NCBI RefSeq assembly: GCF_902652985.1
Contig: NC_047024.1
Coordinates: 4,588,001 to 4,652,000 of the forward strand
Source of the DNA: Pecten maximus
Taxonomy: Eukaryota
Length of the DNA stretch: 64,000 bases
Reading direction: 5' to 3'
Shown: one piece after another, positions 1-64,000 of the stretch
Layout: each line of letters starts with the position of its first letter
Position numbering within the stretch: the stretch's first letter is position 1
Program-made: the position numbers and the translations under genes
The notes under the pieces: generated by a model
Told to the model about the DNA's origin: nothing
Seen by the model: only the letters and a program-made list of their open reading frames with translations
The model's database searches: none

Positions 1-302
1 ATAATCGGTCTCACCCGACTCCATCCATGTATAACCGGTCTCGCCCGACTCCATCCATGTATAACCGGTCTCGCCCGACTCCATCCATGTATAATCGGTC
101 TCGCCCGACTCCATCCATGTATAACCGGTCTCGTCCGACTCCATCCATGTATAACCGGTCTCGTCCGACTCCATCCATGTATAATCGGTCTCGCCCGACT
201 CCATCCGTGTATAACCGGACTCGCCCGACTCCATCCGTGTATAACCGGTCTCGTCCGACTCCATCCATGTATAACGGGACTCGTCCGACTCCATCCATGT
301 AT
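1..302. repeat. 30-bp minisatellite (ATAACCGGTCTCGCCCGACTCCATCCATGT), about 10 copies, truncated by window start
   Basis: Direct tandem periodicity of 30 nt; ORFs 11..298 and 27..323 are translations of the repeat. Confidence 0.95.
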
Positions 303-835
303 CATACGATCCTAGTGCCCTAAAACTAAGTGTATATTCATTTCGTCGTAGTTCTTCTTGTAAGTCTACGTGGTGTAGTTGACAGACAATGGAACGACAG
401 TTTAGGGTATATTTAGGACAAATTGACCGTGTTAAATATCGAACTGTTGCATACAGTATTTGTATTTTAATTAGTACAAACAGATCGAGTTACTTTCTTG
501 CTAAATTTAGAGTAAATGAGAGTACGTCAGTTTTCGTGATCCAGACAAGGTCAGAGCAAACAGACTAGTCATACTTAAATATAACATGGAATAGTTTTCA
601 GATTTAAACTCACGCCACACTGAAAGGTTTGAAGGGTTGGCAAGACGTTCTAATCAGCCATATCTAGCTTTCTATACAAGTGTCGCTTCTCAATATATGT
701 GTTGTTTCTTAATAGAAGTGTTTGCTCATCCATAGGAAAGTTGTGTGGATTTCGTATACAAACTAAATTTAACCCCCGAAACAAGGAAACTAAGGAAATA
801 ACAGGTGTTCGTACCATAGAGGAATAGCGGAGACA

Positions 836-3800
836 ATGCCGGTCGTTACGTGTTGCGTGAATTTCTGTGCTGTGGGTATCCCGCTGATCGTTAGTTCGTT
901 TGTGATGGTGTTTGCCTTTGTCTTACACCTGTGTGGAGCTGTATCACCAACGTGGTTCGACTTCACGTATTCCGGCACCTCGTCTGGGACCAGTGGTTAC
1001 CAGGGACTGTGGGGACACTGTACCATCGTCAGTAACAATGTATGTTGTGGTACCGTCAGCAACTACTACAGCACAAGCGGAGGTGTCCCAGGTAAATTTG
1101 TCAAATAGCAGCAACAAAGGTGTCCCAGGTAAATCGGATATGTTATAAAGGAGGGTTCCAGAAAAATTAGTCTCATTTACTTTGTCTCAGAGGTTATAAC
1201 GGAGGGTCCCAGGTAAATTTGTCTCATTTACCTTGTCTCAGAGGTTATAACGGAGGGTCCCAGGTAAATTTGTCTTATAGCAGTAACAGAGATGTCCGAG
1301 GAAAATCATATAAGCTATAATGGAGGATTCCAGAGAAACTTGTCTCATAGCAGCAGAGGTGTCCCAGGTAAATTGGATACGTTATAAAGGAGGGTTCCAG
1401 ATGAATATGACTTATAGGCAGGTAAAATCTCATAGAAACAACGGAGGTGTCCCATATATTTTGGGTAGGTTATAACGGAGATTTACCGGGTAACCTTGTC
1501 TGATAGGTTATAACGGAGGGTCCCAGGTAACATTGTCTGATAGGTTATAACGCAGGGTCCCAGGTAATCTTGTATGATAGGTTATAACGGAGGGTCCCAG
1601 GTAACCTTGTCTGATAGGTTATAACGGAGGGTCCCAGGTAACCTTGTCTGATAGGTCATAACGGAGGGTCCCAGGTAACATTGTCTGATAGGTTATAACG
1701 GAGGGTCCCAGGTAATATTGTCTGATAGGTTATAACGGAGGGTCTGAGGTAACATTGTCTGATAGGTTATAACGGAGGGTCCCAGGTAACCTTGTCTGAT
1801 AGGTCATAATGGAGGGTCTCAGGTAACCATGTCTGATAGGTTATAACGGAGGGTCCCAGGTAATCTTGTCTGATAGGTTATAACGGATGGTCCCAGGTAA
1901 CCTTGTCTGATAGGTCATAATGGAGGGTCTCAGGTAACCATGTCTGATAGGTTATAACGGAGGGTCCCAGGTAATCTTGTCTGATAGGTTATAACGGAGG
2001 GTCCCAGGTAATCTTGTCCGATAGGTCATAACGGAGGGTCCCAGGTAACATTGTCTGATAGGTTATAACGGAGGTCCCAGGTAACATTGTCTGATAGGTT
2101 ATAACGGAGGGTCTGAGGTAACATTGTCTGATAGGCTATAACGGAGGGTCCCAGGTAATATTATCTGATAGGTTATAACGGAGGGTCCCAGGTAATATTG
2201 TCTGATAGGTTATAACGGAGGTCCCAGGTAATATTGTCTGATAGGTTATAACGGAGGGTCCCAGGTAACATTGTCTGATAGGTTATAATGGAGGGTCCCA
2301 GGTAACCTTGTCTGATAGGTTATAACGGAGGGTCCCAGGTAACATTGTCTGATAGGTCATAACGGAGGGTCCCAGGTAACATTGTCTGATAGGTCATAAC
2401 GGAGGGTCCCAGGTAACATTGTCTGATAGGTTATAACGGAGGGTCCCAGGTAACATTGTCTGATAGGTTATAACAGAGGGTCCCAGGTTACATTGTTCCA
2501 GAGGTTAAAGGTAATCTTGTTTGGTAGGTCATAACGGTGGGTTTATATATAATCTTGTTTGGTAGGTCATAACGGAGTGTTCTATATAATCTTGTTTGGT
2601 AGGTTATCGGAACGGTGGGTTCTATATAATCTTGTTTGGTAGGTCATAACGGAGTGTTCTATATAATCTTGTTTGGTAGGTCATAACGGAGTGTTCTATA
2701 TAATCTTGTTTGGTAGGTCATAACGAAGGGTTCTATATAATCTTGTTTGGTAGGTCATAACGGAGGGTTCTATATAATCTTGTTTGGTAGGTCATAACGG
2801 AGGGTTCTATATAATCTTGTTTGGTAGGTCATAACAAAGGATTCTATATAATCTTGTTTGGTAGGTCATAACGGAGGGTTCTATATAATCTTGTTTGGTA
2901 GGTCATAGCGGTGGGTTCTATATAATCTTGTTTGGTAGGTCATAGCGGTGGGTTCTATATAATCTTGTTTGGTAGGTCATAACGAAGGGTTCTATATAAT
3001 CTTGTTTGGTAGGTCATAACGGTGGGTTCTATATAATCTTGTTTGGTAGGTCATAGCGGTACGTGGGTTCCATATAATCTTGTTTGGTAGGTCATAACGG
3101 AGGGTTCTATATAATCTTGTTTGGTAGGTCATAACGGAGGGTTTTATATAATCTTGTTTGGTAGGTCATAACGGTGGGTTCTATATAATCTTGTTGGGAA
3201 GGTCATAACGGTGGGTTCTATATAATCTTGTTGGGAAGGTCATAACGGTGGGTTCTATATAATCTTGTTGGGAAGGTCATAACGGTGGGTTCTATATAAT
3301 CTTGTTTGGTAGGTCATAGCGGTGGGTTCTATATAATCTTGTTTGGTAGGTCATAACGGTGGGTTCTATATAATCTTGTTTGGTAGGTCATAACGGTGGG
3401 TTCTATATAATCTTGTTGGGAAGGTCATAACGGTGGGTTCTATATAATCTTGTTGGGAAGGTCATAACGGTGGGTTCTATATAATCTTGTTGGGAAGGTC
3501 ATAACGGTGGGTTCTATATAATCTTGTTTGGTAGGTCATAGCGGTGGGTTCTATATAATCTTGTTTGGTAGGTCATAACGGAGGGTTCTATATAATCTTG
3601 TTTGGTAGGTCATAACGGTGGGTTCTATATAATCTTGTTTGGTAGGTCATAACGGAGGGTTCTATATAATCTTGTTTGGTAGGTCATAACGGTGGGTTCT
3701 ATATAATCTTGTTTGGTAGGTCATAACGAAGGAATCTATATAATCTTGTTTGGTAGGTCATAACGGAGGGTTCTATATAATCTTGTTTGGTAGGTCATAA

Positions 3801-6800
3801 CGGTGGGTTCTATATAATCTTGTTTGGTAGGTCATAGCGGAGGGTTCTATATAATCTTGTTTGGTAGGTCATAACAGAGGGTTCTATATAATCTTGTTTG
3901 GTAGGTCATAACGGAGAGTTCTATATAATCTTGTTTGGTAGGTCATAACAGAGGGTTCTATATAATCTTGTTTGGTATGTCATAACAAAGGGTTCTATAT
4001 AATCTTGTTTGGTAGGTCATAACGGAGAGTTCTATATAATCTTGTTTGGTAGGTCATAACGGTGGGTTCTATATAATCTTGTTTGGTAGGTCATAACAGA
4101 GGGTTCTATATAATCTTGTTTGGTAGGTCATAACAGAGGGTTCTATATAATCTTGTTTGGTAGGTCATAGCGGAGGGTTCTATATAATCTTGTTTGGTAG
4201 GTCATAACGGAGGGTTCTATATAATCTTGTTTGGTAGGTCATAACGGAGGATTCTATATAATCTTGTTTGGTAGGTCATAACGGAGGATTCTATATAATC
4301 TTGTTTGGTAGGTCATAACGGAGGATTCTATATAATCTTGTTTGGTAGGTCATAACGGAGAGTTCTATATAATCTTGTTTGGTAGGTCATAGCGGAGGGT
4401 TCTATATAATCTTGTTTGGTAGGTCATAACGGAGAGTTCTATATAATCTTGTTTGGTAGGTCATAACGGAGGGTTCTATATAATCTTGTTTGGTAGGTCA
4501 TAACGGAGGATTCTATATAATCTTGTTTGGTAGGTCATAACGGTGGGTTCTATATAATCTTGTTTGGTAGGTCATAACGGAGGGTTCTATATAATCTTGT
4601 TTGGTAGGTCATAGCGGAGGGTTCTATATAATCTTGTTTGGTAGGTCATAGCGGAGGGTTCTATATAATTTTGTTTGGTAGGTTATAACGAAGGGTTCTA
4701 TATAATCTTGTTTGGTAGGTCATAACGGTGGGTTCTATATAATCTTGTCGGGTATGTCATAACTGAGGGTTCTATATAATCTTGTTTGGTAGGTCACAAC
4801 GGTGGGTTCTATATAATCTTGTCTGGTAGGTCATAACGGTGGGTTCTATATAATCTTGTTTGGTAGGTCATAGCGGTGGGTTCTATATAATCTTGTTTGG
4901 TAGGTCATAGGGGAGGGTTCTATATAATCTTGTTTGGTAGGTCATAACGGAGGGTTCTATATAATCTTGTTTGGTATGTCATAACAGAGGGTTCTATATA
5001 ATCTTGTTTGGTATGTCATAACGGTGGGTTCTATATAATCTTGCTTGGTATGTCATAACGAAGGGTTCTATATAATCTTGTTTGGTAGGTCATAACGGAG
5101 GGTTCTATATAATCTTGTTTGGTAGGTCATAACGGAGGGTTCTATATAATCTTGTTTGGTAGGTCATAACGGAGTGTTCTATATAATCTTGTTTTGTAGG
5201 TCATAGCGGAGTGTTCTATATAATCTTGTTTGGTAGGTCATAACGGAGGGTTCTATATAATCTTGTTTTGTAGGTCATAACAGAGGGTTCTATATAATCT
5301 TGTTTGGTAGGTCATAGCGAAGGGTTCTATGTAATCGTGTTTGGTAGGTCATAACGGTGGGTTCTATATAATCTTGTTTGGAAGGTCATAACGAAGGGTT
5401 CTATATAATCTTGTTTGGTAGGTCATAACGGAGGGTTCTATATAATCTTGTTTGGTAGGTCATAGCGGAGGGTTCTATATAATCTTGTTTGGTAGGTCAT
5501 AACAGAGGGTTTCATATAATCTTGTTTGGTAGGTCATAACAGAGGGTTCTATATAATCTTGTTTGGTAGGTCATAACGGTGGGTTCTATATAATCTTGTC
5601 TGGTAGGTCATAACGGAGGGTTCTATATAATCTTGTTTGGTAGGTCATTACGAAGGGTTCTATATAATATTGTTTGGTAGGTCATAGCGGAGTGTTCTAT
5701 ATAATCTTGTTTGGTATGTCATAGCGGAGGGTTCTATATAATCTTGGTTGGTAGGTCATAACGGTGGGTTCTATATAATCTTGTTTGGTAGGTCATAGTG
5801 GTGGGTTCTATATATTCTTGTTTGGTATGTCATAACGAAGGGTTCTATATTATCTTGTTTGGTAGGTCATAACAGTGGGTTCTATATAATCTTGTTTGGT
5901 AGGTCATAACGGAGGGTTCTGTATAATCTTGTTTGGTAGGTCATAACGGTGGGTTCTATATAATCTTGTCTGGTAGGTCATAACGGAGTGTTCTGTATAA
6001 TCTTGTTTGGTAGGTCATAACGGAGTGTTCTATATAATCTTGTTTGGTAGGTCATAACGAAGGGTTCTATATAATCTTGTTTGGTAGGTCATAGCGGTGG
6101 GTTCTATATAATCTTGTTTGGTAGGTCATAACGGTGGGTTCTATATAATCTTGTCTGGTAGGTCATAACGGAGGGTTCTATATAATCTTGTTTGGTAGGT
6201 CATAACAGAGGGTTCTATATAATCTTGTTTGGTAGGTCATAACGGAGGGTTCTATATAATCTTGTTTGGTAGGTCATAACGCAGGGTTCTATATAATCTT
6301 GTTTGGTAGGTCATAACGGTGGGTTCTATATAATCTGGTTTGGTAGATCATAACGGAGGGTTCTATATAATCTTGTTTGGTAGGTCATAACGGAGTGTTC
6401 TGTATAATCTTGTTTGGTAGGTCATAACGGAGTGTTCTATATAATCTTGTTTGGTAGGTCATAACGAAGGGTTCTATATAATCTTGTTTGGTAGGTCATA
6501 GCGGTGGGTTCTATATAATCTTGTTTGGTAGGTCATAACGGAGGGTTCTATATAATCTTGTTTGGTAGGTCATAGCGGAGGGTTCTATATAATCTTGTTT
6601 GGTAAGTCATAACGGAGGGTTCTATATAATCTTGTTTGGTAGGTCATAACGGTGGGTTCTATATAATCTTGTTTGGTAGGTCATAACGGTGGGTTCTATA
6701 TAATCTTGTTTGGTAGGTCATAACGGTGGGTTCTATATAATCTTGTTTGGTAGGTCATAACGGAGGGTTCTATATAATCTTGTCGGGTATGTCATAACGG

Positions 6801-9800
6801 TGGGTTCTATATAATCATCTCGGGTAGGTCATAACGAAGGGTTTGATGTAATATTGTCGAACGGAAGATCACATGTTAACTGATATTTTTATCTATGACG
6901 AATTGTCTATGTTCTTTTATAAGTTGTAACGGAGTGATTAAAGGTATACTTTTTACTATATTAGAATGTCACCAGGTAATGAATGCTTTGGAAGTAGTAA
7001 TGTAATACACTTTCATGTAACGGATTATTGTCGTAATGTGTATCAAGTTTCAGACTGGCTGACGACGACCCAGTACATGGTCGCCATATCATTGTGTCCC
7101 ATGTTTCAGAATGGCTGACGACGACCCAGTACATGGTCGCTATATCACTGTGTCCCATGTTTTAGACTGACTGACGGCCACCCGGTACATGGTCGCTATA
7201 TCACTGTGTGTCCCATGTTTCAGAATGGCTGACGACGACCCAGTACATGGTCGCTATATTACTGTGTCCCATGTTTCAGACTGGCTGACGGCGACCCAGT
7301 ACATGGTCGCTATATCACTGTGTGTCCCATGTTTCAGACTGACTGACGGCGACCCAGTACATGGTCGCTATATCACTGTGTGTCTCATGTTTCAGACTGA
7401 CTGACGGCGACCCAGTACATGGTCGCTATATCATTGTGTCCCATGTTTCAGACTGGCTGACGGCGACCCAATACATGGTCGCTATATCATTGTGTCCCAT
7501 GTTTCAGAATGGCTGACGGCGACCCAGTACATGGTCGCTATATCACTGTGTCCCATGTTTTAGACTGACTGACGGCCACCCGGTACATGGTCGCTATATC
7601 ACTGTGTGTCCCATGTTTCAGAATGGCTGACGACGACCCAGTACATGGTCGCTATATTACTGTGTCCCATGTTTCAGACTGGCTGACGGCGACCCAGTAC
7701 ATGGTCGCTATATCACTGTGTGTCCCATGTTTCAGACTGACTGACGGCGACCCAGTACATGGTCGCTATATCACTGTGTGTCTCATGTTTCAGACTGACT
7801 GACGGCGACCCAGTACATGGTCGCTATATCATTGTGTCCCATGTTTCAGACTGGCTGACGGCGACCCAATACATGGTCGCTATATCATTGTGTCCCATGT
7901 TTCAGAATGGCTGACGGCGACCCAGTACATGGTCGCTATATCACTGTGTCCTATGTTTTAGACTGGCTGACGGCCACCCAGTACATGGTCGCTATATCAC
8001 TGTGTCCCATGTTTCAGACTGACTGACGGCGACCCAGTACATGGTCGCTATATCACTGTGTGTCTCATGTTTCAGACTGGCTGACGGCCACCCAGTACAT
8101 GGTCGCTATATCACTGGTTTGCGGCGTTGCCTCTATAGTCCTGGTTTTTGTTGCTTCCTGCTGTGCCTCCAAGACGATCGCTGTCCCGGCTGTAGTGACT
8201 GCTATCCTGACAAGTAGGTTACCGTTTTATTTGTTCACATCTTTACAATATATTTAAGGAAAAAATCTTAATTAGCCATCAGCTATGTTCTTCAATAAAC
8301 AGTTTGTGAAACTTGAACCAGCAGGGGCGATTCGTTTGTCGTCAGTAAATATTTAACTATACAGAAGCTTAAATATTTACCTTGTGTATATAAAACAGAT
8401 GTAGTACGTCCCGTCATAATATATTCCACTAAAGGGCGTTTTGGGGTACTAAGGGTCCCTTAGGAAGACCTCTACCAGTATGTTATAAAAATATATGTAT
8501 ACCTAGGTATAGATATTTCAGTAACTGTTTAATGCATTGAGTAAAACAACCGATCCAAAGGATGTTAACAGCATATTGTGTTGTGTTGTATGTGTACTGT
8601 GTTGTGTTGTATGTGTACTGTGTTGTGTTTAAGGTGTACTGTGTTGTGATGTAGGTGTACTGTGTTGTGTTGTGTTGTAGGCATACTGTGTTGTGTTGTA
8701 GGCATACTGTGTTGTGTTGTAGGCATACTGTGTTGTTTAGTTGTACTGTGTTGTGTTGTATGTGTACTGTGGTGTGTTGTAGGCGTACTGTGTTATGGTG
8801 TAGGTGTACTGTGTTGTGTTGTATGTGTATTGTGTTGTGTTATAGGTATTCTGTGTTGTGTTGTAGGTGTACTGTGTTGTGTTGTAGGTGTACTGTGTTG
8901 TGATGTAGGTGTACTGTGTTGTAGGTATTCTGTGTTGTTAAGGTGTTATGTGTTGTGTTATAGGTGTACTGTGTTGTGTTGTATGTGTACTGTGTTGTGT
9001 TGGGTTGTATGTGTACTGTGTTGTGTTGTATATGTACGGTTGTGCTGTAGGTGTACTGTGTTGTGTTGTAGGTGTACTGTTTTGTGTTGTAGGTGTACTG
9101 TGTTGTGTTGTAGGTGTACTGTGTTATGTTGTATGTGTACTGTGTTGTGTTGTAGGTTATTGTGTTGTGATGTAGGTGTAATGTGTTGTGTTGTAGGCGT
9201 ACTGTGTTGTGATGTAGGTGTACTGTGTTGTGATGTAGGTGTACTGTGTTGTGTTGTAGGTGTACTGTGTTGTGTTGTAGGCGTACTGTATTGTGATGTA
9301 GGTGTATTGTGTTGTGTTGTACGTGTACTGTGTTATAGGTGTACTGTGTTGTGTTGTAGGTGTATTGTGTTGTGTTGTACGTGTACTGTGTTGTGTTGTA
9401 GGTATACTGTGTTGTGTTTAAGGTGTACTAGGTTGTGTTGTAGGTGTACTGTGTTGTGTTGTTAGTGTACTGTGTTGTGTTGTTAGTGTACTGTGTTGTG
9501 TTGTAGGTGTACTGTGTTGTGTTGTAGGTGTATTGTGTTGTGTTATAGGTGTACTGTGTTGTGTTGTATGTGTACTGTGTTGTGTTGTAGGTGTACTGTG
9601 TTGTGTTGTATGTGTACTGTGTTGTGATGTAGGTGCACTGTGTTGTGTTGTATGTGTACTGTGGTGTGTTGTATGTGTACTGTGTTGTGATGTAGGTGTA
9701 CTGTGTTGTGTTGTATGTGTACTGTGTTGTGATGTAGGTGTAATGTGTTGTGATTTAGGTGTACTGTGTTGTGTTGTGTTGTAGGTGTACTGTGTTGTGT

Positions 9801-12800
9801 TGTAGGTGTACTGTGTTGTAGGTATTATGTGTTGTTTAGGTGTACTGTGTTGTGTTGTATGTGTACTGTGTTGTGTTGTAGGTGTACCGTGTTGTGTTGT
9901 ACGTGTACTGTGTTGTGTTATAGGTGTACTGTGTTGTGTTGTAGGTGAACTGTGTTGTGTTGTAGATTTACTGTGTTATGTTGTAGGTATACTGTGTTGT
10001 GTTGTATGTGTACTGTGTTGTGTTGGGTTGTATGTGTACTGTGTTGTGTTGTATATGTACGGTTGTGTTGTAGGTGTACTGTGTTGTAGTTGTATTGTTA
10101 TGTTGTAGGATACTGTGTTGTTTAGGTGTACTGTGTTGTGTTGTACTGTGTTGTGTTGTAGGTGTACTGTGTTGTGTTGTAGGTGTACTGTGTTGTGTTG
10201 TAGGTGTACTGTGGTGTGTTGTAGGTGTACTGTGTTGTGTTGTAGGTGTACTGTATTGTGTTGTAGGTGTACTGTGTTGTGTTGTAGGTGTACTGTGGTG
10301 TGTTGTAGGTGTACTGTGTTGTGTTGTAGGCGTACTGTGTTGTGGGGTAGGTGTACTGTGTTGTGTTATAGGTGTACTGTGTTGTGTTGTAGGTGTACTG
10401 TGTTGTAGGTATTCTGTGTTGTTAAGGTGTTATGTGTTGTGTTATAGGTGTACTGTGTTGTGTTGTATGTGTACTGTGTTGTGTTGTGCTGTATGTGTAC
10501 TGTGGTGTGTTGTATGTGTACTGTGTTGTGTTGTATGTGTACTGTGTTGTGTTGTTTAGGTGTATTGTGTTGTGTTGTAGGTGTACTGTGTTGTGGTGTA
10601 GGTGTACTGTGTTGTGTTGTAGGCGTACTGTGTTGTGGTGTAGGTGTACTGTGTTGTGTTATAGGTGTACTGTGTTGTGTTGTAGGTGCACTGTGTTGTG
10701 ATGTAGGTGTACTGTGTTGTGTTGTAGGTGTACTGTGTTGTGATGTAGGTGTACTGTGTTGTAGGTATTCTGTGTTGTTAAGGTGTTATGTGTTGTGTTA
10801 TAGGTGTACTGTGTTGTGTTGTATGTGTAGTGTTGTGTTGGGTTGTATGTGTACTGTGTTGTGTTGTATATGTACGGTTGTGCTGTAGGCGTTCTGTGTT
10901 GTGTTGTAGGTGTACTGTGTTGTTAAGGTGTTATGTGTTGTGTTATATGTGTACTGTGTTGTGTTGTATGTGTACTGTGTTGTGTTGTAGGTGTACTGTG
11001 TTGTGATGTAGGTGTACTGTGTTGTGTTGTAGTTGTACTGTGTTGTGTTGTTTAGGTGTACTGTGTTGTGATGTAGGTGAACTGTGTTGTGATGTAGGTG
11101 AACTGTGTTGTGATGTAGGTGTACTTTGTTGTGTTGTAGGTGTACTGTGTTGTGTTGTAGGTGTATTGTGTTGTGTTGTAGGTGTATTGTGTTGTGATGT
11201 AGGTGAACTGTGTTGTGTTGTAGGTGTACTGTGTTGTGTTGTAGGTGTATTGTGTTGTGTTGTAGGTGTATTGTGTTGTGATGTAGGTGAACTGTGTTGT
11301 GGTGTAGGTGTACTTTGTTGTGGTGTAGGTGTACTGTGTTGTGTTGTAGGTGTATTGTGTTGTGTTGTAGGTGTACTGTGTTGTGTTGTAGGTGTATTGT
11401 GTTGTGATGTAGGTGAACTGTGTTGTGTTGTAGGTGTACTGTGTTGTGTTGTAGGTGTATTGTGTTGTGGTGTAGGTGTACTGTGTTGTGATGTAGGTGA
11501 ACTGTGTTGTGGTGTAGGTATACTGTGTTGTGATGTAGGTGAACTGTGTTGTGATGTAGGTGTACTTTGTTGTGTTGTAGGTGTACTGTGTTGTGTTGTA
11601 GGTGTATTGTGTTGTGTTGTAGGTGTATTGTGTTGTGTTGTAGGTGTATTGTGTTGTGTTGTAGGTGTACTGCATTGTGTTGTAATGTACTGATTTGTGT
11701 TGTAGGTGTTTTATTAGGTGCTGCTGTGATCACATTTGGATCCGCCGTGTCGTCGGAGAGCTGGACAACTCGATCTGACTATAACTTTGGGTTTTATTTC
11801 ATCATCTTCTCTATGATCGGGTACACAGGCTGTGCCGTTCTCATCATAGTCGGCATCTGTACTGCAACTGCCCTCACAGCCGGTAAGTACATATACCCAC
11901 CACTTCCTTTAAATCTGGTTATTATGTATACCCATCACAGCCCTCACAGACGCTAAATATATATACACCCACCACTTCCCTTAAATCTGGTAAGTATATA
12001 TACACCCACCGCTGCCCTCACAGCTGGTAAGTATATATACACCCACCACTTCCCTCACAGCCAGTAAGTATCATACACCCACCGCTGCCCTCACAGCTGG
12101 TAAGTATACATATACCCACCACTTCCCTTAAATCTGGTAAGTATATATACAACCACCACTGCCCTCACAGCCGGTAAGTATATACATACAACCACCGCTG
12201 CCCTCACAGATGTTAAGTGTACATAAACCAACACTGCCCTCACAGTGAGTAAGTATATATACAACCATCACTGCCCTCACAGTGAGTAAGTATACATACA
12301 ACCACCGCTGCCCTCACAGATGTTAAGTGTACATAAACCAACACTGCCCTCACAGTGAGTAAGTATATATACAACCATCACTGCCCTCACAGTGAGTAAG
12401 TATACATACAACCACCGCTGCCCTCACAGATGTTAAGTGTACATAAACCAACACTGCCCTCACAGTCAGTAAGTATATATACAACCATCACTGCCCTCAC
12501 AGTCAGTAAGTATATACAACCATCACTGCCCTCACAGTCAGTAAGTATATATACAACCATCACTGCCCTCACAGTCAGTAAGTATATATACAACCATCAC
12601 TGCCCTCACAGTCAGTAAGTATATATACAACCATCACTGCCCTCACAGTCAGTAAGTATATATACAACCATCACTGCCCTCACAGTCAGTAAGTATATAC
12701 ACCTACTACTACCTTCACAGCTCTAACATTTACCACAGAGGATCAAATAGTAGTTCTACAGAAATATACTTATACAGGCCATATGGGTGGGAATTGGTGT

Positions 12801-12941
12801 AACATTAAGTCTTTGATCCGAGTGGGAAAAAACAACCAAACCAGTAAGTGTAAACAGACAGATCTTTTTTTGACTAGTTCCACTACGCTGAGATCACTTA
12901 TGATTTATCATTACATTTCAGTTGTACCTGGACCTTTGTAA
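836..12941 (+). CDS. Claudin/PMP22/EMP-superfamily four-transmembrane protein, about 196 aa; exons 836-1091, 8076-8213, 11706-11882, 12922-12941
   Basis: TM1 followed by W...GLWGHC......C (claudin-family W-GLW-C-C signature); exon 2 DWLTATQYMVAISLVCG; two further hydrophobic helices; all introns GT-AG and phase 1; ends VVPGPL*; AATAAA near 13489. Confidence 0.85.
1092..2490 (+). repeat. 37-bp minisatellite derived from the exon 1 donor junction (GTAACCTTGTCTGATAGGTTATAACGGAGGGTCCCAG); degenerate to about 1490, homogeneous afterwards
   Basis: Unit contains GGAGGGTCCCAG|GTAA, matching the true junction GGAGGTGTCCCAG|GTAAAT at 1091/1092. Confidence 0.9.
2511..6842 (+). repeat. 37-bp minisatellite (TATAATCTTGTTTGGTAGGTCATAACGGAGGGTTCTA), roughly 115 copies; sister variant of the 1092-2490 array
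   Basis: Aligns without gaps to the preceding unit, with CCCAG|GTAA replaced by TCTAT|ATAA. Confidence 0.95.
7054..8115 (+). repeat. 56/58-bp minisatellite made of the exon 2 acceptor plus about 40 nt of exon 2, about 18 copies, with a 398-bp higher-order duplication
   Basis: Unit CATGTTTCAG|ACTGGCTGACGGCGACCCAGTACATGGTCGCTATATCACTG equals the real acceptor at 8075/8076; identical ORFs at 7189 and 7587 show the 398-bp period. Confidence 0.95.
8576..11705 (+). repeat. TG-rich 21-bp minisatellite (GTGTACTGTGTTGTGTTGTAG), roughly 150 copies, ending at the exon 3 acceptor
   Basis: Direct periodicity; the last unit supplies TGTGTTGTAG|GTGT at 11705/11706. Confidence 0.95.
11883..12722 (+). repeat. 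About 37-bp minisatellite derived from the exon 3 donor junction (GTAAGTATATATACAACCATCACTGCCCTCACAGTCA)
   Basis: Unit contains ACTGCCCTCACAGnnn|GTAAGT, matching the real junction ACTGCCCTCACAGCCG|GTAAGT at 11882/11883. Confidence 0.93.
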
Positions 12942-14488
12942 CGCAACAAAGCACAGATCTTCCCTTGCAAGGCCGTCCTAGAAGTAGCCTGCTTAATCGC
13001 ACTCCTATACAAGGTCCATAGGAGGAAGAGAGTTTGTAGAACACAATATGCTTATAAATTCATCCATATATCATAATGATTATTCAATCACTAACAATTA
13101 CTAGTAATGGTATTTATGTCACAGGATAGAGCAGAGAAACTTAACTGACCTTTGAATTCACATCTGGTCTGGAACCACCTTTTGTATGTATATGTACTTT
13201 AATTTATTCACCAATGTTCACTGCACCAGAAATGATCATGGAAGATATGTACATCATTGCAAAGAGTATATTAGGTCTATGAAGATATATAGTTATCACT
13301 GGCTTTATCTTTAATGAATTACTTTGTTCAGAAGATTAACTCTACCAAGGTAACAGATAATTACCTGGGTACATGTATATATCATTGTTATATTTATTAT
13401 TTATTCAATCTTTTAATCTACAATGTTGTACACTCAATAATTCCAATGCTTCTCATTTAAATGTGGTATGTTGTAATGCATGATGGGAAATAAAATATTG
13501 CCTGGAGTTTCATGGTTCCATGTTATTTAATCAATACTGGTAGTGAAATGTGTTGACATCGGTTCCTTTTTTCTGTAAAACTCGTTCATGATCAGTAGTT
13601 AACATGGAACTTTTCCGTGTAAAAATCTTCAAACATTACAATTTACAACCCTTCTTCCACATGCCAACAATCAAATTCAGTGAATCAAAACTTGGTTCCT
13701 CTCTGATGACTATCTCTCCTTCCGAATCAGATGTACAATGAAAGAACAGGACAAGGATGAAATACTGAGTGGATAAATATAGAGTAGTATTTCTATCTTC
13801 TTGCTGTAGTGAACTTAAGTTTGCATTACACTAATATTCTAATGCAGTAACCAGTTTACTTTATGTAATGGAAGAGACAAGATTATTTTTCATGTGTTCA
13901 CATCAATTTATGTGATGCAGAATATTTTACCCTGTAGTCGAAACATGTGAACAATTGAAGGAATAAATTTCTGGACGAAACACTGTGTTGGGATCACTCC
14001 TTCTATATGTAATTCTTGTCTTTACCGTTTTACAGTCATAATGCCCTTTTGAGTAATTTAAACTTTCAGTAACTTAAAAACAAGCAAAAGATTATTTTCT
14101 GTGAGTCATCATTTCAGTATTTAATGAGGTCTTATTAAATCCATTCAAAAACTTATTTGCATGACCCGCCTGGAGAATCAGCAAATGTGAGACTCGCTGA
14201 AAGTCAATTATAATCATGCGTCCTGATATCTTGATGCTGTAGTCAGCATGTCTGTCTCCAAAGGTAATCGGTGCCTTCACTTCCTACTTTAACACAAGAA
14301 ATCCTGCCAATATAATTACTAATAGTCAGGTCTTTTGCCAGAGGAAAAGTCAAATTGTTCAGGAGTCCAACTCAGGTTGTCTACGACGGTCCTGTATACA
14401 AGACATGCTTGTATTGGTCTACACTGATTCATCAGTTTTCTTCACTGGTCCAACAATTTCAAGTTATTCATCATTGGAATTCAGAATA

Positions 14489-15350
14489 CCTGAAACAGAT
14501 TAAGAATAAGATGAAATATTTCAAGAAACTAATTCAATACTGACATGCATGTGAAAGGTTGTTTGAAAACTAATGCAGGATGAAAATAATGCCAAAAATC
14601 GATCTTTTGATCACATTTCTTTTTTAATGGTTTATTTTAAAAGTAAGTTACGCAGGTCACCAAACATCGAGCCTACTAAAAAGAATGAATTGATCAGGCC
14701 TATGTACTTCACAACACTTACCATGTGACTATGCGGACGTGTATTTATTGTACCGGATTTGATGTCCAGCTGTCACTTGAGATAACACCTGAAAAAGATC
14801 CCCAATGCTTTATTTTATTGCAACACTTGAGATGTTTTTTTTAACAAACCAAGAGACCAGCAGATTGATATTCAAAGTTCTGTTTACTATCAGTCGGATG
14901 GTGATGGTTCATAGAAACATCAAAAAGTTATGTTTTCTTATTTTCAATAGTTGTAAACACCAATTTTCTTGTTGCTTTTCATTTCGTTGATATGGTAAAA
15001 TCTTCCAATTTAGAAATTTTGATTATACTGTCAAATATAATAGCATAATTGTTTTAGAGGAGAAAATCGCTTAAAAGATTTGGTTACAAGTATATACATG
15101 TACATCAACATTTTTCCTGTCATTGCAAATTTGTGTAACTATTGTAGGATTAACTCTCTATGATGATTTTTCATCCTATTATATACATGCAATTGAATGA
15201 TTTCAATTTTGCATTAGTTTAGCCCAATAGATATGATGCCTTACCATGTATTAGTGTTGATATCCTCAATACAGACATTCTTCTTTTGACCTGGACATGT
15301 CTCTGTCGTCACTCTGGAACACTATTACTAGACTCCAGTCTTGTTTATTC
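14489..15350 (-). other. Putative spliced non-coding exons downstream of the MYEF2-like stop: 15350-15245, 14788-14722 and an exon starting at 14489
   Basis: Minus-strand TTTTGTCAG|...ACATG|GTAAGG, CTTTTTCAG|...ACATG|GTAAGT and CTGTTTCAG| sites; exon 15350-15245 has stops in all three frames. Confidence 0.5.
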
Positions 15351-18043
15351 CTGACAAAAATAAAAAGTATTCAATACAGAACCTGTTATATTAAAAATCT
15401 CCTTCACATAAACACAGTTCAGTTATATCAAAAAAGGTTGCAACACCTTTTAAACAAATGGAATTAAAATTAGTTTATATGTTTTGTTGGAAAATGAAAC
15501 ATTTCAAATCTATAAAAAAAATTAAAATCCAAGATATAAAAGTTGCTTTATTTAAACATAAATATATATATTGATATTATTGAGCAATTAAACATTGATA
15601 ATTTACCATAAATAATTCAGAAACAAAATTTCTGATAACGTAAAACAAGAGACAATTTTTCACAACCGACACACAAACCATAGGCAAGTAGGAGTCCTAA
15701 TAAATCCCAAGTAAAAACTCAATATCAATCAATAAGCCACACAATCAAAATTGGCACAAAATATATCAATATTGTTTCCATGGACATCTTCACTCCATCT
15801 GTCTGATCATCCTGGGGAGCCGTTTCTATACAGTTGTTACTCAAAGGTTACATTCAAAGGTTACTTCCTGTTACTTCAAAGTATTGAACACTGAAAATAG
15901 CAAACAGTTAACAAAACAAGACACTTCTTTTACAAGGAGTGTGATCGCAACGTCAATTTACTGTCGAAGAAAGAACAGGCCAATTTTTGAGCAAAACACC
16001 CAGCACCAAAAAATAGGGGGGAAATTGTTCCAATCCCAACCCAATCCGAACTCCAGGCCACAAGTTGATGAAACAATTTGTATTCGGTGACCAAGAACTT
16101 TTCCCAAACAAAATTATGTGTTCAGCTAGGATCACAGAACTACAATTCACATCATGCATACAATTTCTGATTCTCCACATTACTTTCAGATTGGAAAGTT
16201 CGGACACACAACTAAACAAAAGTATAGTTAGCAGTTCTTTCTCATTCAAATTCAAATTATTTTCCAAATAGATTTATAACAGCCCATCATATATTAGTGA
16301 AGATATTTAAACCAAATTTATCACAAATATAATACAAAAGACATCAATAAATGAATTTAAAAAAGCAAAAGCATCACATTCAATACCTTAAAAAATCCAA
16401 AGAAATACCTGTACTGAACAGACCCCTACAAGTAGCAACACCTGTAACGGGGAAACTGTTACACCTGTGAAATCTTCATGTACTCCTGGAGCATAGATAC
16501 CATACAAAACTGGAAAACTGCACACAAATGTTTGGCACACAGAATTTCCATAAAAATACTGGCCCGCTCAGCAGATATCGTCAACCCCGCCTTCTCGTAT
16601 GCTGTCAGTAAATCCACGAGAAATCCCTTCTTCGCAAAACGCCACACCAACATATTAATACTGTAAACATCATGTCACATTTCCAGCACAATAGCATGAA
16701 AACCAAACTTTTACCGCTACTACACAAAATACTATACAAAATAGTTCACACAATTTGGCTGACAAACGATATTCTGTTTATCAATCACCTCAACCATTTT
16801 CAGATTCAAGAGCAAATTCTCACCAAATTACCACTCGTATTTATTCATTTATCTATTTTTTGTTTTTGTATTTGTGGAGGGGAAATTATATCCATTCAAC
16901 TTTCATTTTCAAATAAGGTTTCAATATCTTTAAAGTGATAAACTCCTGTATTCATAGTCATTGTAATTTGAGCAAAAGTATATTACAAAGATCAAACTCC
17001 TAACACTTCAGAACACAGTTATCATTTTCATATTCTACAGGCTTTTTGAAGTCAACATAGCTATCTTTTACCTACAGTTGAACTCGATTAGAAAATGAGT
17101 ATATAGCAAAAAAAGGCACTGCTTTCTGTGGACAAGTTTTCTGCTATTCTACAACAATGAATATTAATATTTAACATTTCATAAAAACAATGCTCAACAA
17201 ATACATAGTTCCTATTATCTCCGTATAGTACAACACAAAGATGGAAATAAAATCTCTGTAAACAAACACAATTTTTCACACTCTTAAAACTAATGGAATA
17301 ACTTCCCTGTATCTGTAAATTTTCTCATGAAAAGACAATGTCATATAACTACCGGTAATGATAAATACCTTCAAAATTACTACAACAATGATATGGACAA
17401 TGGAGGTGAAATGGTTTTTAAATACAGCAAAGATATGGAAAAGTATCCACCAAACAATACACAATGTACATGTATCAAAACATCATAATTCAACATTCCT
17501 GAATAGCTCCGCAGGTAACTTAAAACCCACATTCCATGAAGTACATGATACTGCATATATCAAGTAGATGAGAAACAAAAAAATAAAAACTCAAACCTAC
17601 AAAGAGACTTTTTATTTGGTGATGATGACAAACATGGAAGCATGTTAATGATAATGCATGATTATATCGAGACCAGGATGACAACAACATCAGTAACACA
17701 CCATCGATACTACATAACACATAGATGATTCAGAAGTCTATACACGACTAAAAAAATCCAGTATTACTACGCAAGGTCAGTCCGCGGTTCAATGGATAAG
17801 GTGTGACCAGAGTTCCCATCCTTTCGTGATCAAACAATCATATGTGTATGTAGTTAAATGGTAATCCCCAAACATAATAACCTGGCCGAGGTCACAACAA
17901 AACATTGCTAAAACCCACAAACTACTGACGACGAACATCAACAACTTTGGACACAAAGAGTTTATAAATCCCAAACTGCCAAATGGTCAATGACCACGGA
18001 CCACCAAGAGAAACCAGTTTGTGAATGCAAGCAGTACCGTCAT

Positions 18044-21000
18044 TTAGCGGTAGAGCTTCACATCTATTTCCCGTCCGTCCACTCGTGTCCTGTTCATAGC
18101 AGCTGGTAATGGTCAAGGATCAAATGACAACAAGAAACTGATCTCTGACTATAGGGTACTTATTTTAAGAACTATTATACTTCAAAATGCATATTGATAA
18201 GTCACATTCAGCATCGGAAGAAATGTTGATTACAATATCTAGAGAACTGATAAAAACTCTGTCAGTATGAGAGTGAAGTATGTTTAGATTTATAAGGATA
18301 CATATTGCTCTCTGAGCATCTTCAGCAGAACCAAATCGAACGAGTCCCCATCCTTGAGATTTACCATTTTCCATCTTTATTTCTGCATACTTCACATCAG
18401 CTATAGAAAAAAGATTGTTGCGGTTATAAAAAATATCGTAGCCACTGACCAATATCTACAGTAAATAGTGACATATCTTTAAGAATGGCTGTGCTGAATT
18501 AGTTGACTCACCACATGTCCTAAATTTGTCTCTAAGGGACTGCCATGTCAGTGACCAAGGAAGCTGAAAAATACATAAGATTTCATCAAAATGAATACAA
18601 AACTGTGTGTACCTGTTCAACTTCATTCTAGGAACATTTTTTTCCATAAAAGATATTCATTAATATAAGAGAAATATTCAAACCAGAAATTGTGGTTGCT
18701 TGGCAAATTAACATTCCTTCGAGTAGAAACTAAGAGCAGCTACATAACAGATGTGCCAGCTTACATTTTTCACGACGACTGTACAGTTGTCTGGCCGAGT
18801 GCCAAGGTTTCTTCCCCCACGATCACCTCTGTCACCACTGCGGTCACGGTCACGCTGGCTGGACCGGTCAGAGGAGCTGAAGGAGCTACCCATAGAATTG
18901 TAACTACTGCTTCCCATATTGCCAGAGGAACTGCCCATAGAGTCCATCATGCCAGTGTTGTAACTGCTGCTGCCCATATTGCTGCCCATGCTGCGGAGCT
19001 GATCTCCCAGACCTGTACCCATACCAGTGTTGGTGCCGTAACCGGTGTTGCCCATTCCCCCTGACACCATGCTGCTGGAGAAGCTGTCGTTCATGCCACC
19101 AGACATCCCCATATTGGAGCCGAGGTTACCAGTGCCAGCCATGCCTGTTCCCATTCCCATTCCCATGTTGCTGCTCATGCCTGTTCCCATGTTTCCTGAC
19201 ATACCCATGTTGGAGCCCATGCCGCCCATCCCAGACATTCCAGTGCCCATGTTGCCTCCCATGCCGACCATACTGTTGTCCATACCCCCTCCCATTCCCA
19301 TACCACCGCCACCACCCATTCCCATATTACCACCTCCCATCCCCATATTATTGCCTCCCATCCCCATGGATCCACCACTGCCCATTCCATAACCACCTCC
19401 AGCTGCAAACAAATATATAAAACAGTTACTAGAGTCCATATCTAACCGACACTACAATAAAACTCAGAAGTTATTACTACCAGGATATATAAATCCATTA
19501 AGATTGAGATGCTATTCAAATAAAACAAGTTCAATATTAAGTCTTTGTCATATTCACAATAGTACAAGTAGACAAAAGCAGAATTATGTAGGTTTCTGGT
19601 TTTGATATGCAAGTTATACCAGTAATACAATTTTAATCTCATGCAAATAAGTGAAATATTCAGGAATGTCTATCCGCTGTCATATATTACGACAAAATAA
19701 ATTATGGATATTTTTTCAAATGTAACTCATTAATTTGATTTGTATTTACAGTTTATCTGACCAATATTCTGTAGTGGCTGTCCTCCTGCCCCAAGGCCCA
19801 TTCCAACTGACTTCAGTCCACCTGTTATAACAATGCCATAATCAATCTCCTGAAACCATTATGGAAATTTTAGTTCCACGAATATTAAGTGTAGATAGGA
19901 ATAAACACAAAGGTACTTTCTGGCCAAAAACAAATCATACACTAGTACTACATGCTCATGTTAACAAGAATTCTGTGAGTATTGCTAAACCAATACATGT
20001 CCCCTACCGGTGCCCTCAAGTTAAAACTTTAGCCAAATTTGAGTAAAAAAGTTTAGCCAAAACTGAAACATGATCATTTTATGAAAATAAGTTCATTCCA
20101 AACAATGTGTAAATTCAACTCAATTGGGTTGAATAAACAATGTTTCCTGCCCCTAAAAGATATTCAGGTATTCTTCTGGTATGTCTACTGTACAGAGTAA
20201 AAGAATCTAAAGCAAATTTAAAGTGAAATGTGTAATAACCGCCTTGGATTGAAATATAAACATGATTCTGCATAGCACAGCATAGAAGTAATACCATTAC
20301 TAAGTGAATGGAGAGCCATTACAAAACTTTAACCTCAAGAATACAGAGAAAACAGTTAAGTTCATAATATGCCAAAATTTTCCAAAAAAGAAAATATTTT
20401 TTTCAGTTTTAAGCATACACAAGTAATGCCACACACCCAAAGAACCTCTATGCAAAAAATCAGCATCCTAATACCATTATTAAGTGAATGGTGTGCCATT
20501 ATAAAACTTTAACCGGACGGACGGACAGACAGACAGATGCAGGCAAAACCTATAGTCCCCCGGTTTCACCGGTAGGGGACTAAAAATATCTCTGAGTCTC
20601 AAAATAGGCTAAAACATCTGTGTATTGTTGTTTGAATTATGACATGTTCGTGTCAAACATATCTCTATCGGAGTCTGAAAATAGGCTAAAACATCTGTGG
20701 ATTGTTGACTGAATTATGACTATCTTCAGGATGGCTACAGATACCTATCAGTGATCTTACTTGGAAGTTGAGCCTGTGATGATCTGCCTCCTGTAGCACC
20801 ACCTGGTGGAGTATCCATCTTCACCCTCATTGGTCGGTCAAATAATGTCTGGTTGTTAAACATAGCTTTTTGTGGATTAAGGATAAAACTAAATTTTAAA
20901 GTATTAATAAATTGAATACAAAAAAAAAATCTCGCAAGACAAAAGTAACAGAATTTTTTTCATATACACATTTGATCTTCCAAAGCAGTATGTACACAAA

Positions 21001-24000
21001 CATTACAGGGTCAAAACTAAGTAAAATATCATTCTCTACTAATTAGGGCTAGTTATTTAAACAAACATTACAGGGTCAAAACTATGTAAAATACCATTCT
21101 CTACTAATTAGGCTCAAGTTTTACTTAAAGTGTTCTAGATTATTATCACCTGTAAACACTCAGTAGAGTGGTTAATCAGAAGAAGTCTACATGGAGTAGA
21201 TATTATTTGATTGGTCTGTATCTTGTCTACAATCAACATGTACAAACAATAAACTAAGTCTATGTAAGGATACAAATAGCCTGGAGAGCCTCCATTGGGA
21301 ACTCAAACACCACAGTCCCTATCCCACGACTCTTCCCATCCTTATCCAGTTTGATCTCTGCCCTTAGCACATTTCCTGCCAGCTTGAACACATCCTTCAT
21401 CTTTTTCCAGGTAACCTTGTAGTCCAGCTATATAAGAAAATAATCAAAAGTTTAAACTCAAACGTTTAAGATACATATTAATTCTTGACCTTTCTGCAAC
21501 CACTAGCATACTTATTTGTGGACAAGTTGGTCTGAATCCATCAACAAGACTTTAATATTAACCTGGTTTTCTATGATGGTCAGCGCCATCAATTTTATTG
21601 CTCCTTGTTACAATTAACCTCTATTAATTAACCAATTATTTAGGAGATATATTTGTGCCTGGAATATTGAGTATCTACTGATAAGTTTGTTTTGATGACA
21701 AAAATTCCATTCATTACAACAAGACCTCTGGCAATTGAAAACATTTTACTCCGAAATTTTCATTCATTAGCAAATATTTGCTTAAAACATGGGTAGTGGA
21801 ATGATCTTAGTTAAAATTACATTTTAAACATTAACAAATAAAGGAAGAGAAATAACCCCAAAATGTTTTAGAGAAAGGAAACCATTAGCATTTAGGTTCA
21901 ACTGATATGCCAGGTTCTCTTTCCGATTACCTCATCTCTGTTAATCTACACAGGGATTTGAGTAAGAACACTTACATTGGATACAAACATCTACACAGGG
22001 ATTTGAGTAAGAACACTTACATTGGATACACACTTACATTGGATACAAACATCTACACAGGGATTTGAGTAAGAACACTTACAATGGATACAAACATCTA
22101 CACAGGGATTTGAGTAAGACTTACATTGGACACAAACATCTACACAGTGATTTGAGTAAGACTTACATTGGACACAAACATCTACACAGGGATTTGAGTA
22201 AGAACACTTACATTTGACACAAACATCTACACAGGGATTTGAGTAAGAACACTTACATTGGACACAAACATCGATCTACACAGTGATTTGAGTAAGACTT
22301 ACATTGGATACAAACATCTACACAGGGATTTGAGTAAGACTTACATTGGACACAAACATCTACACAGGGATTTGAGTACGACTTACATTGGACACAAACA
22401 TCTACACAGGGATTTGAGTAAGACTTACATTGGACACAAACATCTACACAGGGATTTGAGTAAGACTCACATTGGACACAAACATCTACACAGGGATTTG
22501 AGTAAGAACACTTACATTGGACACAAACATCTACACGGGGATTTGAATAAGACTCACATTGGATACAAACATCTACACAGGGATTTGAGTAAGAACACTT
22601 ACCTTGGATACAAACATCTACACAGGGATTTGAGTAAGACTTACATTGGACACAAACGTCTACACAGGGATTTGAGTAAGACTCACATTGGATACAAACA
22701 TCTACACAGGGATTTGAGTAAGACTTACATTGGACACAAACATCTACACAGGGATTTGAGTAAGAACACTTACATTGGATACAAACATCTACACAGGGAT
22801 TTGAGTAAGACTCACATTGGACACAAACATCTACACAGGGATTTGAGTAAGACTTACATTGGATACAAACATCTACACAGGGATTTGAGTAAGAACACTT
22901 ACATTGGACACAAACATCTACACAGGGATTTGAGTAAGACTTACATTGGACACAAACATCTACACAGGGATTTGAGTAAGAACACTTACATTGGATACAA
23001 ACATCTACACAGGGATTTGGGTAAGAACACTTACATTGGATACAAACATCTACACAGGGATTTGAGTAAGAACACTTACATTGGACACAAACATCTACAC
23101 AGGGATTTGAGTAAGACTTACATTGGACACAAACATCTACACAGGGATTTGAGTAAGACTTACATTGGACACAAACATCTACACAGGGATTTGAGTAAGA
23201 CTTACATTGGATACAAACATCTACACAGGGATTTGAGTAAGACTCACATTGGACACAAACATCTACACGGGGATTTGAGTAAGACTCACATTGGATACAA
23301 ACATCTACACAGGGATTTGAGTAAGACTTACATTGGATACAAACATCTACACAGGGATTTGAGTAAGACTTACATTGGATACAAACATCTACACAGGGAT
23401 TTGAGTAAGAACACTTACATTGGATACAAACATCTACACAGGGATTTGAGTAAGAACACTTACATTGGATACAAACATCTACACAGGGATTTGAGTAAGA
23501 CTTACATTGGATACAAACATCTACACAGGGATTTGAGTAAGACTTACATTGGACACAAACATCTACACAGGGATTTGAGTAAGAACACTTACATTGGACA
23601 CAAACATCTACACAGGGATTTGAGTAAGACTTACATTGGATACCAAACATCTACACAGGGATTTTGAGTAAGACCTTACATTGGATACAAACATCTACAC
23701 AGGGATTTGAGTAAGAACATTACATTGGGACAAAACATCTACCACAGGGATTTGAGTAAGACTCACATTGGACACAAACATCTACACAGGGATTTGAGTA
23801 AGAACTTACATTGGATCACAACATCTACACAGGGATTTGAGTACGAACACTTACATGGCACAAACAATCTACACAGGGATTTGAGTAAGCACTTACATTG
23901 GATACAAACATCTACACACAGGGATTTTGAGTAGACTTACATTGGACCACAAACATCTACACAGGGATTTGAGTAAGAACACTTACATTGGACACAAACA

Positions 24001-26994
24001 TCTACACAGGGATTTGAGTAAGAACACTTACATTGGATACAAACATCTACACAGGGATTTGAGTAAGACTTACATTGGATACAAACATCTACACAGGGAT
24101 TTGAGTAAGACTCACATTGGACACAAACATCTACACAGGGATTTGAGTAAGACTTACATTGGATACAAACATCTACACAGGGATTTGAGTAAGACTCACA
24201 TTGGACACAAACATCTACACAGGGATTTGAGTAAGACTTACATTGGACACAAACATCTACACAGGGATTTGAGTAAGAACACTTACATTGGACACAAACA
24301 CCTACACAGGGATTTTAGTAAGACTCACATTGGACACAAACATCTACAAAGGGATTTGAGTAAGACTTACATTGGACACAAACATCTACACAGGGATTTG
24401 AGTAAGACTCACATTGGACACAAACATCTACACAGGGATTTGAGTAAGAACACTTACATTGGATACAAACATCTACACAGGGATTTGAGTAAGACTTACA
24501 TTGGACACAAACAGAGTGTTGGTGACAGGTCCTTCGATGCCCAAGTTGTTGAGAACTTGCTGGCTTACACCCATGTTTCCTCCGCCACTCATATTTCCCA
24601 TCATGCCTCCACCCATGCTTCCCATCATTCCAGGGCCACTTCCCATCATGCCTGACCCCCCTCCTCCTCCTCCACCGCCACCTCCTCTAGCTGCTCCAAT
24701 CTGGTTCTGGTCGCTCTCTCGCTCCTGTGAAGTTAGACATAAATCACTCTCGTCAGACAGTTGGGTGTTACGTTTAATCAACTATACTAGTATAGATAAC
24801 CGTTATATTTTTTTTCATCATACAGTTGTTCTGTTAAATCAACTATAGATACTTATAGATAACCTTTTTTTTTTATATTTTATACATGTTACTTACTTCT
24901 CGTACAACTATGTTTCTGTCCTTTATCTTATCCCATCTTTTTTATCGACAGTGACTCACATGTTACTTACCTCTCGTACAACTATGTTTCTGTCCTTCAT
25001 CTTGTACCGGTGCATTACTTCTATGGCTTTCCTGGCTGTGTCTTTGTCCTTGAACTCGATGATACTATACAAATTTACACAAATTCTCTTTTACAATGGA
25101 TTTCTCCTTGTATAAATATTTCATTGAGTCCATGATGCCATTACAGTTGATTGCTAGTATGACGACAAAATTAAACAGTAATCTAAATTGCATAAAATGT
25201 GGCAGAGCCAGATATATATATGTTATCAATTATCCTTTTAAAACTTGCCTCTTTGGTCAGTCCCAAACATCTTTTGTCAGTTATAGAAAACTACCATTAC
25301 TCTGTTGAAGTACATCATATATTTGTGCCGACATAATTTCAATGACCAATCTGCCAGACACACTTCTTATTATGATACAAGCAATTTTAATTTATGTTAA
25401 TGCACAATTGTTTTAAGTCTGAAGAGAAATTGGCATTTATCTTGTTACTGTGAGCCAGGTTGTCAGAAATACCAAATGTACCAACCCTGCTCCTCTTGAC
25501 TTTCCATCGGGGTTCTCCCACATTTCAACATAGGACACTTCTCCAACTGAAATAGATATTTTCTTGATATAACCTGGTAATTGATGTTAGTTTTTAAGTT
25601 CATTGATATTTTGGTAATAGTTGAGACTAAATGGCAATAACAGATGTACAATAAACTTAAAAGTTAATTAGAAACCATTGTATTGTGTTAATGAGGAACA
25701 TTTTATTTCTCTTACTAAAATAGTATTAAGTTATAATTAATTCAAATTGCTTTCTGATTATAATCCCAGGTATGAACACAAAACAAGTTCTTTTCGTCAA
25801 TGAACTTTCCCACATACTATGATAGGAATAAAGTTATTGGGGTCACAATGCCTACACCTGACCAGCTCACATTTAGGAAGTAATATACATTTATATTCTG
25901 TAATTTCTCATTGGAAATGTTTATAACAACCTTCTTTTCTGAAGATGTCTTTGATGTCTTGCCATTTCATTTCATACGGAACATTGCTGATGATACATCG
26001 CTTGGAAATGAGATTAATGCGTCTAGGTCTGTCCCTGCTGTCTCTTCTTGGTGACCTTGACCCTGAGCGTCTAATTGGTGAACGTGACCTTGATCTTTCT
26101 GGTGACCTATAATATAGATCAACAGTTTAATGTCAATAATGGTTATGATACATATAATTATGTAGGACTGAATATTTCCGGAAAATTTTATATGATCTGC
26201 CTGGCAGATGATAGCATTAGGTATTACGATATAGTACCTTACACTTTACTAAATCTTATTCCAACATATGATGGGCATATAAAAACTATTCTCCTTGTCT
26301 ATCCGATGGGCATTTTAAAGTTTATTCAGCACATGATCACACTGTTATGTTAACATGTTGAGTATCTGGGTTGGCCCGCTTAATTAGAAATGTGCTGGGA
26401 TATTGCCTTAGTTACTGGTTTACCATTTACATGATTTAAGACCAAGGCCAAACAAATGCCATAACTATTAGTAGCATCTATATTGGTACCAATATTAATA
26501 TAACAAACATTTTTGCCAGAACACCCCCCCCCCCCCCCCCCAATAAATAGACATTAATTTAGACAATCCTATCCAATAGGAGGGGCATCTATTTAGAGGA
26601 TGTCATTAGTAGAAGTAGGTTATCTCCCTTCTTTCGTAAAAGCTGCAAGTACACCCACATCACATTTAAGTTCCTAGAAAACTGATTATGGAAGGGAATA
26701 AGGCATAATAGGACGGAATTATCAGAAACTTTTGTTCTCTTCTTTAAAGGCAAACCGTGTAATTTATGGATCTATAGGTGAATGCCACATCGAGATGACA
26801 TTCTTATTACACCAGGAAGAACAAAATCAAGGCAGGCATGCGGTACCTAACCCGACCGTTTCTCCCAACAAATTTAAGGATGAAGACGGCCATATTTGCA
26901 TGCAAAATAATACTAACCGTTCCGTATTTCCGCCATATCTATCATTTGGACTATTTTGTTCGTAATTGTCATGCTCATTAGATGACATATCCAT
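18044..26994 (-). CDS. MYEF2: Myelin expression factor 2 / hnRNP M-like protein (3 RRMs, RS-like N-terminus, Gly/Met-rich linker), about 603 aa; exons 26994-26918, 26106-25931, 25546-25486, 25064-24971, 24724-24500, 21427-21274, 20865-20761, 19821-19750, 19402-18765, 18563-18512, 18400-18302, 18102-18044
   Basis: RRM1 ISNVPYEMKWQDIKDIFRKEVGEVSYVE...GKSRGAGIIEF; RRM2 LFVSNLDYKVTWKKMKDVFKLAG...GKSRGIGTVVFE..MEALQAISMFNNQTLFDRPMRVKMD; RRM3 VKNLPWSLTWQSLRDKF...YAEIKMENGKSQGWGLVRF...DGREIDVKL; all exon phases are consistent. Probably co-orthologous to vertebrate MYEF2 and HNRNPM. Confidence 0.92.
18103..18301 (-). other. U12-type (minor spliceosome) GT-AG intron in RRM3
   Basis: 5' site GTATCCTT; branch TCCTTGAC about 10 nt upstream of the CAG; no polypyrimidine tract. 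Confidence 0.9.
19963..20585 (+). mobile_element. Non-autonomous Helentron-associated (HINE/DINE-1-like) element
   Basis: Starts AACAAG; subterminal GTCCCCTACCGG inverted with CCGGTAGGGGAC at the 3' end; internal repeat at about 180-bp spacing (near 20290 and 20470); (GGAC/AGAC)n microsatellite; terminal hairpin followed by an A-run. Confidence 0.75.
20866..21273 (-). other. U12-type (minor spliceosome) GT-AG intron in RRM2
   Basis: 5' site GTATCCTT; branch TCCTTAAT about 11 nt upstream of the AAG acceptor; purine-rich 3' end. Confidence 0.9.
21945..24512 (-). repeat. 42/45-bp minisatellite derived from the MYEF2 exon 5 donor junction, about 59 copies
   Basis: Minus-strand unit GTAAGTCTTACTCAAATCCCTGTGTAGATGTTTGTGTCCAAT repeats the real junction TTTGTGTCCAAT|GTAAGT at 24500/24499. 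Confidence 0.95.
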
Positions 26995-27110
26995 GCTGAT
27001 TTCTTTTGTGTGGCAGTTCTTTCAAGGCGATGGCGTCGGTCACGTGACTGTTAAAATTGGGTTGATGTAAATTGCGGATCGTAACTACCAAGAAAAGAAA
27101 TGAACGCATG
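26995..27110. promoter_or_regulatory. Probable bidirectional promoter between MYEF2 (-) and FDXACB1 (+)
   Basis: MYEF2 ATG at 26994; plus-strand donor CATG|GTAAGC at 27110/27111 (likely FDXACB1 leader exon); CpG-richer; palindromic E-box GTCACGTGAC at 27039-27048. Confidence 0.6.
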
Positions 27111-27639
27111 GTAAGCTAACACGTGTGTTTCACATGACGTTTTCTTGGGCTGAATCGTGCAGATTTAGTGTGTTTCGTGTTTCCTTGATATAATATATTG
27201 ATATGATTTCTTTCTGTGTGTGATTAATAAGGCCTTATATATATATATTTAAATCTGAAATACATCCAAAGCGGAGAATATGTTAGAGGCTATAGCCTGT
27301 TTCAATTTTGTGTTCAGAGCAAGTTCAAGAGTGATCTCCCTGGAATATTCATTTCCATATTTTTTTTCTTTTTTGAAATAATGAAAAAACACGAAAAAAG
27401 GTTTTGATGAACATTTCACCCATTTGATATATATTTATGGTCAGAAAAGTCTTTACAGATTGTCAAGGATTAATTTTTTTAATCTTCTTTGAAATAATGC
27501 ACTATTATCACACCATTTAAATTTGTCTTTAATTTAGTTTTTTTTTTAAATTTAATCAAACTCACAAAAAATAAACACCACAATAGCTGGTCTATGTTGA
27601 GAAAGGAGGAGGGCAGCACTTACTGACACTAACTAACCA

Positions 27640-28280
27640 TCTGCCACTTGAGAAGCGCTGCTGATAAGATATACTCATCATGCTTAAAAATTTGTCTTTC
27701 GCCGTGTATAATTAAACTTTTCACATTTCAAACTTCTTCTCAAGTTCCATCAGTGGGGTTCTGAAATGATCCTGATATGGTCCTGACCAAATGTTGTTAT
27801 TTTTTGGGGTTGGTCTGGCCACCATCTTGAAAACAGTACTTTTTAAACTTTTTCTCCAGTTCCATCAGCATCAAGTTGGAAATTGTTGGGATGTTGAAAA
27901 AGGTAATTAAAGCCAACAAGATGTTGTTATTTTTGGGTTGCTCAGTAGTCCAAGATGACGCCATGGCCAGCATACAGTATAATTTAAACAATCTTATTTG
28001 AATTGTTGTTTACCACTAATTACTGCTACTGAGTATATATTATAACATACTTACAATTTAATGTACTATATAGGATCCGTTTAAGTCAGATATGACCAAT
28101 GGCCTGTCGTGAATTTGTATGAGAGTTGTCTGTTCTTTACGTGGCGTTATCATGTTTGTTACGTTGTATTCTTATTTGTAACATTATATTTAAAATACAC
28201 AGTGAACAGTGCAGAAGCGTTTTTACAATCTTTACACAATGAAAGGTAAAAACTTCAACAAGACCCATGGGCCTCTTGTT
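27640..28280 (-). mobile_element. Degraded HINE-like interspersed repeat
   Basis: Minus-strand start AACAAGAGGCCCATGGG shared with the 30632 element; internal degenerate repeats. Boundaries approximate. Confidence 0.45.
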
Positions 28281-28355
28281 TTTGTAACTAGGCAGGGAGT
28301 TAAAAAAAAATCTCTGATTGTTGAAAAGATGATTACTATAGATAGAATAAAACAA

Positions 28356-28675
28356 TATTACATTTAGTGTGTATTATATATGTATTGTATATTACATTTT
28401 GTGTGCATAATTATATTTTTGTATGTACATGTATATTATTACATTGGGTGTGTTTTATATGTACATGTATTATTATATTTGGTGTGTATTATATATGTAT
28501 TGTATATTACATTTAGTGTGTATTATATATGTATTGTATATTACATTTTGTGTGCATAATTATATTTTTGTATGTAATATATTATCACATTGGGTGTGTT
28601 ATATATGTACATGTATTATTATATTTGGTGTGTATTATACGTTTTAATATACATTTTGTGTATACATGTATTATG
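28356..28675. repeat. Degenerate AT-rich tandem repeat (TATTACATTT/GTGTGTATTATATATG units)
   Basis: Visible short-period repetition just upstream of the FDXACB1 first coding exon. Confidence 0.7.
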
Positions 28676-28755
28676 TATTATTTCCCAGGTAGTTTTGAAA
28701 ATGAAATATAGCTAAACACATTGATTTTTTAAGGTATTCATAGACTGCCTTTGAA

Positions 28756-31700
28756 ATGGATGACAGTATCCATGGTGATGTGCTACTTGTAGGAGAAGGA
28801 GATTTCTCATTCTCTGTGTCATTGCTATCCCAATACTCAAACGAAACTCTCCGACGTGTGACCACCACTAGCTTAGAGTCTGAGGACTCCATAACCAAAC
28901 ACCAAGCATCAGGACAATGTATCCAACAACTTCGAAAACATGGTAAGTTGTTTAAGAGGTATACCAGTAATGATTAACAGTGGTAATTATTAGGGCACTA
29001 CATGGCTGGTGCCATATATAGTAATCATGGCCGTCCATCCATCTGTCCATTAGCACTTTCATTTCAGGAAACATATCTCAATCCAGATGGCCGAACTTTC
29101 TGAAACTTCACATCAGATGTTACGTTGAGTTGCGAGAATGTGTTTAAAATGTTTATATTAAGTCAAGGTCAAGACCACTGTATTTGAAATTAGACATTTG
29201 ATTATACTAAGAAATTTGTGTTGGAACTAATTCAACACATTGACAGACCAATCATACCGAGGGTATTTGAAATGCGGTATTGATGCGAATGAGTTCAGGA
29301 ATATTAATAATCTTAGTAAGCAATATCAGAAGTTAAATGCAAGTGAATCCCATGCAAGATGAACCTTAATGCCCCAAGTAAGAAGTTCAAAGGACAAGAA
29401 GATCAGGCCCAGAAAAAACGTTTTTCTTTGATGTAGGTCAAAATGTAGGTCAGTGGCCTACTTTTGGTACAAATGACACACCGATTCACCTAGACCCAGT
29501 TACAAGCAGTGAAGAGAGCCCACACAAACTTTTTCTTTGATGTAGGTCAAAGGTCAGAATGTAGGTCAGAGTTTTGCTGTGTTGCATATATGCTATAATT
29601 TATGTCGTCACAGATGGCTTACTACATGGTTGTCATTTTACTATCAATCAAATCACATACCTTTCTATTTAGTTATATCATGAGAAAGTTAGGAGGATGA
29701 AATGGAAGCAGGTTGTCTGTCTGCCTGCACTCACTCAGATATACTTGTGGGGTGAATTCACAATTCATTCTGTGCAAATATCTTCATTGCCTACAGGAGA
29801 TAAGATTGAATGTAAATTTGTGTTTTATCCCATAATTCATCATTAAACCTCTCTGCACATGTGCTTTTTTAGCAACAAAATGAATGGCAATAAAAGTGAA
29901 ATCCGTATCAAACCAAAACTTGTGTGTTGCATCACACAAGTTCACAGATAAAACACTATACCCAACAAGTCGATCTATCTGTACGACCGTCTATCCATCT
30001 TGTCCAGACAAACTGCTCTTCCAGATAATTTTCATTGAAAATTTGTGAATTGAACAGTACTAATTAAAACTGTTTTGTAGATATAGCCAACACACACTGA
30101 AGTTGTGTATCTAGACCTTACTTTGATCTGCCTATTTTTATTGAAGTTATGTCATTTTTACTATAATTGTAGATTGAATTAATCTTAGTTGTCCAGATAA
30201 CTTCAGGTTTTCATTGGAACATTCTTTTTGAAACTTCACTGACTGTGTGTCTGCTGATCACTGCAGTTTCTTTCCACTGTGTGCACCTGTTCTTACCCGA
30301 TTATCTTCAATTTTCAGGTCTTACAGTGCTATTCCAAGTCGATGCTACTAAGCTCCATGAAAACATTCATTTAAAAAGCAAGGGATTTGACAGAATCATT
30401 TTCAATTTTCCCCATGTGGGTGGGAAATCCAACATAAAGAAAAACAGAAAGCTACTTGAGGACTTCTTTCTGAGGTAACATACTACATACAACTTTTGTG
30501 ATACATTTATCCACTAATTCACAAGGATAATGTACTTGTGACTTTGACCTTACTGCACCTGGTTTCATCAACGTTCCTTAAGAAATTCATTAACTTAAAT
30601 TGTCCATAGGAAAGCATTATTGGATTTTAGAAACAAGAGGCCCTTGGACCTAAACGGTCATCTGACGAATACTTACAGCAGGGACACACCCTCAATCAGA
30701 AGGGCTCAATCCAGCGTCCTTACCATAAATTGTCTATTCACAGACAATAATGTTTCAGATCAAATTCGGTCTTTATTCATTTTGGCTTGAAAGAGGAGTA
30801 GCATCTTAAAGCTAAACATCCAAGTTATTGTTTTTGGGCCTTACCCTTCTGTCCCCAGGGGTTGGACAAGCCTCATTTATATAAATTTTAATTGCCCTCC
30901 CCTAATGATGTTTCCGACTAAATTTGGATGTAGTCAATGAAGGCATTTAAGGCGAAGTAGCATTTTAAAGCAAATATTCCCCAAAGTTCCCCTTTTGGGG
31001 CCCCTCAACTCTTGTCTCCAGGGGTCCAACCTACCTTATTTTTATAAATTATGATTGCTATCGCCAAATGATGTTTCAAAACAAATTTGGCTGTAATCCA
31101 ACCAACTGTAAAATGATTCATTGTATATTATATAATTTTTTTTTTACATATTTTTGTTAGTGCTTCCAATGTACTGAAAGAAAATGGTAAAATTTTGGTG
31201 ACCTTATGCAAAGGTCAAGGAGGGTCACCAGCTGATAAACCAATGAGAGCTTGGCAGAACAGTTGGCAAGTGGTTTCCATGGCAGCCAATACTGGGTTCA
31301 TTCTCAGGAGAGCCGTACCCTTTCAGACTGACAGCTATGAACAGTACAATAGTACTGGATTCAGGTATGTAAATCCGTCAGTGTGATATAACACTTTGAT
31401 AGAAGCCAGAGATTACAGAATTTGGAGACTGAATTAAACTAGTTTCCAATAATGCTTTTCCTAACATAAAACAAAGTTACATTAGGATGGTGCATGCTTG
31501 TCAATTAATCTGACTTGTAACATGTAACTTAAACTTACACCGACACCTGCACGTTAAGCAAGCATGGACATACAAACTCTGAAATTACAATCAGATTAAT
31601 TTTGTTGTCAGTTTAAAAGTTTGAAGGTCAAAGCCAAAATCAGTATCGTTAGACTGAATTAGACTTCTTGTTTACCAATGATTTATCTGGTAATTAGGAA

Positions 31701-34091
31701 ATGTATTTCTTAGGATCATGAAAGATTATTGAAGAAAATGAATATGTAATAATTACTTGCTTCTTATTTTGTTATCCTTTCTACAAATATATTAGGAACT
31801 ACTAACTTATAATAACTTTATTTACAGAAGTCAGGATAAAGGATTTCATACAGAAAGGGCAATAACCCATGTATTTGAGAAGGCAGAGGAAGTGCCCTGT
31901 TCCAGATAAAGTACCAATCAAGCATCATTTGTCTCTCAAAGTCAACAGGTAGATCATTTCACTTAACATAAATTTATTATTCAATGGCGAAAAGATGTTT
32001 AGTAATCAAGTACCAGTAAAATAATAAACCTTTCTGGCTGAATAAGATAAATTACCTGTACAAAATGTATGTATAATTTTATTGTTACTAATTTTATAAA
32101 TTAGAAAGCCAATATGACTCCCACACCCTAAATCACCTGAATGTGCTGAGTTGGGGTAGCGCTAGGATGGATGGGGAGGTAAAGATGTCAACTAAAACAA
32201 ATAAGATGGCCATTTTTGACCGACATGGGTGATTCTGTTTTGCAGGAGGCTGCATGAGGAGCCTGGTAACCCCGTGTTTGAGGTGAGAAAACAACTGGAG
32301 GAACGGCTTGTTACTGGTGATGGCTTCGTCAGACTGGTGAATGTTGGAACTCCTATCTTACAGCAACCATTGGAGAGGTCTGGAAAGCCGCTGAAGGCAT
32401 TAGCACGATGTACAGACACTTCATCAGTGAAGGCATTAGCACAGAGTACAGACACTTCATCAGCGAAGGCATTAGCACAGAGTACAGACACTTCATCAGT
32501 GAAGTCATTAGCACAGAGTACAGACACTTCATCAGTGAAGTCATTAGCACAACGTACAGACACTTTCTCAGTGAAGTCATTAGCACAGAGTACAGAAACT
32601 TCATCAGTGAAGTCATTAGCACAGAGTACAGAAACTTCATCAGTGAAGTCATTAGCACAGCACACCGACACTCTTCATATATCAGATTCAGATGTAGACA
32701 CTGGTACAGAGATTAATTCCAATGTAATGCTGGGCACACCTTCACACAACAAAACATTTATATACGATGACAACACAGGTGTAACACAGAATGACACACC
32801 TGAATGCCTCGACATTTCTGTACCCGACAAAAAATCTACAAGTGGTGATGCACTTCTATGCGACACATATTCAAATCAGTGTTACTATCTGGGTACCAGG
32901 AATCAACTGTCATGTTATGGTCCCATAGCTGAGGGTGCTAACTCAAGTACAAGGTCAAAGGTTACAGAGGGTGCTAACTCAAATACAAGGTCAAAGGTTA
33001 CAGAGGGTGCTAACTCAAGTACAAGGTCAGACATTACAGAAGGAGCTAACTCAAATACAAGGTCAAAGGTTACAGAGGGTGCTGACTCAGATACAAGGTC
33101 AAACGTTACAGAGGAAGCTAACTCAAGTACAAGGTCAAACCTTGGAGAGGATAGAGATGGCTATGCAGAGACAAGGAAAGAGCCGACAGAAACAGATATC
33201 CGTACAGAAGCCACACAATGGGATACAGATATCTCACCGGATGATGAACATCTGCGAATGTCAATGCTCGAACATTTAGATGACTTGATACATCATACAA
33301 ATAGTAATCCAAAACAAATTGCCATAGCAACAGGAGATGTGTATAGACGTTGCCAGGTCAGTCCCAACATACAGCCATGGGGAGTAGAAATGATATGTGT
33401 TTTACCAGAAATTTCTTTAGAGGAAGATAAACAAGAAGAAAATATGGAGTGTGCTAAACAACTGTGTACCAAAGTAAACTCAGCACTTGGATCATGTGGG
33501 AAAATTCAGCTAGAACAAACAGGAAAACTGAATTTATTATCTACAGGTGTATGTTCACTTGGCACAATAAATATGTGTATCCATGGTGATGATGGATGTA
33601 AAACCATTGGCTCAGTAATGGTGTATTGTCCTGAAGATAAACCACGACGACCTATTCTGGTGTTTGATGTTGTCAAACTGTCTATGTGTATGTATCAGAT
33701 TCCACACGAGACTCTGCTCTGGTCTACTGACAGAAGAGTCACTCAACAGTTCAGAAGGAAAGATGGTGACTGGCCAATGTTTAAAACTGTTAGTTTATAC
33801 CCAATTTCTTTTACTTTTGACATGAGTTTCTGGGAGAAACCCGAGGGAGCCTTCGACACCCTGCTATACAACGACATCATAAGGAGTGTTGCGGGTGAGG
33901 AGATATCTTCAGTAGAATTGTTAGAAATGTACAAAGACATACAGACAGACAGGCCTACTCGATGTCGTAGTCGGTGTTACAGACTTATCTTCCTGTCACA
34001 TGATCGAGTATTGTCTTATAACACCTGCTGGCAGTTACAGAGCAGGATACGCCTGGAGGTGGCCCAAATTATGGGCGTGGAGTTAAGATAG
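28756..34091 (+). CDS. FDXACB1: Ferredoxin-fold anticodon-binding domain-containing protein 1 (BMT5-like/DUF2431 methyltransferase-like N-terminus, FDX-ACB C-terminus); exons 28756-28942, 30318-30474, 31161-31364, 31828-31948, 32246-34091; apparent +1 frameshift in exon 4
   Basis: Motifs [45 protein letters not shown]...[24 protein letters not shown], and C-terminal [14 protein letters not shown]...SRCYRLIF...GVELR*. Confidence 0.9.
30632..31110 (+). mobile_element. Truncated HINE-like interspersed repeat in FDXACB1 intron 2
   Basis: Starts AACAAGAGGCCC; internal degenerate tandem units of about 170 bp (TTTTGGGCC...CCCCAGGGG...TTTATATAAAT...ATGATGTTTC). End approximate. Confidence 0.55.
32393..32671 (+). 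repeat. Coding 36-bp tandem repeat ([12 protein letters not shown] x about 7.7) in FDXACB1 exon 5
   Basis: Visible in DNA and in ORF 32229..34091. Confidence 0.95.
32931..33143 (+). repeat. Coding 36-bp tandem repeat ([12 protein letters not shown] x about 6) in FDXACB1 exon 5
   Basis: Visible in DNA and in ORF 32229..34091. Confidence 0.95.
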
Positions 34092-34620
34092 GGACAGTAG
34101 TCACGGTTACTGGAGGTGGCCCAAATCATGGGTGTGGAGTTAAGATAGGGGCACTAGTCACGGTTACTGGAGGTGGCCCAAATCATGGGGGTCGAGTTAA
34201 GATAGGGGCGGTAGTCATGGTTACTAGAGGTGGCCCAAATCATGGGAGTGGAGTAAAGATAGGGGCAGTAGTCACGGTTACTGGAGGTGGCCCAAATCAT
34301 GATCGTGGAGTTAAGATAGGGGCAGTAGTCACGGTTACTGGAGGTGGCCCAAATCATGGGCGTGGAGTAAAGATAGGGGCAGTAGTCACGGTTACTGGAG
34401 GTGGCCCAAATCATGGGAGTGGAGTTAAGATAGGGGCAGTAGTCACGGTTACTGGAGGTGGCCCAAATCATGGGTGTGGAGTTAAGATAGGGGCAGTAGT
34501 CACGGTTACTGGAGGTGGCCCAAATCATGGGTGTGGAGTTAAGATAGGGGCAGTAGTCACGGTTACTGGAGGTGGCCTAATTCATGGGTGTGGAGTTAAG
34601 ATAGGGGCAGTAGTCACGGT
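34053..34620 (+). repeat. 57-bp minisatellite made of the last 12 codons, stop codon and proximal 3' UTR of FDXACB1, about 10 copies
   Basis: Unit CTGGAGGTGGCCCAAATCATGGGTGTGGAGTTAAGATAGGGGCAGTAGTCACGGTTA encodes [12 protein letters not shown]. Confidence 0.95.
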
Positions 34621-34941
34621 TTGTTTACAGAGCAGGATATGACTGGAGGTTGTTACTTATATAGAATCATATCTGTGTTGAAGGGAGACTACTTACAATA
34701 TTAAATACTTTTCTATTTTGAAACAATAGTCATTGTTTTTCATATGGTCGTTTCCTTTTATATAACAATGTTACGGCATATTGTGTCTGAAATCAACTCA
34801 TATCTAGGAGAAATATATAAGAAAGTCTTAAGATTTTAATCTATCAAGTTTTATTATTGATAATGTAATCAGCTTATATTTAATGCTGAAAATGGAACTG
34901 GAGGTGGACAGATGAGCAATATTATTATGAATCAAGTCATT

Positions 34942-36146
34942 CTACCGAGTACTCAGTGATATTTATCTTCACTGAATACTCTGACATGGAATACTACCGA
35001 GTACTCGATGATATTTATCTTCATTGAATACTCTATTACAGTGAATACTACCGAGTACTCCGTGATATTTATCTTACTACCGAGTACTCGGTGATATTTA
35101 TCTTCACTGAATACTCTATAACATGGAATGCTACTGAGTACTCGGTGATATTTATCTTCACTGAATACTCTATAACAGTGAATACTAGCGAGTACTCGAT
35201 GATATTTATCTTACTACCGAGTACTCGGTGATATTTATCTTCACTGAATACTCTATAACATGGAATACTACCGAGTACTCAGTGATATTTATCTTCACTG
35301 AATACTCTATAACATGGAATGCTACCGAGTACTCAGTGATATTTATCTTCACTGAATACTCTATAACATGGAATGCTACCGAGTGCTCGGTGATATTTAT
35401 CTTCACTGAATACTCTATTACAGTGAATACTACCGAGTACTCAGTGATATTTATCTTCACTGAATACTCTATAACATGGAATACTACCGAGTACTCGGTG
35501 ATATTTATCTTCACAGAATACTATATAACATGGAATACTACCGAGTACTTGGTGATATTTATCTTCACTGAATACTCTATAACATGGAATACTACCGAGT
35601 ACTCGGTGATATTTATCTTCACTGAATACTCTATAACATGGAATACGACCGAGTACTCGGTGATATTTATCTTACTAGCGAGTACTCAGTGATATTTATC
35701 TTACTAGCGAGTACTTGGTGATATTTATCTTCACTGAATACTCTATAACATGGAATACTACAGAGTACTCGGTGATATTTATCTTACTAGCGAGTACTCT
35801 GTGATATTTATCTACACTGAATACTCTATAACATGGAATACTTCGAGTACTCGGTGATATTTATCTTACTAGCGAGTACTCGGTGATATTTATCTTACTA
35901 TCGAGTACTCGGTGATATTTATCTTACTACCGAGTACTCGGTGATATTTATCTTCACTGAATACTCTATAACAGTGAATACTACCGAGTACTCAGTGATA
36001 TTTATCTTCACTGAATACTCTATAACATGGAATACTACCGAGTACTCAGTGATATTTATCTTACTACCGAGTACTCAGTGATATTTATCTTACTAGCGAG
36101 TACTCGGTGATATTTATCTTCACTGAATACTCTATGACATGGAATA
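34942..36146. repeat. Compound minisatellite with 54-bp and 29-bp units sharing the palindrome ACCGAGTACTCGGT
   Basis: Units CTACCGAGTACTCGGTGATATTTATCTTCACTGAATACTCTATAACATGGAATA and CTACCGAGTACTCGGTGATATTTATCTTA are interspersed. Confidence 0.95.
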
Positions 36147-37409
36147 TTTGTAGGTTCTCGATTTCACAGTGTGAACGTCCTAAAAAACAAACTTTCTTAT
36201 GAGTGCATGAAGTGTATCAACTACATTAATTAATTTTGTGGTTTCATAACCAGCATGAGAACATCCATGTACTACATATATACACAACAAACACCCCATG
36301 TTATTCAGTTTATTTGGTACTTTCATTGAAAATACTACCTAATGCTTGGTAAATCAACAATTAATTTGTCGATACATTCATTTATGCTTGTCAAGTACCT
36401 GCTATTTTCACTTTCAATATATTGTAAACGATGACAACTTATAGGAATAGATGATTATGTAGACAGATGTTTCTGGGCTAGTATAATTGTTATATTATTA
36501 GAAATTCTATTGACCAATAGGATTCATATTAATGACTTGTTACCATAGTAACTAGTATACAGTAAAAGTACTTTCATACTAAATAAAGATTTATCACCAA
36601 GGGCTCAAGAAATTAAAAACATTTTCTGTTAAATGTGCTATTAAAAATAACTCCACAAATGAATAAAAGCAGATTTAAAGGTTACAGATATCAATAATCC
36701 TTTAAAAATAGCTGATAAATCATATAAATGTGTATATAATTAATATTTGACTTAAATTTATTTAATGACTGCCATATGGAGTATCCATATCAGCTGTTGT
36801 CCCTCAATGTGTCATGTAGTTAAACTGATAAACTATGAAGACCCTACATTCATGACATGTAGACAAGTTCCTTTGTCTATACAGAATTTATTTTTAAACC
36901 ATATTACTGAGGAAAGAGAACACAGACAGATAATAACCACCATAGTTAACTATATACAACCTAAATTATACTCCTTGAAGACCAATCACAGCATATGTAT
37001 AATGCAAGTCTAGAGTACTTCAAGGACAAGCCACAGCACTATTTTTGCATCCATTTGAGACTGGCTTACATTATCTTATCGTAAGCAGTTGTTTATGACA
37101 TATCCTACAATTATTAAATGGAATAGTCTAAGTTCAGTCAACCATTCTTAGTTGGTGTATAAATGGAAGACTACTGCATTAATTGTTCTTCCAATCCTCC
37201 TTATAAGTATGCTAATGCATTTAAATGGAATAGTCCTAAGAGTTGATGTACCCTCATTATTTAAATGGAATAGTACTAATACACTGATTTTAAAAGAGCT
37301 GTGCCCATATCCCTTCACCACTTTAGCAATGTCCAGGAGAAGACAGGTCAAACTTATGATTAATCTATGTTTTATTATAATAGTTCTTTAATTCCATAAG
37401 GTACACTGG

Positions 37410-40400
37410 TCAACTTTCGTCTGAGCTACTGTCATCTGCAAACTCCTTGTCAAAATCCTCCTTTGATATCTGAAACAAAAACAGATTTATCATATACATG
37501 TATATATCATATTGAGCATGCTACAATTTCATAATCATGGAAAGTTCTACTAAGTCATACCCCTTAAAGCTGACAGTGCAAGTTAAAAAGCATCCAATTG
37601 AAATTAAAAAAAAATAATACATGTACAGATTTCCAAAAATCGTTTCCGAGACAATCCCCAGTTATGGTAGTGTCGTATCTAAGGACGGGCAGACATTTTT
37701 CTTTTTTGTTATGCGTGGATACAACCAAGCCGCCGCTGCTATAAAAAGAATGTGCTTCGTCACACTCGCATTCACTCTAACCTCAGTTGTTCACGGTGAC
37801 ACACCTGTATATCTGTACACCACGTGACCTACAACTGTATTCGCGAACGACACCAAACAGAAGCACTTACCTGTAACTTGAACAGAAAGATGGTCAGTGT
37901 CTCTCAATTATCTTTCAACTCTTGTTGAAAATAAAGTCTCCAAACAAATGCTTGAAAATGCATAACAAATTAATCCCAAATACTCTATCCATCTTCTCAC
38001 GTGTTTTTCGTGGGTGCAGCCATTTTCATAACAAGTAAACAGTCCGAGGAGTTCCGATTTTTACTCGTATCCTACACAAGCACTCCTCGGATGTTTTCCT
38101 ATTGTCTACACTACACTAGGGCTGTTGTGCGGTTTTATCACGCTTTAATTGCGTTATGACACGTGCACAAATAATACGAAGACACGGAAAATATTTCGAT
38201 GGAAACTATGGATATAATGATGTAACAGTTGTAAAGTTGTTCTTGCTGCATATCCCACTGGAAAGACTCAGGTAGGAATTTACTCATATTTACTCTGTTT
38301 ATAATTTCATTAGGTACATGTTTTGTTGGGGCCCAAATAGTTTGTGTTGTCGATACTTTCTTTTATTGTAAAATAGAATATATATGTATATATATAAAGT
38401 TACCTCTTCAAATTCCATATTCAAGTTCCGTAATGTGAACAAAAACTCATTTGCGTTTGTATTGAGAACGTATACTATGTATAATGGAGAGATGTGTCGT
38501 TATGCGCATGTATCGATAGACTGATACTTGTCTCAATGAACGCACGCGCTTTTATAGCGGCTCGTATCCACGCATAACAAAAAACGACAGCCGGAAACTA
38601 ATAATAGGCTCTGTTTACACCGTTACGGGTGATCGGTCACACTCGGTCAATCTAGACGAGGCCAGCAAATTTTACCTGAGACAGCATGACACCTCGATGT
38701 TCGACACAAAAATGGAAATTTTGGTATAGTTTAGAAGGGAGGGACCACAAAATATATTCGACACAACCGCAGTATTCGATTCAACAGTGTTCGAGTCATC
38801 CGTGCTTAATTTACTAAGATAAAGAAGGGAAAAAATCGGGACCGAACGAAACGTTCGACTCATCCGATGTATTCGATTCAACCTTGTTCGACACAAGTGA
38901 GTTTTACTAGTACTGTATATCATCATTATCAGACCCAAAAAGAACATTAACGCAAAAAGTTCGGACACCAACACAACATTATCTGACTGTAGACCATTGA
39001 ATAAACTCGTCTCAAAACTTTAAACCATTAACTGTTGAGACATTATACCATAAGGCACGTGTCATAATTAGATAGGTGTATAAAACAAAGCAGCCAACTA
39101 AACATTAAAGCAATCCTCTTCAGAGGAAACATTTGATGATCCAGTGATATATAAACTTTAACCCAGGGATTATTTTTGGTTATCAAATGGATGGGTCATT
39201 TTCAAGAAAAAGAACTACCCCAATATCTGTAATATAATTTATGGGCTATTTATAGAAATTTTCTGAATCATGTGGGTCATTCAGGTAAATTGTGGACCAA
39301 TGGCCCCCTCCAAAATGATCCCTGCTGAACCCTTTCAGAATGGATAAAAAGTATGCTAAGTTAGATCGTAATCCTTGAGGGTGTGATTTTCTCTGTATCA
39401 TGTTCTACTTGGATTGACAAACAGCTGGTAGTCTTTACTTCACCAATGCAGTATATTAATGTATAACAGTGGTATTAATTTAGCCTAACACCAGATGGAG
39501 GGCTGATCAAATCACTTTTTGTCTGTAAACAATTCTTGTTACTGCATGCTCTTTCTCAGAAAATACTGGACAGATCTCAAACTGCACACAAACTCGCCTT
39601 GATGCCTGGACATGAAGCATCACTTTAGAGACCAACAGATGGCAAACTTAGGTCACAAGGTCAAAGATATAAGTGAAAGCTTTTTGATTGGACAATATTT
39701 TGTTCTGACAGTATGAAGTGAATCAAATGCGGAATTGTGTGGCTAAAGGTAAAGATCACCAAATCAAATGGTTGAGGCATTCCTAAATGATCATATTCCC
39801 TGATTTATCCATTTGACCACAAATGGTGGGTATCAATACCCCCCCCCCCCAATATTGTTTTTCGTACCTTTCCCTTTTTTAATTTCTTCATTAACTTCAA
39901 ATCTTTGTCAATATCATCAATGTCTTCCTCAGCTATTTCCTGTTTGCGTTTGCCCAATTTTTCCTTGCGTTTCCTTTTCTTGTCCTGGCGATCTTTGTGT
40001 TGAGACCAGGACTTGGTCTGTAGAGGTTTTTTCATCTTTCCCTTTTTCACGATTTCTCCACTTTTCAGCTGCTCCTGTCTTACTTTCTCTTTGACTTTGT
40101 CTCTGAGGTTAAAGCATGTGATGAGTTTAGTACATTTTATGTGAATTATTTAACTCATGAGTAATTTTCATTGCATCTTAAATAACTAATTTTCAATTAA
40201 CCTCATTATTGGCTTATAAACATTATTCTAAAATGTTGACCTAAGACTTTTGTTGATCATGTTAATGAGAACTTATGACCAGATGTTAATGTGGCTTTGC
40301 ATTAAATGACAAGATGGTTTGCTGTACATTTGTTTTAATCCTTGCCAATAACAAACCCAATATTGTACTATTCATGTATTTTAACACTCTGAAATAATCA

Positions 40401-43400
40401 ACTAGACCCTACCAAGTACTCTCTACGGAAACTCCATAGTTACAGAATAATCACCAGTAATTACTACCCTACAGATGCTCTCACTCTCTAAGTTCCTCAA
40501 GGTTACTGAATGCTCTCTGCTATAACAGGACAATCTAAATATTTCCCAAGGTAACAGAATAATTACCATAGTAACAATTGATTTAGGATATAACACTTGA
40601 GGTTAAACAAATGTTCCTGACTAACAATAATCTCTGTGGTAACCAAATAATCACCATCGTAACTATAAATATTTAAAGTTGACTAAATACAAGGCGACAG
40701 CTACTAACTTGTAAGGTATTGTGCTCCAGTCTACATCAGGGGGAATGAAGTTTGCCAGCACTTTTCCTTTCAATTCTGGCATCTTAGGGACACGTACCAG
40801 TCCAAACCCTGTTGCTAGTCTACCAAAGTCTAAGTCCTTTACTCTGAAGATCATACTACATTCATGTTTTACATAGGACTGTACATACGACACATAGGCC
40901 TTGGCTGCCTTGTCCATTATGGCACGATCTTTGATAGACATTTTCTGTAGTTTTGGCAGGTGATTCTGAACATTGTCTGCTTTTTCTGTCATCTTTAAAG
41001 GTGCTTTCTGATTGATTTCAATGAATTTCACATAAGCATCTTCAGTTGGTAATAAAAATACAAGTGCAGTCCCTTTGTTGCCAATTCTCGCCGTGCGTCC
41101 ACATCTATGGATGAAGGAGTTTGCGGAGCTGGGCGGATCGTACTGGACAACCCAATCAACTTCTGGGATGTCTACTCCCCTTGCCATTACATCTGTACAC
41201 AGTAACACACCACTTTCCATTGTTCGGAATCTTGAGAATATCTTGTTCCTCTTTTTCTTCATTTTACCATGTATAGAAAGAATCTAGGAAATAAACATTT
41301 GTCATTATAAAACATTTGAAAAGATACATATGTATTTACAATGAATTTAATGAAATATCTAGATCTTGACACTTTCATTTTACAACAACTCAATTTTTAA
41401 ACATGTTTTTGATATGTCTAAGATAATTGTTATTGTTCACAGTTTTAAGATGAGAATTTCCAGGTGCCCCAATAGGCCTTAATAACTCTATTCATCCGCG
41501 GCTTACGGTATACTTCGTTCAAAGATCAAGTCATTTATCATGATCATAACAATAGGACTAGCCTATTCAGAAGAATTGTCCTTCATTCCAATAAGCCTAT
41601 ACTACCAGTTAGTATGATTTTCAGTTACTCACTTAACAAATCTGACATACCAATATATCTTGACCTTGCATATGGGTCATATAAGTCACTCATTCATTAT
41701 CATTTGCAAAATTTGTTTGACAGTATGGCTGAAATCAGCTGCACACACTCACCTGGGACTTTTTCAGGATATGTTGTATGGCTTGAGAAAAATAGTCAAC
41801 ACCAGCACACGTACTGAAAAACACCAGTATTTTGATCTCCTTGTTAATGTGCAAGAAATGAATGAGTTGGTTAAATTTCTCATCACTGTCCATGATCATG
41901 TATTGGTTTTCTAGAGATGCGGGTGTCCTCCTTACTGCACTTGTGTCAGAGCTGTCCCTTTTTTCCTTTACATTAATCCGAACTGGATTTCTCATCCCAG
42001 CTCGGATGAGTTTTTCTACCTCATCTGTCTGGGTAGCAGAAAATAATCCTGTGCGGCGTTGTTTTGGTAGAAAACTCAGGATTGTATTAATGCTAGCTTC
42101 AAAACCCATTTCTAAAAGACGGTCGGCTTCATCCAACACAAGAATTTCTAGAGATTTCACACTTGCTGCAAGGTTACATCCATCCCACTTTTTCTCTAAT
42201 AATGACTCAAAGCGCCCAGGAGTAGCAACCACAATATGACCTGAAACACATAAAATCTGGAATAACACCACATGTACCCTTTATATTTTTAATCTATCAC
42301 ACAAATACATATAACTTATCATAAGCACATGGGTCAAGGTCATTACTTTTTGCAAACCTTGTTTGGCTTCATCCAATAGAATTACTGGTTCAATATTAAG
42401 ACCTCTTGGTTGTCAAGAGGAAGTTGTTTGAAAGAAAGAGAAGATTTATATACCCGACACACATTCTGACAGGTGAGCTAATAATCAATCAACTTACTTA
42501 TGTGTAGTATGACTTACATTTACACTAGCTTATTTTTGAACCACTTAAATTTCTATTTCAAATTGATGATTCTGCAAAATTGATGATTCTGCAAAATTGA
42601 TGGGGACTTGTATTAAAACTAAACACACATACAAATAATAACTTACCATCTTTATTTGAAGATAAAGTAAATACTTCATTCTTGTTGATAAATAACTTTT
42701 GTTCAGAACAGAAAGCTAGTAAAAGACATTGTAAATCAATTATTAGGTCAAAGAAAACGATGTCTGATATGATCTGGGAAATCACCTGTTTCTATAAATA
42801 GAACACAAGAGTTCCATTTGAACATAAATGGTGGAACACACGTTCTCTGGTCTAAAGATCAGCTGGCATGGTTTACAAGTTTACAGGAGTATTCAAGTGA
42901 TGTTTAAGCTTAATATATGATAATGAATAGATATCTTCATCTGGAATATTTTTATGACTGAATATTTTACCGTTTCCACAACCTTGGGTATTCTGCTATA
43001 AGGTACAGTCTGTTTCATATAACTTCAGAATAACTAATCTTAATAAGGGCGCCCCCACTGTCAATTACCCGCGCCCTGCGCCCTTATTAGGTCAAATACG
43101 GTATTTGTTGACGAGGGCTTTTTCGCAGATAATATGCTGTTTTAACAAGCATACTGGTTTTTGCTTAAGCAATACATGTCCCTTATGTTACTGGCCCAGC
43201 TTAAAATAATAAAAGTGATGCAATCGAGTAAATGGACCTTGACCCAAAATCCCTAAAACTTGAACTTGTCGGAGATATTACGGTCATCATCATTGTGTGA
43301 AGTTTGATAAAAATCCCTCATCGAGATGAGAATGAAAGTGTTGCATAATCATGTTGATACAATTCAAGACAACTGGAGAGGAAATTAAATCCTTATAGCG

Positions 43401-45101
43401 ACCCCCCCCCCCCCCCCCCCCCTCCCCTCCCCAGTGTGACCAGTAGGAGACAATTACCATTTAGTTACATCATACAGACATAGTAACGACTTGGTATGTT
43501 GAAATTACTATTATCTATCATAAAAATCATCACAATAATGACTTGCCTGGTATCTTTACAATAATGATACATCTTTATAATGATATATTATGTCAAAAAC
43601 ATTGTTGTCAAATCTGTTATAGAAACTTATCTAAGAACTAAAGTCTATTTGTAAAAGTAACTTAAAAATGTAGTTTTTCACAATAATGACTTATCTATGA
43701 CCTACACATGTAGAGTGTACGGTCACTTACTATAAAGAGGCTGCTGGTCTTTCGATTTGTCATTTGACATTATCATGCATATGCGATGGTCATAAGTTTC
43801 TAGCTTACTAGCTAAGTTAGTGTTCCTTTTAGCCTTGTTGAAAGATACACAACGGCATAGAGAAAAAGAGGCCGTTTGTTTGAGCCCCACCATTGACAAT
43901 TTGACGGGGTATTTTTTATTACTCCTTCCTATTACACTTGTTTGTTTTATTAGCTCAATAGAGTATTGTTTTGAAATGTATCAACGTCAAGTAACAACTT
44001 ACCCATGCTAATAAAATAATGGCTTAGCCATTAGCTATTGCAAATGTTCAGGGATTGACACTAACAGTAGCCCGGCAGCCCTGGGCTGCCTGGAATTTGG
44101 TCGGGCTCCTAGAATGTCCAGACCAGCAGCCCTGTAGGCTGCCAACATTTCCAATCAAATTTATAATGTCCAGCTAAAGTTTTCTTCATTTACTTCAAAA
44201 ATATTATTTTCAAAACTTTTTTCATGATTGAACCGATGCGTAAGATCTAATATTTTTATACTCAGAATGAACTAGAATGCAGGAAACTGCATCTAGAATA
44301 TTCATTTTTTCCGCTGTGTGGGGTAAGGGCTGGAGGCCTAGGGACATTATGCCCCCTAGGCCTATAAATCCCCCAAGAGGGACATCACCTTTGGCAGCCT
44401 CATTCCAAAACCTGACAGCCCGGCGGTCTGTTAAGGCACAGGGGCATGTCTAATTTTATATAAAAAAATAGCCAGAAATACCTATATATATATTGACATA
44501 TATAGGTATTTCTGCCTATTTTTTTTAATATAAAACTAGACATGTCCCTGTGGTCAAGGTGATTAAATGAATTAAAGTCAATATCATAACAATTTCATGT
44601 AACTCCTTTAGGCTTAGCTTCTGTTATATTACTCCCATTTCAATTGTATTTTTCTGATTTAATTAGGTTAAGAAATTATAATATACATTTTGTAATCTCA
44701 CCTCCATTTAATTTGAACTTATTTATATCATCCTGTGGTTTTTCGCCTCCAATAAACAATATAGAAGCGACGCCATCATGATTTTCAAGAAAATGGTCAA
44801 TGACCTCTTTGATTTGGAATGCTAATTCTCTTGTAGGAGTTAGAATGATAGAAAATATCTCGTGTTTCTTCAGTTTCCCTGTTTCTCTCACTTGCTTGTC
44901 AAGCTTTTCAAGTATAGGAATAAGGAAAGCTAAAGTTTTGCCACTTCCAGTCACTGCCTCAGCTGCCACGTCCTTGTTGCCAATAAATAATGGTATGCAT
45001 GCCACTTGAACAGGAGTTGCTTTCACAAATTTCAACTTATCTAGTGTTTTAAAAGTAGAATCACAAAGTGTGACTGGCAACTCTTCCCACGTGGGTTCCA
45101 T
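37410..45101 (-). CDS. DDX55: ATP-dependent DEAD-box RNA helicase DDX55 (Spb4 orthologue), about 585 aa; exons 45101-44702, 42240-41753, 41283-40709, 40102-39868, 37469-37410
   Basis: Q motif ATPVQ, AVTGSGKTLAF, PTRELA, ATPGR, DEAD, QRRTGLFSAT, TDVMARGVDIP, QYDPP, HRCGRTARIG, DUF4217-like C-terminal extension (YVKHECSMIFRVKDLDFGRLATGFGL..PKMPEL) and Lys-rich tail; phases consistent. Confidence 0.95.
37702..38584. mobile_element. MITE-like element with 21-bp perfect terminal or subterminal inverted repeats in DDX55 intron 4
   Basis: TTTTTTGTTATGCGTGGATAC (37702-37722) is the reverse complement of 38564-38584; further inverted GCTATAAAA/TTTTATAGC lies inside; no ORF. Confidence 0.65.
39164..39324. 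mobile_element. Small hAT-like MITE remnant
   Basis: Termini CAGGGATTATTTT / AAAATGATCCCTG (12 of 13 inverted match); target-site duplication not clean. Confidence 0.4.
43145..43456 (+). mobile_element. Degraded HINE-like element related to the 19963 copy
   Basis: 5' AACAAGCATACTGG...TTGCTTAAGCAATACATGTCCC resembles 19963-20004; the 3' end TATAG...CCAGTAGGAGACAA resembles 20551-20583. Confidence 0.5.
44049..44400 (+). mobile_element. Partial copy of the CAGGG-terminated non-autonomous DNA transposon also found at 51196-52560 (opposite orientation, lacking the nested insert)
   Basis: CAGGGATTGACACTAACAGTAGCCCGGCAGCC...AATGTCCAGACCAGCAGCCCTG...TATAATGTCCAGCTAAA matches the reverse complement of 52560-52456 joined to 51402-51345. 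Confidence 0.75.
44437..44552. mobile_element. 116-bp near-perfect palindrome (foldback MITE-like)
   Basis: Arms CACAGGGGCATGTCTAATTTTATAT...AGAAATACCTATATAT / ATATATAGGTATTTCT...ATATAAAACTAGACATGTCCCTGTG; flanks GTTAAGG / GTCAAGG may be a 7-bp target duplication. Confidence 0.7.
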
Positions 45102-45339
45102 GTTTGTTATTGCTAACGGATCGGTAAATATTACGGATTGTAATATTGTTATGGAAATAATATTGATAAAGTAAGTATTCATTAATATTTATGAATCAAT
45201 TTATACGGAAGACATAAAAATAACCTGTACATGAATTATTGTCACCAAATCATTAATATTTAGCATTTCAATATATTTTTTTATTGATTTTTGTTATCAA
45301 ATATATTCTGTAAGATTATTTCAATTTTGAGACTACATT

Positions 45340-45465
45340 TTTATTACCTCCAAAATGAAGAGTTCGGCTTTGTTTTGCGGCTTCAGCTGCATCGCTGCTG
45401 ATTATTTAGCCTAACAATCCATGCAGTGAAAGGCATTTGGAAATTGTGAAGAAGTTCTGCGTAAG
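45340..45465. promoter_or_regulatory. Probable bidirectional promoter / leader exons of DDX55 (-) and SETDB1 (+)
   Basis: Divergent genes; minus-strand donor GGAG|GTAATA near 45346 and plus-strand donor TGC|GTAAGT near 45460 flank a short CpG-containing segment. Confidence 0.45.
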
Positions 45466-46825
45466 TTAAATAACTGCGTTTTAACTATCAGATAATTATT
45501 AGCGAAAACTTATCGTTTCTTCACTTGCATGTTTGCACCGACAAGGCACGCTTTGTTGAGAATTTCAGACTATTGACTAATTGAGTTGTGATGTTCACAT
45601 TTGGTGTTCAAACTTAAGACAATAAATCGTGTTTTCAGTGTCAAACCACAAATTTTGTCACAGAAAAAAAGCCTTACATACATATTTTGAAAGATTAATG
45701 TGTAGAGCTTTTGATGTAATCCAGTGTATTTGAAGAATTTTAAAATCGTAAGTAAGTCGAAAATCACCAGAGTAGTTTCCCTTCGACTGTTTGATCACCA
45801 TTGGATAATTTTGGACATTTTACATTCTAGGCCTATTTCATATGACTTTGAAAATAAATCTGATACTGATCCCTCAGATAAAAATTTGCCTGTGGGAATC
45901 GTAAATGATACATGATTTTCATTATATATCTATTTTATGTTATTTAAATACTGAAGTTTTTTAGAGGGACAATTTGAATTCTATTGATATCATCTTATAG
46001 TTACTCACGAAAATTGACATCTTAATTTTTTTTTCCAAAATAAGATAAAAGTCCCCTGCTATATCAGATTATTTAAGAGAAGCTCTGAATGTAATGATTG
46101 GTTATGTAAAATGTCAGGGCCAGAGGAAACTTTGGCTATTAGCTATCAAGATAAAGATATTTTAGACATACCTTATTAATGTTACACTTTATACATGTGT
46201 ACTATATAATACAGTTTCTTAATTATGAACTATGTATGCTGTGTAGATCAGTACATTAACTACATTTATTTTTCAGCTGTAAATTATTGTCAAACCCAGA
46301 AAAAACAACAGTAGAAATAAGCAACAATAGATAGGTGACAGATATACTAAATGTACAACTACATTTATAGACACGCAGTCAAACAAATTACAATGTACAT
46401 CGAGACTTATCAGCAAGTGGTACACAGTGTAAAACAATAACTCTTTTACCCTAATATGTTTATATTATGTAATTATAAATTGCATTGAAATATAAAAAAG
46501 TGAGATTTTCATCATGCAACAAAATTGATCATGTAATCATATACTAAAATAATTTATCTTCATTGATAAATGGAAATATAAGTGATGATTATTTCGGATG
46601 GAATCACCCAGAGATTAAAAGCTAGAGCACATTACCTCGAGTGCTAGTAGATGGACATTAAGGTGTTGGTTTAGTAGATAGATATTAAGGTGTTGGTTTA
46701 ATGGCATTGCTAGGTATTTTTGTATGAATATGAAAGTACTTCTACCTTGTTTAAATGGTATATAATGTAGTATTACTGTCTATGCATTGTACAGGAGTTT
46801 CTTTTATCACCATGCTGTAAGTGAA

Positions 46826-49800
46826 ATGGTTGCCCGTAAAAAGTCCAAACGGAAGTCATCATGGTTTACTTCTGGAAGTCAACAGTCTAAAAAGACAATG
46901 GAGGAGGAGAAAGAAAGTATAGCAAAAACGACAGAAGATGACGCTTGTTGTATCATCGATGACAGTGATGTCAAATTGGAGGGGGATGGTGAGTCCAAAG
47001 GACATCTGTGCTTGCACCATCTGCTTTCTATGTCATTTCCTGTCAGTGTTCAGTACCCAGACATTCATCGGAATTAGAGATTGAAGTTCTTTGTTTTTTT
47101 GCTAAGAAATATCTATATGCTGTCACTTTTGATTTCAGAGCTTAATTTCTATATTCTTGAATGGTAGTTTTAAAAAAAGGAATCTCTGAAATTACAGTTC
47201 AAGAGTGACAGGCTTTCGGGCATTTAGAAGACTATTGAGATATCATGTATGAAATCTCCCTGGGTCCTGAGACTAATTATGAAGACTGATCTGGCTGTAC
47301 CTCCTGCTGCTAGTCAAGATCCGTATGTGCGAATATTCTGTGCTTTTATTAATCTATATTGCTAGTTGCTGCCTGGTATTCTGTGAACTATGTTATTCTG
47401 TCTGCACTAAATCCTATATGTTGTAATTTGTATATAGGTATATGTTATTTATATACAGTAATACATTTTAGCTTCTATCCTATGTATATAAATTAAACAG
47501 TTTTTATGTTAAAAAAATTACACAAACAATAATGGTGCTTATAGTAATTATAGGTTCTGTATTGTTTGTAAAGTTGTGAAAACGAGATCATGGTGTTGCA
47601 TTTCAGAGGCATCAACTGTGGCCAGTTTATTGTAATAGATGTACATTATTAAGGTATATACCTAGTCAGTATTGATCCCAAATTATTGTCACCCGCGTGT
47701 TTGTCCAGTGTTTTTGGAATCGGTGACAATAAAGGCAACAATTAGTTCTACTTCCTTTATTTTATCCTTCGTTTACATCATCATTGTGCAAGCTTTATTC
47801 TTTCTGTTCTCTTCTCTGTCTCTACACCTTCTTCTCTCTCTCTCTCTCTCAATCTGACTCTCTTTTTTCAGTCTCGTCTATCCATCTAATATATACGGTA
47901 CATACAGTCTAAAGACAAAGTGTATGAAAGTATATATGAAAATTCCATAGATAATTTGTCTACAGAAAATTGAAATCCCATAGTCCAAGTCAATTTACCA
48001 TAGACCCATTTTGTAAACATATTGCCGAAAGTAGCATAACTGCGCCACACAAACACTTGCATCATCCAGTTCATACTCACTCAAATGTTTGAAGCAAATA
48101 ACATGCTGTTCTTGGTAAAAACACCTCGATTGTTAGCTCTGATTTCATATGATCATTTGTCAGAAAAATTTGGGAATGTTGTTTACATGAAATGTAATGT
48201 ATGTCAGGACTCAAACATTTCATAGCCAATCGGGACAACACTTAGAAATTTTACGTAGACCTACCAGGTTATCTATAGCCTCTGGACTATCGGACCACAT
48301 TTACTTTTGAACAATGAAGACACTACTTCTGCATTACTAAATCCTCTTTTTTTAATTGGTTAACTCTACCCTTAGGAGGCAGAACTAACCTATCTCGGCT
48401 GAAATCCTTTGATGACCTTCACATAGACATTACCACACTCTTCATTCTCTTTCACTTCCTACCACCGTGCGTGCGTGGCCTGGTCATCTCATTAAAAGCT
48501 CAATCTCTTTTAAAATATTTTTTTAAGTTGCCTTCTTCTTACTTTTCTGATCTGACACACTGTCCCTTTCCCACCTGTCATACTATCAAAATCTGTACAA
48601 ATCTATGTTGAATTGTTTATTATACAAGAATGTCTGAATGTACAAAAAATGAATAATACAGACAGATTTTATGTTGAAGACATCTCTATAGCTTTTATGA
48701 AGCATTAAAAAGAAAAAAAAAACTATTTATGCTATTAACAAACATTAGGACCCTGTTTAATGTGAAAAGGACCCCATTTATATTATACACTGAGCGCTAA
48801 CCCTGACATGCTAGATATTGTGTATCACCTGTAAAATGTACCACTTTTGTATGTCTGTCTTACAAGTATATATGATGAAGCACTGCATATTTATTACAGT
48901 ACCTATATATATCATTATATGTATCATGATAATTGACTTTTGTTTTTAACCAGATGATTTGGTCCCATTTGCACTTTGCATGATTTTTACATTACAATGA
49001 TTTTGCTTTCAGCATGCTAGAACTTAGGTATTTATTTCCGAGGATAAGAACCCCCTATCTGACTTTGATACAGGCAATCCCTATATTGACCTTGAACAAC
49101 AAAAACAAAAGACTTCATGCATAAAAAACAATATGGTACACAACTTTTGCTTATAATCTGTTGTATCTATGGATTAAAAGCTTTCAGCCAGACAATATAC
49201 ATATTAATGTAGAAGACTACAGTGTAAAATATTGTGACAAGTTGAGACTTTGTGAGCATCAACATGATGTCGGGTCCGACATTAACACACAGTGGTACGG
49301 CCGGTGGAGGTGAAGCCATGGCAAAAACATTCTGTGCAGTGCAAGGATGTGCAAATTCCTGTGGATTGATGAGGAAGAAACGAGAAGGATTTTGTGATGT
49401 GCACAAAGGCCAGCCACGTGACATTTGTCCATGTCCTATCCCAGAACCACTCTTCCCCTTTCCTATAGATGAAAACCAGCGTAGGATCTGGATGCAGAAA
49501 GTACACTTAGCTGAGGAGTTGTTAACCTCCAGACTCCGGGTAAGTGACAAGAAAATCAAAACTGCTTTATCACTAAAGTGGAAAAAAAGTGTTAACACTT
49601 TCTAAAATAGTGTGCAATTTTGTCACTGAGAGAAAATATATAAAAATACATTTTTCTTCATAGAAGTGTCCACTTATCATGCTGTAACAAGTATTGTTCT
49701 CTGAATTTTGTCGTGGATATGTTACTTCCCAATTTAATTAATTCATTAATCCCACTACAAGCTGATACGTGTTGGAGCAATAGATTAAGTTTTGTCTCTA

Positions 49801-52800
49801 AATGTTTTCCATGAATTTTTCGAAACCTTGTGTTGAAAATGTTATCACAATGCACTATTCTTTTTATTTGATTGTTAAAATGTAATGTGAGTGTTACAAT
49901 AAGGCATCTTCTGTCAATCTCAGTGTTTGACTAATTCGTTTAAAACATGGTATGCTTTATAATATCAAAATGTTGCTATATTTTCCTGAAAACTAATTTG
50001 ACATTTCTTTGTAAAGTAAGAAGTGGTCTTTGTTTATTTTTGTTCAGTTTTCTTTCAATGCAACATCCAAAGCAATAAAATTCCTTTATCAAACTCTATA
50101 ATGTGATGCTTTCATTGATGTATTCAGATTTTTCCAGACAGTCATTTATATATGAGTTTTTTACTGAATCATCTGGTTAGGTTTGCTCTGTGCATTTCCG
50201 GGATGGCAAGCCAACAGATGAGAACCCCCATCCTGAATTAAAGCTGGACGCCGATGAAAATTCACATTCAAAACTCGGTGCAAATGGTAAGCATCCAAAT
50301 TTGTGTCTGGATTTTAAGAAGCACACCAGAATCAGTTTCACATTATTATTTTTTATATAAAAAGTTCTCATTAAGCTATTAAGATATTATGCATTTGTAT
50401 GTTTGAGATGAAATATTATACAGTTGTATATTTGAGATGAAATATACTTTGAGGTGAAAAATTATACAGTTGTATATTTGAGATGAAATATTATACAGTT
50501 CTATAATTGAGGTGAAATACTATACAGTTGTATGTTTGAGATGAAATATTATACAGTTCTATGTACAATGGAAGCACTCTTGATTCATTATAACCTTTGC
50601 TTTTTTTTGTATTCAAGATCCCCAGTTCAATAAACTTCACCAGAAGAATCTTCAGCTGTTTTGTCGTTTATGTGGAGACAACGAAGGAGTATCTATGAAA
50701 GTCTGCAGAGCATATACAAAATATAGATTTCAAGTGGACATCTTTTCATCAATGGCTATTGATGTGAACCAGGATTCCTGTTTTGTCCATCCTCGAAACA
50801 TTTGTTATGTCTGTCGAGCAAAATTAAGTGCGTGGAAGGCCGCTGTACAAAAAGGCAAACCTGCTGATATACAAATACAGCCAGCCAAATTTTTACCCCA
50901 TGACGAGTCCAGTAAATGTCTCGTGTGTTTGAACTACTCATTCAGAACCGGCAGACCTCCACAAAAGGCTCCTGCTACCAATTCAAGCAACTCATGTTTA
51001 GGTATGGACATAATTCAGAGTTGCTTCCCTTATCTCATCAGAGTTATTGCCCTTGATGGTCATACCATTTAGAGATATGCTTCCTTTATCTCATCAGAGT
51101 TATCACCATGATTGCCATACCATTTAGATATATGGTTCCCTTATCTCATCAGAGTAATCGCCCTTGATTGCCATACCATTTAGATATATGGTTCACAGGG
51201 GTTGACACTAACTTAGTTGCCTTAGGTTATGAAATGAGGAAGCCTGGGCTGCCAATGGTGAGACCCCTCCAAGGGGATTTTGGGGAAGTTCCCTAAAATG
51301 CAGTTTCCTGCTGTCTAGTTCTTACACCTACAGGTTTTATATAAACAGTTTTGAAAATAAAATTATTGAAGTAAACGAGGACAATTTTAGCTGGACATTA
51401 TACAGTGCAACTTCCGAAAACCGAACCTTCTAAAAACCGAACACCTCTGAATACCGAACGAATTGTTATTGTACGGAATCGGTCATTCTTTATTATGGTA
51501 TGTAAAAACTTCCAAATACCGATCCCTCTGAATTCCGAACACCGGACCGATTTTGTCTCCGGTTCCTGATAAAGTATACCAAAAATTACTTCTGAAAACC
51601 GGCCTTACCTGAGCAATTATGACACGAGGTCAGGCTAGTCAACCGTGAAACAACAACTGTGACGGGTATTGTGTGAAGCCAAATTGTGTCTCGATCGGGA
51701 CTTACGTTTACATGTAGGTGATTTGTACAGGTAATCCAATAAATACCCTGAGGGGCGTTATGATTGTAGTGTATAATCAACACGGTAATTAATACTAATT
51801 ATGAAACAATGCCACACTTCATCGAAGCGCAGCAGATTCCATGTAAATCTTCGCAATACAAGTAGAGCTAGGAGCCTGAGTTTCGCATTCTAATCTAAAT
51901 GAGGCCCAATAAGGGGTGTTCTTGCAGGGTCATAACTATACACACTGAAATGATGCCAGTGTCCGATGTTTATTTTTTAAGACAATACCGATATCGGGAA
52001 TACCACCGGTATCAAGTGATCAATTGTAATTCATATTGAAGCAAGACATCTTCACACACTTTCATATCATTCGATTTCCGTTTTTTGTAAAATCATTAAA
52101 TATCCCGTATTAGGCCCCACCACATGGCGAAGCAACAGAATGCAGGTCGATCGTGAAGTGCAGTAAATGTATAAAACTATATAAAACTACAGTTAGTCAT
52201 TTTAATTTCTTATATAATCTGTAATATATGCATTGATTTACTTTCATGATATTCATATTCTTCAGACAAACCAAATTATCTATGTGCGTATAGTAGGCCT
52301 AGTGTCGGTTTGTAATCGGGTACAATCTAACATCGTCCGACCAATTATATTCGGAACTCGACCGGTTATTTTGACCAACTTCTCCAAACCGAACCCTCTG
52401 TAAACCGAACAAATATCAATGTCCCATGCATGTTCGGTTTATAGAGGTTCCACTGTACATTTGGCTGAAAATGTTGGTAGCCCACAGGGCTGCTGGTCTG
52501 GACATTCTGGCAGCCCGACCAGATTCCAGGCTGCCGGGCTACTGTTAGTGTCGATCCCTGGGTTCCTTTATCTCATCAGAGTTATCACCCTTGATGGCCA
52601 TACCATTTAGATATATGCTTCCTTTATCTCATCAGAGTTATTGCCCTTGATGGCCATACCATTTAGATATATGCTTCCTTTATCTCATCAGAGTTATTGC
52701 CCTTGATGGCCATACCATTTAGATATATGCTTCCCTTATCCCATCAGAGTTATCACCATGATTGTCATACCATTTAGATATATGCTTCCTTTATCCCATC

Positions 52801-55800
52801 AGAGTTATCACCCTTGATGGTCATACCATTTAGATATATGCTTCCATTATCTCATCAGAGTTATCACCCTTGACGGCCATACCATTTAGATATATGCTTC
52901 CTTTATCCCATCAGAGCTATCGCCCTTGATGGCCAAAACATTTAGATATATGCTTCCTTTATCCCATCAGAGCTATCGCCCTTGATGGCGAAAACATTTA
53001 GATAATATCGTAATACTAAACATTAGATCCTACGTATACCAAAATGGATAATTTTGGGGATTTATGAAAATGATATGATGGATGGTTCCCAGACTGTCAA
53101 ACAGGAGTTTTATCCTCAAAATTGTCATTTTAAAAGTTTTTTTTAGATGTTCTGAATTTTTGTTTTATGTTGCCATTATCAATCAAGCATGCAACTGATT
53201 ATCTGTAGATATTTTTCTGGTTTTATGTAAGCATGCCTTTGTTGTTGTGTTTGTAGACTCCATATATTACACTTCCTTTATTATCGGCTTGTTACTAACC
53301 TTTCTCCACTTCATATATCAATATGTAGCAATGATTTAGTATAAACTAAATATTAATATATATATCATCTTTATAATAACACGTTTCATTGACAACATTT
53401 TCCATGAATGAGATAAAATTGAACATGCTCTGTAGTAATTCCAACATTTCAGCATCCGTACCAATATTGATTTGAGGGTTAAAGGTTGTACACATGTACC
53501 TAGATATTGAAACTATCCAAAAGGCTCATTTCAGTTACAAGAAAGTTATTTCACTTGCCAGTAAAAAGTCAATTTGCAACATTATAATCACAAAATAATG
53601 ATGCACCTTTCAAAGTAGGGTCAGACGTTTGCAATACAAGTTTATACAAGGCTGAAGCAACTATTGATAATTAGTTTTTGGGTCAGTTAGGTCTTTGATG
53701 TCATTAACATTTGACATAAATACAAGCTTCATGATTATGCAAATCAGAAATGCCCAAATTATCATCAGAAATTTACTGAAAGTATATCATGTTTTTGATA
53801 CGTTGCCAACTAATTCTTCTTTTTGATGATTATCAGTAATATGGTGATAATCACAGAAAGAGTAGTTCTAATTTCAGGCATGCTTTTTTTTCAGAACCTG
53901 AAGAGACCATTGAGGTTTGATCATATACAGAAAACATACCGTCTGTTGATTAAAATATAATTACGATTATATATAGTAAGACAGTTAAAAAAATTCAAAA
54001 TCATATACTAATGTGCCTGATTCTATTTCTCACTTCAGATAAACCGTCGACAACCATGGATGTTTGTAAGGAAAAAGATGATGAGAACAAATTGTATTTG
54101 TTGGACTTTAAGTTGGACATGGATGATATCATCTCATCCACCCTGAAGGAATTCTGTGAGCCAAATGATGAGGATACATTGGCCTTTCACTCGGATCTCT
54201 CAAAGTTTTCTCAACAACTTCGATCTATTGACCGTATGTTTTAATTCAAGATATATATTGATGTAATTGTCTGAATAATAATTAATTAAGGTGTCGATAC
54301 ATGAATGTTTTACTATTGTTTTTGACAGACTTGACTTTGTGTTTATGTAGGAAGCTACAAGATCTTGTGGTTTCTGAATTTTTATTTTGAGATTGCTATG
54401 ACAGGACATGTTTCATTTTGCTACTATGTTGAATTTTAAGATTAATTAAAGACAACATTGGGAAAAAATAATGTTAACTAGATTTCATCAAGATCAAAAC
54501 ACAGGATTTCCATCCAGAAAATGGTCGTAGATATGTTATCGTTCTGACGGTCGTTTTTCTACGTTTTCTCTTCGTTTTCTCTTTGCTTCTCTTCTCTAAC
54601 TGGTCATTTGACTTTGGAAACTTGACAGTGACCTTCAACTACGAAGTCAAGGTCAACGATTTGCTTGCCTGAAGTCTGCATTGGTTAGAGTATTGGAAGA
54701 AAAGCATTTAAAGTGCATTTTGATGATATTTTTTTGATTCTGAACGGTTTCGACAGTGCTGTTTTTGCGTTATTTTTTAGGACTCGTCCTTGAAATGTTG
54801 CAAACATCTTCAAAGGATTATTTTCTTCGCAATCATTGATTGCACTTGTATTATCAGTTTCTGAACTACCACTTATATTCTGATCATTCCTGGTAACTTT
54901 CCTTTGACACTGAAAGCTTGTTTTGCTCGGTTTAACCATGCTGTATGTTTTTTGGATTTGTTTTATGCAGGCAAGACGAAGGAGGTGCGTAAGATCTACA
55001 CAGAATGTTCTGAGAAGCTTCGTATCTATCGTGAGGAGCTGGAGGAGGCTGACCGCGAGGAGGAGTAAGTACAAACTCCAGAATGGATTTCAGGAATCAG
55101 CATTCAGAAGTTAATCATTGGTGAAATTTAGATAGTAGTAGCATTGTCTTTACATATTCTTTTGAAAAAATGTCATATTTTTTGTAAGTTAGTGACTGCC
55201 AGGAATGCTGTGAAGAATTAAAACATGTTTTGGTCAGTTTGAAATTCATGATGATTGCTTTGATTGCTGTTGCCTATGATCTGATCATTTCTGTTTTGTT
55301 ATTTCCTGAATATTGATTCCCTGTTTATTGAAATGATTTACAGCGAATGAAAACTAAAAACTTTTATGATGTAGTTATCTCACATAGCCTGAAAATAGGT
55401 GTGATGTAAAAACATGAATTTGTGCCTGATATCTATCAACCCCTACCATTAAAAACACTACAGCAACAGATAAAAACAGATGGATTAAAAATCTCAATGG
55501 AGCTCGTCCTATTTCAGTCATTCCCCACCTTCTCATTAAGTTACCAGTAAGACAGTACAACAAGTATTTTTTAATAGGTTAAAAGAAGCAGCTGCTGAGA
55601 TTGATGCAAAGGAGGCTGCGGAAGCAAACGCCAAGGTTGATGATGAGAGTGACGAGGATGATGTACAGTTTGTGGCTGCAACCTATGACCCATCTGTTAT
55701 GGAGAAGAGACAAGTTTTAGCTCACCAAAACAAAAACATTGTATCAGCGTTATCAGCACCAGCAGTAGGGAAAATGGAACCACTGGCACTGCCGCCAGGG

Positions 55801-58800
55801 TAAGTGAAACAAGACTTTATCACCAATTAGTAAACATACGTCACATTATCACCAATTAGTAAACATGCGTCACATTATCACCAATTAGTAAACATACGTC
55901 ACATTATCACCAATTAGTAAACATGTCTCAAAAAACAATAAATAGACAGTCAAATATGACGTTTGGCCAGAGGAAAAATTGTAATGAACCCTGTATTTCT
56001 GTACTGTAGTGATGTGTTGGTGAAGTTGTTGTTGTAATGAACCCTGTATTTCTGTACGGTAACGCTGTATTGGTGAGGTTGTTATGGTAATGAACCCTGT
56101 ATTTCTGTATTGTTGAGGTTGTTATTGTAATGAACCCTGTATTTCTGTATTGGTGAGGTTGTTATGGTAATGAACCCTGTATTTCTGTATTGGTGAGGTT
56201 GTTATGGTAATGAACCCTGTATTTCTGTATTGTTGAGGTTGTTATTGTAATGAACCCTGTATTTCTGTACTGTAGTGCTGTATTGGTGAGGTTGTTATGG
56301 TAATGAACCCTGTATTTCTGTATTGGTGAGGTTGTTATGGTAATGAACCCTGTATTTCTGTACTGTAGTGATGTATTGGTGAGGTTGTTATGATAATGAA
56401 ACCTGTATTTCTGTACTGTAGTGCTGTATTGGTGGGTTGTTAGGGTAATGAACCCTGTATTTCTGTACTGTAGTGATGTGTTGGTGAGGTTGTTATGGTA
56501 ATGAACCCTGTATTTCTGTACGGTAACACTGTATTGGTGAGGTTGTTATGGTAATGAACCCTGTATTTCTGTACTGTAGTGATGTGTTGATGAGGTTGTC
56601 ATGGTAATGAACCCTTTATTTCTATATTGTAGCGCTGTATTGGTGAGATTGCCCCCTAACAGTCAGCAGGTCCAGCGCAATTCTAGTCCCTCCCTACAGT
56701 CACTGAGGAATGTCCTACAAGCCACCATCAACAAGCAAATACCTGCTGTGGCACAGTTACAGCCGACAACCACTACTGTGGTAAGGGATATTTATTACCC
56801 GATACCAGTAATATATCTATGATTTTTACATCTGGATTCCAAAATCTGTACATTGTGATTATAATTGTACTACATAAACAGTAATATCCCCAATGTTGAT
56901 TTTACAAAAGATTCTCAGAAGGTTTGAAATTGTATCCAATATATCTAGCAAGCAATTATTAATTTGGAATCTTGACAAGTGTTACTTTCATTTTTGTGAT
57001 GATACACAGCACAATAATTATTGATGTTTATACTGTTTGTAGGGGGCCCCAGCAAGCCAGGTGGTAAAGTCGAACAGTCTTCAAAATCAACAACGTATGG
57101 AAGCCCTGTATAGAGCAGATGTAGAGTAAGTGTGAAGGAACAGCATTGTCCATCAATATTTATTGATGTCGAATATATTAATAAAAAATGCTGATGATTT
57201 AATCAGTTTCTATCTTTCTGAAAGTCTCCCCTGAAGGCAGAATCAGCAAGTTGATTCTGTCAGTGGGGAATCTTTCAGTGGGGAATCTTTCGGTGGGGAA
57301 TCTTTCAGTGGGGAATCTTTCAGCAAAGTAGGGAGAAGTGAAGGATTTGCTGTTAAAAATCAAATATCATATGTTACGGGCTATTCCTATAAATGACATG
57401 GTAAATCTGTCTAACAATTAAGCTTTGTATTTCACAGGATCATAGACATTAGTAGTAAAGTACTCGGGAAGAAATTTAATGATATCTGGTACAAAGGAAC
57501 AGTATCTGACATCCAGAATAAAGACAAAACCATTTCAGAGGTACAGTATCTAACCAATAAAGCAAATGAAAAAGTTTAAAACTTATCATACTGACAAAGC
57601 AGGACAAATGAGATATATGTTTATCATATAACTGGTGATGTGTTCTACCATGTCAACTGACTGTCATAGATATCATAAAACCTATGTAATAACACTATTG
57701 TGACATGATAAAAATAATAATTTTTGGTGTCTCAATTAATTTATGACGTTGTTTGTCTTTGTAGAGAAAAACATTCCGTCTGAGTCGAAATTCATCTCTC
57801 TTATATATAAAAAAAAAGTGTTTTCCTTGATAATTATATTTTCATAAATATAAGATATGTAATAAACAGAATCGTACGATCACGGCTATGTAATACAGAA
57901 GTCATGTTGCTTGTGAAATAATTTCACACGCCACACGCTCATGGCATATCAAATTATTAACTTATTTGATAAATTCCATATTATATTGACTCTCGCGTAA
58001 CATCCTCTGTATAATTACTTGTTCATTTTCAGAGAAAATATAGCATAAAGTTTGATGGAAAGGGAAAGAAAGTGCTGAGCCCAAAACATGTTGCCTTCAA
58101 AGACTCCTTAGTACGACAGATTTATGTGGGCACTCGAGTCATAGGTAAGTAGTACGACAGATGTATGTTGGCACTCGAGTTATAGGTAGGTAGTACGACA
58201 GATGTATGTTGGCACTCGAGTCATAGGTAGGTAGTACGACAGATGTATGTTGGCACTCGAGTTATAGGTAAGTAGTACGACAGATGTATGTTGGCACTCA
58301 AATTAGAGGTAAGTAGTCCAACAGAGTTATGTTGGCACTCAAGTTATAGGTAAGTAGTACGACAGATGTATGTTGGCACTCGAGTTATAGGTAAGTAGTA
58401 TGACAGATGTATGTTGGCACTCAAATTAGAGGTAAGTAGTCCAACAGATGTATGTTGGCACTCGAGTTATAGGTAAGTAGTACGACAGATGTATGTTGGC
58501 ACTCGAGTTATAGGTAAGTAGTACGACAGATGTATGTTGGCACTCGAGTTATAGGTAAGTAGTACGACAGATGTATGTTGGCACTCAAGTTAGAGGTAAG
58601 TAGTACGACAGATGTATGTTGGCACTCGAGTTATAGGTAAGTAGTACGACAGATGTATGTTGGCACTCGAGTTATAGGTAAGTAGTACGACAGATGTATG
58701 TTGGCACTCGAGTTATAGGTAAGTAGTACGACAGATGTATGTTGGCACTCGAGTTATAGGTAAGTAGCACGCCAGATTTATGTGGGCACTTGAGTCATAG

Positions 58801-60131
58801 GTAAGTAGCATATAGCAAGTTTTAGATAACAAGGTAAAATACTGACATTGAGATTGATCAGGGTCAAAGTTCAGACTTGGTTTAGGACGATCAGAATAAC
58901 CGGGTGTAATGATACGTTCTGCTGGTAGATGGTTAGAAGATTTGTCCTAACCACTGTTATTGGTGTTAAATTATTGTTTCTACCTTGTGATTAACTTGAC
59001 ACTCTTATTAAATGCCAATCTTCCATTCAGATAGATAATTCAACATTTATTTGAATTTTGGGGCTAATTTTTCAATATTGTTTGATATTTAGTTGGATCT
59101 TCATGATAGTGTAATGTTCACCACACAACAAAATAAACCTGAATTATATATCCTTTCAGCATTGTATCGAGATGAGGATTCTACGTCATCGTATTATGCT
59201 GGTATAGTAGCGGAGACTCCCAACGGCAGGAATCAACAGAGGTTTGTTTCTCATTATTTTATACAGTTTTCACAGTTATTTAATCTTGGTATTCACTATC
59301 ATTAGGGTAGCAAATCTCATCATTCAAAGTTACTGTTACAGAAATAAATCTGATTTAAAATAGATCTTGAATTCCACTTTGATACTCTACATTACAGATA
59401 AACATGCATATATATTTGCCAACTTTTTTTTAATTTCCAGGGAGGAAGGGTCAACAAATATTGTAAATAAAATGTTTTTCATTTGAGAATAAAATTTGGT
59501 CCAGTATTTCACATGAGTGTAACTTGTTATTCTGATCTCCTTTTTAGATATTTGATTTTCTTTGATGATGGCTATGCCCAATACTCCCTGGCAGTGGATA
59601 TCAACAAAGTTTTCTGGCAGAGTAAGTTATATCAGGAGATTCAGAAACCTTTTTATATAATTCTAATGTTGATGAAATAAATATTTCTCAGAGAAACATT
59701 CAGAAATTGCCAAAAAAGTCTGTATTACATATGCATAATTACACAATATCATGTTTATAAGTTACATTTTAGAAATTTCATCAATTCTCAATATTCATAA
59801 TGATCTTCGATGGACAATTTTAGGTTTTAGAATTTTCATGTTGTTCAGGCATTTGTTAATTTTACTGAAGTGAATTTGTAATACAAGTCTTTGGAAAATA
59901 TCTCCTCTGTGCAGCGAAACTTGTAAGATAATTGATAAAACCTGTTTAATATCAAAGTAGGAATGAATTTTAGGTAAGAAATGATCTTTAATGTGTTCTA
60001 CCATTTACAAAGATATTGACAGCAAATCAGTAGAGACAATTACTGGTGTTTTCTAGGTGCTAATGTGTGGGAGGATATCCATCCCGACTCGCAGGAATTC
60101 ATCAAGGAATACCTCAAGCAATATCCCTGAG
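46826..60131 (+). CDS. SETDB1: Histone H3K9 methyltransferase SETDB1, 5' part through the Tudor domains (continues beyond window); exons 46826-46988 (tentative first), 54039-54233, 54971-55064, 55578-55799, 56633-56780, 57043-57125, 57438-57540, 58033-58144, 59160-59241, 59548-59621, 60057-60131
   Basis: Triple-Tudor sequence VLGKKFNDIWYKGTV, KYSIKFDGKGKKVLSPKHVA, YVGTRVIALY, YAGIVAETPN...RYLIFFDDGYAQY, WEDIHPDSQEFIKEYLKQYP matches the SETDB1/eggless family; phases are consistent except one extra C at 60125-60127. Confidence 0.9.
49318..50286 (+). CDS. THAP (C2CH) zinc-finger domain on two exons, 49318-49539 and 50181-50286; probable alternative first coding exons of SETDB1
   Basis: MAKTFCAVQGCAN...LFPFPIDENQRRIWMQKV...RLR|VCSVHFRDGKPTDENPHPELKL contains the THAP C-x4-C, P, W, C-x2-H-F and P residues; GCCATGG start context; donors CGG|GTAAGT and ATG|GTAAGC. 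Confidence 0.85.
50400..50562. repeat. About 29-bp minisatellite (TTTGAGATGAAATATTATACAGTTGTATA), about 5 copies
   Basis: Direct periodicity. Confidence 0.8.
50618..51001 (+). CDS. RAG1 N-terminal non-core-like zinc-binding domain on one symmetric (phase 1-1) 384-nt exon
   Basis: HQKNLQLFCRLCG...IFSSMAIDVNQDSCFVHPRNICYVC...FLPHDESSKCLVC...GRP parallels vertebrate RAG1 HQANLRHLCRICG...[25 protein letters not shown]...WHPHTPSCDIC (recalled sequence); pyrimidine-rich acceptor and TAG|GTATGG donor; no stops. Confidence 0.8.
51196..52560 (-). mobile_element. Non-autonomous DNA transposon with 17-bp TIRs (CAGGGRTYGACACTAAC; hAT-like termini) carrying a nested element
   Basis: CAGGGGTTGACACTAAC ... 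GTTAGTGTCGATCCCTG; flanks GGTTCA / GGTTCC; second copy at 44049. Confidence 0.8.
51403..52455. mobile_element. Tc1/mariner (pogo/Tigger-like) non-autonomous element with TA target-site duplication
   Basis: TA|CAGTGCAACTTCCGAAAACCGAAC ... GTTCGGTTTATAGAGGTTCCACTG|TA; repeated ACCGAAC subterminal motifs; the empty site is visible in the 44049 copy. Confidence 0.85.
55817..55925. repeat. 29-bp tandem repeat (TTATCACCAATTAGTAAACATACGTCACA), about 4 copies
   Basis: Direct periodicity just inside the intron. Confidence 0.85.
55981..56650 (+). repeat. 53/37-bp minisatellite derived from the SETDB1 acceptor at 56632/56633
   Basis: Unit GTAATGAACCCTGTATTTCTGTACTGTAG|TGCTGTATTGGTGAGGTTG matches the real TTTCTATATTGTAG|CGCTGTATTGGTGAGATTG. 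Confidence 0.92.
57260..57323. repeat. 15-bp tandem repeat (TCAGTGGGGAATCTT) x4
   Basis: Direct periodicity. Confidence 0.85.
58145..58800 (+). repeat. 41-bp minisatellite derived from the SETDB1 donor at 58144/58145; 16 GT...AG units
   Basis: Unit GTAAGTAGTACGACAGATGTATGTTGGCACTCGAGTTATAG; 656 nt = 16 x 41; final GTAAGT at 58801. Confidence 0.95.
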
Positions 60132-60144
60132 GTAAGGGCCTTCT

Positions 60145-63100
60145 CAAACATTCTTACTACCTATATCAGGTGGTAGGTGGTTCAAACATTCTTACTACCT
60201 ACATCAGGTGGTAGGTGGTTCAAACATTCTTACTACCTACATCAGATGGTAGGTGGTTCATACATTCTTACTACCTACATCAGGTGGTCAGTGGTTCAAA
60301 CAGTCCTACTACCTACATCAGGTGGTAGGTGGTTCAAACAGTCTTACTACCTACATCAGATGGTAGGTGGTTCAAACGTTCTTACTACCTACATCAGATG
60401 GTAGGTGGTTCAAACATTCTTACTACCTACATCAGACAGTAGGTGGTTCAAACATTCTTACTACCTACATCAGACGGTAGGTGGTTCAAACTGTCTTACT
60501 ACCTACATCAGACGGTAGGTGGTTCAAACATGTTTACTACCTACATCAGGTGGTAGGTGGTTCAAACATTCTTACTACCTACATCAGGTGGTAGGTGGTT
60601 CAAACATTCTTACTACTTACATCAGATGGTAGGTGGTTCAAACATTCTTACTACCTACATCAGGTGGTAGGTGGTTCAAACATGTTTACTAGCTACATCA
60701 GACGGTAGGTGGTTCAAACATTCTTACTACCTACATCAGGTGGTAGGTGGTTCAAACATTCTTACTACCTACATCAGATGGTAGGTGGTTCAAATATTCT
60801 TACTACCTACATCAGATGGTAGGTGGTTCAAACATTGTTACTACCTACATCAGATGGTAGGCGGTTCAAACATTCTTACTACCTACATCAGACGGTAGGT
60901 GGTTCAAACATGTTTACTACCTACAACAGGTGGTCGGCGGTTCAAACATTCTTACCACTACATCAGGTGGTCGGCGGTTCAAACGTTGTTACTAGCTACA
61001 TCAGATGGTAGGCGGTTCAAACATTCTTACTACCTACATCAGATGGTAGGTTGTTCAAACATTCTTACTACCTACATCAGGTGGTAGGTGGTTCAAACAT
61101 TCTTACTACCTACATCAGGTGGTAGGTGGTTCAAACATTTTTACCACTACATCAGATGGTAGGTTGTTCAAACATTCTTACTACCTACATCAGATGGTAG
61201 GCGGTTCTAACAGTCTTACTACCTACATCAGGTGGTAGGTGGTTCAAACAGTCTTACTACCTACATCAGATGGTAGGTGGTTCAAACATTCTTACTACCT
61301 ACATCAGACAGTAGGTGGTTCAAACATTCTTACTACCTACATCAGGTGGTAGGTGGTTCAAACATTCTTACTACCTACATCAGGTGGTAGGTGGTTCAAA
61401 CATTCTTACTACCTACATCAGGTGGTAGGTGGTTCAAACGTTGTTACTACCTACATCAGACGGTAGGTGGTTCAAACATTCTTACTACCTACATCAGACG
61501 GTAGGTGGTTCAAACTTTCTTACTACCTACATCAGGTGGTAGGTGGTTCAAACATTCTTACTACCTACATCAGAAGGTAGGTGGTTCAAACATTCTTACT
61601 ACCTACATCAGATGATAGGTGGTTCAAACATTCTTACTACCTACATCAGGTGGTAGGTGGTTCAAACGTTGTTACTACCTACATCAGACGGTAGGTGGTT
61701 CAAACATTCTTACTACCTACATCAGACGGTAGGTGGTTCAAACTTTCTTACTACCTACATCAGGTGGTAGGTGGTTCAAACATTCTTACTACCTACATCA
61801 GAAGGTAGGTGGTTCAAACATTCTTACTACCTACATCAGATGATAGGTGGTTCAAACATTCTTACTACCTACATCAGGTGGTAGGTGGTTCAAACGTTGT
61901 TACTAGCTACATCAGATGGTAGGTGGTTCATACATTTTTACTACCTACATCAGATGGTAGGTGGTTCAAACAGTCTTACTACCTACATCAGGTGGTAGGT
62001 GGTTCAAACATTCTTACTACCTACATCAGACGGTAGGTGGTTCAAACATTCTGACTACCTACATCAGACGGTAGGTGGTTCAAACATTCTTACTACCTAC
62101 ATCAGATGGTAGGTGGTTCAAACAGTCTTACTACCTACATCAGACGGTAGGTGGTTCAAACAGTCTTACTACCTACATCAGGTGGTAGGTGGTTCAAACA
62201 TTCTTACTACCTACATCAGGTGGTCAGTGGTTCAAACATTCTTACTACTTACATCAGATAGTAGGTGGTTCAAACATTGTTACTAGCTACATCAGGTGGT
62301 AGGTGGTTCAAACAGTCTTACTACCTACATCAGACGGTAGGTGGTTCAAACAGTCTTACTACCTACATCAGACGGTAGGTGGTTCAAACATTCTTACTAC
62401 CTACATCAGGTGGTCAGTGGTTCAAACATTCTTACTACCTACATCAGACGGTAGGTGGTTCAAACATTGTTACTACCTACATCAGATGGTAGGTGGTTCA
62501 AACATTCTTACTACCTACATCAGGTGGTAGGTGGTTCAAACTTTCTTACTACCTACATCAGACGGTAGGTGGTTCAAACATTCTGACTACCTACATCAGA
62601 CGGTAGGTGGTTCAAACATTCTTACTACCTACATCAGATGGTAGGTGGTTCAAACATTGTTACTACCTACATCAGATGGTAGGTGGTTCAAACATTCTTA
62701 CTACCTACATCAGGTGGTAGGTGGTTCAAACATTCTTACTACCTACATCAGACGGTAGGTGGTTCAAACATTCTTACTACCTACATCAGATGGTAGGTGG
62801 TTCAAACATTCTTACTACCTACATCAGATGGTAGGTGGTTCAAACATTCTTACTACCTACATCAGACGGTAGGTGGTTCAAACAGTCTTACTACCTACAT
62901 CAGATGGTAGGTGGTTCAAACATTCTTACTACCTACATCAGGTGGTAGGTGGTTCAAACAGTCTTACTACCTACATCAGGTGGTAGGTGGTTCAAACAGT
63001 CTTACTACCTACATCAGGTGGTAGGTGGTTCAAACATTCTTACTACCTACATCAGATGGTAGGTGGTTCAAACAGTCTTACTACCTACATCAGATGGTAG

Positions 63101-64000
63101 GTGGTTCAAACATTCTTACTACCTACATCAGATGGTAGGTGGTTCAAACATTCTTACTACCTACATCAGGTGGTAGGTGGTTCAGACATTCTTAATACCT
63201 ACATCAGATAGTAGCTGGTTCAAACAGTCTTACTACCTACATCAGATGGTAGGTGGTTCAAACATTCTTACTACCTACATCAGACGGTAGGTGGTTCTAA
63301 CAGTCTTACTACCTACATCAGGTGGTAGGTGGTTCAAACATTCTTACTACCTACATCAGGTGGTAGGTGGTTCAAACATTCTTACTACCTACATCAGACG
63401 GTAGGTGGTTCTAACAGTCTTACTACCTACATCAGGTGGTAGGTGGTTCAAACATTCTGACTACCTACATCAGATGGTAGGTGGTTCAAACATTTTTACT
63501 ACCTACATCAGGTGGTAGGTGGTTCAAACATTCTTACTACCTACATCAGACGGTAGCTGGTTCAAACAGTCTTACTACCTACATCAGGTGGTAGGTGGTT
63601 CTAACAGTCTTACTACCTACATCAGGTGGTAGGTGGTTCAAACATTCTTACTACCTACATCAGGTGGTATGTGGTTCAAACATTCTTACTACCTACATCA
63701 GATGATAGGTGATTCAAACATTCTTACTACCTACATCACACGGGAGGTTGTTCAAACATTGTTACTACCTACATCAGATGGTAGGTAGTTCTAACATTCT
63801 TACTACCTACATCAGATGGTAGGTGGTTCAAACGTTCTTACTACCTACATCAGGTGGTAGGTGGTTCAAACGTTCTTACTACCTACATCAGGTGGTAGGT
63901 GGTTCAAACATTCTTACTACCTACATCAGACGGTAGGTTGTTCAAATATTCTTACTACCTACATCAGGTGGTAGGTGGTTCAAACATTGTTACTACCTAC
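60145..64000 (+). repeat. 38-bp minisatellite (TCAAACATTCTTACTACCTACATCAGRTGGTAGGTGGT), about 100 copies, running off the window end
   Basis: Direct periodicity starting about 13 nt after the donor at 60131/60132; internal inverted motif CCTAC/GTAGG. Confidence 0.95.

Follow-up and report, generated by a model that had tools for sequence, protein, structure and literature searches.

SETDB1 is the main H3K9 silencing enzyme. With the KRAB-ZFP/TRIM28/SETDB1 pathway, and with the THAP protein LIN-15B and MET-2 in C. elegans, a sequence-specific zinc-finger protein steers H3K9 methylation of the SETDB1 type, and transposons or promoters are targeted in trans through adaptor proteins. The known host-transposase fusions mostly pair a transposase DNA-binding domain with an adaptor such as KRAB, which recruits SETDB1 via TRIM28. 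In SETMAR (Metnase) of anthropoid primates, a SET-domain methyltransferase is spliced to the DNA-binding part of a transposase in a single-copy host gene. In the host-transposase fusions made by alternative splicing (CSB-PGBD3, KRAB-transposase and THAP7 among others), a transposon inserts within or close to an intron, and a new regulator arises when its exons for DNA binding are spliced with those of the host; THAP7 is reported to have originated by fusion with a P-like transposase (PMC10680173).

The SETDB1 locus of the scallop Pecten maximus bears a likeness to each of these systems. Three extra coding exons were shown to lie between the 5' exon or exons and the first conserved coding exon of SETDB1, and a SETDB1 mRNA with THAP and RAG1-N-terminal exons spliced in frame was confirmed to exist in P. 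maximus. The features are listed below.

46826-46988, + strand: possible upstream exon, open for 54 codons, a candidate alternative N-terminus, from reading of the sequence
49013-49539, + strand: THAP exon 1, from acceptor-started contigs, Pfam THAP and the L013 alignment
50181-50286, + strand: THAP exon 2, from junction 49539>50181 in three runs and the L013 alignment
50618-51001, + strand: exon 3, NZD (RAG1-like), from junctions 50286>50618 and 51001>54039 in three runs and domain profiles
54039-54233, + strand: first SETDB1 coding exon common to all forms, from contigs that come from 51001 and go onward to 54971
54971-55066, + strand: following SETDB1 exon, from an X2 contig that matches it at 54972-55001
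57415-59677, + strand: SETDB1 Tudor exons within the window, from DUF5604 and Tudor_5 matches
Downstream of the window, loci L005, L017 and L018: MBD, pre-SET, split SET and post-SET exons, from profile and PDB matches

The window is the whole stretch of DNA that was analysed (64,000 nucleotides), and its sequence is without N. An Rfam search of 46000-55500 gave no match.

An earlier note, made from the DNA letters, had proposed three stop-free exons with canonical donors and acceptors, and direct reading confirmed them at the claimed coordinates. The coding part of exon 1 (49318-49539) spans 74 codons with an end phase of 0, exon 2 holds 35 codons plus a G, and exon 3 completes GAT, continues for 127 codons and closes with a terminal G. 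This final G joins the AT at 54039 to form GAT (Asp), exactly as had been claimed, and the frame runs into SETDB1. In total, 238 codons (about 237 residues in the earlier count) are uninterrupted ahead of the first SETDB1 residues. Stop codons occur at 0.06 per codon across the window, and the probability of a 127-codon open run from a random start is about 4e-4.

RNA contigs, which show presence and neither abundance nor absence, were compared over 48400-54300. The three junctions that the proposed isoform calls for (49539>50181, 50286>50618 and 51001>54039) were all found, each bounded by GT..AG, in contigs from three runs that belong to three independent studies. A single contig of 1784 nt covers 49315-49538, 50180-50285, 50617-50999 and 54037-54234 plus 873 nt beyond; it leads from the THAP exons through the NZD exon to SETDB1 exon 54039-54233 and then to 54971. 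Past 54234, the remaining end of the X2 contig agreed exactly with 54972-55001 in the next exon. The absence of a join between 51001 and 54039 was also looked for, and the join was present in contigs of the three studies. The mRNA of the THAP/RAG1-N-terminal/SETDB1 fusion isoform is thus borne out by junction-spanning contigs. Furthermore, the contig over exon 54039-54233 in X1-X3 was the one coming from 51001, and the THAP-NZD contigs seem to provide the principal entry to exon 54039.

The same contigs bear on whether THAP and NZD could form a separate gene nested in intron 1 of SETDB1, with transcripts that end after 51001 and with splicing to 54039 as minor read-through. Small NZD-only proteins are common in molluscs, and run-on into the intron past 51001 would give about 24 more codons and then a stop (direct reading), as would suit such a gene. 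However, the contigs departing from 51001 reach 54039 in three studies, the listed pieces ending at exon 3 halt at its donor without intron run-on (X4 record 18 ends at 51001), and the THAP exon is entered via the 49013 acceptor from an upstream transcript, not from a promoter of its own. We regard the nested gene as improbable.

Each THAP and NZD exon has one copy in the genome, as has exon 54039-54233, and the nearest paralogs of the THAP and NZD exons are 27-37% identical. No second DNA copy or joined (retrocopy) form of any exon was found in the genome. Because every exon is single copy, no retrocopy could mimic the joined form. The runs are presumed, not known, to be RNA, and de Bruijn contigs may be chimeric; nevertheless, the identical three junctions were obtained in three studies, with exact GT..AG ends and all in frame. 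It is therefore highly improbable that chimeric contigs, genomic contamination or a retrocopy produced the joined form. Dispersed copies flanked by terminal inverted repeats, which the earlier note had named as evidence against its proposal, were sought, and neither dispersed copies nor inverted repeats around the added exons were found. As in other host-transposase fusions, a transposase-derived domain is spliced in frame to host exons and is immobile, being single copy and without terminal inverted repeats. Since the nearest paralogs are so divergent and no second DNA copy exists, the capture should be old.

The THAP domain (PF05485) has a C2CH signature of C-x2-4-C, a spacer of 35-53 residues and C-x2-H. 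The coding part of exon 1 contains the first two zinc ligands (C6 and C11), an extra Cys/His insert, and FPFP and W motifs, and exon 2 contains the C-x2-H ligands (C2 and H5), followed by F and the proline motif NPHPEL, so all four THAP ligands are present. The spacer is 64 residues long, beyond the classical range, because of the Cys/His-rich insert. The same insert is found in the THAP domains of the Harbinger transposases L013 and L014, both of which score above the Pfam cut-off. All domain searches were done exon by exon, with no score for the joined THAP peptide; exon 1 alone reached 16.2 bits against the Pfam THAP cut-off of 23.9 (E 0.019), and exon 2 alone gave no match to this profile. 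Exon 1 was 36% identical to the THAP domain of L013 (E 5e-11), and exon 2 matched L013 positions 117-138 with 59% identity across 22 residues (E 2e-7), colinear with exon 1. By sequence, exons 1 and 2 probably form a THAP finger of the subtype common to PIF/Harbinger transposases of the P. maximus genome. The transposon origin claimed for the finger holds insofar as transposase relatives exist, but the nearest ones are Harbinger-type and not P-type.

Exon 3 encodes the zinc-finger domain known from the N-terminus of RAG1 (NZD), in full and with both zinc sites. Its peptide carries a GRP motif and all eight zinc ligands (H7, C15, C18, C62, C65, H94, C100 and C103), which sit at conserved columns of 35 homologs and make up two zinc sites that interdigitate, a four-Cys ZFa and a ZFb built of two His and two Cys. 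Searched alone, exon 3 reached 21.5 bits against the Pfam RAG1_imp_bd cut-off of 23.3 (E 2e-4) and matched the solved RAG1 NZD (PDB 21WB) weakly (E 0.16). The family profile including exon 3 matched 21WB at E 1.2e-18 and residues 100-251 of full-length RAG1 at E 1.2e-14, and with this profile homology to RAG1 residues about 89-223 was found. Exon 3 has 95 homologs (NZD-bearing cluster representatives), and the NZD relatives comprise P-element-like transposases and true RAG1-like proteins, including the RAG1-like recombinase P0045.

The AF2 model of exon 3 has a pLDDT of 86.3 and a compact helical fold of four helices, the first half of which resembles ZAD domains (Z 5.3, 5.2 and 4.3). Foldseek of the model against the PDB gave nothing significant, with ZAD domains as the best rows (E 0.3), and 21WB was absent among the fold-search results. 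Pfam zf-AD matched exon 3 at E 0.0026, under the cut-off. ZAD is a single-zinc domain that homodimerises, and a ZAD (PF07776) identity was rejected for exon 3, which has two zinc sites against the one of ZAD. A match of exon 3 to L013 residues 184-235 was weak and without cysteines, and it was put down to chance. In RAG1 itself, ZFa has been likened to ZAD, the ZFb ligands in mouse are H102, H206, C210 and C213, and the NZD is reported as a constant feature of RAG1/RAG1L and Chapaev transposases alone (bioRxiv 10.64898/2026.01.24.700457). Since it is monomeric with an undefined role in RAG1 (same preprint), the NZD is no established DNA binder. The RAG1-like Cys/His domain of the earlier note is thus identified as an NZD with transposase relatives, but not as a proven DNA-binding module.

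The same architecture was sought elsewhere. Among the 95 NZD cluster representatives, none had THAP or SETDB1 parts, and the protein searches turned up no ortholog of the fusion. Three word-based searches found no public protein carrying exon 3, in a collection that may or may not hold the annotated proteins of the scallop. Exon 3 alone (range 70-222 aa) found none; exon 3 aligned with the amphioxus carrier P0001 (710-2257 aa) found only the carriers' own relatives among the candidates listed; and exon 3 aligned with the RAG1-like P0045 (526-1673 aa, 7648 candidates scored) again found only the carriers' own relatives. In the two carrier alignments, words from the second row may or may not have counted. 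A metagenome scan gave no relative. Paper searches turned up neither a THAP-SETDB1 nor an NZD-SETDB1 protein, and the NZD preprint (bioRxiv 10.64898/2026.01.24.700457) is without mention of SETDB1. The literature and database-protein searches therefore agree with the earlier statement that no description of this architecture was known.

The earlier coordinates of exon 1 stand for its coding part, but the exon itself begins further 5', at the acceptor 49013, with upstream transcript before it. X1 record 1 and X3 record 11 begin at this acceptor and carry 301-319 nt of extra upstream sequence, and the acceptor is read through unspliced only in X2 record 6. Therefore, the THAP exon is internal and is no first exon. 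Its 5' leader (49013-49317, 305 nt) contains five upstream ATGs. The ATG at 49318 lies in a strong context (GCCATGG), and the first Cys follows it within a few residues, as is usual where a THAP domain starts. Initiation at 49318 should be lowered by these five ATGs and by the further upstream transcript, which is 300 nt or longer. The putative exon 46826-46988 ends in the donor ATG/GTGAGT, and the G that closes it is compatible with the one-nucleotide uncertainty of the contigs at the 49012/49013 acceptor. If it were spliced to 49013, its frame would hit a stop at 49019-49021 (direct reading), and its strong ATG would open a 57-codon upstream frame ending there.

These observations suit an explanation in which the transcript is real but no fusion protein arises from it. 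In that case, the two THAP exons and the NZD exon would be exonised transposon relics in a long 5' leader, on which ribosomes start at 46826 and meet the early stop, leading to RNA decay, or scan to 54056, and the isoform would only tune SETDB1 output. The internal ATG at 54056 (ACCATGG) has, like that of 46826-46988, a strong context and could yield plain SETDB1, and the failure of the word-based searches to find exon 3 in a database protein fits as well. However, although the capture is old, no stop interrupts the 238 codons, none of the twelve zinc ligands of the THAP and NZD exons has been lost, and the added frame is in phase with SETDB1. Moreover, direct reading of the contigs showed each of the coding-exon variants at 50238, 50898 and 54193 to be synonymous, including both of the two in the added exons; the 305-nt leader holds three variants. 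The apparent main route into 54039 would also be odd for a by-product targeted for decay. We therefore hold this explanation to be rather unlikely.

The host gene was followed beyond the window. Tudor_4 matched downstream at 4e-20, and MBD and Pre-SET matched there too. The SET pieces are colinear (profile positions 1-32, 65-90 and 87-105), lie on exons about 20 kb apart, and match the SET and post-SET regions of H3K9 methyltransferases in the PDB. The domain set of SETDB1 (triple Tudor, MBD, pre-SET, bifurcated SET with a long insert, and post-SET) was thus found, and the P. maximus SETDB1 is single copy and looks intact as a predicted enzyme.

The explanation we favour, and consider probable, is that THAP-NZD-SETDB1 is a predicted fusion product of an old transposon capture, a self-targeting H3K9 methyltransferase. 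The exons would stem from an ancient capture of 5' coding sequence of DNA transposons, with selection maintaining them since. Translation would start at ATG 49318, giving a product with about 238 added residues that precede the Tudor, MBD and SET regions. Because two transposon-borrowed zinc-finger modules lie in frame, the enzyme may find its own DNA targets unaided. The THAP finger would bind a specific DNA motif and bring the H3K9 methyltransferase to it without an adaptor protein, and the NZD is probably a scaffold for contacts with DNA or protein. Likely targets would be host promoters with the motif, or PIF/Harbinger-like elements, whose own transposases share this THAP subtype. A stronger form, that THAP-NZD-SETDB1 is the main scallop SETDB1 protein and a one-polypeptide sequence-specific methyltransferase for PIF/Harbinger-type or other THAP-bearing transposons, is put forward only tentatively and is rather doubtful. 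In that form, transposon ends or internal motifs would be recognised via a DNA-binding domain taken from the transposons themselves.

The scallop THAP-NZD-SETDB1 is a host-transposase fusion with an architecture found in no paper or database protein searched, and a clear invertebrate transposase capture with the silencing enzyme itself as partner. Whereas in SETMAR a small SET protein is extended at its C-terminus by an entire mariner transposase, the predicted scallop form has N-terminal zinc modules (THAP and NZD, without a catalytic core) on the N-terminus of SETDB1, drawn from other transposon families. Unlike the known fusions, it joins the enzyme directly to the transposase parts and stacks two unrelated modules. 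Its NZD shares the ligand pattern H, CxxC, CxxC, H, CxxC with the NZD of RAG1/RAG1L and the Chapa domain of Chapaev, but it sits in a chromatin enzyme, without RING or recombinase core. If the stronger form is true, this would be the first NZD at work outside a transposase or recombinase, and the fusion would be an invertebrate, adaptor-free counterpart of the vertebrate KRAB-ZFP/TRIM28/SETDB1 pathway. An NZD both in a chromatin enzyme and on P-element-like transposases bears on the origin of the RAG1 N-terminus. If the THAP finger is sequence-specific, the fusion would be a direct answer to how SETDB1 is targeted in animals without KRAB zinc-finger proteins. In contrast to that pathway and to LIN-15B, reader and writer would share one polypeptide. 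PRDM9 is likewise a histone methyltransferase with its own sequence-specific zinc-finger DNA-binding module; however, it has a PR/SET domain writing H3K4/K36 and a C2H2 array, with a separate origin and role.

Three exons upstream of a SETDB1 exon had been proposed in the earlier note as a THAP and RAG1-like extension of the encoded protein. Their coordinates and canonical splice sites are borne out by the sequence, as follows.

49318-49539, + strand: THAP exon 1, coding part; ATG in GCCATGG; 74 codons; donor CGG/GTAAGT; phase 0
50181-50286, + strand: THAP exon 2; AG before; donor ATG/GTAAGC; phase 1
50618-51001, + strand: exon 3, the RAG1-like exon (NZD, the N-terminal two-zinc domain of RAG1); pyrimidine-rich tract and AG before; donor TAG/GTATGG; phase 1
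54039-54233, + strand: first SETDB1 exon; acceptor TTCAG; internal ATG at 54056 in strong context

The proposed phases of 0, 1, and 1 into 54039 hold as well, and the last G of exon 3 is completed by AT to give Asp. Exons 1-3 add 238 codons before the first SETDB1 residues. The stop rate in the window is 0.06 per codon, which gives a P of approximately 4e-4 for a frame begun at random to stay open over 127 codons. N is absent from the entire window.

Parts of this stretch are contained in 20 public runs from 8 studies, and four of these runs, each belonging to a different study (X1-X4), had their RNA contigs placed on 48400-54300. All three junctions expected by the earlier note (49539>50181, 50286>50618, and 51001>54039) were found with GT..AG ends exactly at the predicted sites in X1, X2, and X3, which are three of the four runs and belong to three studies. 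A single piece, X2 record 8 (1784 nt), comprises 49315-49538, 50180-50285, 50617-50999, and 54037-54234, followed by 873 nt more; the first unplaced letters past 54234 match 54972-55001 exactly, which places the following feature.

54971-55066 (acceptor AG at 54969-54970), + strand: next SETDB1 exon, the continuation of X2 record 8

The junction 51001>54039 was also crossed by X1 record 2 and X3 record 14, and in the fourth run one contig terminates exactly at the donor 51001. Since each exon has a single genomic place, the joined form is not derivable from DNA, and that it is an artefact is very hard to credit. The THAP/RAG1-like/SETDB1 fusion mRNA is established. In each of X1, X2, and X3, the contig over 54039-54233 was the one arriving from 51001. 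No other upstream exon joined to 54039-54233 was seen in the contigs of X1-X3, from which rare forms drop out; the reads covered 48400-54300, and contigs show presence, not absence. We give a small chance to the reading that the exons form a nested gene with read-through to SETDB1. An X3 contig has 2 nt missing at 54126 in exon 54039-54233; this may be a variant that shifts the frame or an error in the contig.

The THAP exon was ruled out as the first exon of the transcript, with an acceptor at 49013 behind TTTCAG and contigs that continue upstream. The matches of X1 record 1 and X3 record 11 start at 49012/49013, just behind TTTCAG, so that the THAP exon begins at 49013; their 319 and 301 extra letters lie outside 48400-49011. 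The leader before the ATG at 49318 is 305 nt long in this exon and contains five upstream ATGs. A G precedes the 49013 junction and agrees with the final base of 46826-46988, a one-in-four coincidence. If 46826-46988, which the earlier note took for an alternative N-terminal exon, is the upstream partner, its splicing to 49013 would carry the frame two codons further to a stop at 49019-49021, and its ATG would open a 57-codon upstream frame and provide no alternative N-terminus for that transcript. A G>A variant at 49273 was present in two runs. Since it would alter Gly to Ser if the start were the ATG at 49264, the ATG at 49318 is favoured as the real start.

The host gene appears to be a unique and intact SETDB1. 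DUF5604 and Tudor_5 were matched by exons inside the window, and Tudor_4 (E 4e-20), MBD, and Pre-SET by loci downstream of it. The SET pieces, which match PDB SET domains of H3K9 methyltransferases, occupy colinear profile positions on exons separated by approximately 20 kb, the arrangement that a bifurcated SET should show, and a post-SET Cys motif comes after them. A single genomic place was found for each of the Tudor_4 exon and exon 54039-54233; because the SETDB1 exons are single-copy, exons 1-3 belong to the scallop's only SETDB1 gene. Two other features of the window are listed below; the helicase and the SETDB1 5' region are arranged head to head, with a probable common bidirectional promoter at approximately 45200-46700.

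44676-45182, - strand: DEAD-box helicase gene, first coding exon
32229-34091, + strand: open frame of 620 codons with internal Ser/Thr-rich repeats

The THAP finger was assessed exon by exon, separately. Exon 1 alone matched the first half of Pfam THAP with an E of 0.019, below the cut-off, and exon 2 alone was too short for a score. The nearest genomic paralogs of this THAP are 28-37% identical. Two of these, L013 and L014, were scanned for domains and are PIF/Harbinger-type transposases, because they combine THAP, HTH_Tnp_4, and DDE_Tnp_4.

L013:364-1797, - strand: PIF/Harbinger transposase with N-terminal THAP
L014:103-1785, - strand: PIF/Harbinger transposase with N-terminal THAP

Exon 1 aligns with L013 residues 35-99 (E 5e-11) and exon 2 with residues 117-138 (E 2e-7); both align in order, and thus exons 1 and 2 are colinear with one unbroken THAP domain. 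The four zinc ligands are all present, together with the FPFP, Trp, and proline motifs. At 64 residues the ligand spacer is long, owing to a Cys/His-rich insert common to Harbinger THAPs (L013 and L014). These Harbinger families are candidates for both the source of the THAP exon and its targets.

HMMER, run in full against 1.84 billion cluster representatives, returned 95 matches to exon 3, the best with 32-47% identity. Among them were a true RAG1-like recombinase (P0045), amphioxus and pearl-oyster proteins, and many small proteins, which the protein atlas shows to be mostly molluscan. A profile of exon 3 and 34 homologs matched 21WB with an E of 1.2e-18 and RAG1 residues 100-251 with an E of 1.2e-14. 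The structure 21WB is the RAG1 NZD, a monomeric domain of two interdigitated zinc modules with an undefined role, in which ZFa is ZAD-like (bioRxiv 10.64898/2026.01.24.700457). All eight zinc ligands of exon 3 are at conserved columns, and its AF2 model of four helices is confident (pLDDT 86) and aligns over its first half with ZAD structures (Z 4.3-5.3), in agreement with the preprint on ZFa. Judged from sequence and model, exon 3 is a complete NZD without RING and without recombinase core. The same preprint of January 2026 names, outside RAG1/RAG1L, only Chapaev transposases as consistently retaining the NZD, whereas the matches P0005, P0009, and P0020 (XP_071855332.1, Apostichopus japonicus) are sea-cucumber P-element-like transposases with an N-terminal NZD-type domain and TNP-like RNase H and GTP-binding domains. 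In another match, P0050 (KAK3091136.1, Pinctada imbricata), indoleamine 2,3-dioxygenase, NZD, and RING occur in one gene model, which would be either a second NZD fusion or two genes merged in the model.

The THAP and NZD exons are neither a live nor a recent transposon. Many dispersed copies with TIRs, which the earlier note held would speak against the fusion, were looked for and were absent: the exons are single-copy, no second DNA copy of the exon-bearing 2.1 kb was found in the genome except a short intron minisatellite, and no inverted repeats were found in 47000-54100. The genome search identified a repeat in the intron between 51001 and 54039.

51400-52460 (flanks 51022-51194 and 52507-53092): dispersed repeat of approximately 1.06 kb

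It has 944 candidate genomic places, and many of the 40 scored were 97-99% identical. It is young and probably non-autonomous, and a 56-bp minisatellite seems to have been its insertion site. The great depth of the RNA contigs in this intron is due to this repeat. A 29-bp tandem repeat occupies 50355-50578, in the intron within the THAP domain, and related arrays occur on another contig, C9. Long tandem arrays open in several frames, e.g. with a unit of approximately 38 codons, were observed in SETDB1 introns (60177-63788, and the loci L005, L006, and L017); they swell lists of ORFs without resembling genes.

We infer a working protein from the open frame of an old capture, the ligands, the placement of the start, and the synonymous variants. 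Production of a THAP-NZD-SETDB1 protein that directs H3K9 methylation via its own DNA-binding finger seems reasonably probable. The capture would be old, with the 238-codon frame still open and in phase with SETDB1. The THAP and NZD exons retain all twelve zinc ligands, the ATG at 49318 is positioned as the start of ordinary THAP proteins, and the coding variants are all synonymous (three of three), as against three variants in the shorter leader. Two observations count against a working protein: the stretch ahead of 49318 is long and ATG-rich, and protein database searches, including the 95 NZD-domain matches, returned no ortholog or database protein of this architecture. That the exons act solely as a regulatory or non-productive leader is rather unlikely; a frame kept open and in phase since an old capture, with its full set of ligands and synonymous variants, argues against it.

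No description of a THAP- or NZD-SETDB1 protein was found in the literature. The nearest likenesses to the scallop fusion, for which a self-targeting SETDB1 is the favoured reading, are SETMAR and the host-transposase fusions made by splicing; KRAB-ZFP/TRIM28/SETDB1 and LIN-15B/MET-2 resemble it in logic only. In these four systems SETDB1 itself is never the fusion partner and none stacks THAP on NZD, whereas the scallop fusion does both.

Follow-up and report, generated by a model that had tools for sequence, protein, structure and literature searches.

The structure of the N-terminal zinc domain (NZD) of RAG1 was first reported in 2026, and the role of the domain is still termed undefined (10.64898/2026.01.24.700457; PMC4411706). 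Its occurrence has been described as limited to the RAG1 family and, outside it, to Chapaev alone (10.64898/2026.01.24.700457; PMC4411706), and residues 87-217 of RAG1 have been assigned to nuclear localisation, zinc coordination and nucleic-acid interaction (PMC3124419). The zinc ligands of the mouse domain are H102; C110 and C113; C175 and C178; and H206, C210 and C213. The NZDs of the invertebrate RAG1L proteins and of the Chapa type have the helix order H1/H3/H4 plus a C-terminal helix, and the likeness of the NZD to the ZAD is confined to the ZFa module (10.64898/2026.01.24.700457).

Other described systems resemble the present locus in the way in which a host enzyme is joined or directed to DNA. 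SETMAR and other host-transposase fusions have transposon-type DNA-binding modules and a host SET enzyme in one transcription unit, spliced together. In vertebrates, the KRAB-ZFP/TRIM28/SETDB1 pathway stands for sequence-directed H3K9 methylation, typically of transposons; there the protein that reads the DNA is distinct from the enzyme and connected to it via TRIM28. In the P-element transposase and THAP9, a THAP domain is the N-terminal DNA-binding head.

We analysed a window of Pecten maximus DNA (the whole stretch of 64,000 nucleotides), in which an exon for a RAG1-type NZD occurs towards the 5' end of the SETDB1 gene (Table 1). The locus shares with SETMAR the combination described above, but here the captured parts would be N-terminal, would be expressed from an internal promoter and comprise two different zinc modules, a THAP and an NZD, without a transposase catalytic domain, and the enzyme that they would join is invertebrate SETDB1 (H3K9). 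The outcome that we propose is that of the KRAB-ZFP/TRIM28 pathway, whereas the putative DNA reader would lie within the enzyme itself. As in the P-element transposase, THAP comes first, and relatives of the NZD head a P-type clade; however, a P-type RNase H or GTP-binding domain was found neither in the gene nor near it, and the nearest THAP relatives in the genome are Harbinger-like, not P-type. Unlike the RAG1 domain, the exon is not followed by RING/ZDD or a recombinase core, and is placed between THAP and a histone methyltransferase.

Table 1. Features of the 5' part of the SETDB1 gene (window positions; junctions written as last/first exon base)
Feature	Position	Strand	Evidence
Predicted alternative first coding exon	46826..46988	+	ATG at 46826; donor GGGATG/GTGAGT, phase 1
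5' untranslated part of THAP-first transcript	48956..49317	+	RNA contigs
THAP exon 1 (ATG and first part of THAP zinc domain)	49318..49539	+	Pfam; junction 49539/50181; in-genome THAP match
THAP exon 2 (C-x2-H end of domain), ends phase 1	50181..50286	+	junctions 49539/50181, 50286/50618
NZD exon (RAG1-type N-terminal zinc-finger domain, complete, and basic GRPPQK tail)	50618..51001	+	phase 1-1; junctions 50286/50618, 51001/54039; contigs X1, X2, X3, X6
Next coding exon, acidic N-terminal region of SETDB1, phase 1-1	54039..54233	+	junction 51001/54039; open frame
Following exon	54971..55064	+	start RNA-supported; end predicted, donor GGA/GTAAGT, frame kept
Predicted exon, acidic/Ala-rich N-terminal region	55548..55799	+	AG/GT sites, phase 2-2, open frame
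First SETDB1 Tudor, two predicted exons	57438-57540, 58033-58144	+	Pfam DUF5604 E 3e-3, 4e-5; frames chain
Second SETDB1 Tudor (YLIFFDDGYAQY), two predicted exons	59160-59241, 59548-59621	+	Tudor_5 E 1.3e-6, 2.7e-6

Sequence and predicted fold of the zinc domain

The NZD exon is 384 nt long, with an AG acceptor (...ttttttgtattcaag/AT at 50616-17) and a GT donor (TTTAG/gtatgg at 51002-03), and its reading frame is stop-free from 50620 for 127 codons. Size and phases were as given in the initial annotation, and every motif that had been listed there was found in the translation exactly as listed: H7-x7-C15-x2-C18-G at the N-terminus, D52-x4-H57-P58-x3-C62-x2-C65 in the middle, P93-H94-x5-C100-x2-C103 towards the C-terminus, and the basic tail G111-R-P-P-Q-K116. 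The pI of the product is 9.4. All eight zinc ligands of the mouse NZD are matched in the same order, C15, C18, C62 and C65 forming the ZFa set and H7, H94, C100 and C103 the ZFb set. The distance of seven residues from H7 to C15 is as in mouse, but the spacing H94-x5-C100 differs from the mouse H206-x3-C210. The ligands are of Type I, as in the Chapa domain of Chapaev and N-RAG-TP (one N-terminal His, then a C-terminal His and two Cys).

PF12560 was the top Pfam family for the exon (E 2e-4; 21.5 bits, just below the curated cutoff of 23.3 bits), and zf-AD (PF07776, the ZAD of insect C2H2 proteins) also gave a weak match (E 2.6e-3). From a phmmer search against 1.84 billion proteins we obtained 95 cluster representatives at E<=1e-3 (best 1.3e-14), none of them more than 47% identical to the exon, a similarity that goes well past what chance would give; PF12560 was present in 81 of these matches, and the nearest Atlas clusters are also PF12560 carriers. 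In the same search the exon directly matched a RAG1L protein having a 264-bit RAG1 core and RING (P0045; E 1.9e-5). A word-index protein search, which covers proteins of 70-222 aa and hence leaves long SETDB1 isoforms outside its range, gave no candidate. We then built a profile from the exon and 39 relatives (40-row alignment). C15 and C62 are invariant in this alignment, C18 and C65 occur in at least 90% of its rows, and H7 and H94 in at least 90% of the relatives. The profile matched the mouse RAG1 NZD (21wb_A) with E 1.4e-19 and 73.8 bits, and residues 100-233 of full RAG1 with E 8e-14, as against E 4.8e-3 and 20.2 bits for ZAD.

The initial annotation had allowed that profile searches might favour an unrelated finger such as ZAD/zf-AD over RAG1; these scores favour the RAG1 NZD. 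We therefore find it scarcely credible that the product is a ZAD or other unrelated zinc finger whose likeness to RAG1 is only a shared CxxC pattern, although zf-AD does match the exon and ZADs were its top matches among the available structures. The ZFb set H7/H94/C100/C103 is what tells an NZD from a ZAD, which argues against that reading, and the direct match to RAG1L weighs against it too. Judged by its sequence, the product of 50618-51001 belongs genuinely to the family of RAG1 N-terminal zinc domains (NZD/Chapa, PF12560).

The AF2 model of the product (pLDDT 86.9) has helices at 2-11, 34-45, 63-77 and 101-107, which is the order described for the NZDs of RAG1L and Chapa proteins. The predicted order H1/H3/H4 is shared with the mouse NZD, the predicted lack of helix H2 with invertebrate RAG1L, and the predicted extra C-terminal helix with the Chapa domain. 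The exon product is thus modelled as a folded two-zinc NZD of the invertebrate type, without helix H2. Foldseek and VIA-align searches of PDB structure libraries matched ZADs alone, weakly to middlingly (Z 4.5-5.8). ZAD ranked first by structure because the libraries searched returned no RAG1 NZD entry; moreover, the ZAD structures align only to residues 13-81 of the model, i.e. to the ZFa module with its C4 site. A ZAD binds one zinc and dimerises, whereas the exon product has in addition the ZFb site, a basic surface and a far higher RAG1 NZD score.

The THAP-first transcript and its predicted continuity with SETDB1

The two exons upstream of the NZD exon together carry a THAP zinc signature: C6-x4-C11, FPFPIDENQRRIW, then VCSVHF...NPHPEL. 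Exon 1 shows the pattern C-x4-C ... FPFP..D...R.W plus a Cys/His-rich insert, and its Pfam THAP match, from a scan of this exon by itself, was sub-threshold (E 0.019). Exon 2 has the pattern VCSVHF..GKPT..NP.P.L. Both are colinear with the Pfam-positive THAP of two Harbinger-like transposases of the same genome (L014 and L018); the match of exon 2 to in-genome THAP transposases (55-59% identity over 22 aa) lies about 50 nt past that of exon 1. By motif and paralogue match, we conclude that these exons encode a THAP domain (PF05485).

Transcription was assessed with sequence runs X1, X2, X3 and X6, which were taken as RNA from their records and whose contigs were placed on 48400-54399. Coverage is confined to exons and the introns are without depth, which argues that the runs are indeed RNA. 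Contigs of all four runs cover the NZD exon, and those of X1, X2 and X6, which stem from three studies, contain GT..AG junctions: 49539/50181 (X1 and X2), 50286/50618, and 51001/54039 (X1, X2 and X6). The exon is hence transcribed and spliced, where the initial annotation had considered that it might never be transcribed. The spliced chain in the contigs runs from THAP exon 1 through THAP exon 2, the NZD exon and exon 54039-54233 to the exon at 54971. The X1 contig, 1784 nt in length, extends 873 nt beyond 54234, and that of X2 extends 771 nt; the loose end of the former is identical to the genome from 54972 (30 nt of the downstream part compared).

The 5' part is covered by unbroken contigs at 48956-49282 (X1), 49012-49538 (X2) and 49101-49303 (X3). 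An in-frame stop just before 49252 means that an upstream coding exon cannot continue into the THAP frame. We infer that an internal promoter upstream of about 48.95-49.0 kb, inside the SETDB1 gene, drives the THAP-first transcript. The predicted first exon and THAP exon 2 both end in phase 1 and the next exon is phase 1-1, so that inclusion or skipping of the NZD exon would preserve the frame after either of them, as had been claimed. The description as a cassette exon stood in this respect, but inclusion was the only form seen in X1, X2 and X6. All contigs crossing the 5' edge of the NZD exon enter it from THAP exon 2, and all crossing the 5' edge of 54039 enter from the NZD exon; contigs over 48400-54399, in which rare forms are dropped, gave neither the skipping junction 50286/54039 nor a junction from farther upstream. 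No contig linked the predicted first exon, which lies outside that region, to 50618 or 54039.

Downstream, Pfam searches of successive + strand exons, made with single exons rather than a joined THAP, NZD and SETDB1 protein, identified DUF5604, Tudor_5, Tudor_4, MBD and Pre-SET, in this order, from 57.4 kb to about 34 kb past the window end, Tudor_4 and the domains after it all being located past that end. DUF5604 is a SETDB1-specific family, and Tudor_5 bears the Pfam title 'Histone methyltransferase Tudor domain 1'; the exons at 59160-59621 chain in frame. Putative split SET and post-SET exons, read by eye without a Pfam match, follow Pre-SET and end in ...CGSAECRGRLL and a stop. An ORF at 56.6-56.8 kb was rejected as an exon: its possible lengths of 148 or 73 nt break the frame, and 55799 joins 57438 in phase. 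The gene is about 50 kb long, and its introns are full of repeats. Only one copy of the Pre-SET exon occurs in the genome, and this together with the SETDB1-specific families places the NZD exon in the only SETDB1 gene.

In RNA, junctions connect the NZD exon with the two exons that follow it; predicted exons then keep the frame, which has canonical sites and no stops for at least seven exons after the NZD exon and through the predicted Tudors. One mRNA would thus run from the NZD exon to the Tudor and SET exons. The earlier claim of a RAG1-type module within a chromatin enzyme therefore holds for the position of the exon and its splicing to downstream SETDB1 exons, and continuity to SET is a prediction from the frame. 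Alternatively, the transcript might encode a short non-catalytic protein consisting of THAP, the NZD and the acidic N-terminus, possibly with the Tudors, which would end before SET and act as a DNA-bound decoy or partner recruiter. Among the contigs over 48400-54399, with 30 nt compared downstream, none was seen to span from the NZD exon to a Tudor or SET exon, a gene of this length and repeat content leaves room for early polyadenylation, and a mammalian short SetDB1 isoform has Tudor domains only (PMC13108219). We nevertheless judge this form to be quite improbable: the frame stays open through canonical sites as described, and the overhangs of the X1 and X2 contigs are longer than the predicted exons as far as the second Tudor taken together (717 nt).

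Origin of the THAP and NZD modules

In a tblastn search with P-type, RAG1L and Chapaev-like proteins as queries, the NZD exon itself was the only match within 104 kb (the window plus 40 kb downstream); neither RING, RAG1 core nor transposase remnants were detected there, in agreement with the initial annotation, and no terminal repeats were found near the exon. The exon is at a single locus in the genome, which excludes a retrocopy. The search for a source transposon in the same genome, which had been suggested as a check, yielded distant relatives only (29-37% identity for THAP, 27-29% for the NZD), and no element bearing both modules was found. The genome does contain a multi-copy element with an NZD-type domain (L002-L004; 38.7 bits to PF12560). 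Although the exon shares the domain family with Chapa, it differs from the in-genome copies to the extent given, has no transposase ORF after it and is not joined with them in the tree.

The relatives of the NZD comprise heads of P-element-type transposases, plus many stand-alone or tandem-domain proteins, and at least 12 P-type transposases have an NZD at the N-terminal position normally held by THAP. In a tree of 102 NZD segments (quick IQ-TREE search), the exon lies on a long branch (1.2) in an open polytomy, outside the P-type clade, itself supported at SH-aLRT 96, and apart from in-genome element copies. It did not group with RAG1L, Chapaev-like or P-type rows of this tree, from which no donor can be named. 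The initial proposal of an exaptation of a RAG1-related module is thus borne out as to PF12560 membership, but the label is too narrow, given the P-type and stand-alone carriers, and the tree shows no donor of RAG1 lineage.

THAP of this type occurs in Harbinger-like elements of the Pecten maximus genome, and the NZD in RAG1L, Chapaev-like and P-type transposases. Both kinds of module are otherwise at home in DNA transposases, and the THAP-NZD head is therefore most likely old captured transposase DNA-binding gear. The same transposon character, the intronic repeats around the NZD exon and an orthologue search that found none among cluster representatives and 70-222-aa proteins would also fit an exonised fragment without function of its own, either a passenger of neutral effect within a 5' isoform or a trigger of mRNA decay. 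We give this very little credence. The eight zinc ligands and near-invariant family residues are retained, the reading frame has no stops and fits the phase of both neighbouring exons, neither transposase remnants nor terminal repeats were found close by, and the NZD junction is the one assembled in all three RNA sets. A closest relative at no more than 47% identity and the branch of 1.2 indicate that the exon is no recent insertion. Furthermore, each of the three SNPs that fall in coding exons is synonymous, among them the sole SNP seen in the NZD exon; this goes against a passenger and weakly suggests purifying selection on the coding exons.

A possible DNA-targeting head on an H3K9 methyltransferase

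The position of the NZD after a transposon-type THAP in the mRNA suggests that a silencing enzyme may own a DNA-targeting head. We consider it probable that the NZD exon belongs to a THAP-first SETDB1 mRNA and is part of a captured transposase head steering the H3K9 methyltransferase to DNA. Such an mRNA would start from the internal promoter near 49.0 kb and encode THAP (two exons), the NZD and the acidic N-terminal exons, followed presumably by the triple Tudor, MBD, pre-SET and split SET. THAP would supply sequence-specific DNA binding, and the basic NZD, with its GRP-x-x-K tail, would add nucleic-acid contact and/or nuclear import. Together they would carry the methyltransferase straight to defined DNA sites, plausibly transposon ends, with no need of an adaptor such as KRAB-ZFP/TRIM28. 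More tentatively, it is possible, if less likely than not, that the main SETDB1 protein has this THAP and RAG1-type NZD head built in, reads DNA with it and places H3K9 methylation at cognate sites, e.g. transposon ends.

By analogy, the NZD may play a DNA-binding role; the authors of the NZD structure list among their limitations that DNA binding of invertebrate NZDs was never assayed (10.64898/2026.01.24.700457). It is possible, if somewhat unlikely, that the NZD is instead a protein-protein or nuclear-import module, such as a ZAD-like dimeriser or an importin-binding piece, with THAP alone or neither module doing the targeting. Its ZFa half is similar to the ZAD, which dimerises, Pfam names the family after importin binding, the domain ends in the basic tail, and a 'regulatory scaffold' is the role preferred by the structure's authors (10.64898/2026.01.24.700457). 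However, the NZD, unlike ZAD, does not mediate dimerisation and has an electropositive patch (10.64898/2026.01.24.700457), there are P-type transposases that begin with an NZD in place of the DNA-binding THAP, and the product of the exon has the basic pI given above.

We found no paper on a THAP-NZD-SETDB1 fusion. As an expressed part of an H3K9 methyltransferase gene, beside THAP, the NZD has a wider range than was known, and its SETDB1 and P-type contexts argue that it is a portable nucleic-acid or chromatin targeting module and not a RAG-specific regulator. The locus also offers a tractable test system for the NZD, with DNA binding and H3K9me3 as readout. If the targeting model is true, a simple chromatin mark would for the first time give a readout of what the RAG1 NZD does, and the enzyme would parallel the vertebrate KRAB-ZFP/TRIM28/SETDB1 pathway without an adaptor. 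This would be an invertebrate case of a silencing enzyme taking over transposon DNA-binding gear, and bears on how heterochromatin is aimed at transposons in animals without KRAB zinc-finger proteins.

Domain encoded by the NZD exon

The exon at 50618-51001 (the NZD exon, for the RAG1-type N-terminal zinc-finger domain) lies between an acceptor rich in pyrimidines (…ttttttgtattcaag/AT) and a good donor (TTTAG/gtatgg), and holds a single open frame of 127 codons from 50620. From its translation, we observed all the Cys/His clusters that the initial annotation had listed for this phase 1-1 exon, in order: H7-x7-C15-x2-C18-G, D52-x4-H57-P58-x3-C62-x2-C65 and P93-H94-x5-C100-x2-C103, followed by the tail G111-R-P-P-Q-K116. 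The encoded protein is basic, with a pI of 9.4 (K+R 18 versus D+E 8). Short tandem repeats lie on either side of the exon (50400-50580 and 51010-51200), the units being like gaaatattatacagttgtatatttgagat on one side and ~70 nt long, ending ...ccataccatttagatatatg, on the other.

Two identities were weighed for this domain, RAG1-N and an unrelated zinc finger such as ZAD. With the exon alone, the best Pfam family was PF12560 (RAG1_imp_bd; E 2e-4, 21.5 bits, slightly below the 23.3-bit cutoff) and the second was zf-AD (E 2.6e-3). In a protein-language look-up, its neighbours were clusters bearing PF12560 from molluscs and arthropods. HMMER, run over the full set of 1.84 billion cluster representatives, found 95 matches at E<=1e-3 (best 1.3e-14); PF12560 is present in 81 of them, and 25 of the 95 are also touched by zf-AD. 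In the same search, the N-terminal residues 6-119 of P0045, a RAG1-like protein having the RAG1 recombinase core (264 bits) and a RING finger, matched the exon with E 1.9e-5. A profile that combined the exon with 39 short relatives (A1) matched the solved mouse RAG1 NZD (21wb_A) at E 1.4e-19 and full-length mouse RAG1, residues 100-233, at E 8e-14, whereas the best ZAD structure reached only 4.8e-3. The profile searches, therefore, do not favour ZAD over RAG1-N and speak against an unrelated zinc finger.

In the mouse NZD, zinc is held by C110, C113, C175 and C178 (ZFa) and by H102, H206, C210 and C213 (ZFb) (10.64898/2026.01.24.700457, a 2026 structure preprint). Each of the eight ligands has a counterpart in the NZD exon; six (H7, C15, C18, C62, C65 and H94) are invariant or at least 90% kept across the A1 rows. 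A confident AlphaFold2 model of the product built with A1 (pLDDT 86.9, pTM 0.73) has predicted helices at 2-11, 34-45, 63-77 and 101-107, the same order as in invertebrate RAG1L and Chapa domains, H1/H3/H4 without H2 plus a C-terminal helix (10.64898/2026.01.24.700457). The best structural matches of the model were ZADs, over residues 13-81 (the ZFa half) only, with Z 4.5-5.8, from libraries that returned no RAG1 NZD entry; such likeness to ZAD in the ZFa half only is likewise reported for the NZD (10.64898/2026.01.24.700457). On these profiles and this model, the domain is assigned as a RAG1-type N-terminal zinc-finger domain, and the exon is predicted to encode a folded two-zinc NZD.

Transcription, splicing and the host gene

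Reads over 48400-54399 came from four runs of four studies of one species, analyzed as short-read contigs; the run records only guess RNA. Coverage was confined to exons, with zero in the introns at 49.6-50.0, 51.0-51.2 and 52.8-54.0 kb apart from expressed repeats at 51.2-52.6 kb, and therefore the runs behave as RNA. Contigs of runs X1, X2 and X6 contain the GT..AG joints 49539/50181, 50286/50618 and 51001/54039. An X1 contig (1784 nt) continues for 873 nt past 54234 with letters matching the acceptor at 54971, and the chain from THAP exon 1 through THAP exon 2 and the NZD exon to the 54039 exon was verified as far as 54971. As the NZD exon has one locus only in the 918-Mb genome, the joined form is no retrocopy. 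The exon is expressed, joined to THAP exons upstream and to SETDB1 N-terminal exons downstream, and the initial annotation's caveat that it might never be transcribed is set aside by these spliced contigs.

Contigs differ from the assembly at 49198, 49212 and 49273, upstream of the ATG at 49318, and within coding exons at 50238, 50898 and 54193, all synonymous (L, P and S). The latter three are a small hint of constraint, which argues against the NZD exon being a neutral exonised fragment. Intronic repeats at 51200-52600, just 3′ of the exon, were covered by contigs to very great depth in each of the four runs (~2500 at maximum in X6), and mismatches and odd joints were numerous there; the signal probably comes from a strongly expressed element present in many copies elsewhere in the genome, not from expression of this intron.

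The phases agree with the earlier claim that the exon can be included or skipped in frame after either first exon, the other being the predicted exon 46826-46988. All contigs crossing the 5′ edge of the NZD exon come from THAP exon 2, and all those crossing the 5′ edge of the 54039 exon come from the NZD exon. The assembled path in the X1, X2 and X6 data sets is thus the NZD-containing one, given that contigs hide rare forms and that the 46.8-kb exon lies outside 48400-54399. A DEAD-box helicase gene (39805-45182, minus strand; motifs TGSGKTLAF, LDEADRLL, ARGVDIP and HRCGRTAR in ORF translations) stands head to head with this locus, ~1.6 kb from the exon at 46826, so that a shared bidirectional promoter is possible.

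The two THAP exons together have the C2CH pattern and THAP signature residues, with a Cys/His-rich insert; exon 1 alone gives Pfam THAP at E 0.019. Both are colinear, ~50 nt apart, with the Pfam-positive THAP of multi-copy ORFs in the same genome, which continue as HTH_Tnp_4 and DDE_Tnp_4 and are PIF/Harbinger-type transposases; in two of these (L014 and L018) the THAP bears the same insert. RNA contigs cover the stretch from ~48.96 kb into the THAP exon without a break, and the frame is closed by a stop before 49252; the THAP isoform therefore has a start codon of its own, regardless of what precedes it.

Downstream, the frame stays open from 54039 through canonical splice sites, with no stops, to 59621. 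Pfam places the Tudor families DUF5604 and Tudor_5, both specific to SETDB1, in the last four of these exons; past the window end, on the same strand, come Tudor_4, MBD and Pre-SET. These are followed by exons resembling a SET domain that a long intron full of repeats interrupts, and then by a post-SET end. The genome has the pre-SET exon in one copy only, and by its domain content we take this gene to be the only SETDB1 of the genome. Predicted exons 54971-59621 total 717 nt versus contig extensions of 873 nt (X1) and 771 nt (X2), and therefore these contigs reach the Tudor exons if fully spliced. The protein from the NZD exon is predicted to continue to the catalytic SET domain, the alternative being a short non-catalytic isoform. 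Large tandem arrays occupy SETDB1 introns at 60170-64500 and ~16.5-32.4 kb past the window end (L010, L009 and L011), among them a ~22-kb stretch dividing the SET domain; in one of them, open frames such as VVQTFLLPTSGGRWFKHSYYLHQ recur periodically, and others read HIIYTGQDTSFTQDKTHHLHRTR and CDSVTSRNRI.

Features of the THAP-NZD-SETDB1 locus (window positions) and of related elements (L, other stretches of the same genome; P, protein matches of the NZD exon)
Feature	Position	Strand	Description
THAP exon 1	49318-49539	+	reads MAKTFCAVQGC…FPFPIDENQRRIW…
THAP exon 2	50181-50286	+	reads VCSVHFRDGKPTDENPHPELKL
NZD exon	50618-51001	+	384 nt, AG/GT sites, phase 1 at start and end
Exons continuing the NZD frame	54039-54233, 54971-55064, 55548-55799, 57438-57540, 58033-58144, 59160-59241, 59548-59621	+	canonical sites
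L014	361-1797	-	PIF/Harbinger-type transposase, N-terminal THAP
L018	100-1785	-	PIF/Harbinger-type transposase, N-terminal THAP
L002	1126-1857	-	PF12560-headed ORF; L002-L004 near-identical (38.7 bits to PF12560), three chromosomes
L003	1429-1857	-	PF12560-headed ORF
L004	1420-2010	+	PF12560-headed ORF
L004, second ORF	2088-2510	+	motif FVFDNEQMIGKTW, shared with P0015
NZD-headed P-type transposases			P0020, P0071, P0057, P0005, P0009, P0003, P0021, P0024, P0031, P0044, P0052, P0085

Relatives and origin of the domain

The domain had been described as stand-alone, and indeed tblastn over 104 kb with P-type transposases, RAG1L, Chapaev-like and tandem-NZD proteins matched the NZD exon only, and remnants of a RING, a RAG1 core or RNase H were absent. 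Among the 95 relatives, 12 are P-element-type transposases by similarity to the core of P0020, with the NZD at the very N-terminus followed by TNP-like RNase H, a GTP-binding insertion domain and P-element HTH; THAP was undetected in these 12, most of which form one clade (SH-aLRT 96). Three relatives are RAG1-like. Others are NZD-RING proteins, many short ORFs, proteins with a "FDNEQ.GKTW" ORF like that of the multi-copy element L002-L004, which is probably a young Chapaev-like family, and long proteins of low complexity that hold two or three NZDs in tandem but lack a transposase domain (P0001, P0002, P0004, P0008, P0012 and P0014), which look like host genes that took up the domain independently. 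None of the 95 carries THAP, SET, Tudor or MBD.

In a maximum-likelihood tree of 102 domain segments, built by a quick search, the NZD exon has a long branch (1.2) that attaches at an open polytomy; it falls neither in the supported P-type clade nor close to the in-genome copies. The proposed search for a source transposon in the same genome gave distant relatives only (L002-L004 among them), at 27-29% identity to the SETDB1 exon. From the long unplaced branch and this low identity, it follows that the capture is most likely old. Hence, of the suggested exaptation of a RAG1-related module, membership in the NZD/Chapa family stands, but a RAG-transposon origin is not supported, since the tree leaves the exon in the polytomy and P-type transposases also carry the domain.

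Proposed role and significance

THAP would supply sequence-specific DNA binding, and the NZD, which is basic and has a GRP-x-x-K tail, may contribute contacts to nucleic acid and/or import into the nucleus. SETDB1 would in this way be directed straight to defined DNA sites, plausibly transposon ends, for H3K9 methylation. By analogy, a nucleic-acid role is indirectly supported, as the NZD replaces the DNA-binding THAP at the N-terminal head of P-type transposases. Mouse RAG1 residues 87-217 serve to localise the protein to the nucleus, to bind zinc and to interact with nucleic acid (PMC3124419); the NZD has an electropositive patch, and dimerisation is a property of ZAD, not of NZD (10.64898/2026.01.24.700457). 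A role in protein-protein contact or import is the competing reading.

The NZD/Chapa family, THAP, SETDB1 and host-transposase fusions such as SETMAR are already known. In the literature searched, we found no description of a SETDB1 with a THAP-NZD head, and neither THAP nor transposase comes up in a review of SetDB1 from 2026. The Chapa domain is stated to be absent from transposable elements other than those of Chapaev/Transib type (PMC4411706), and the NZD is described as specific to the RAG1 family, Chapaev being its only other consistent carrier (10.64898/2026.01.24.700457). The NZD-headed P-type transposases and the SETDB1 exon go beyond this published range, and the fusion is of interest for RAG origins, transposon domestication and heterochromatin targeting.
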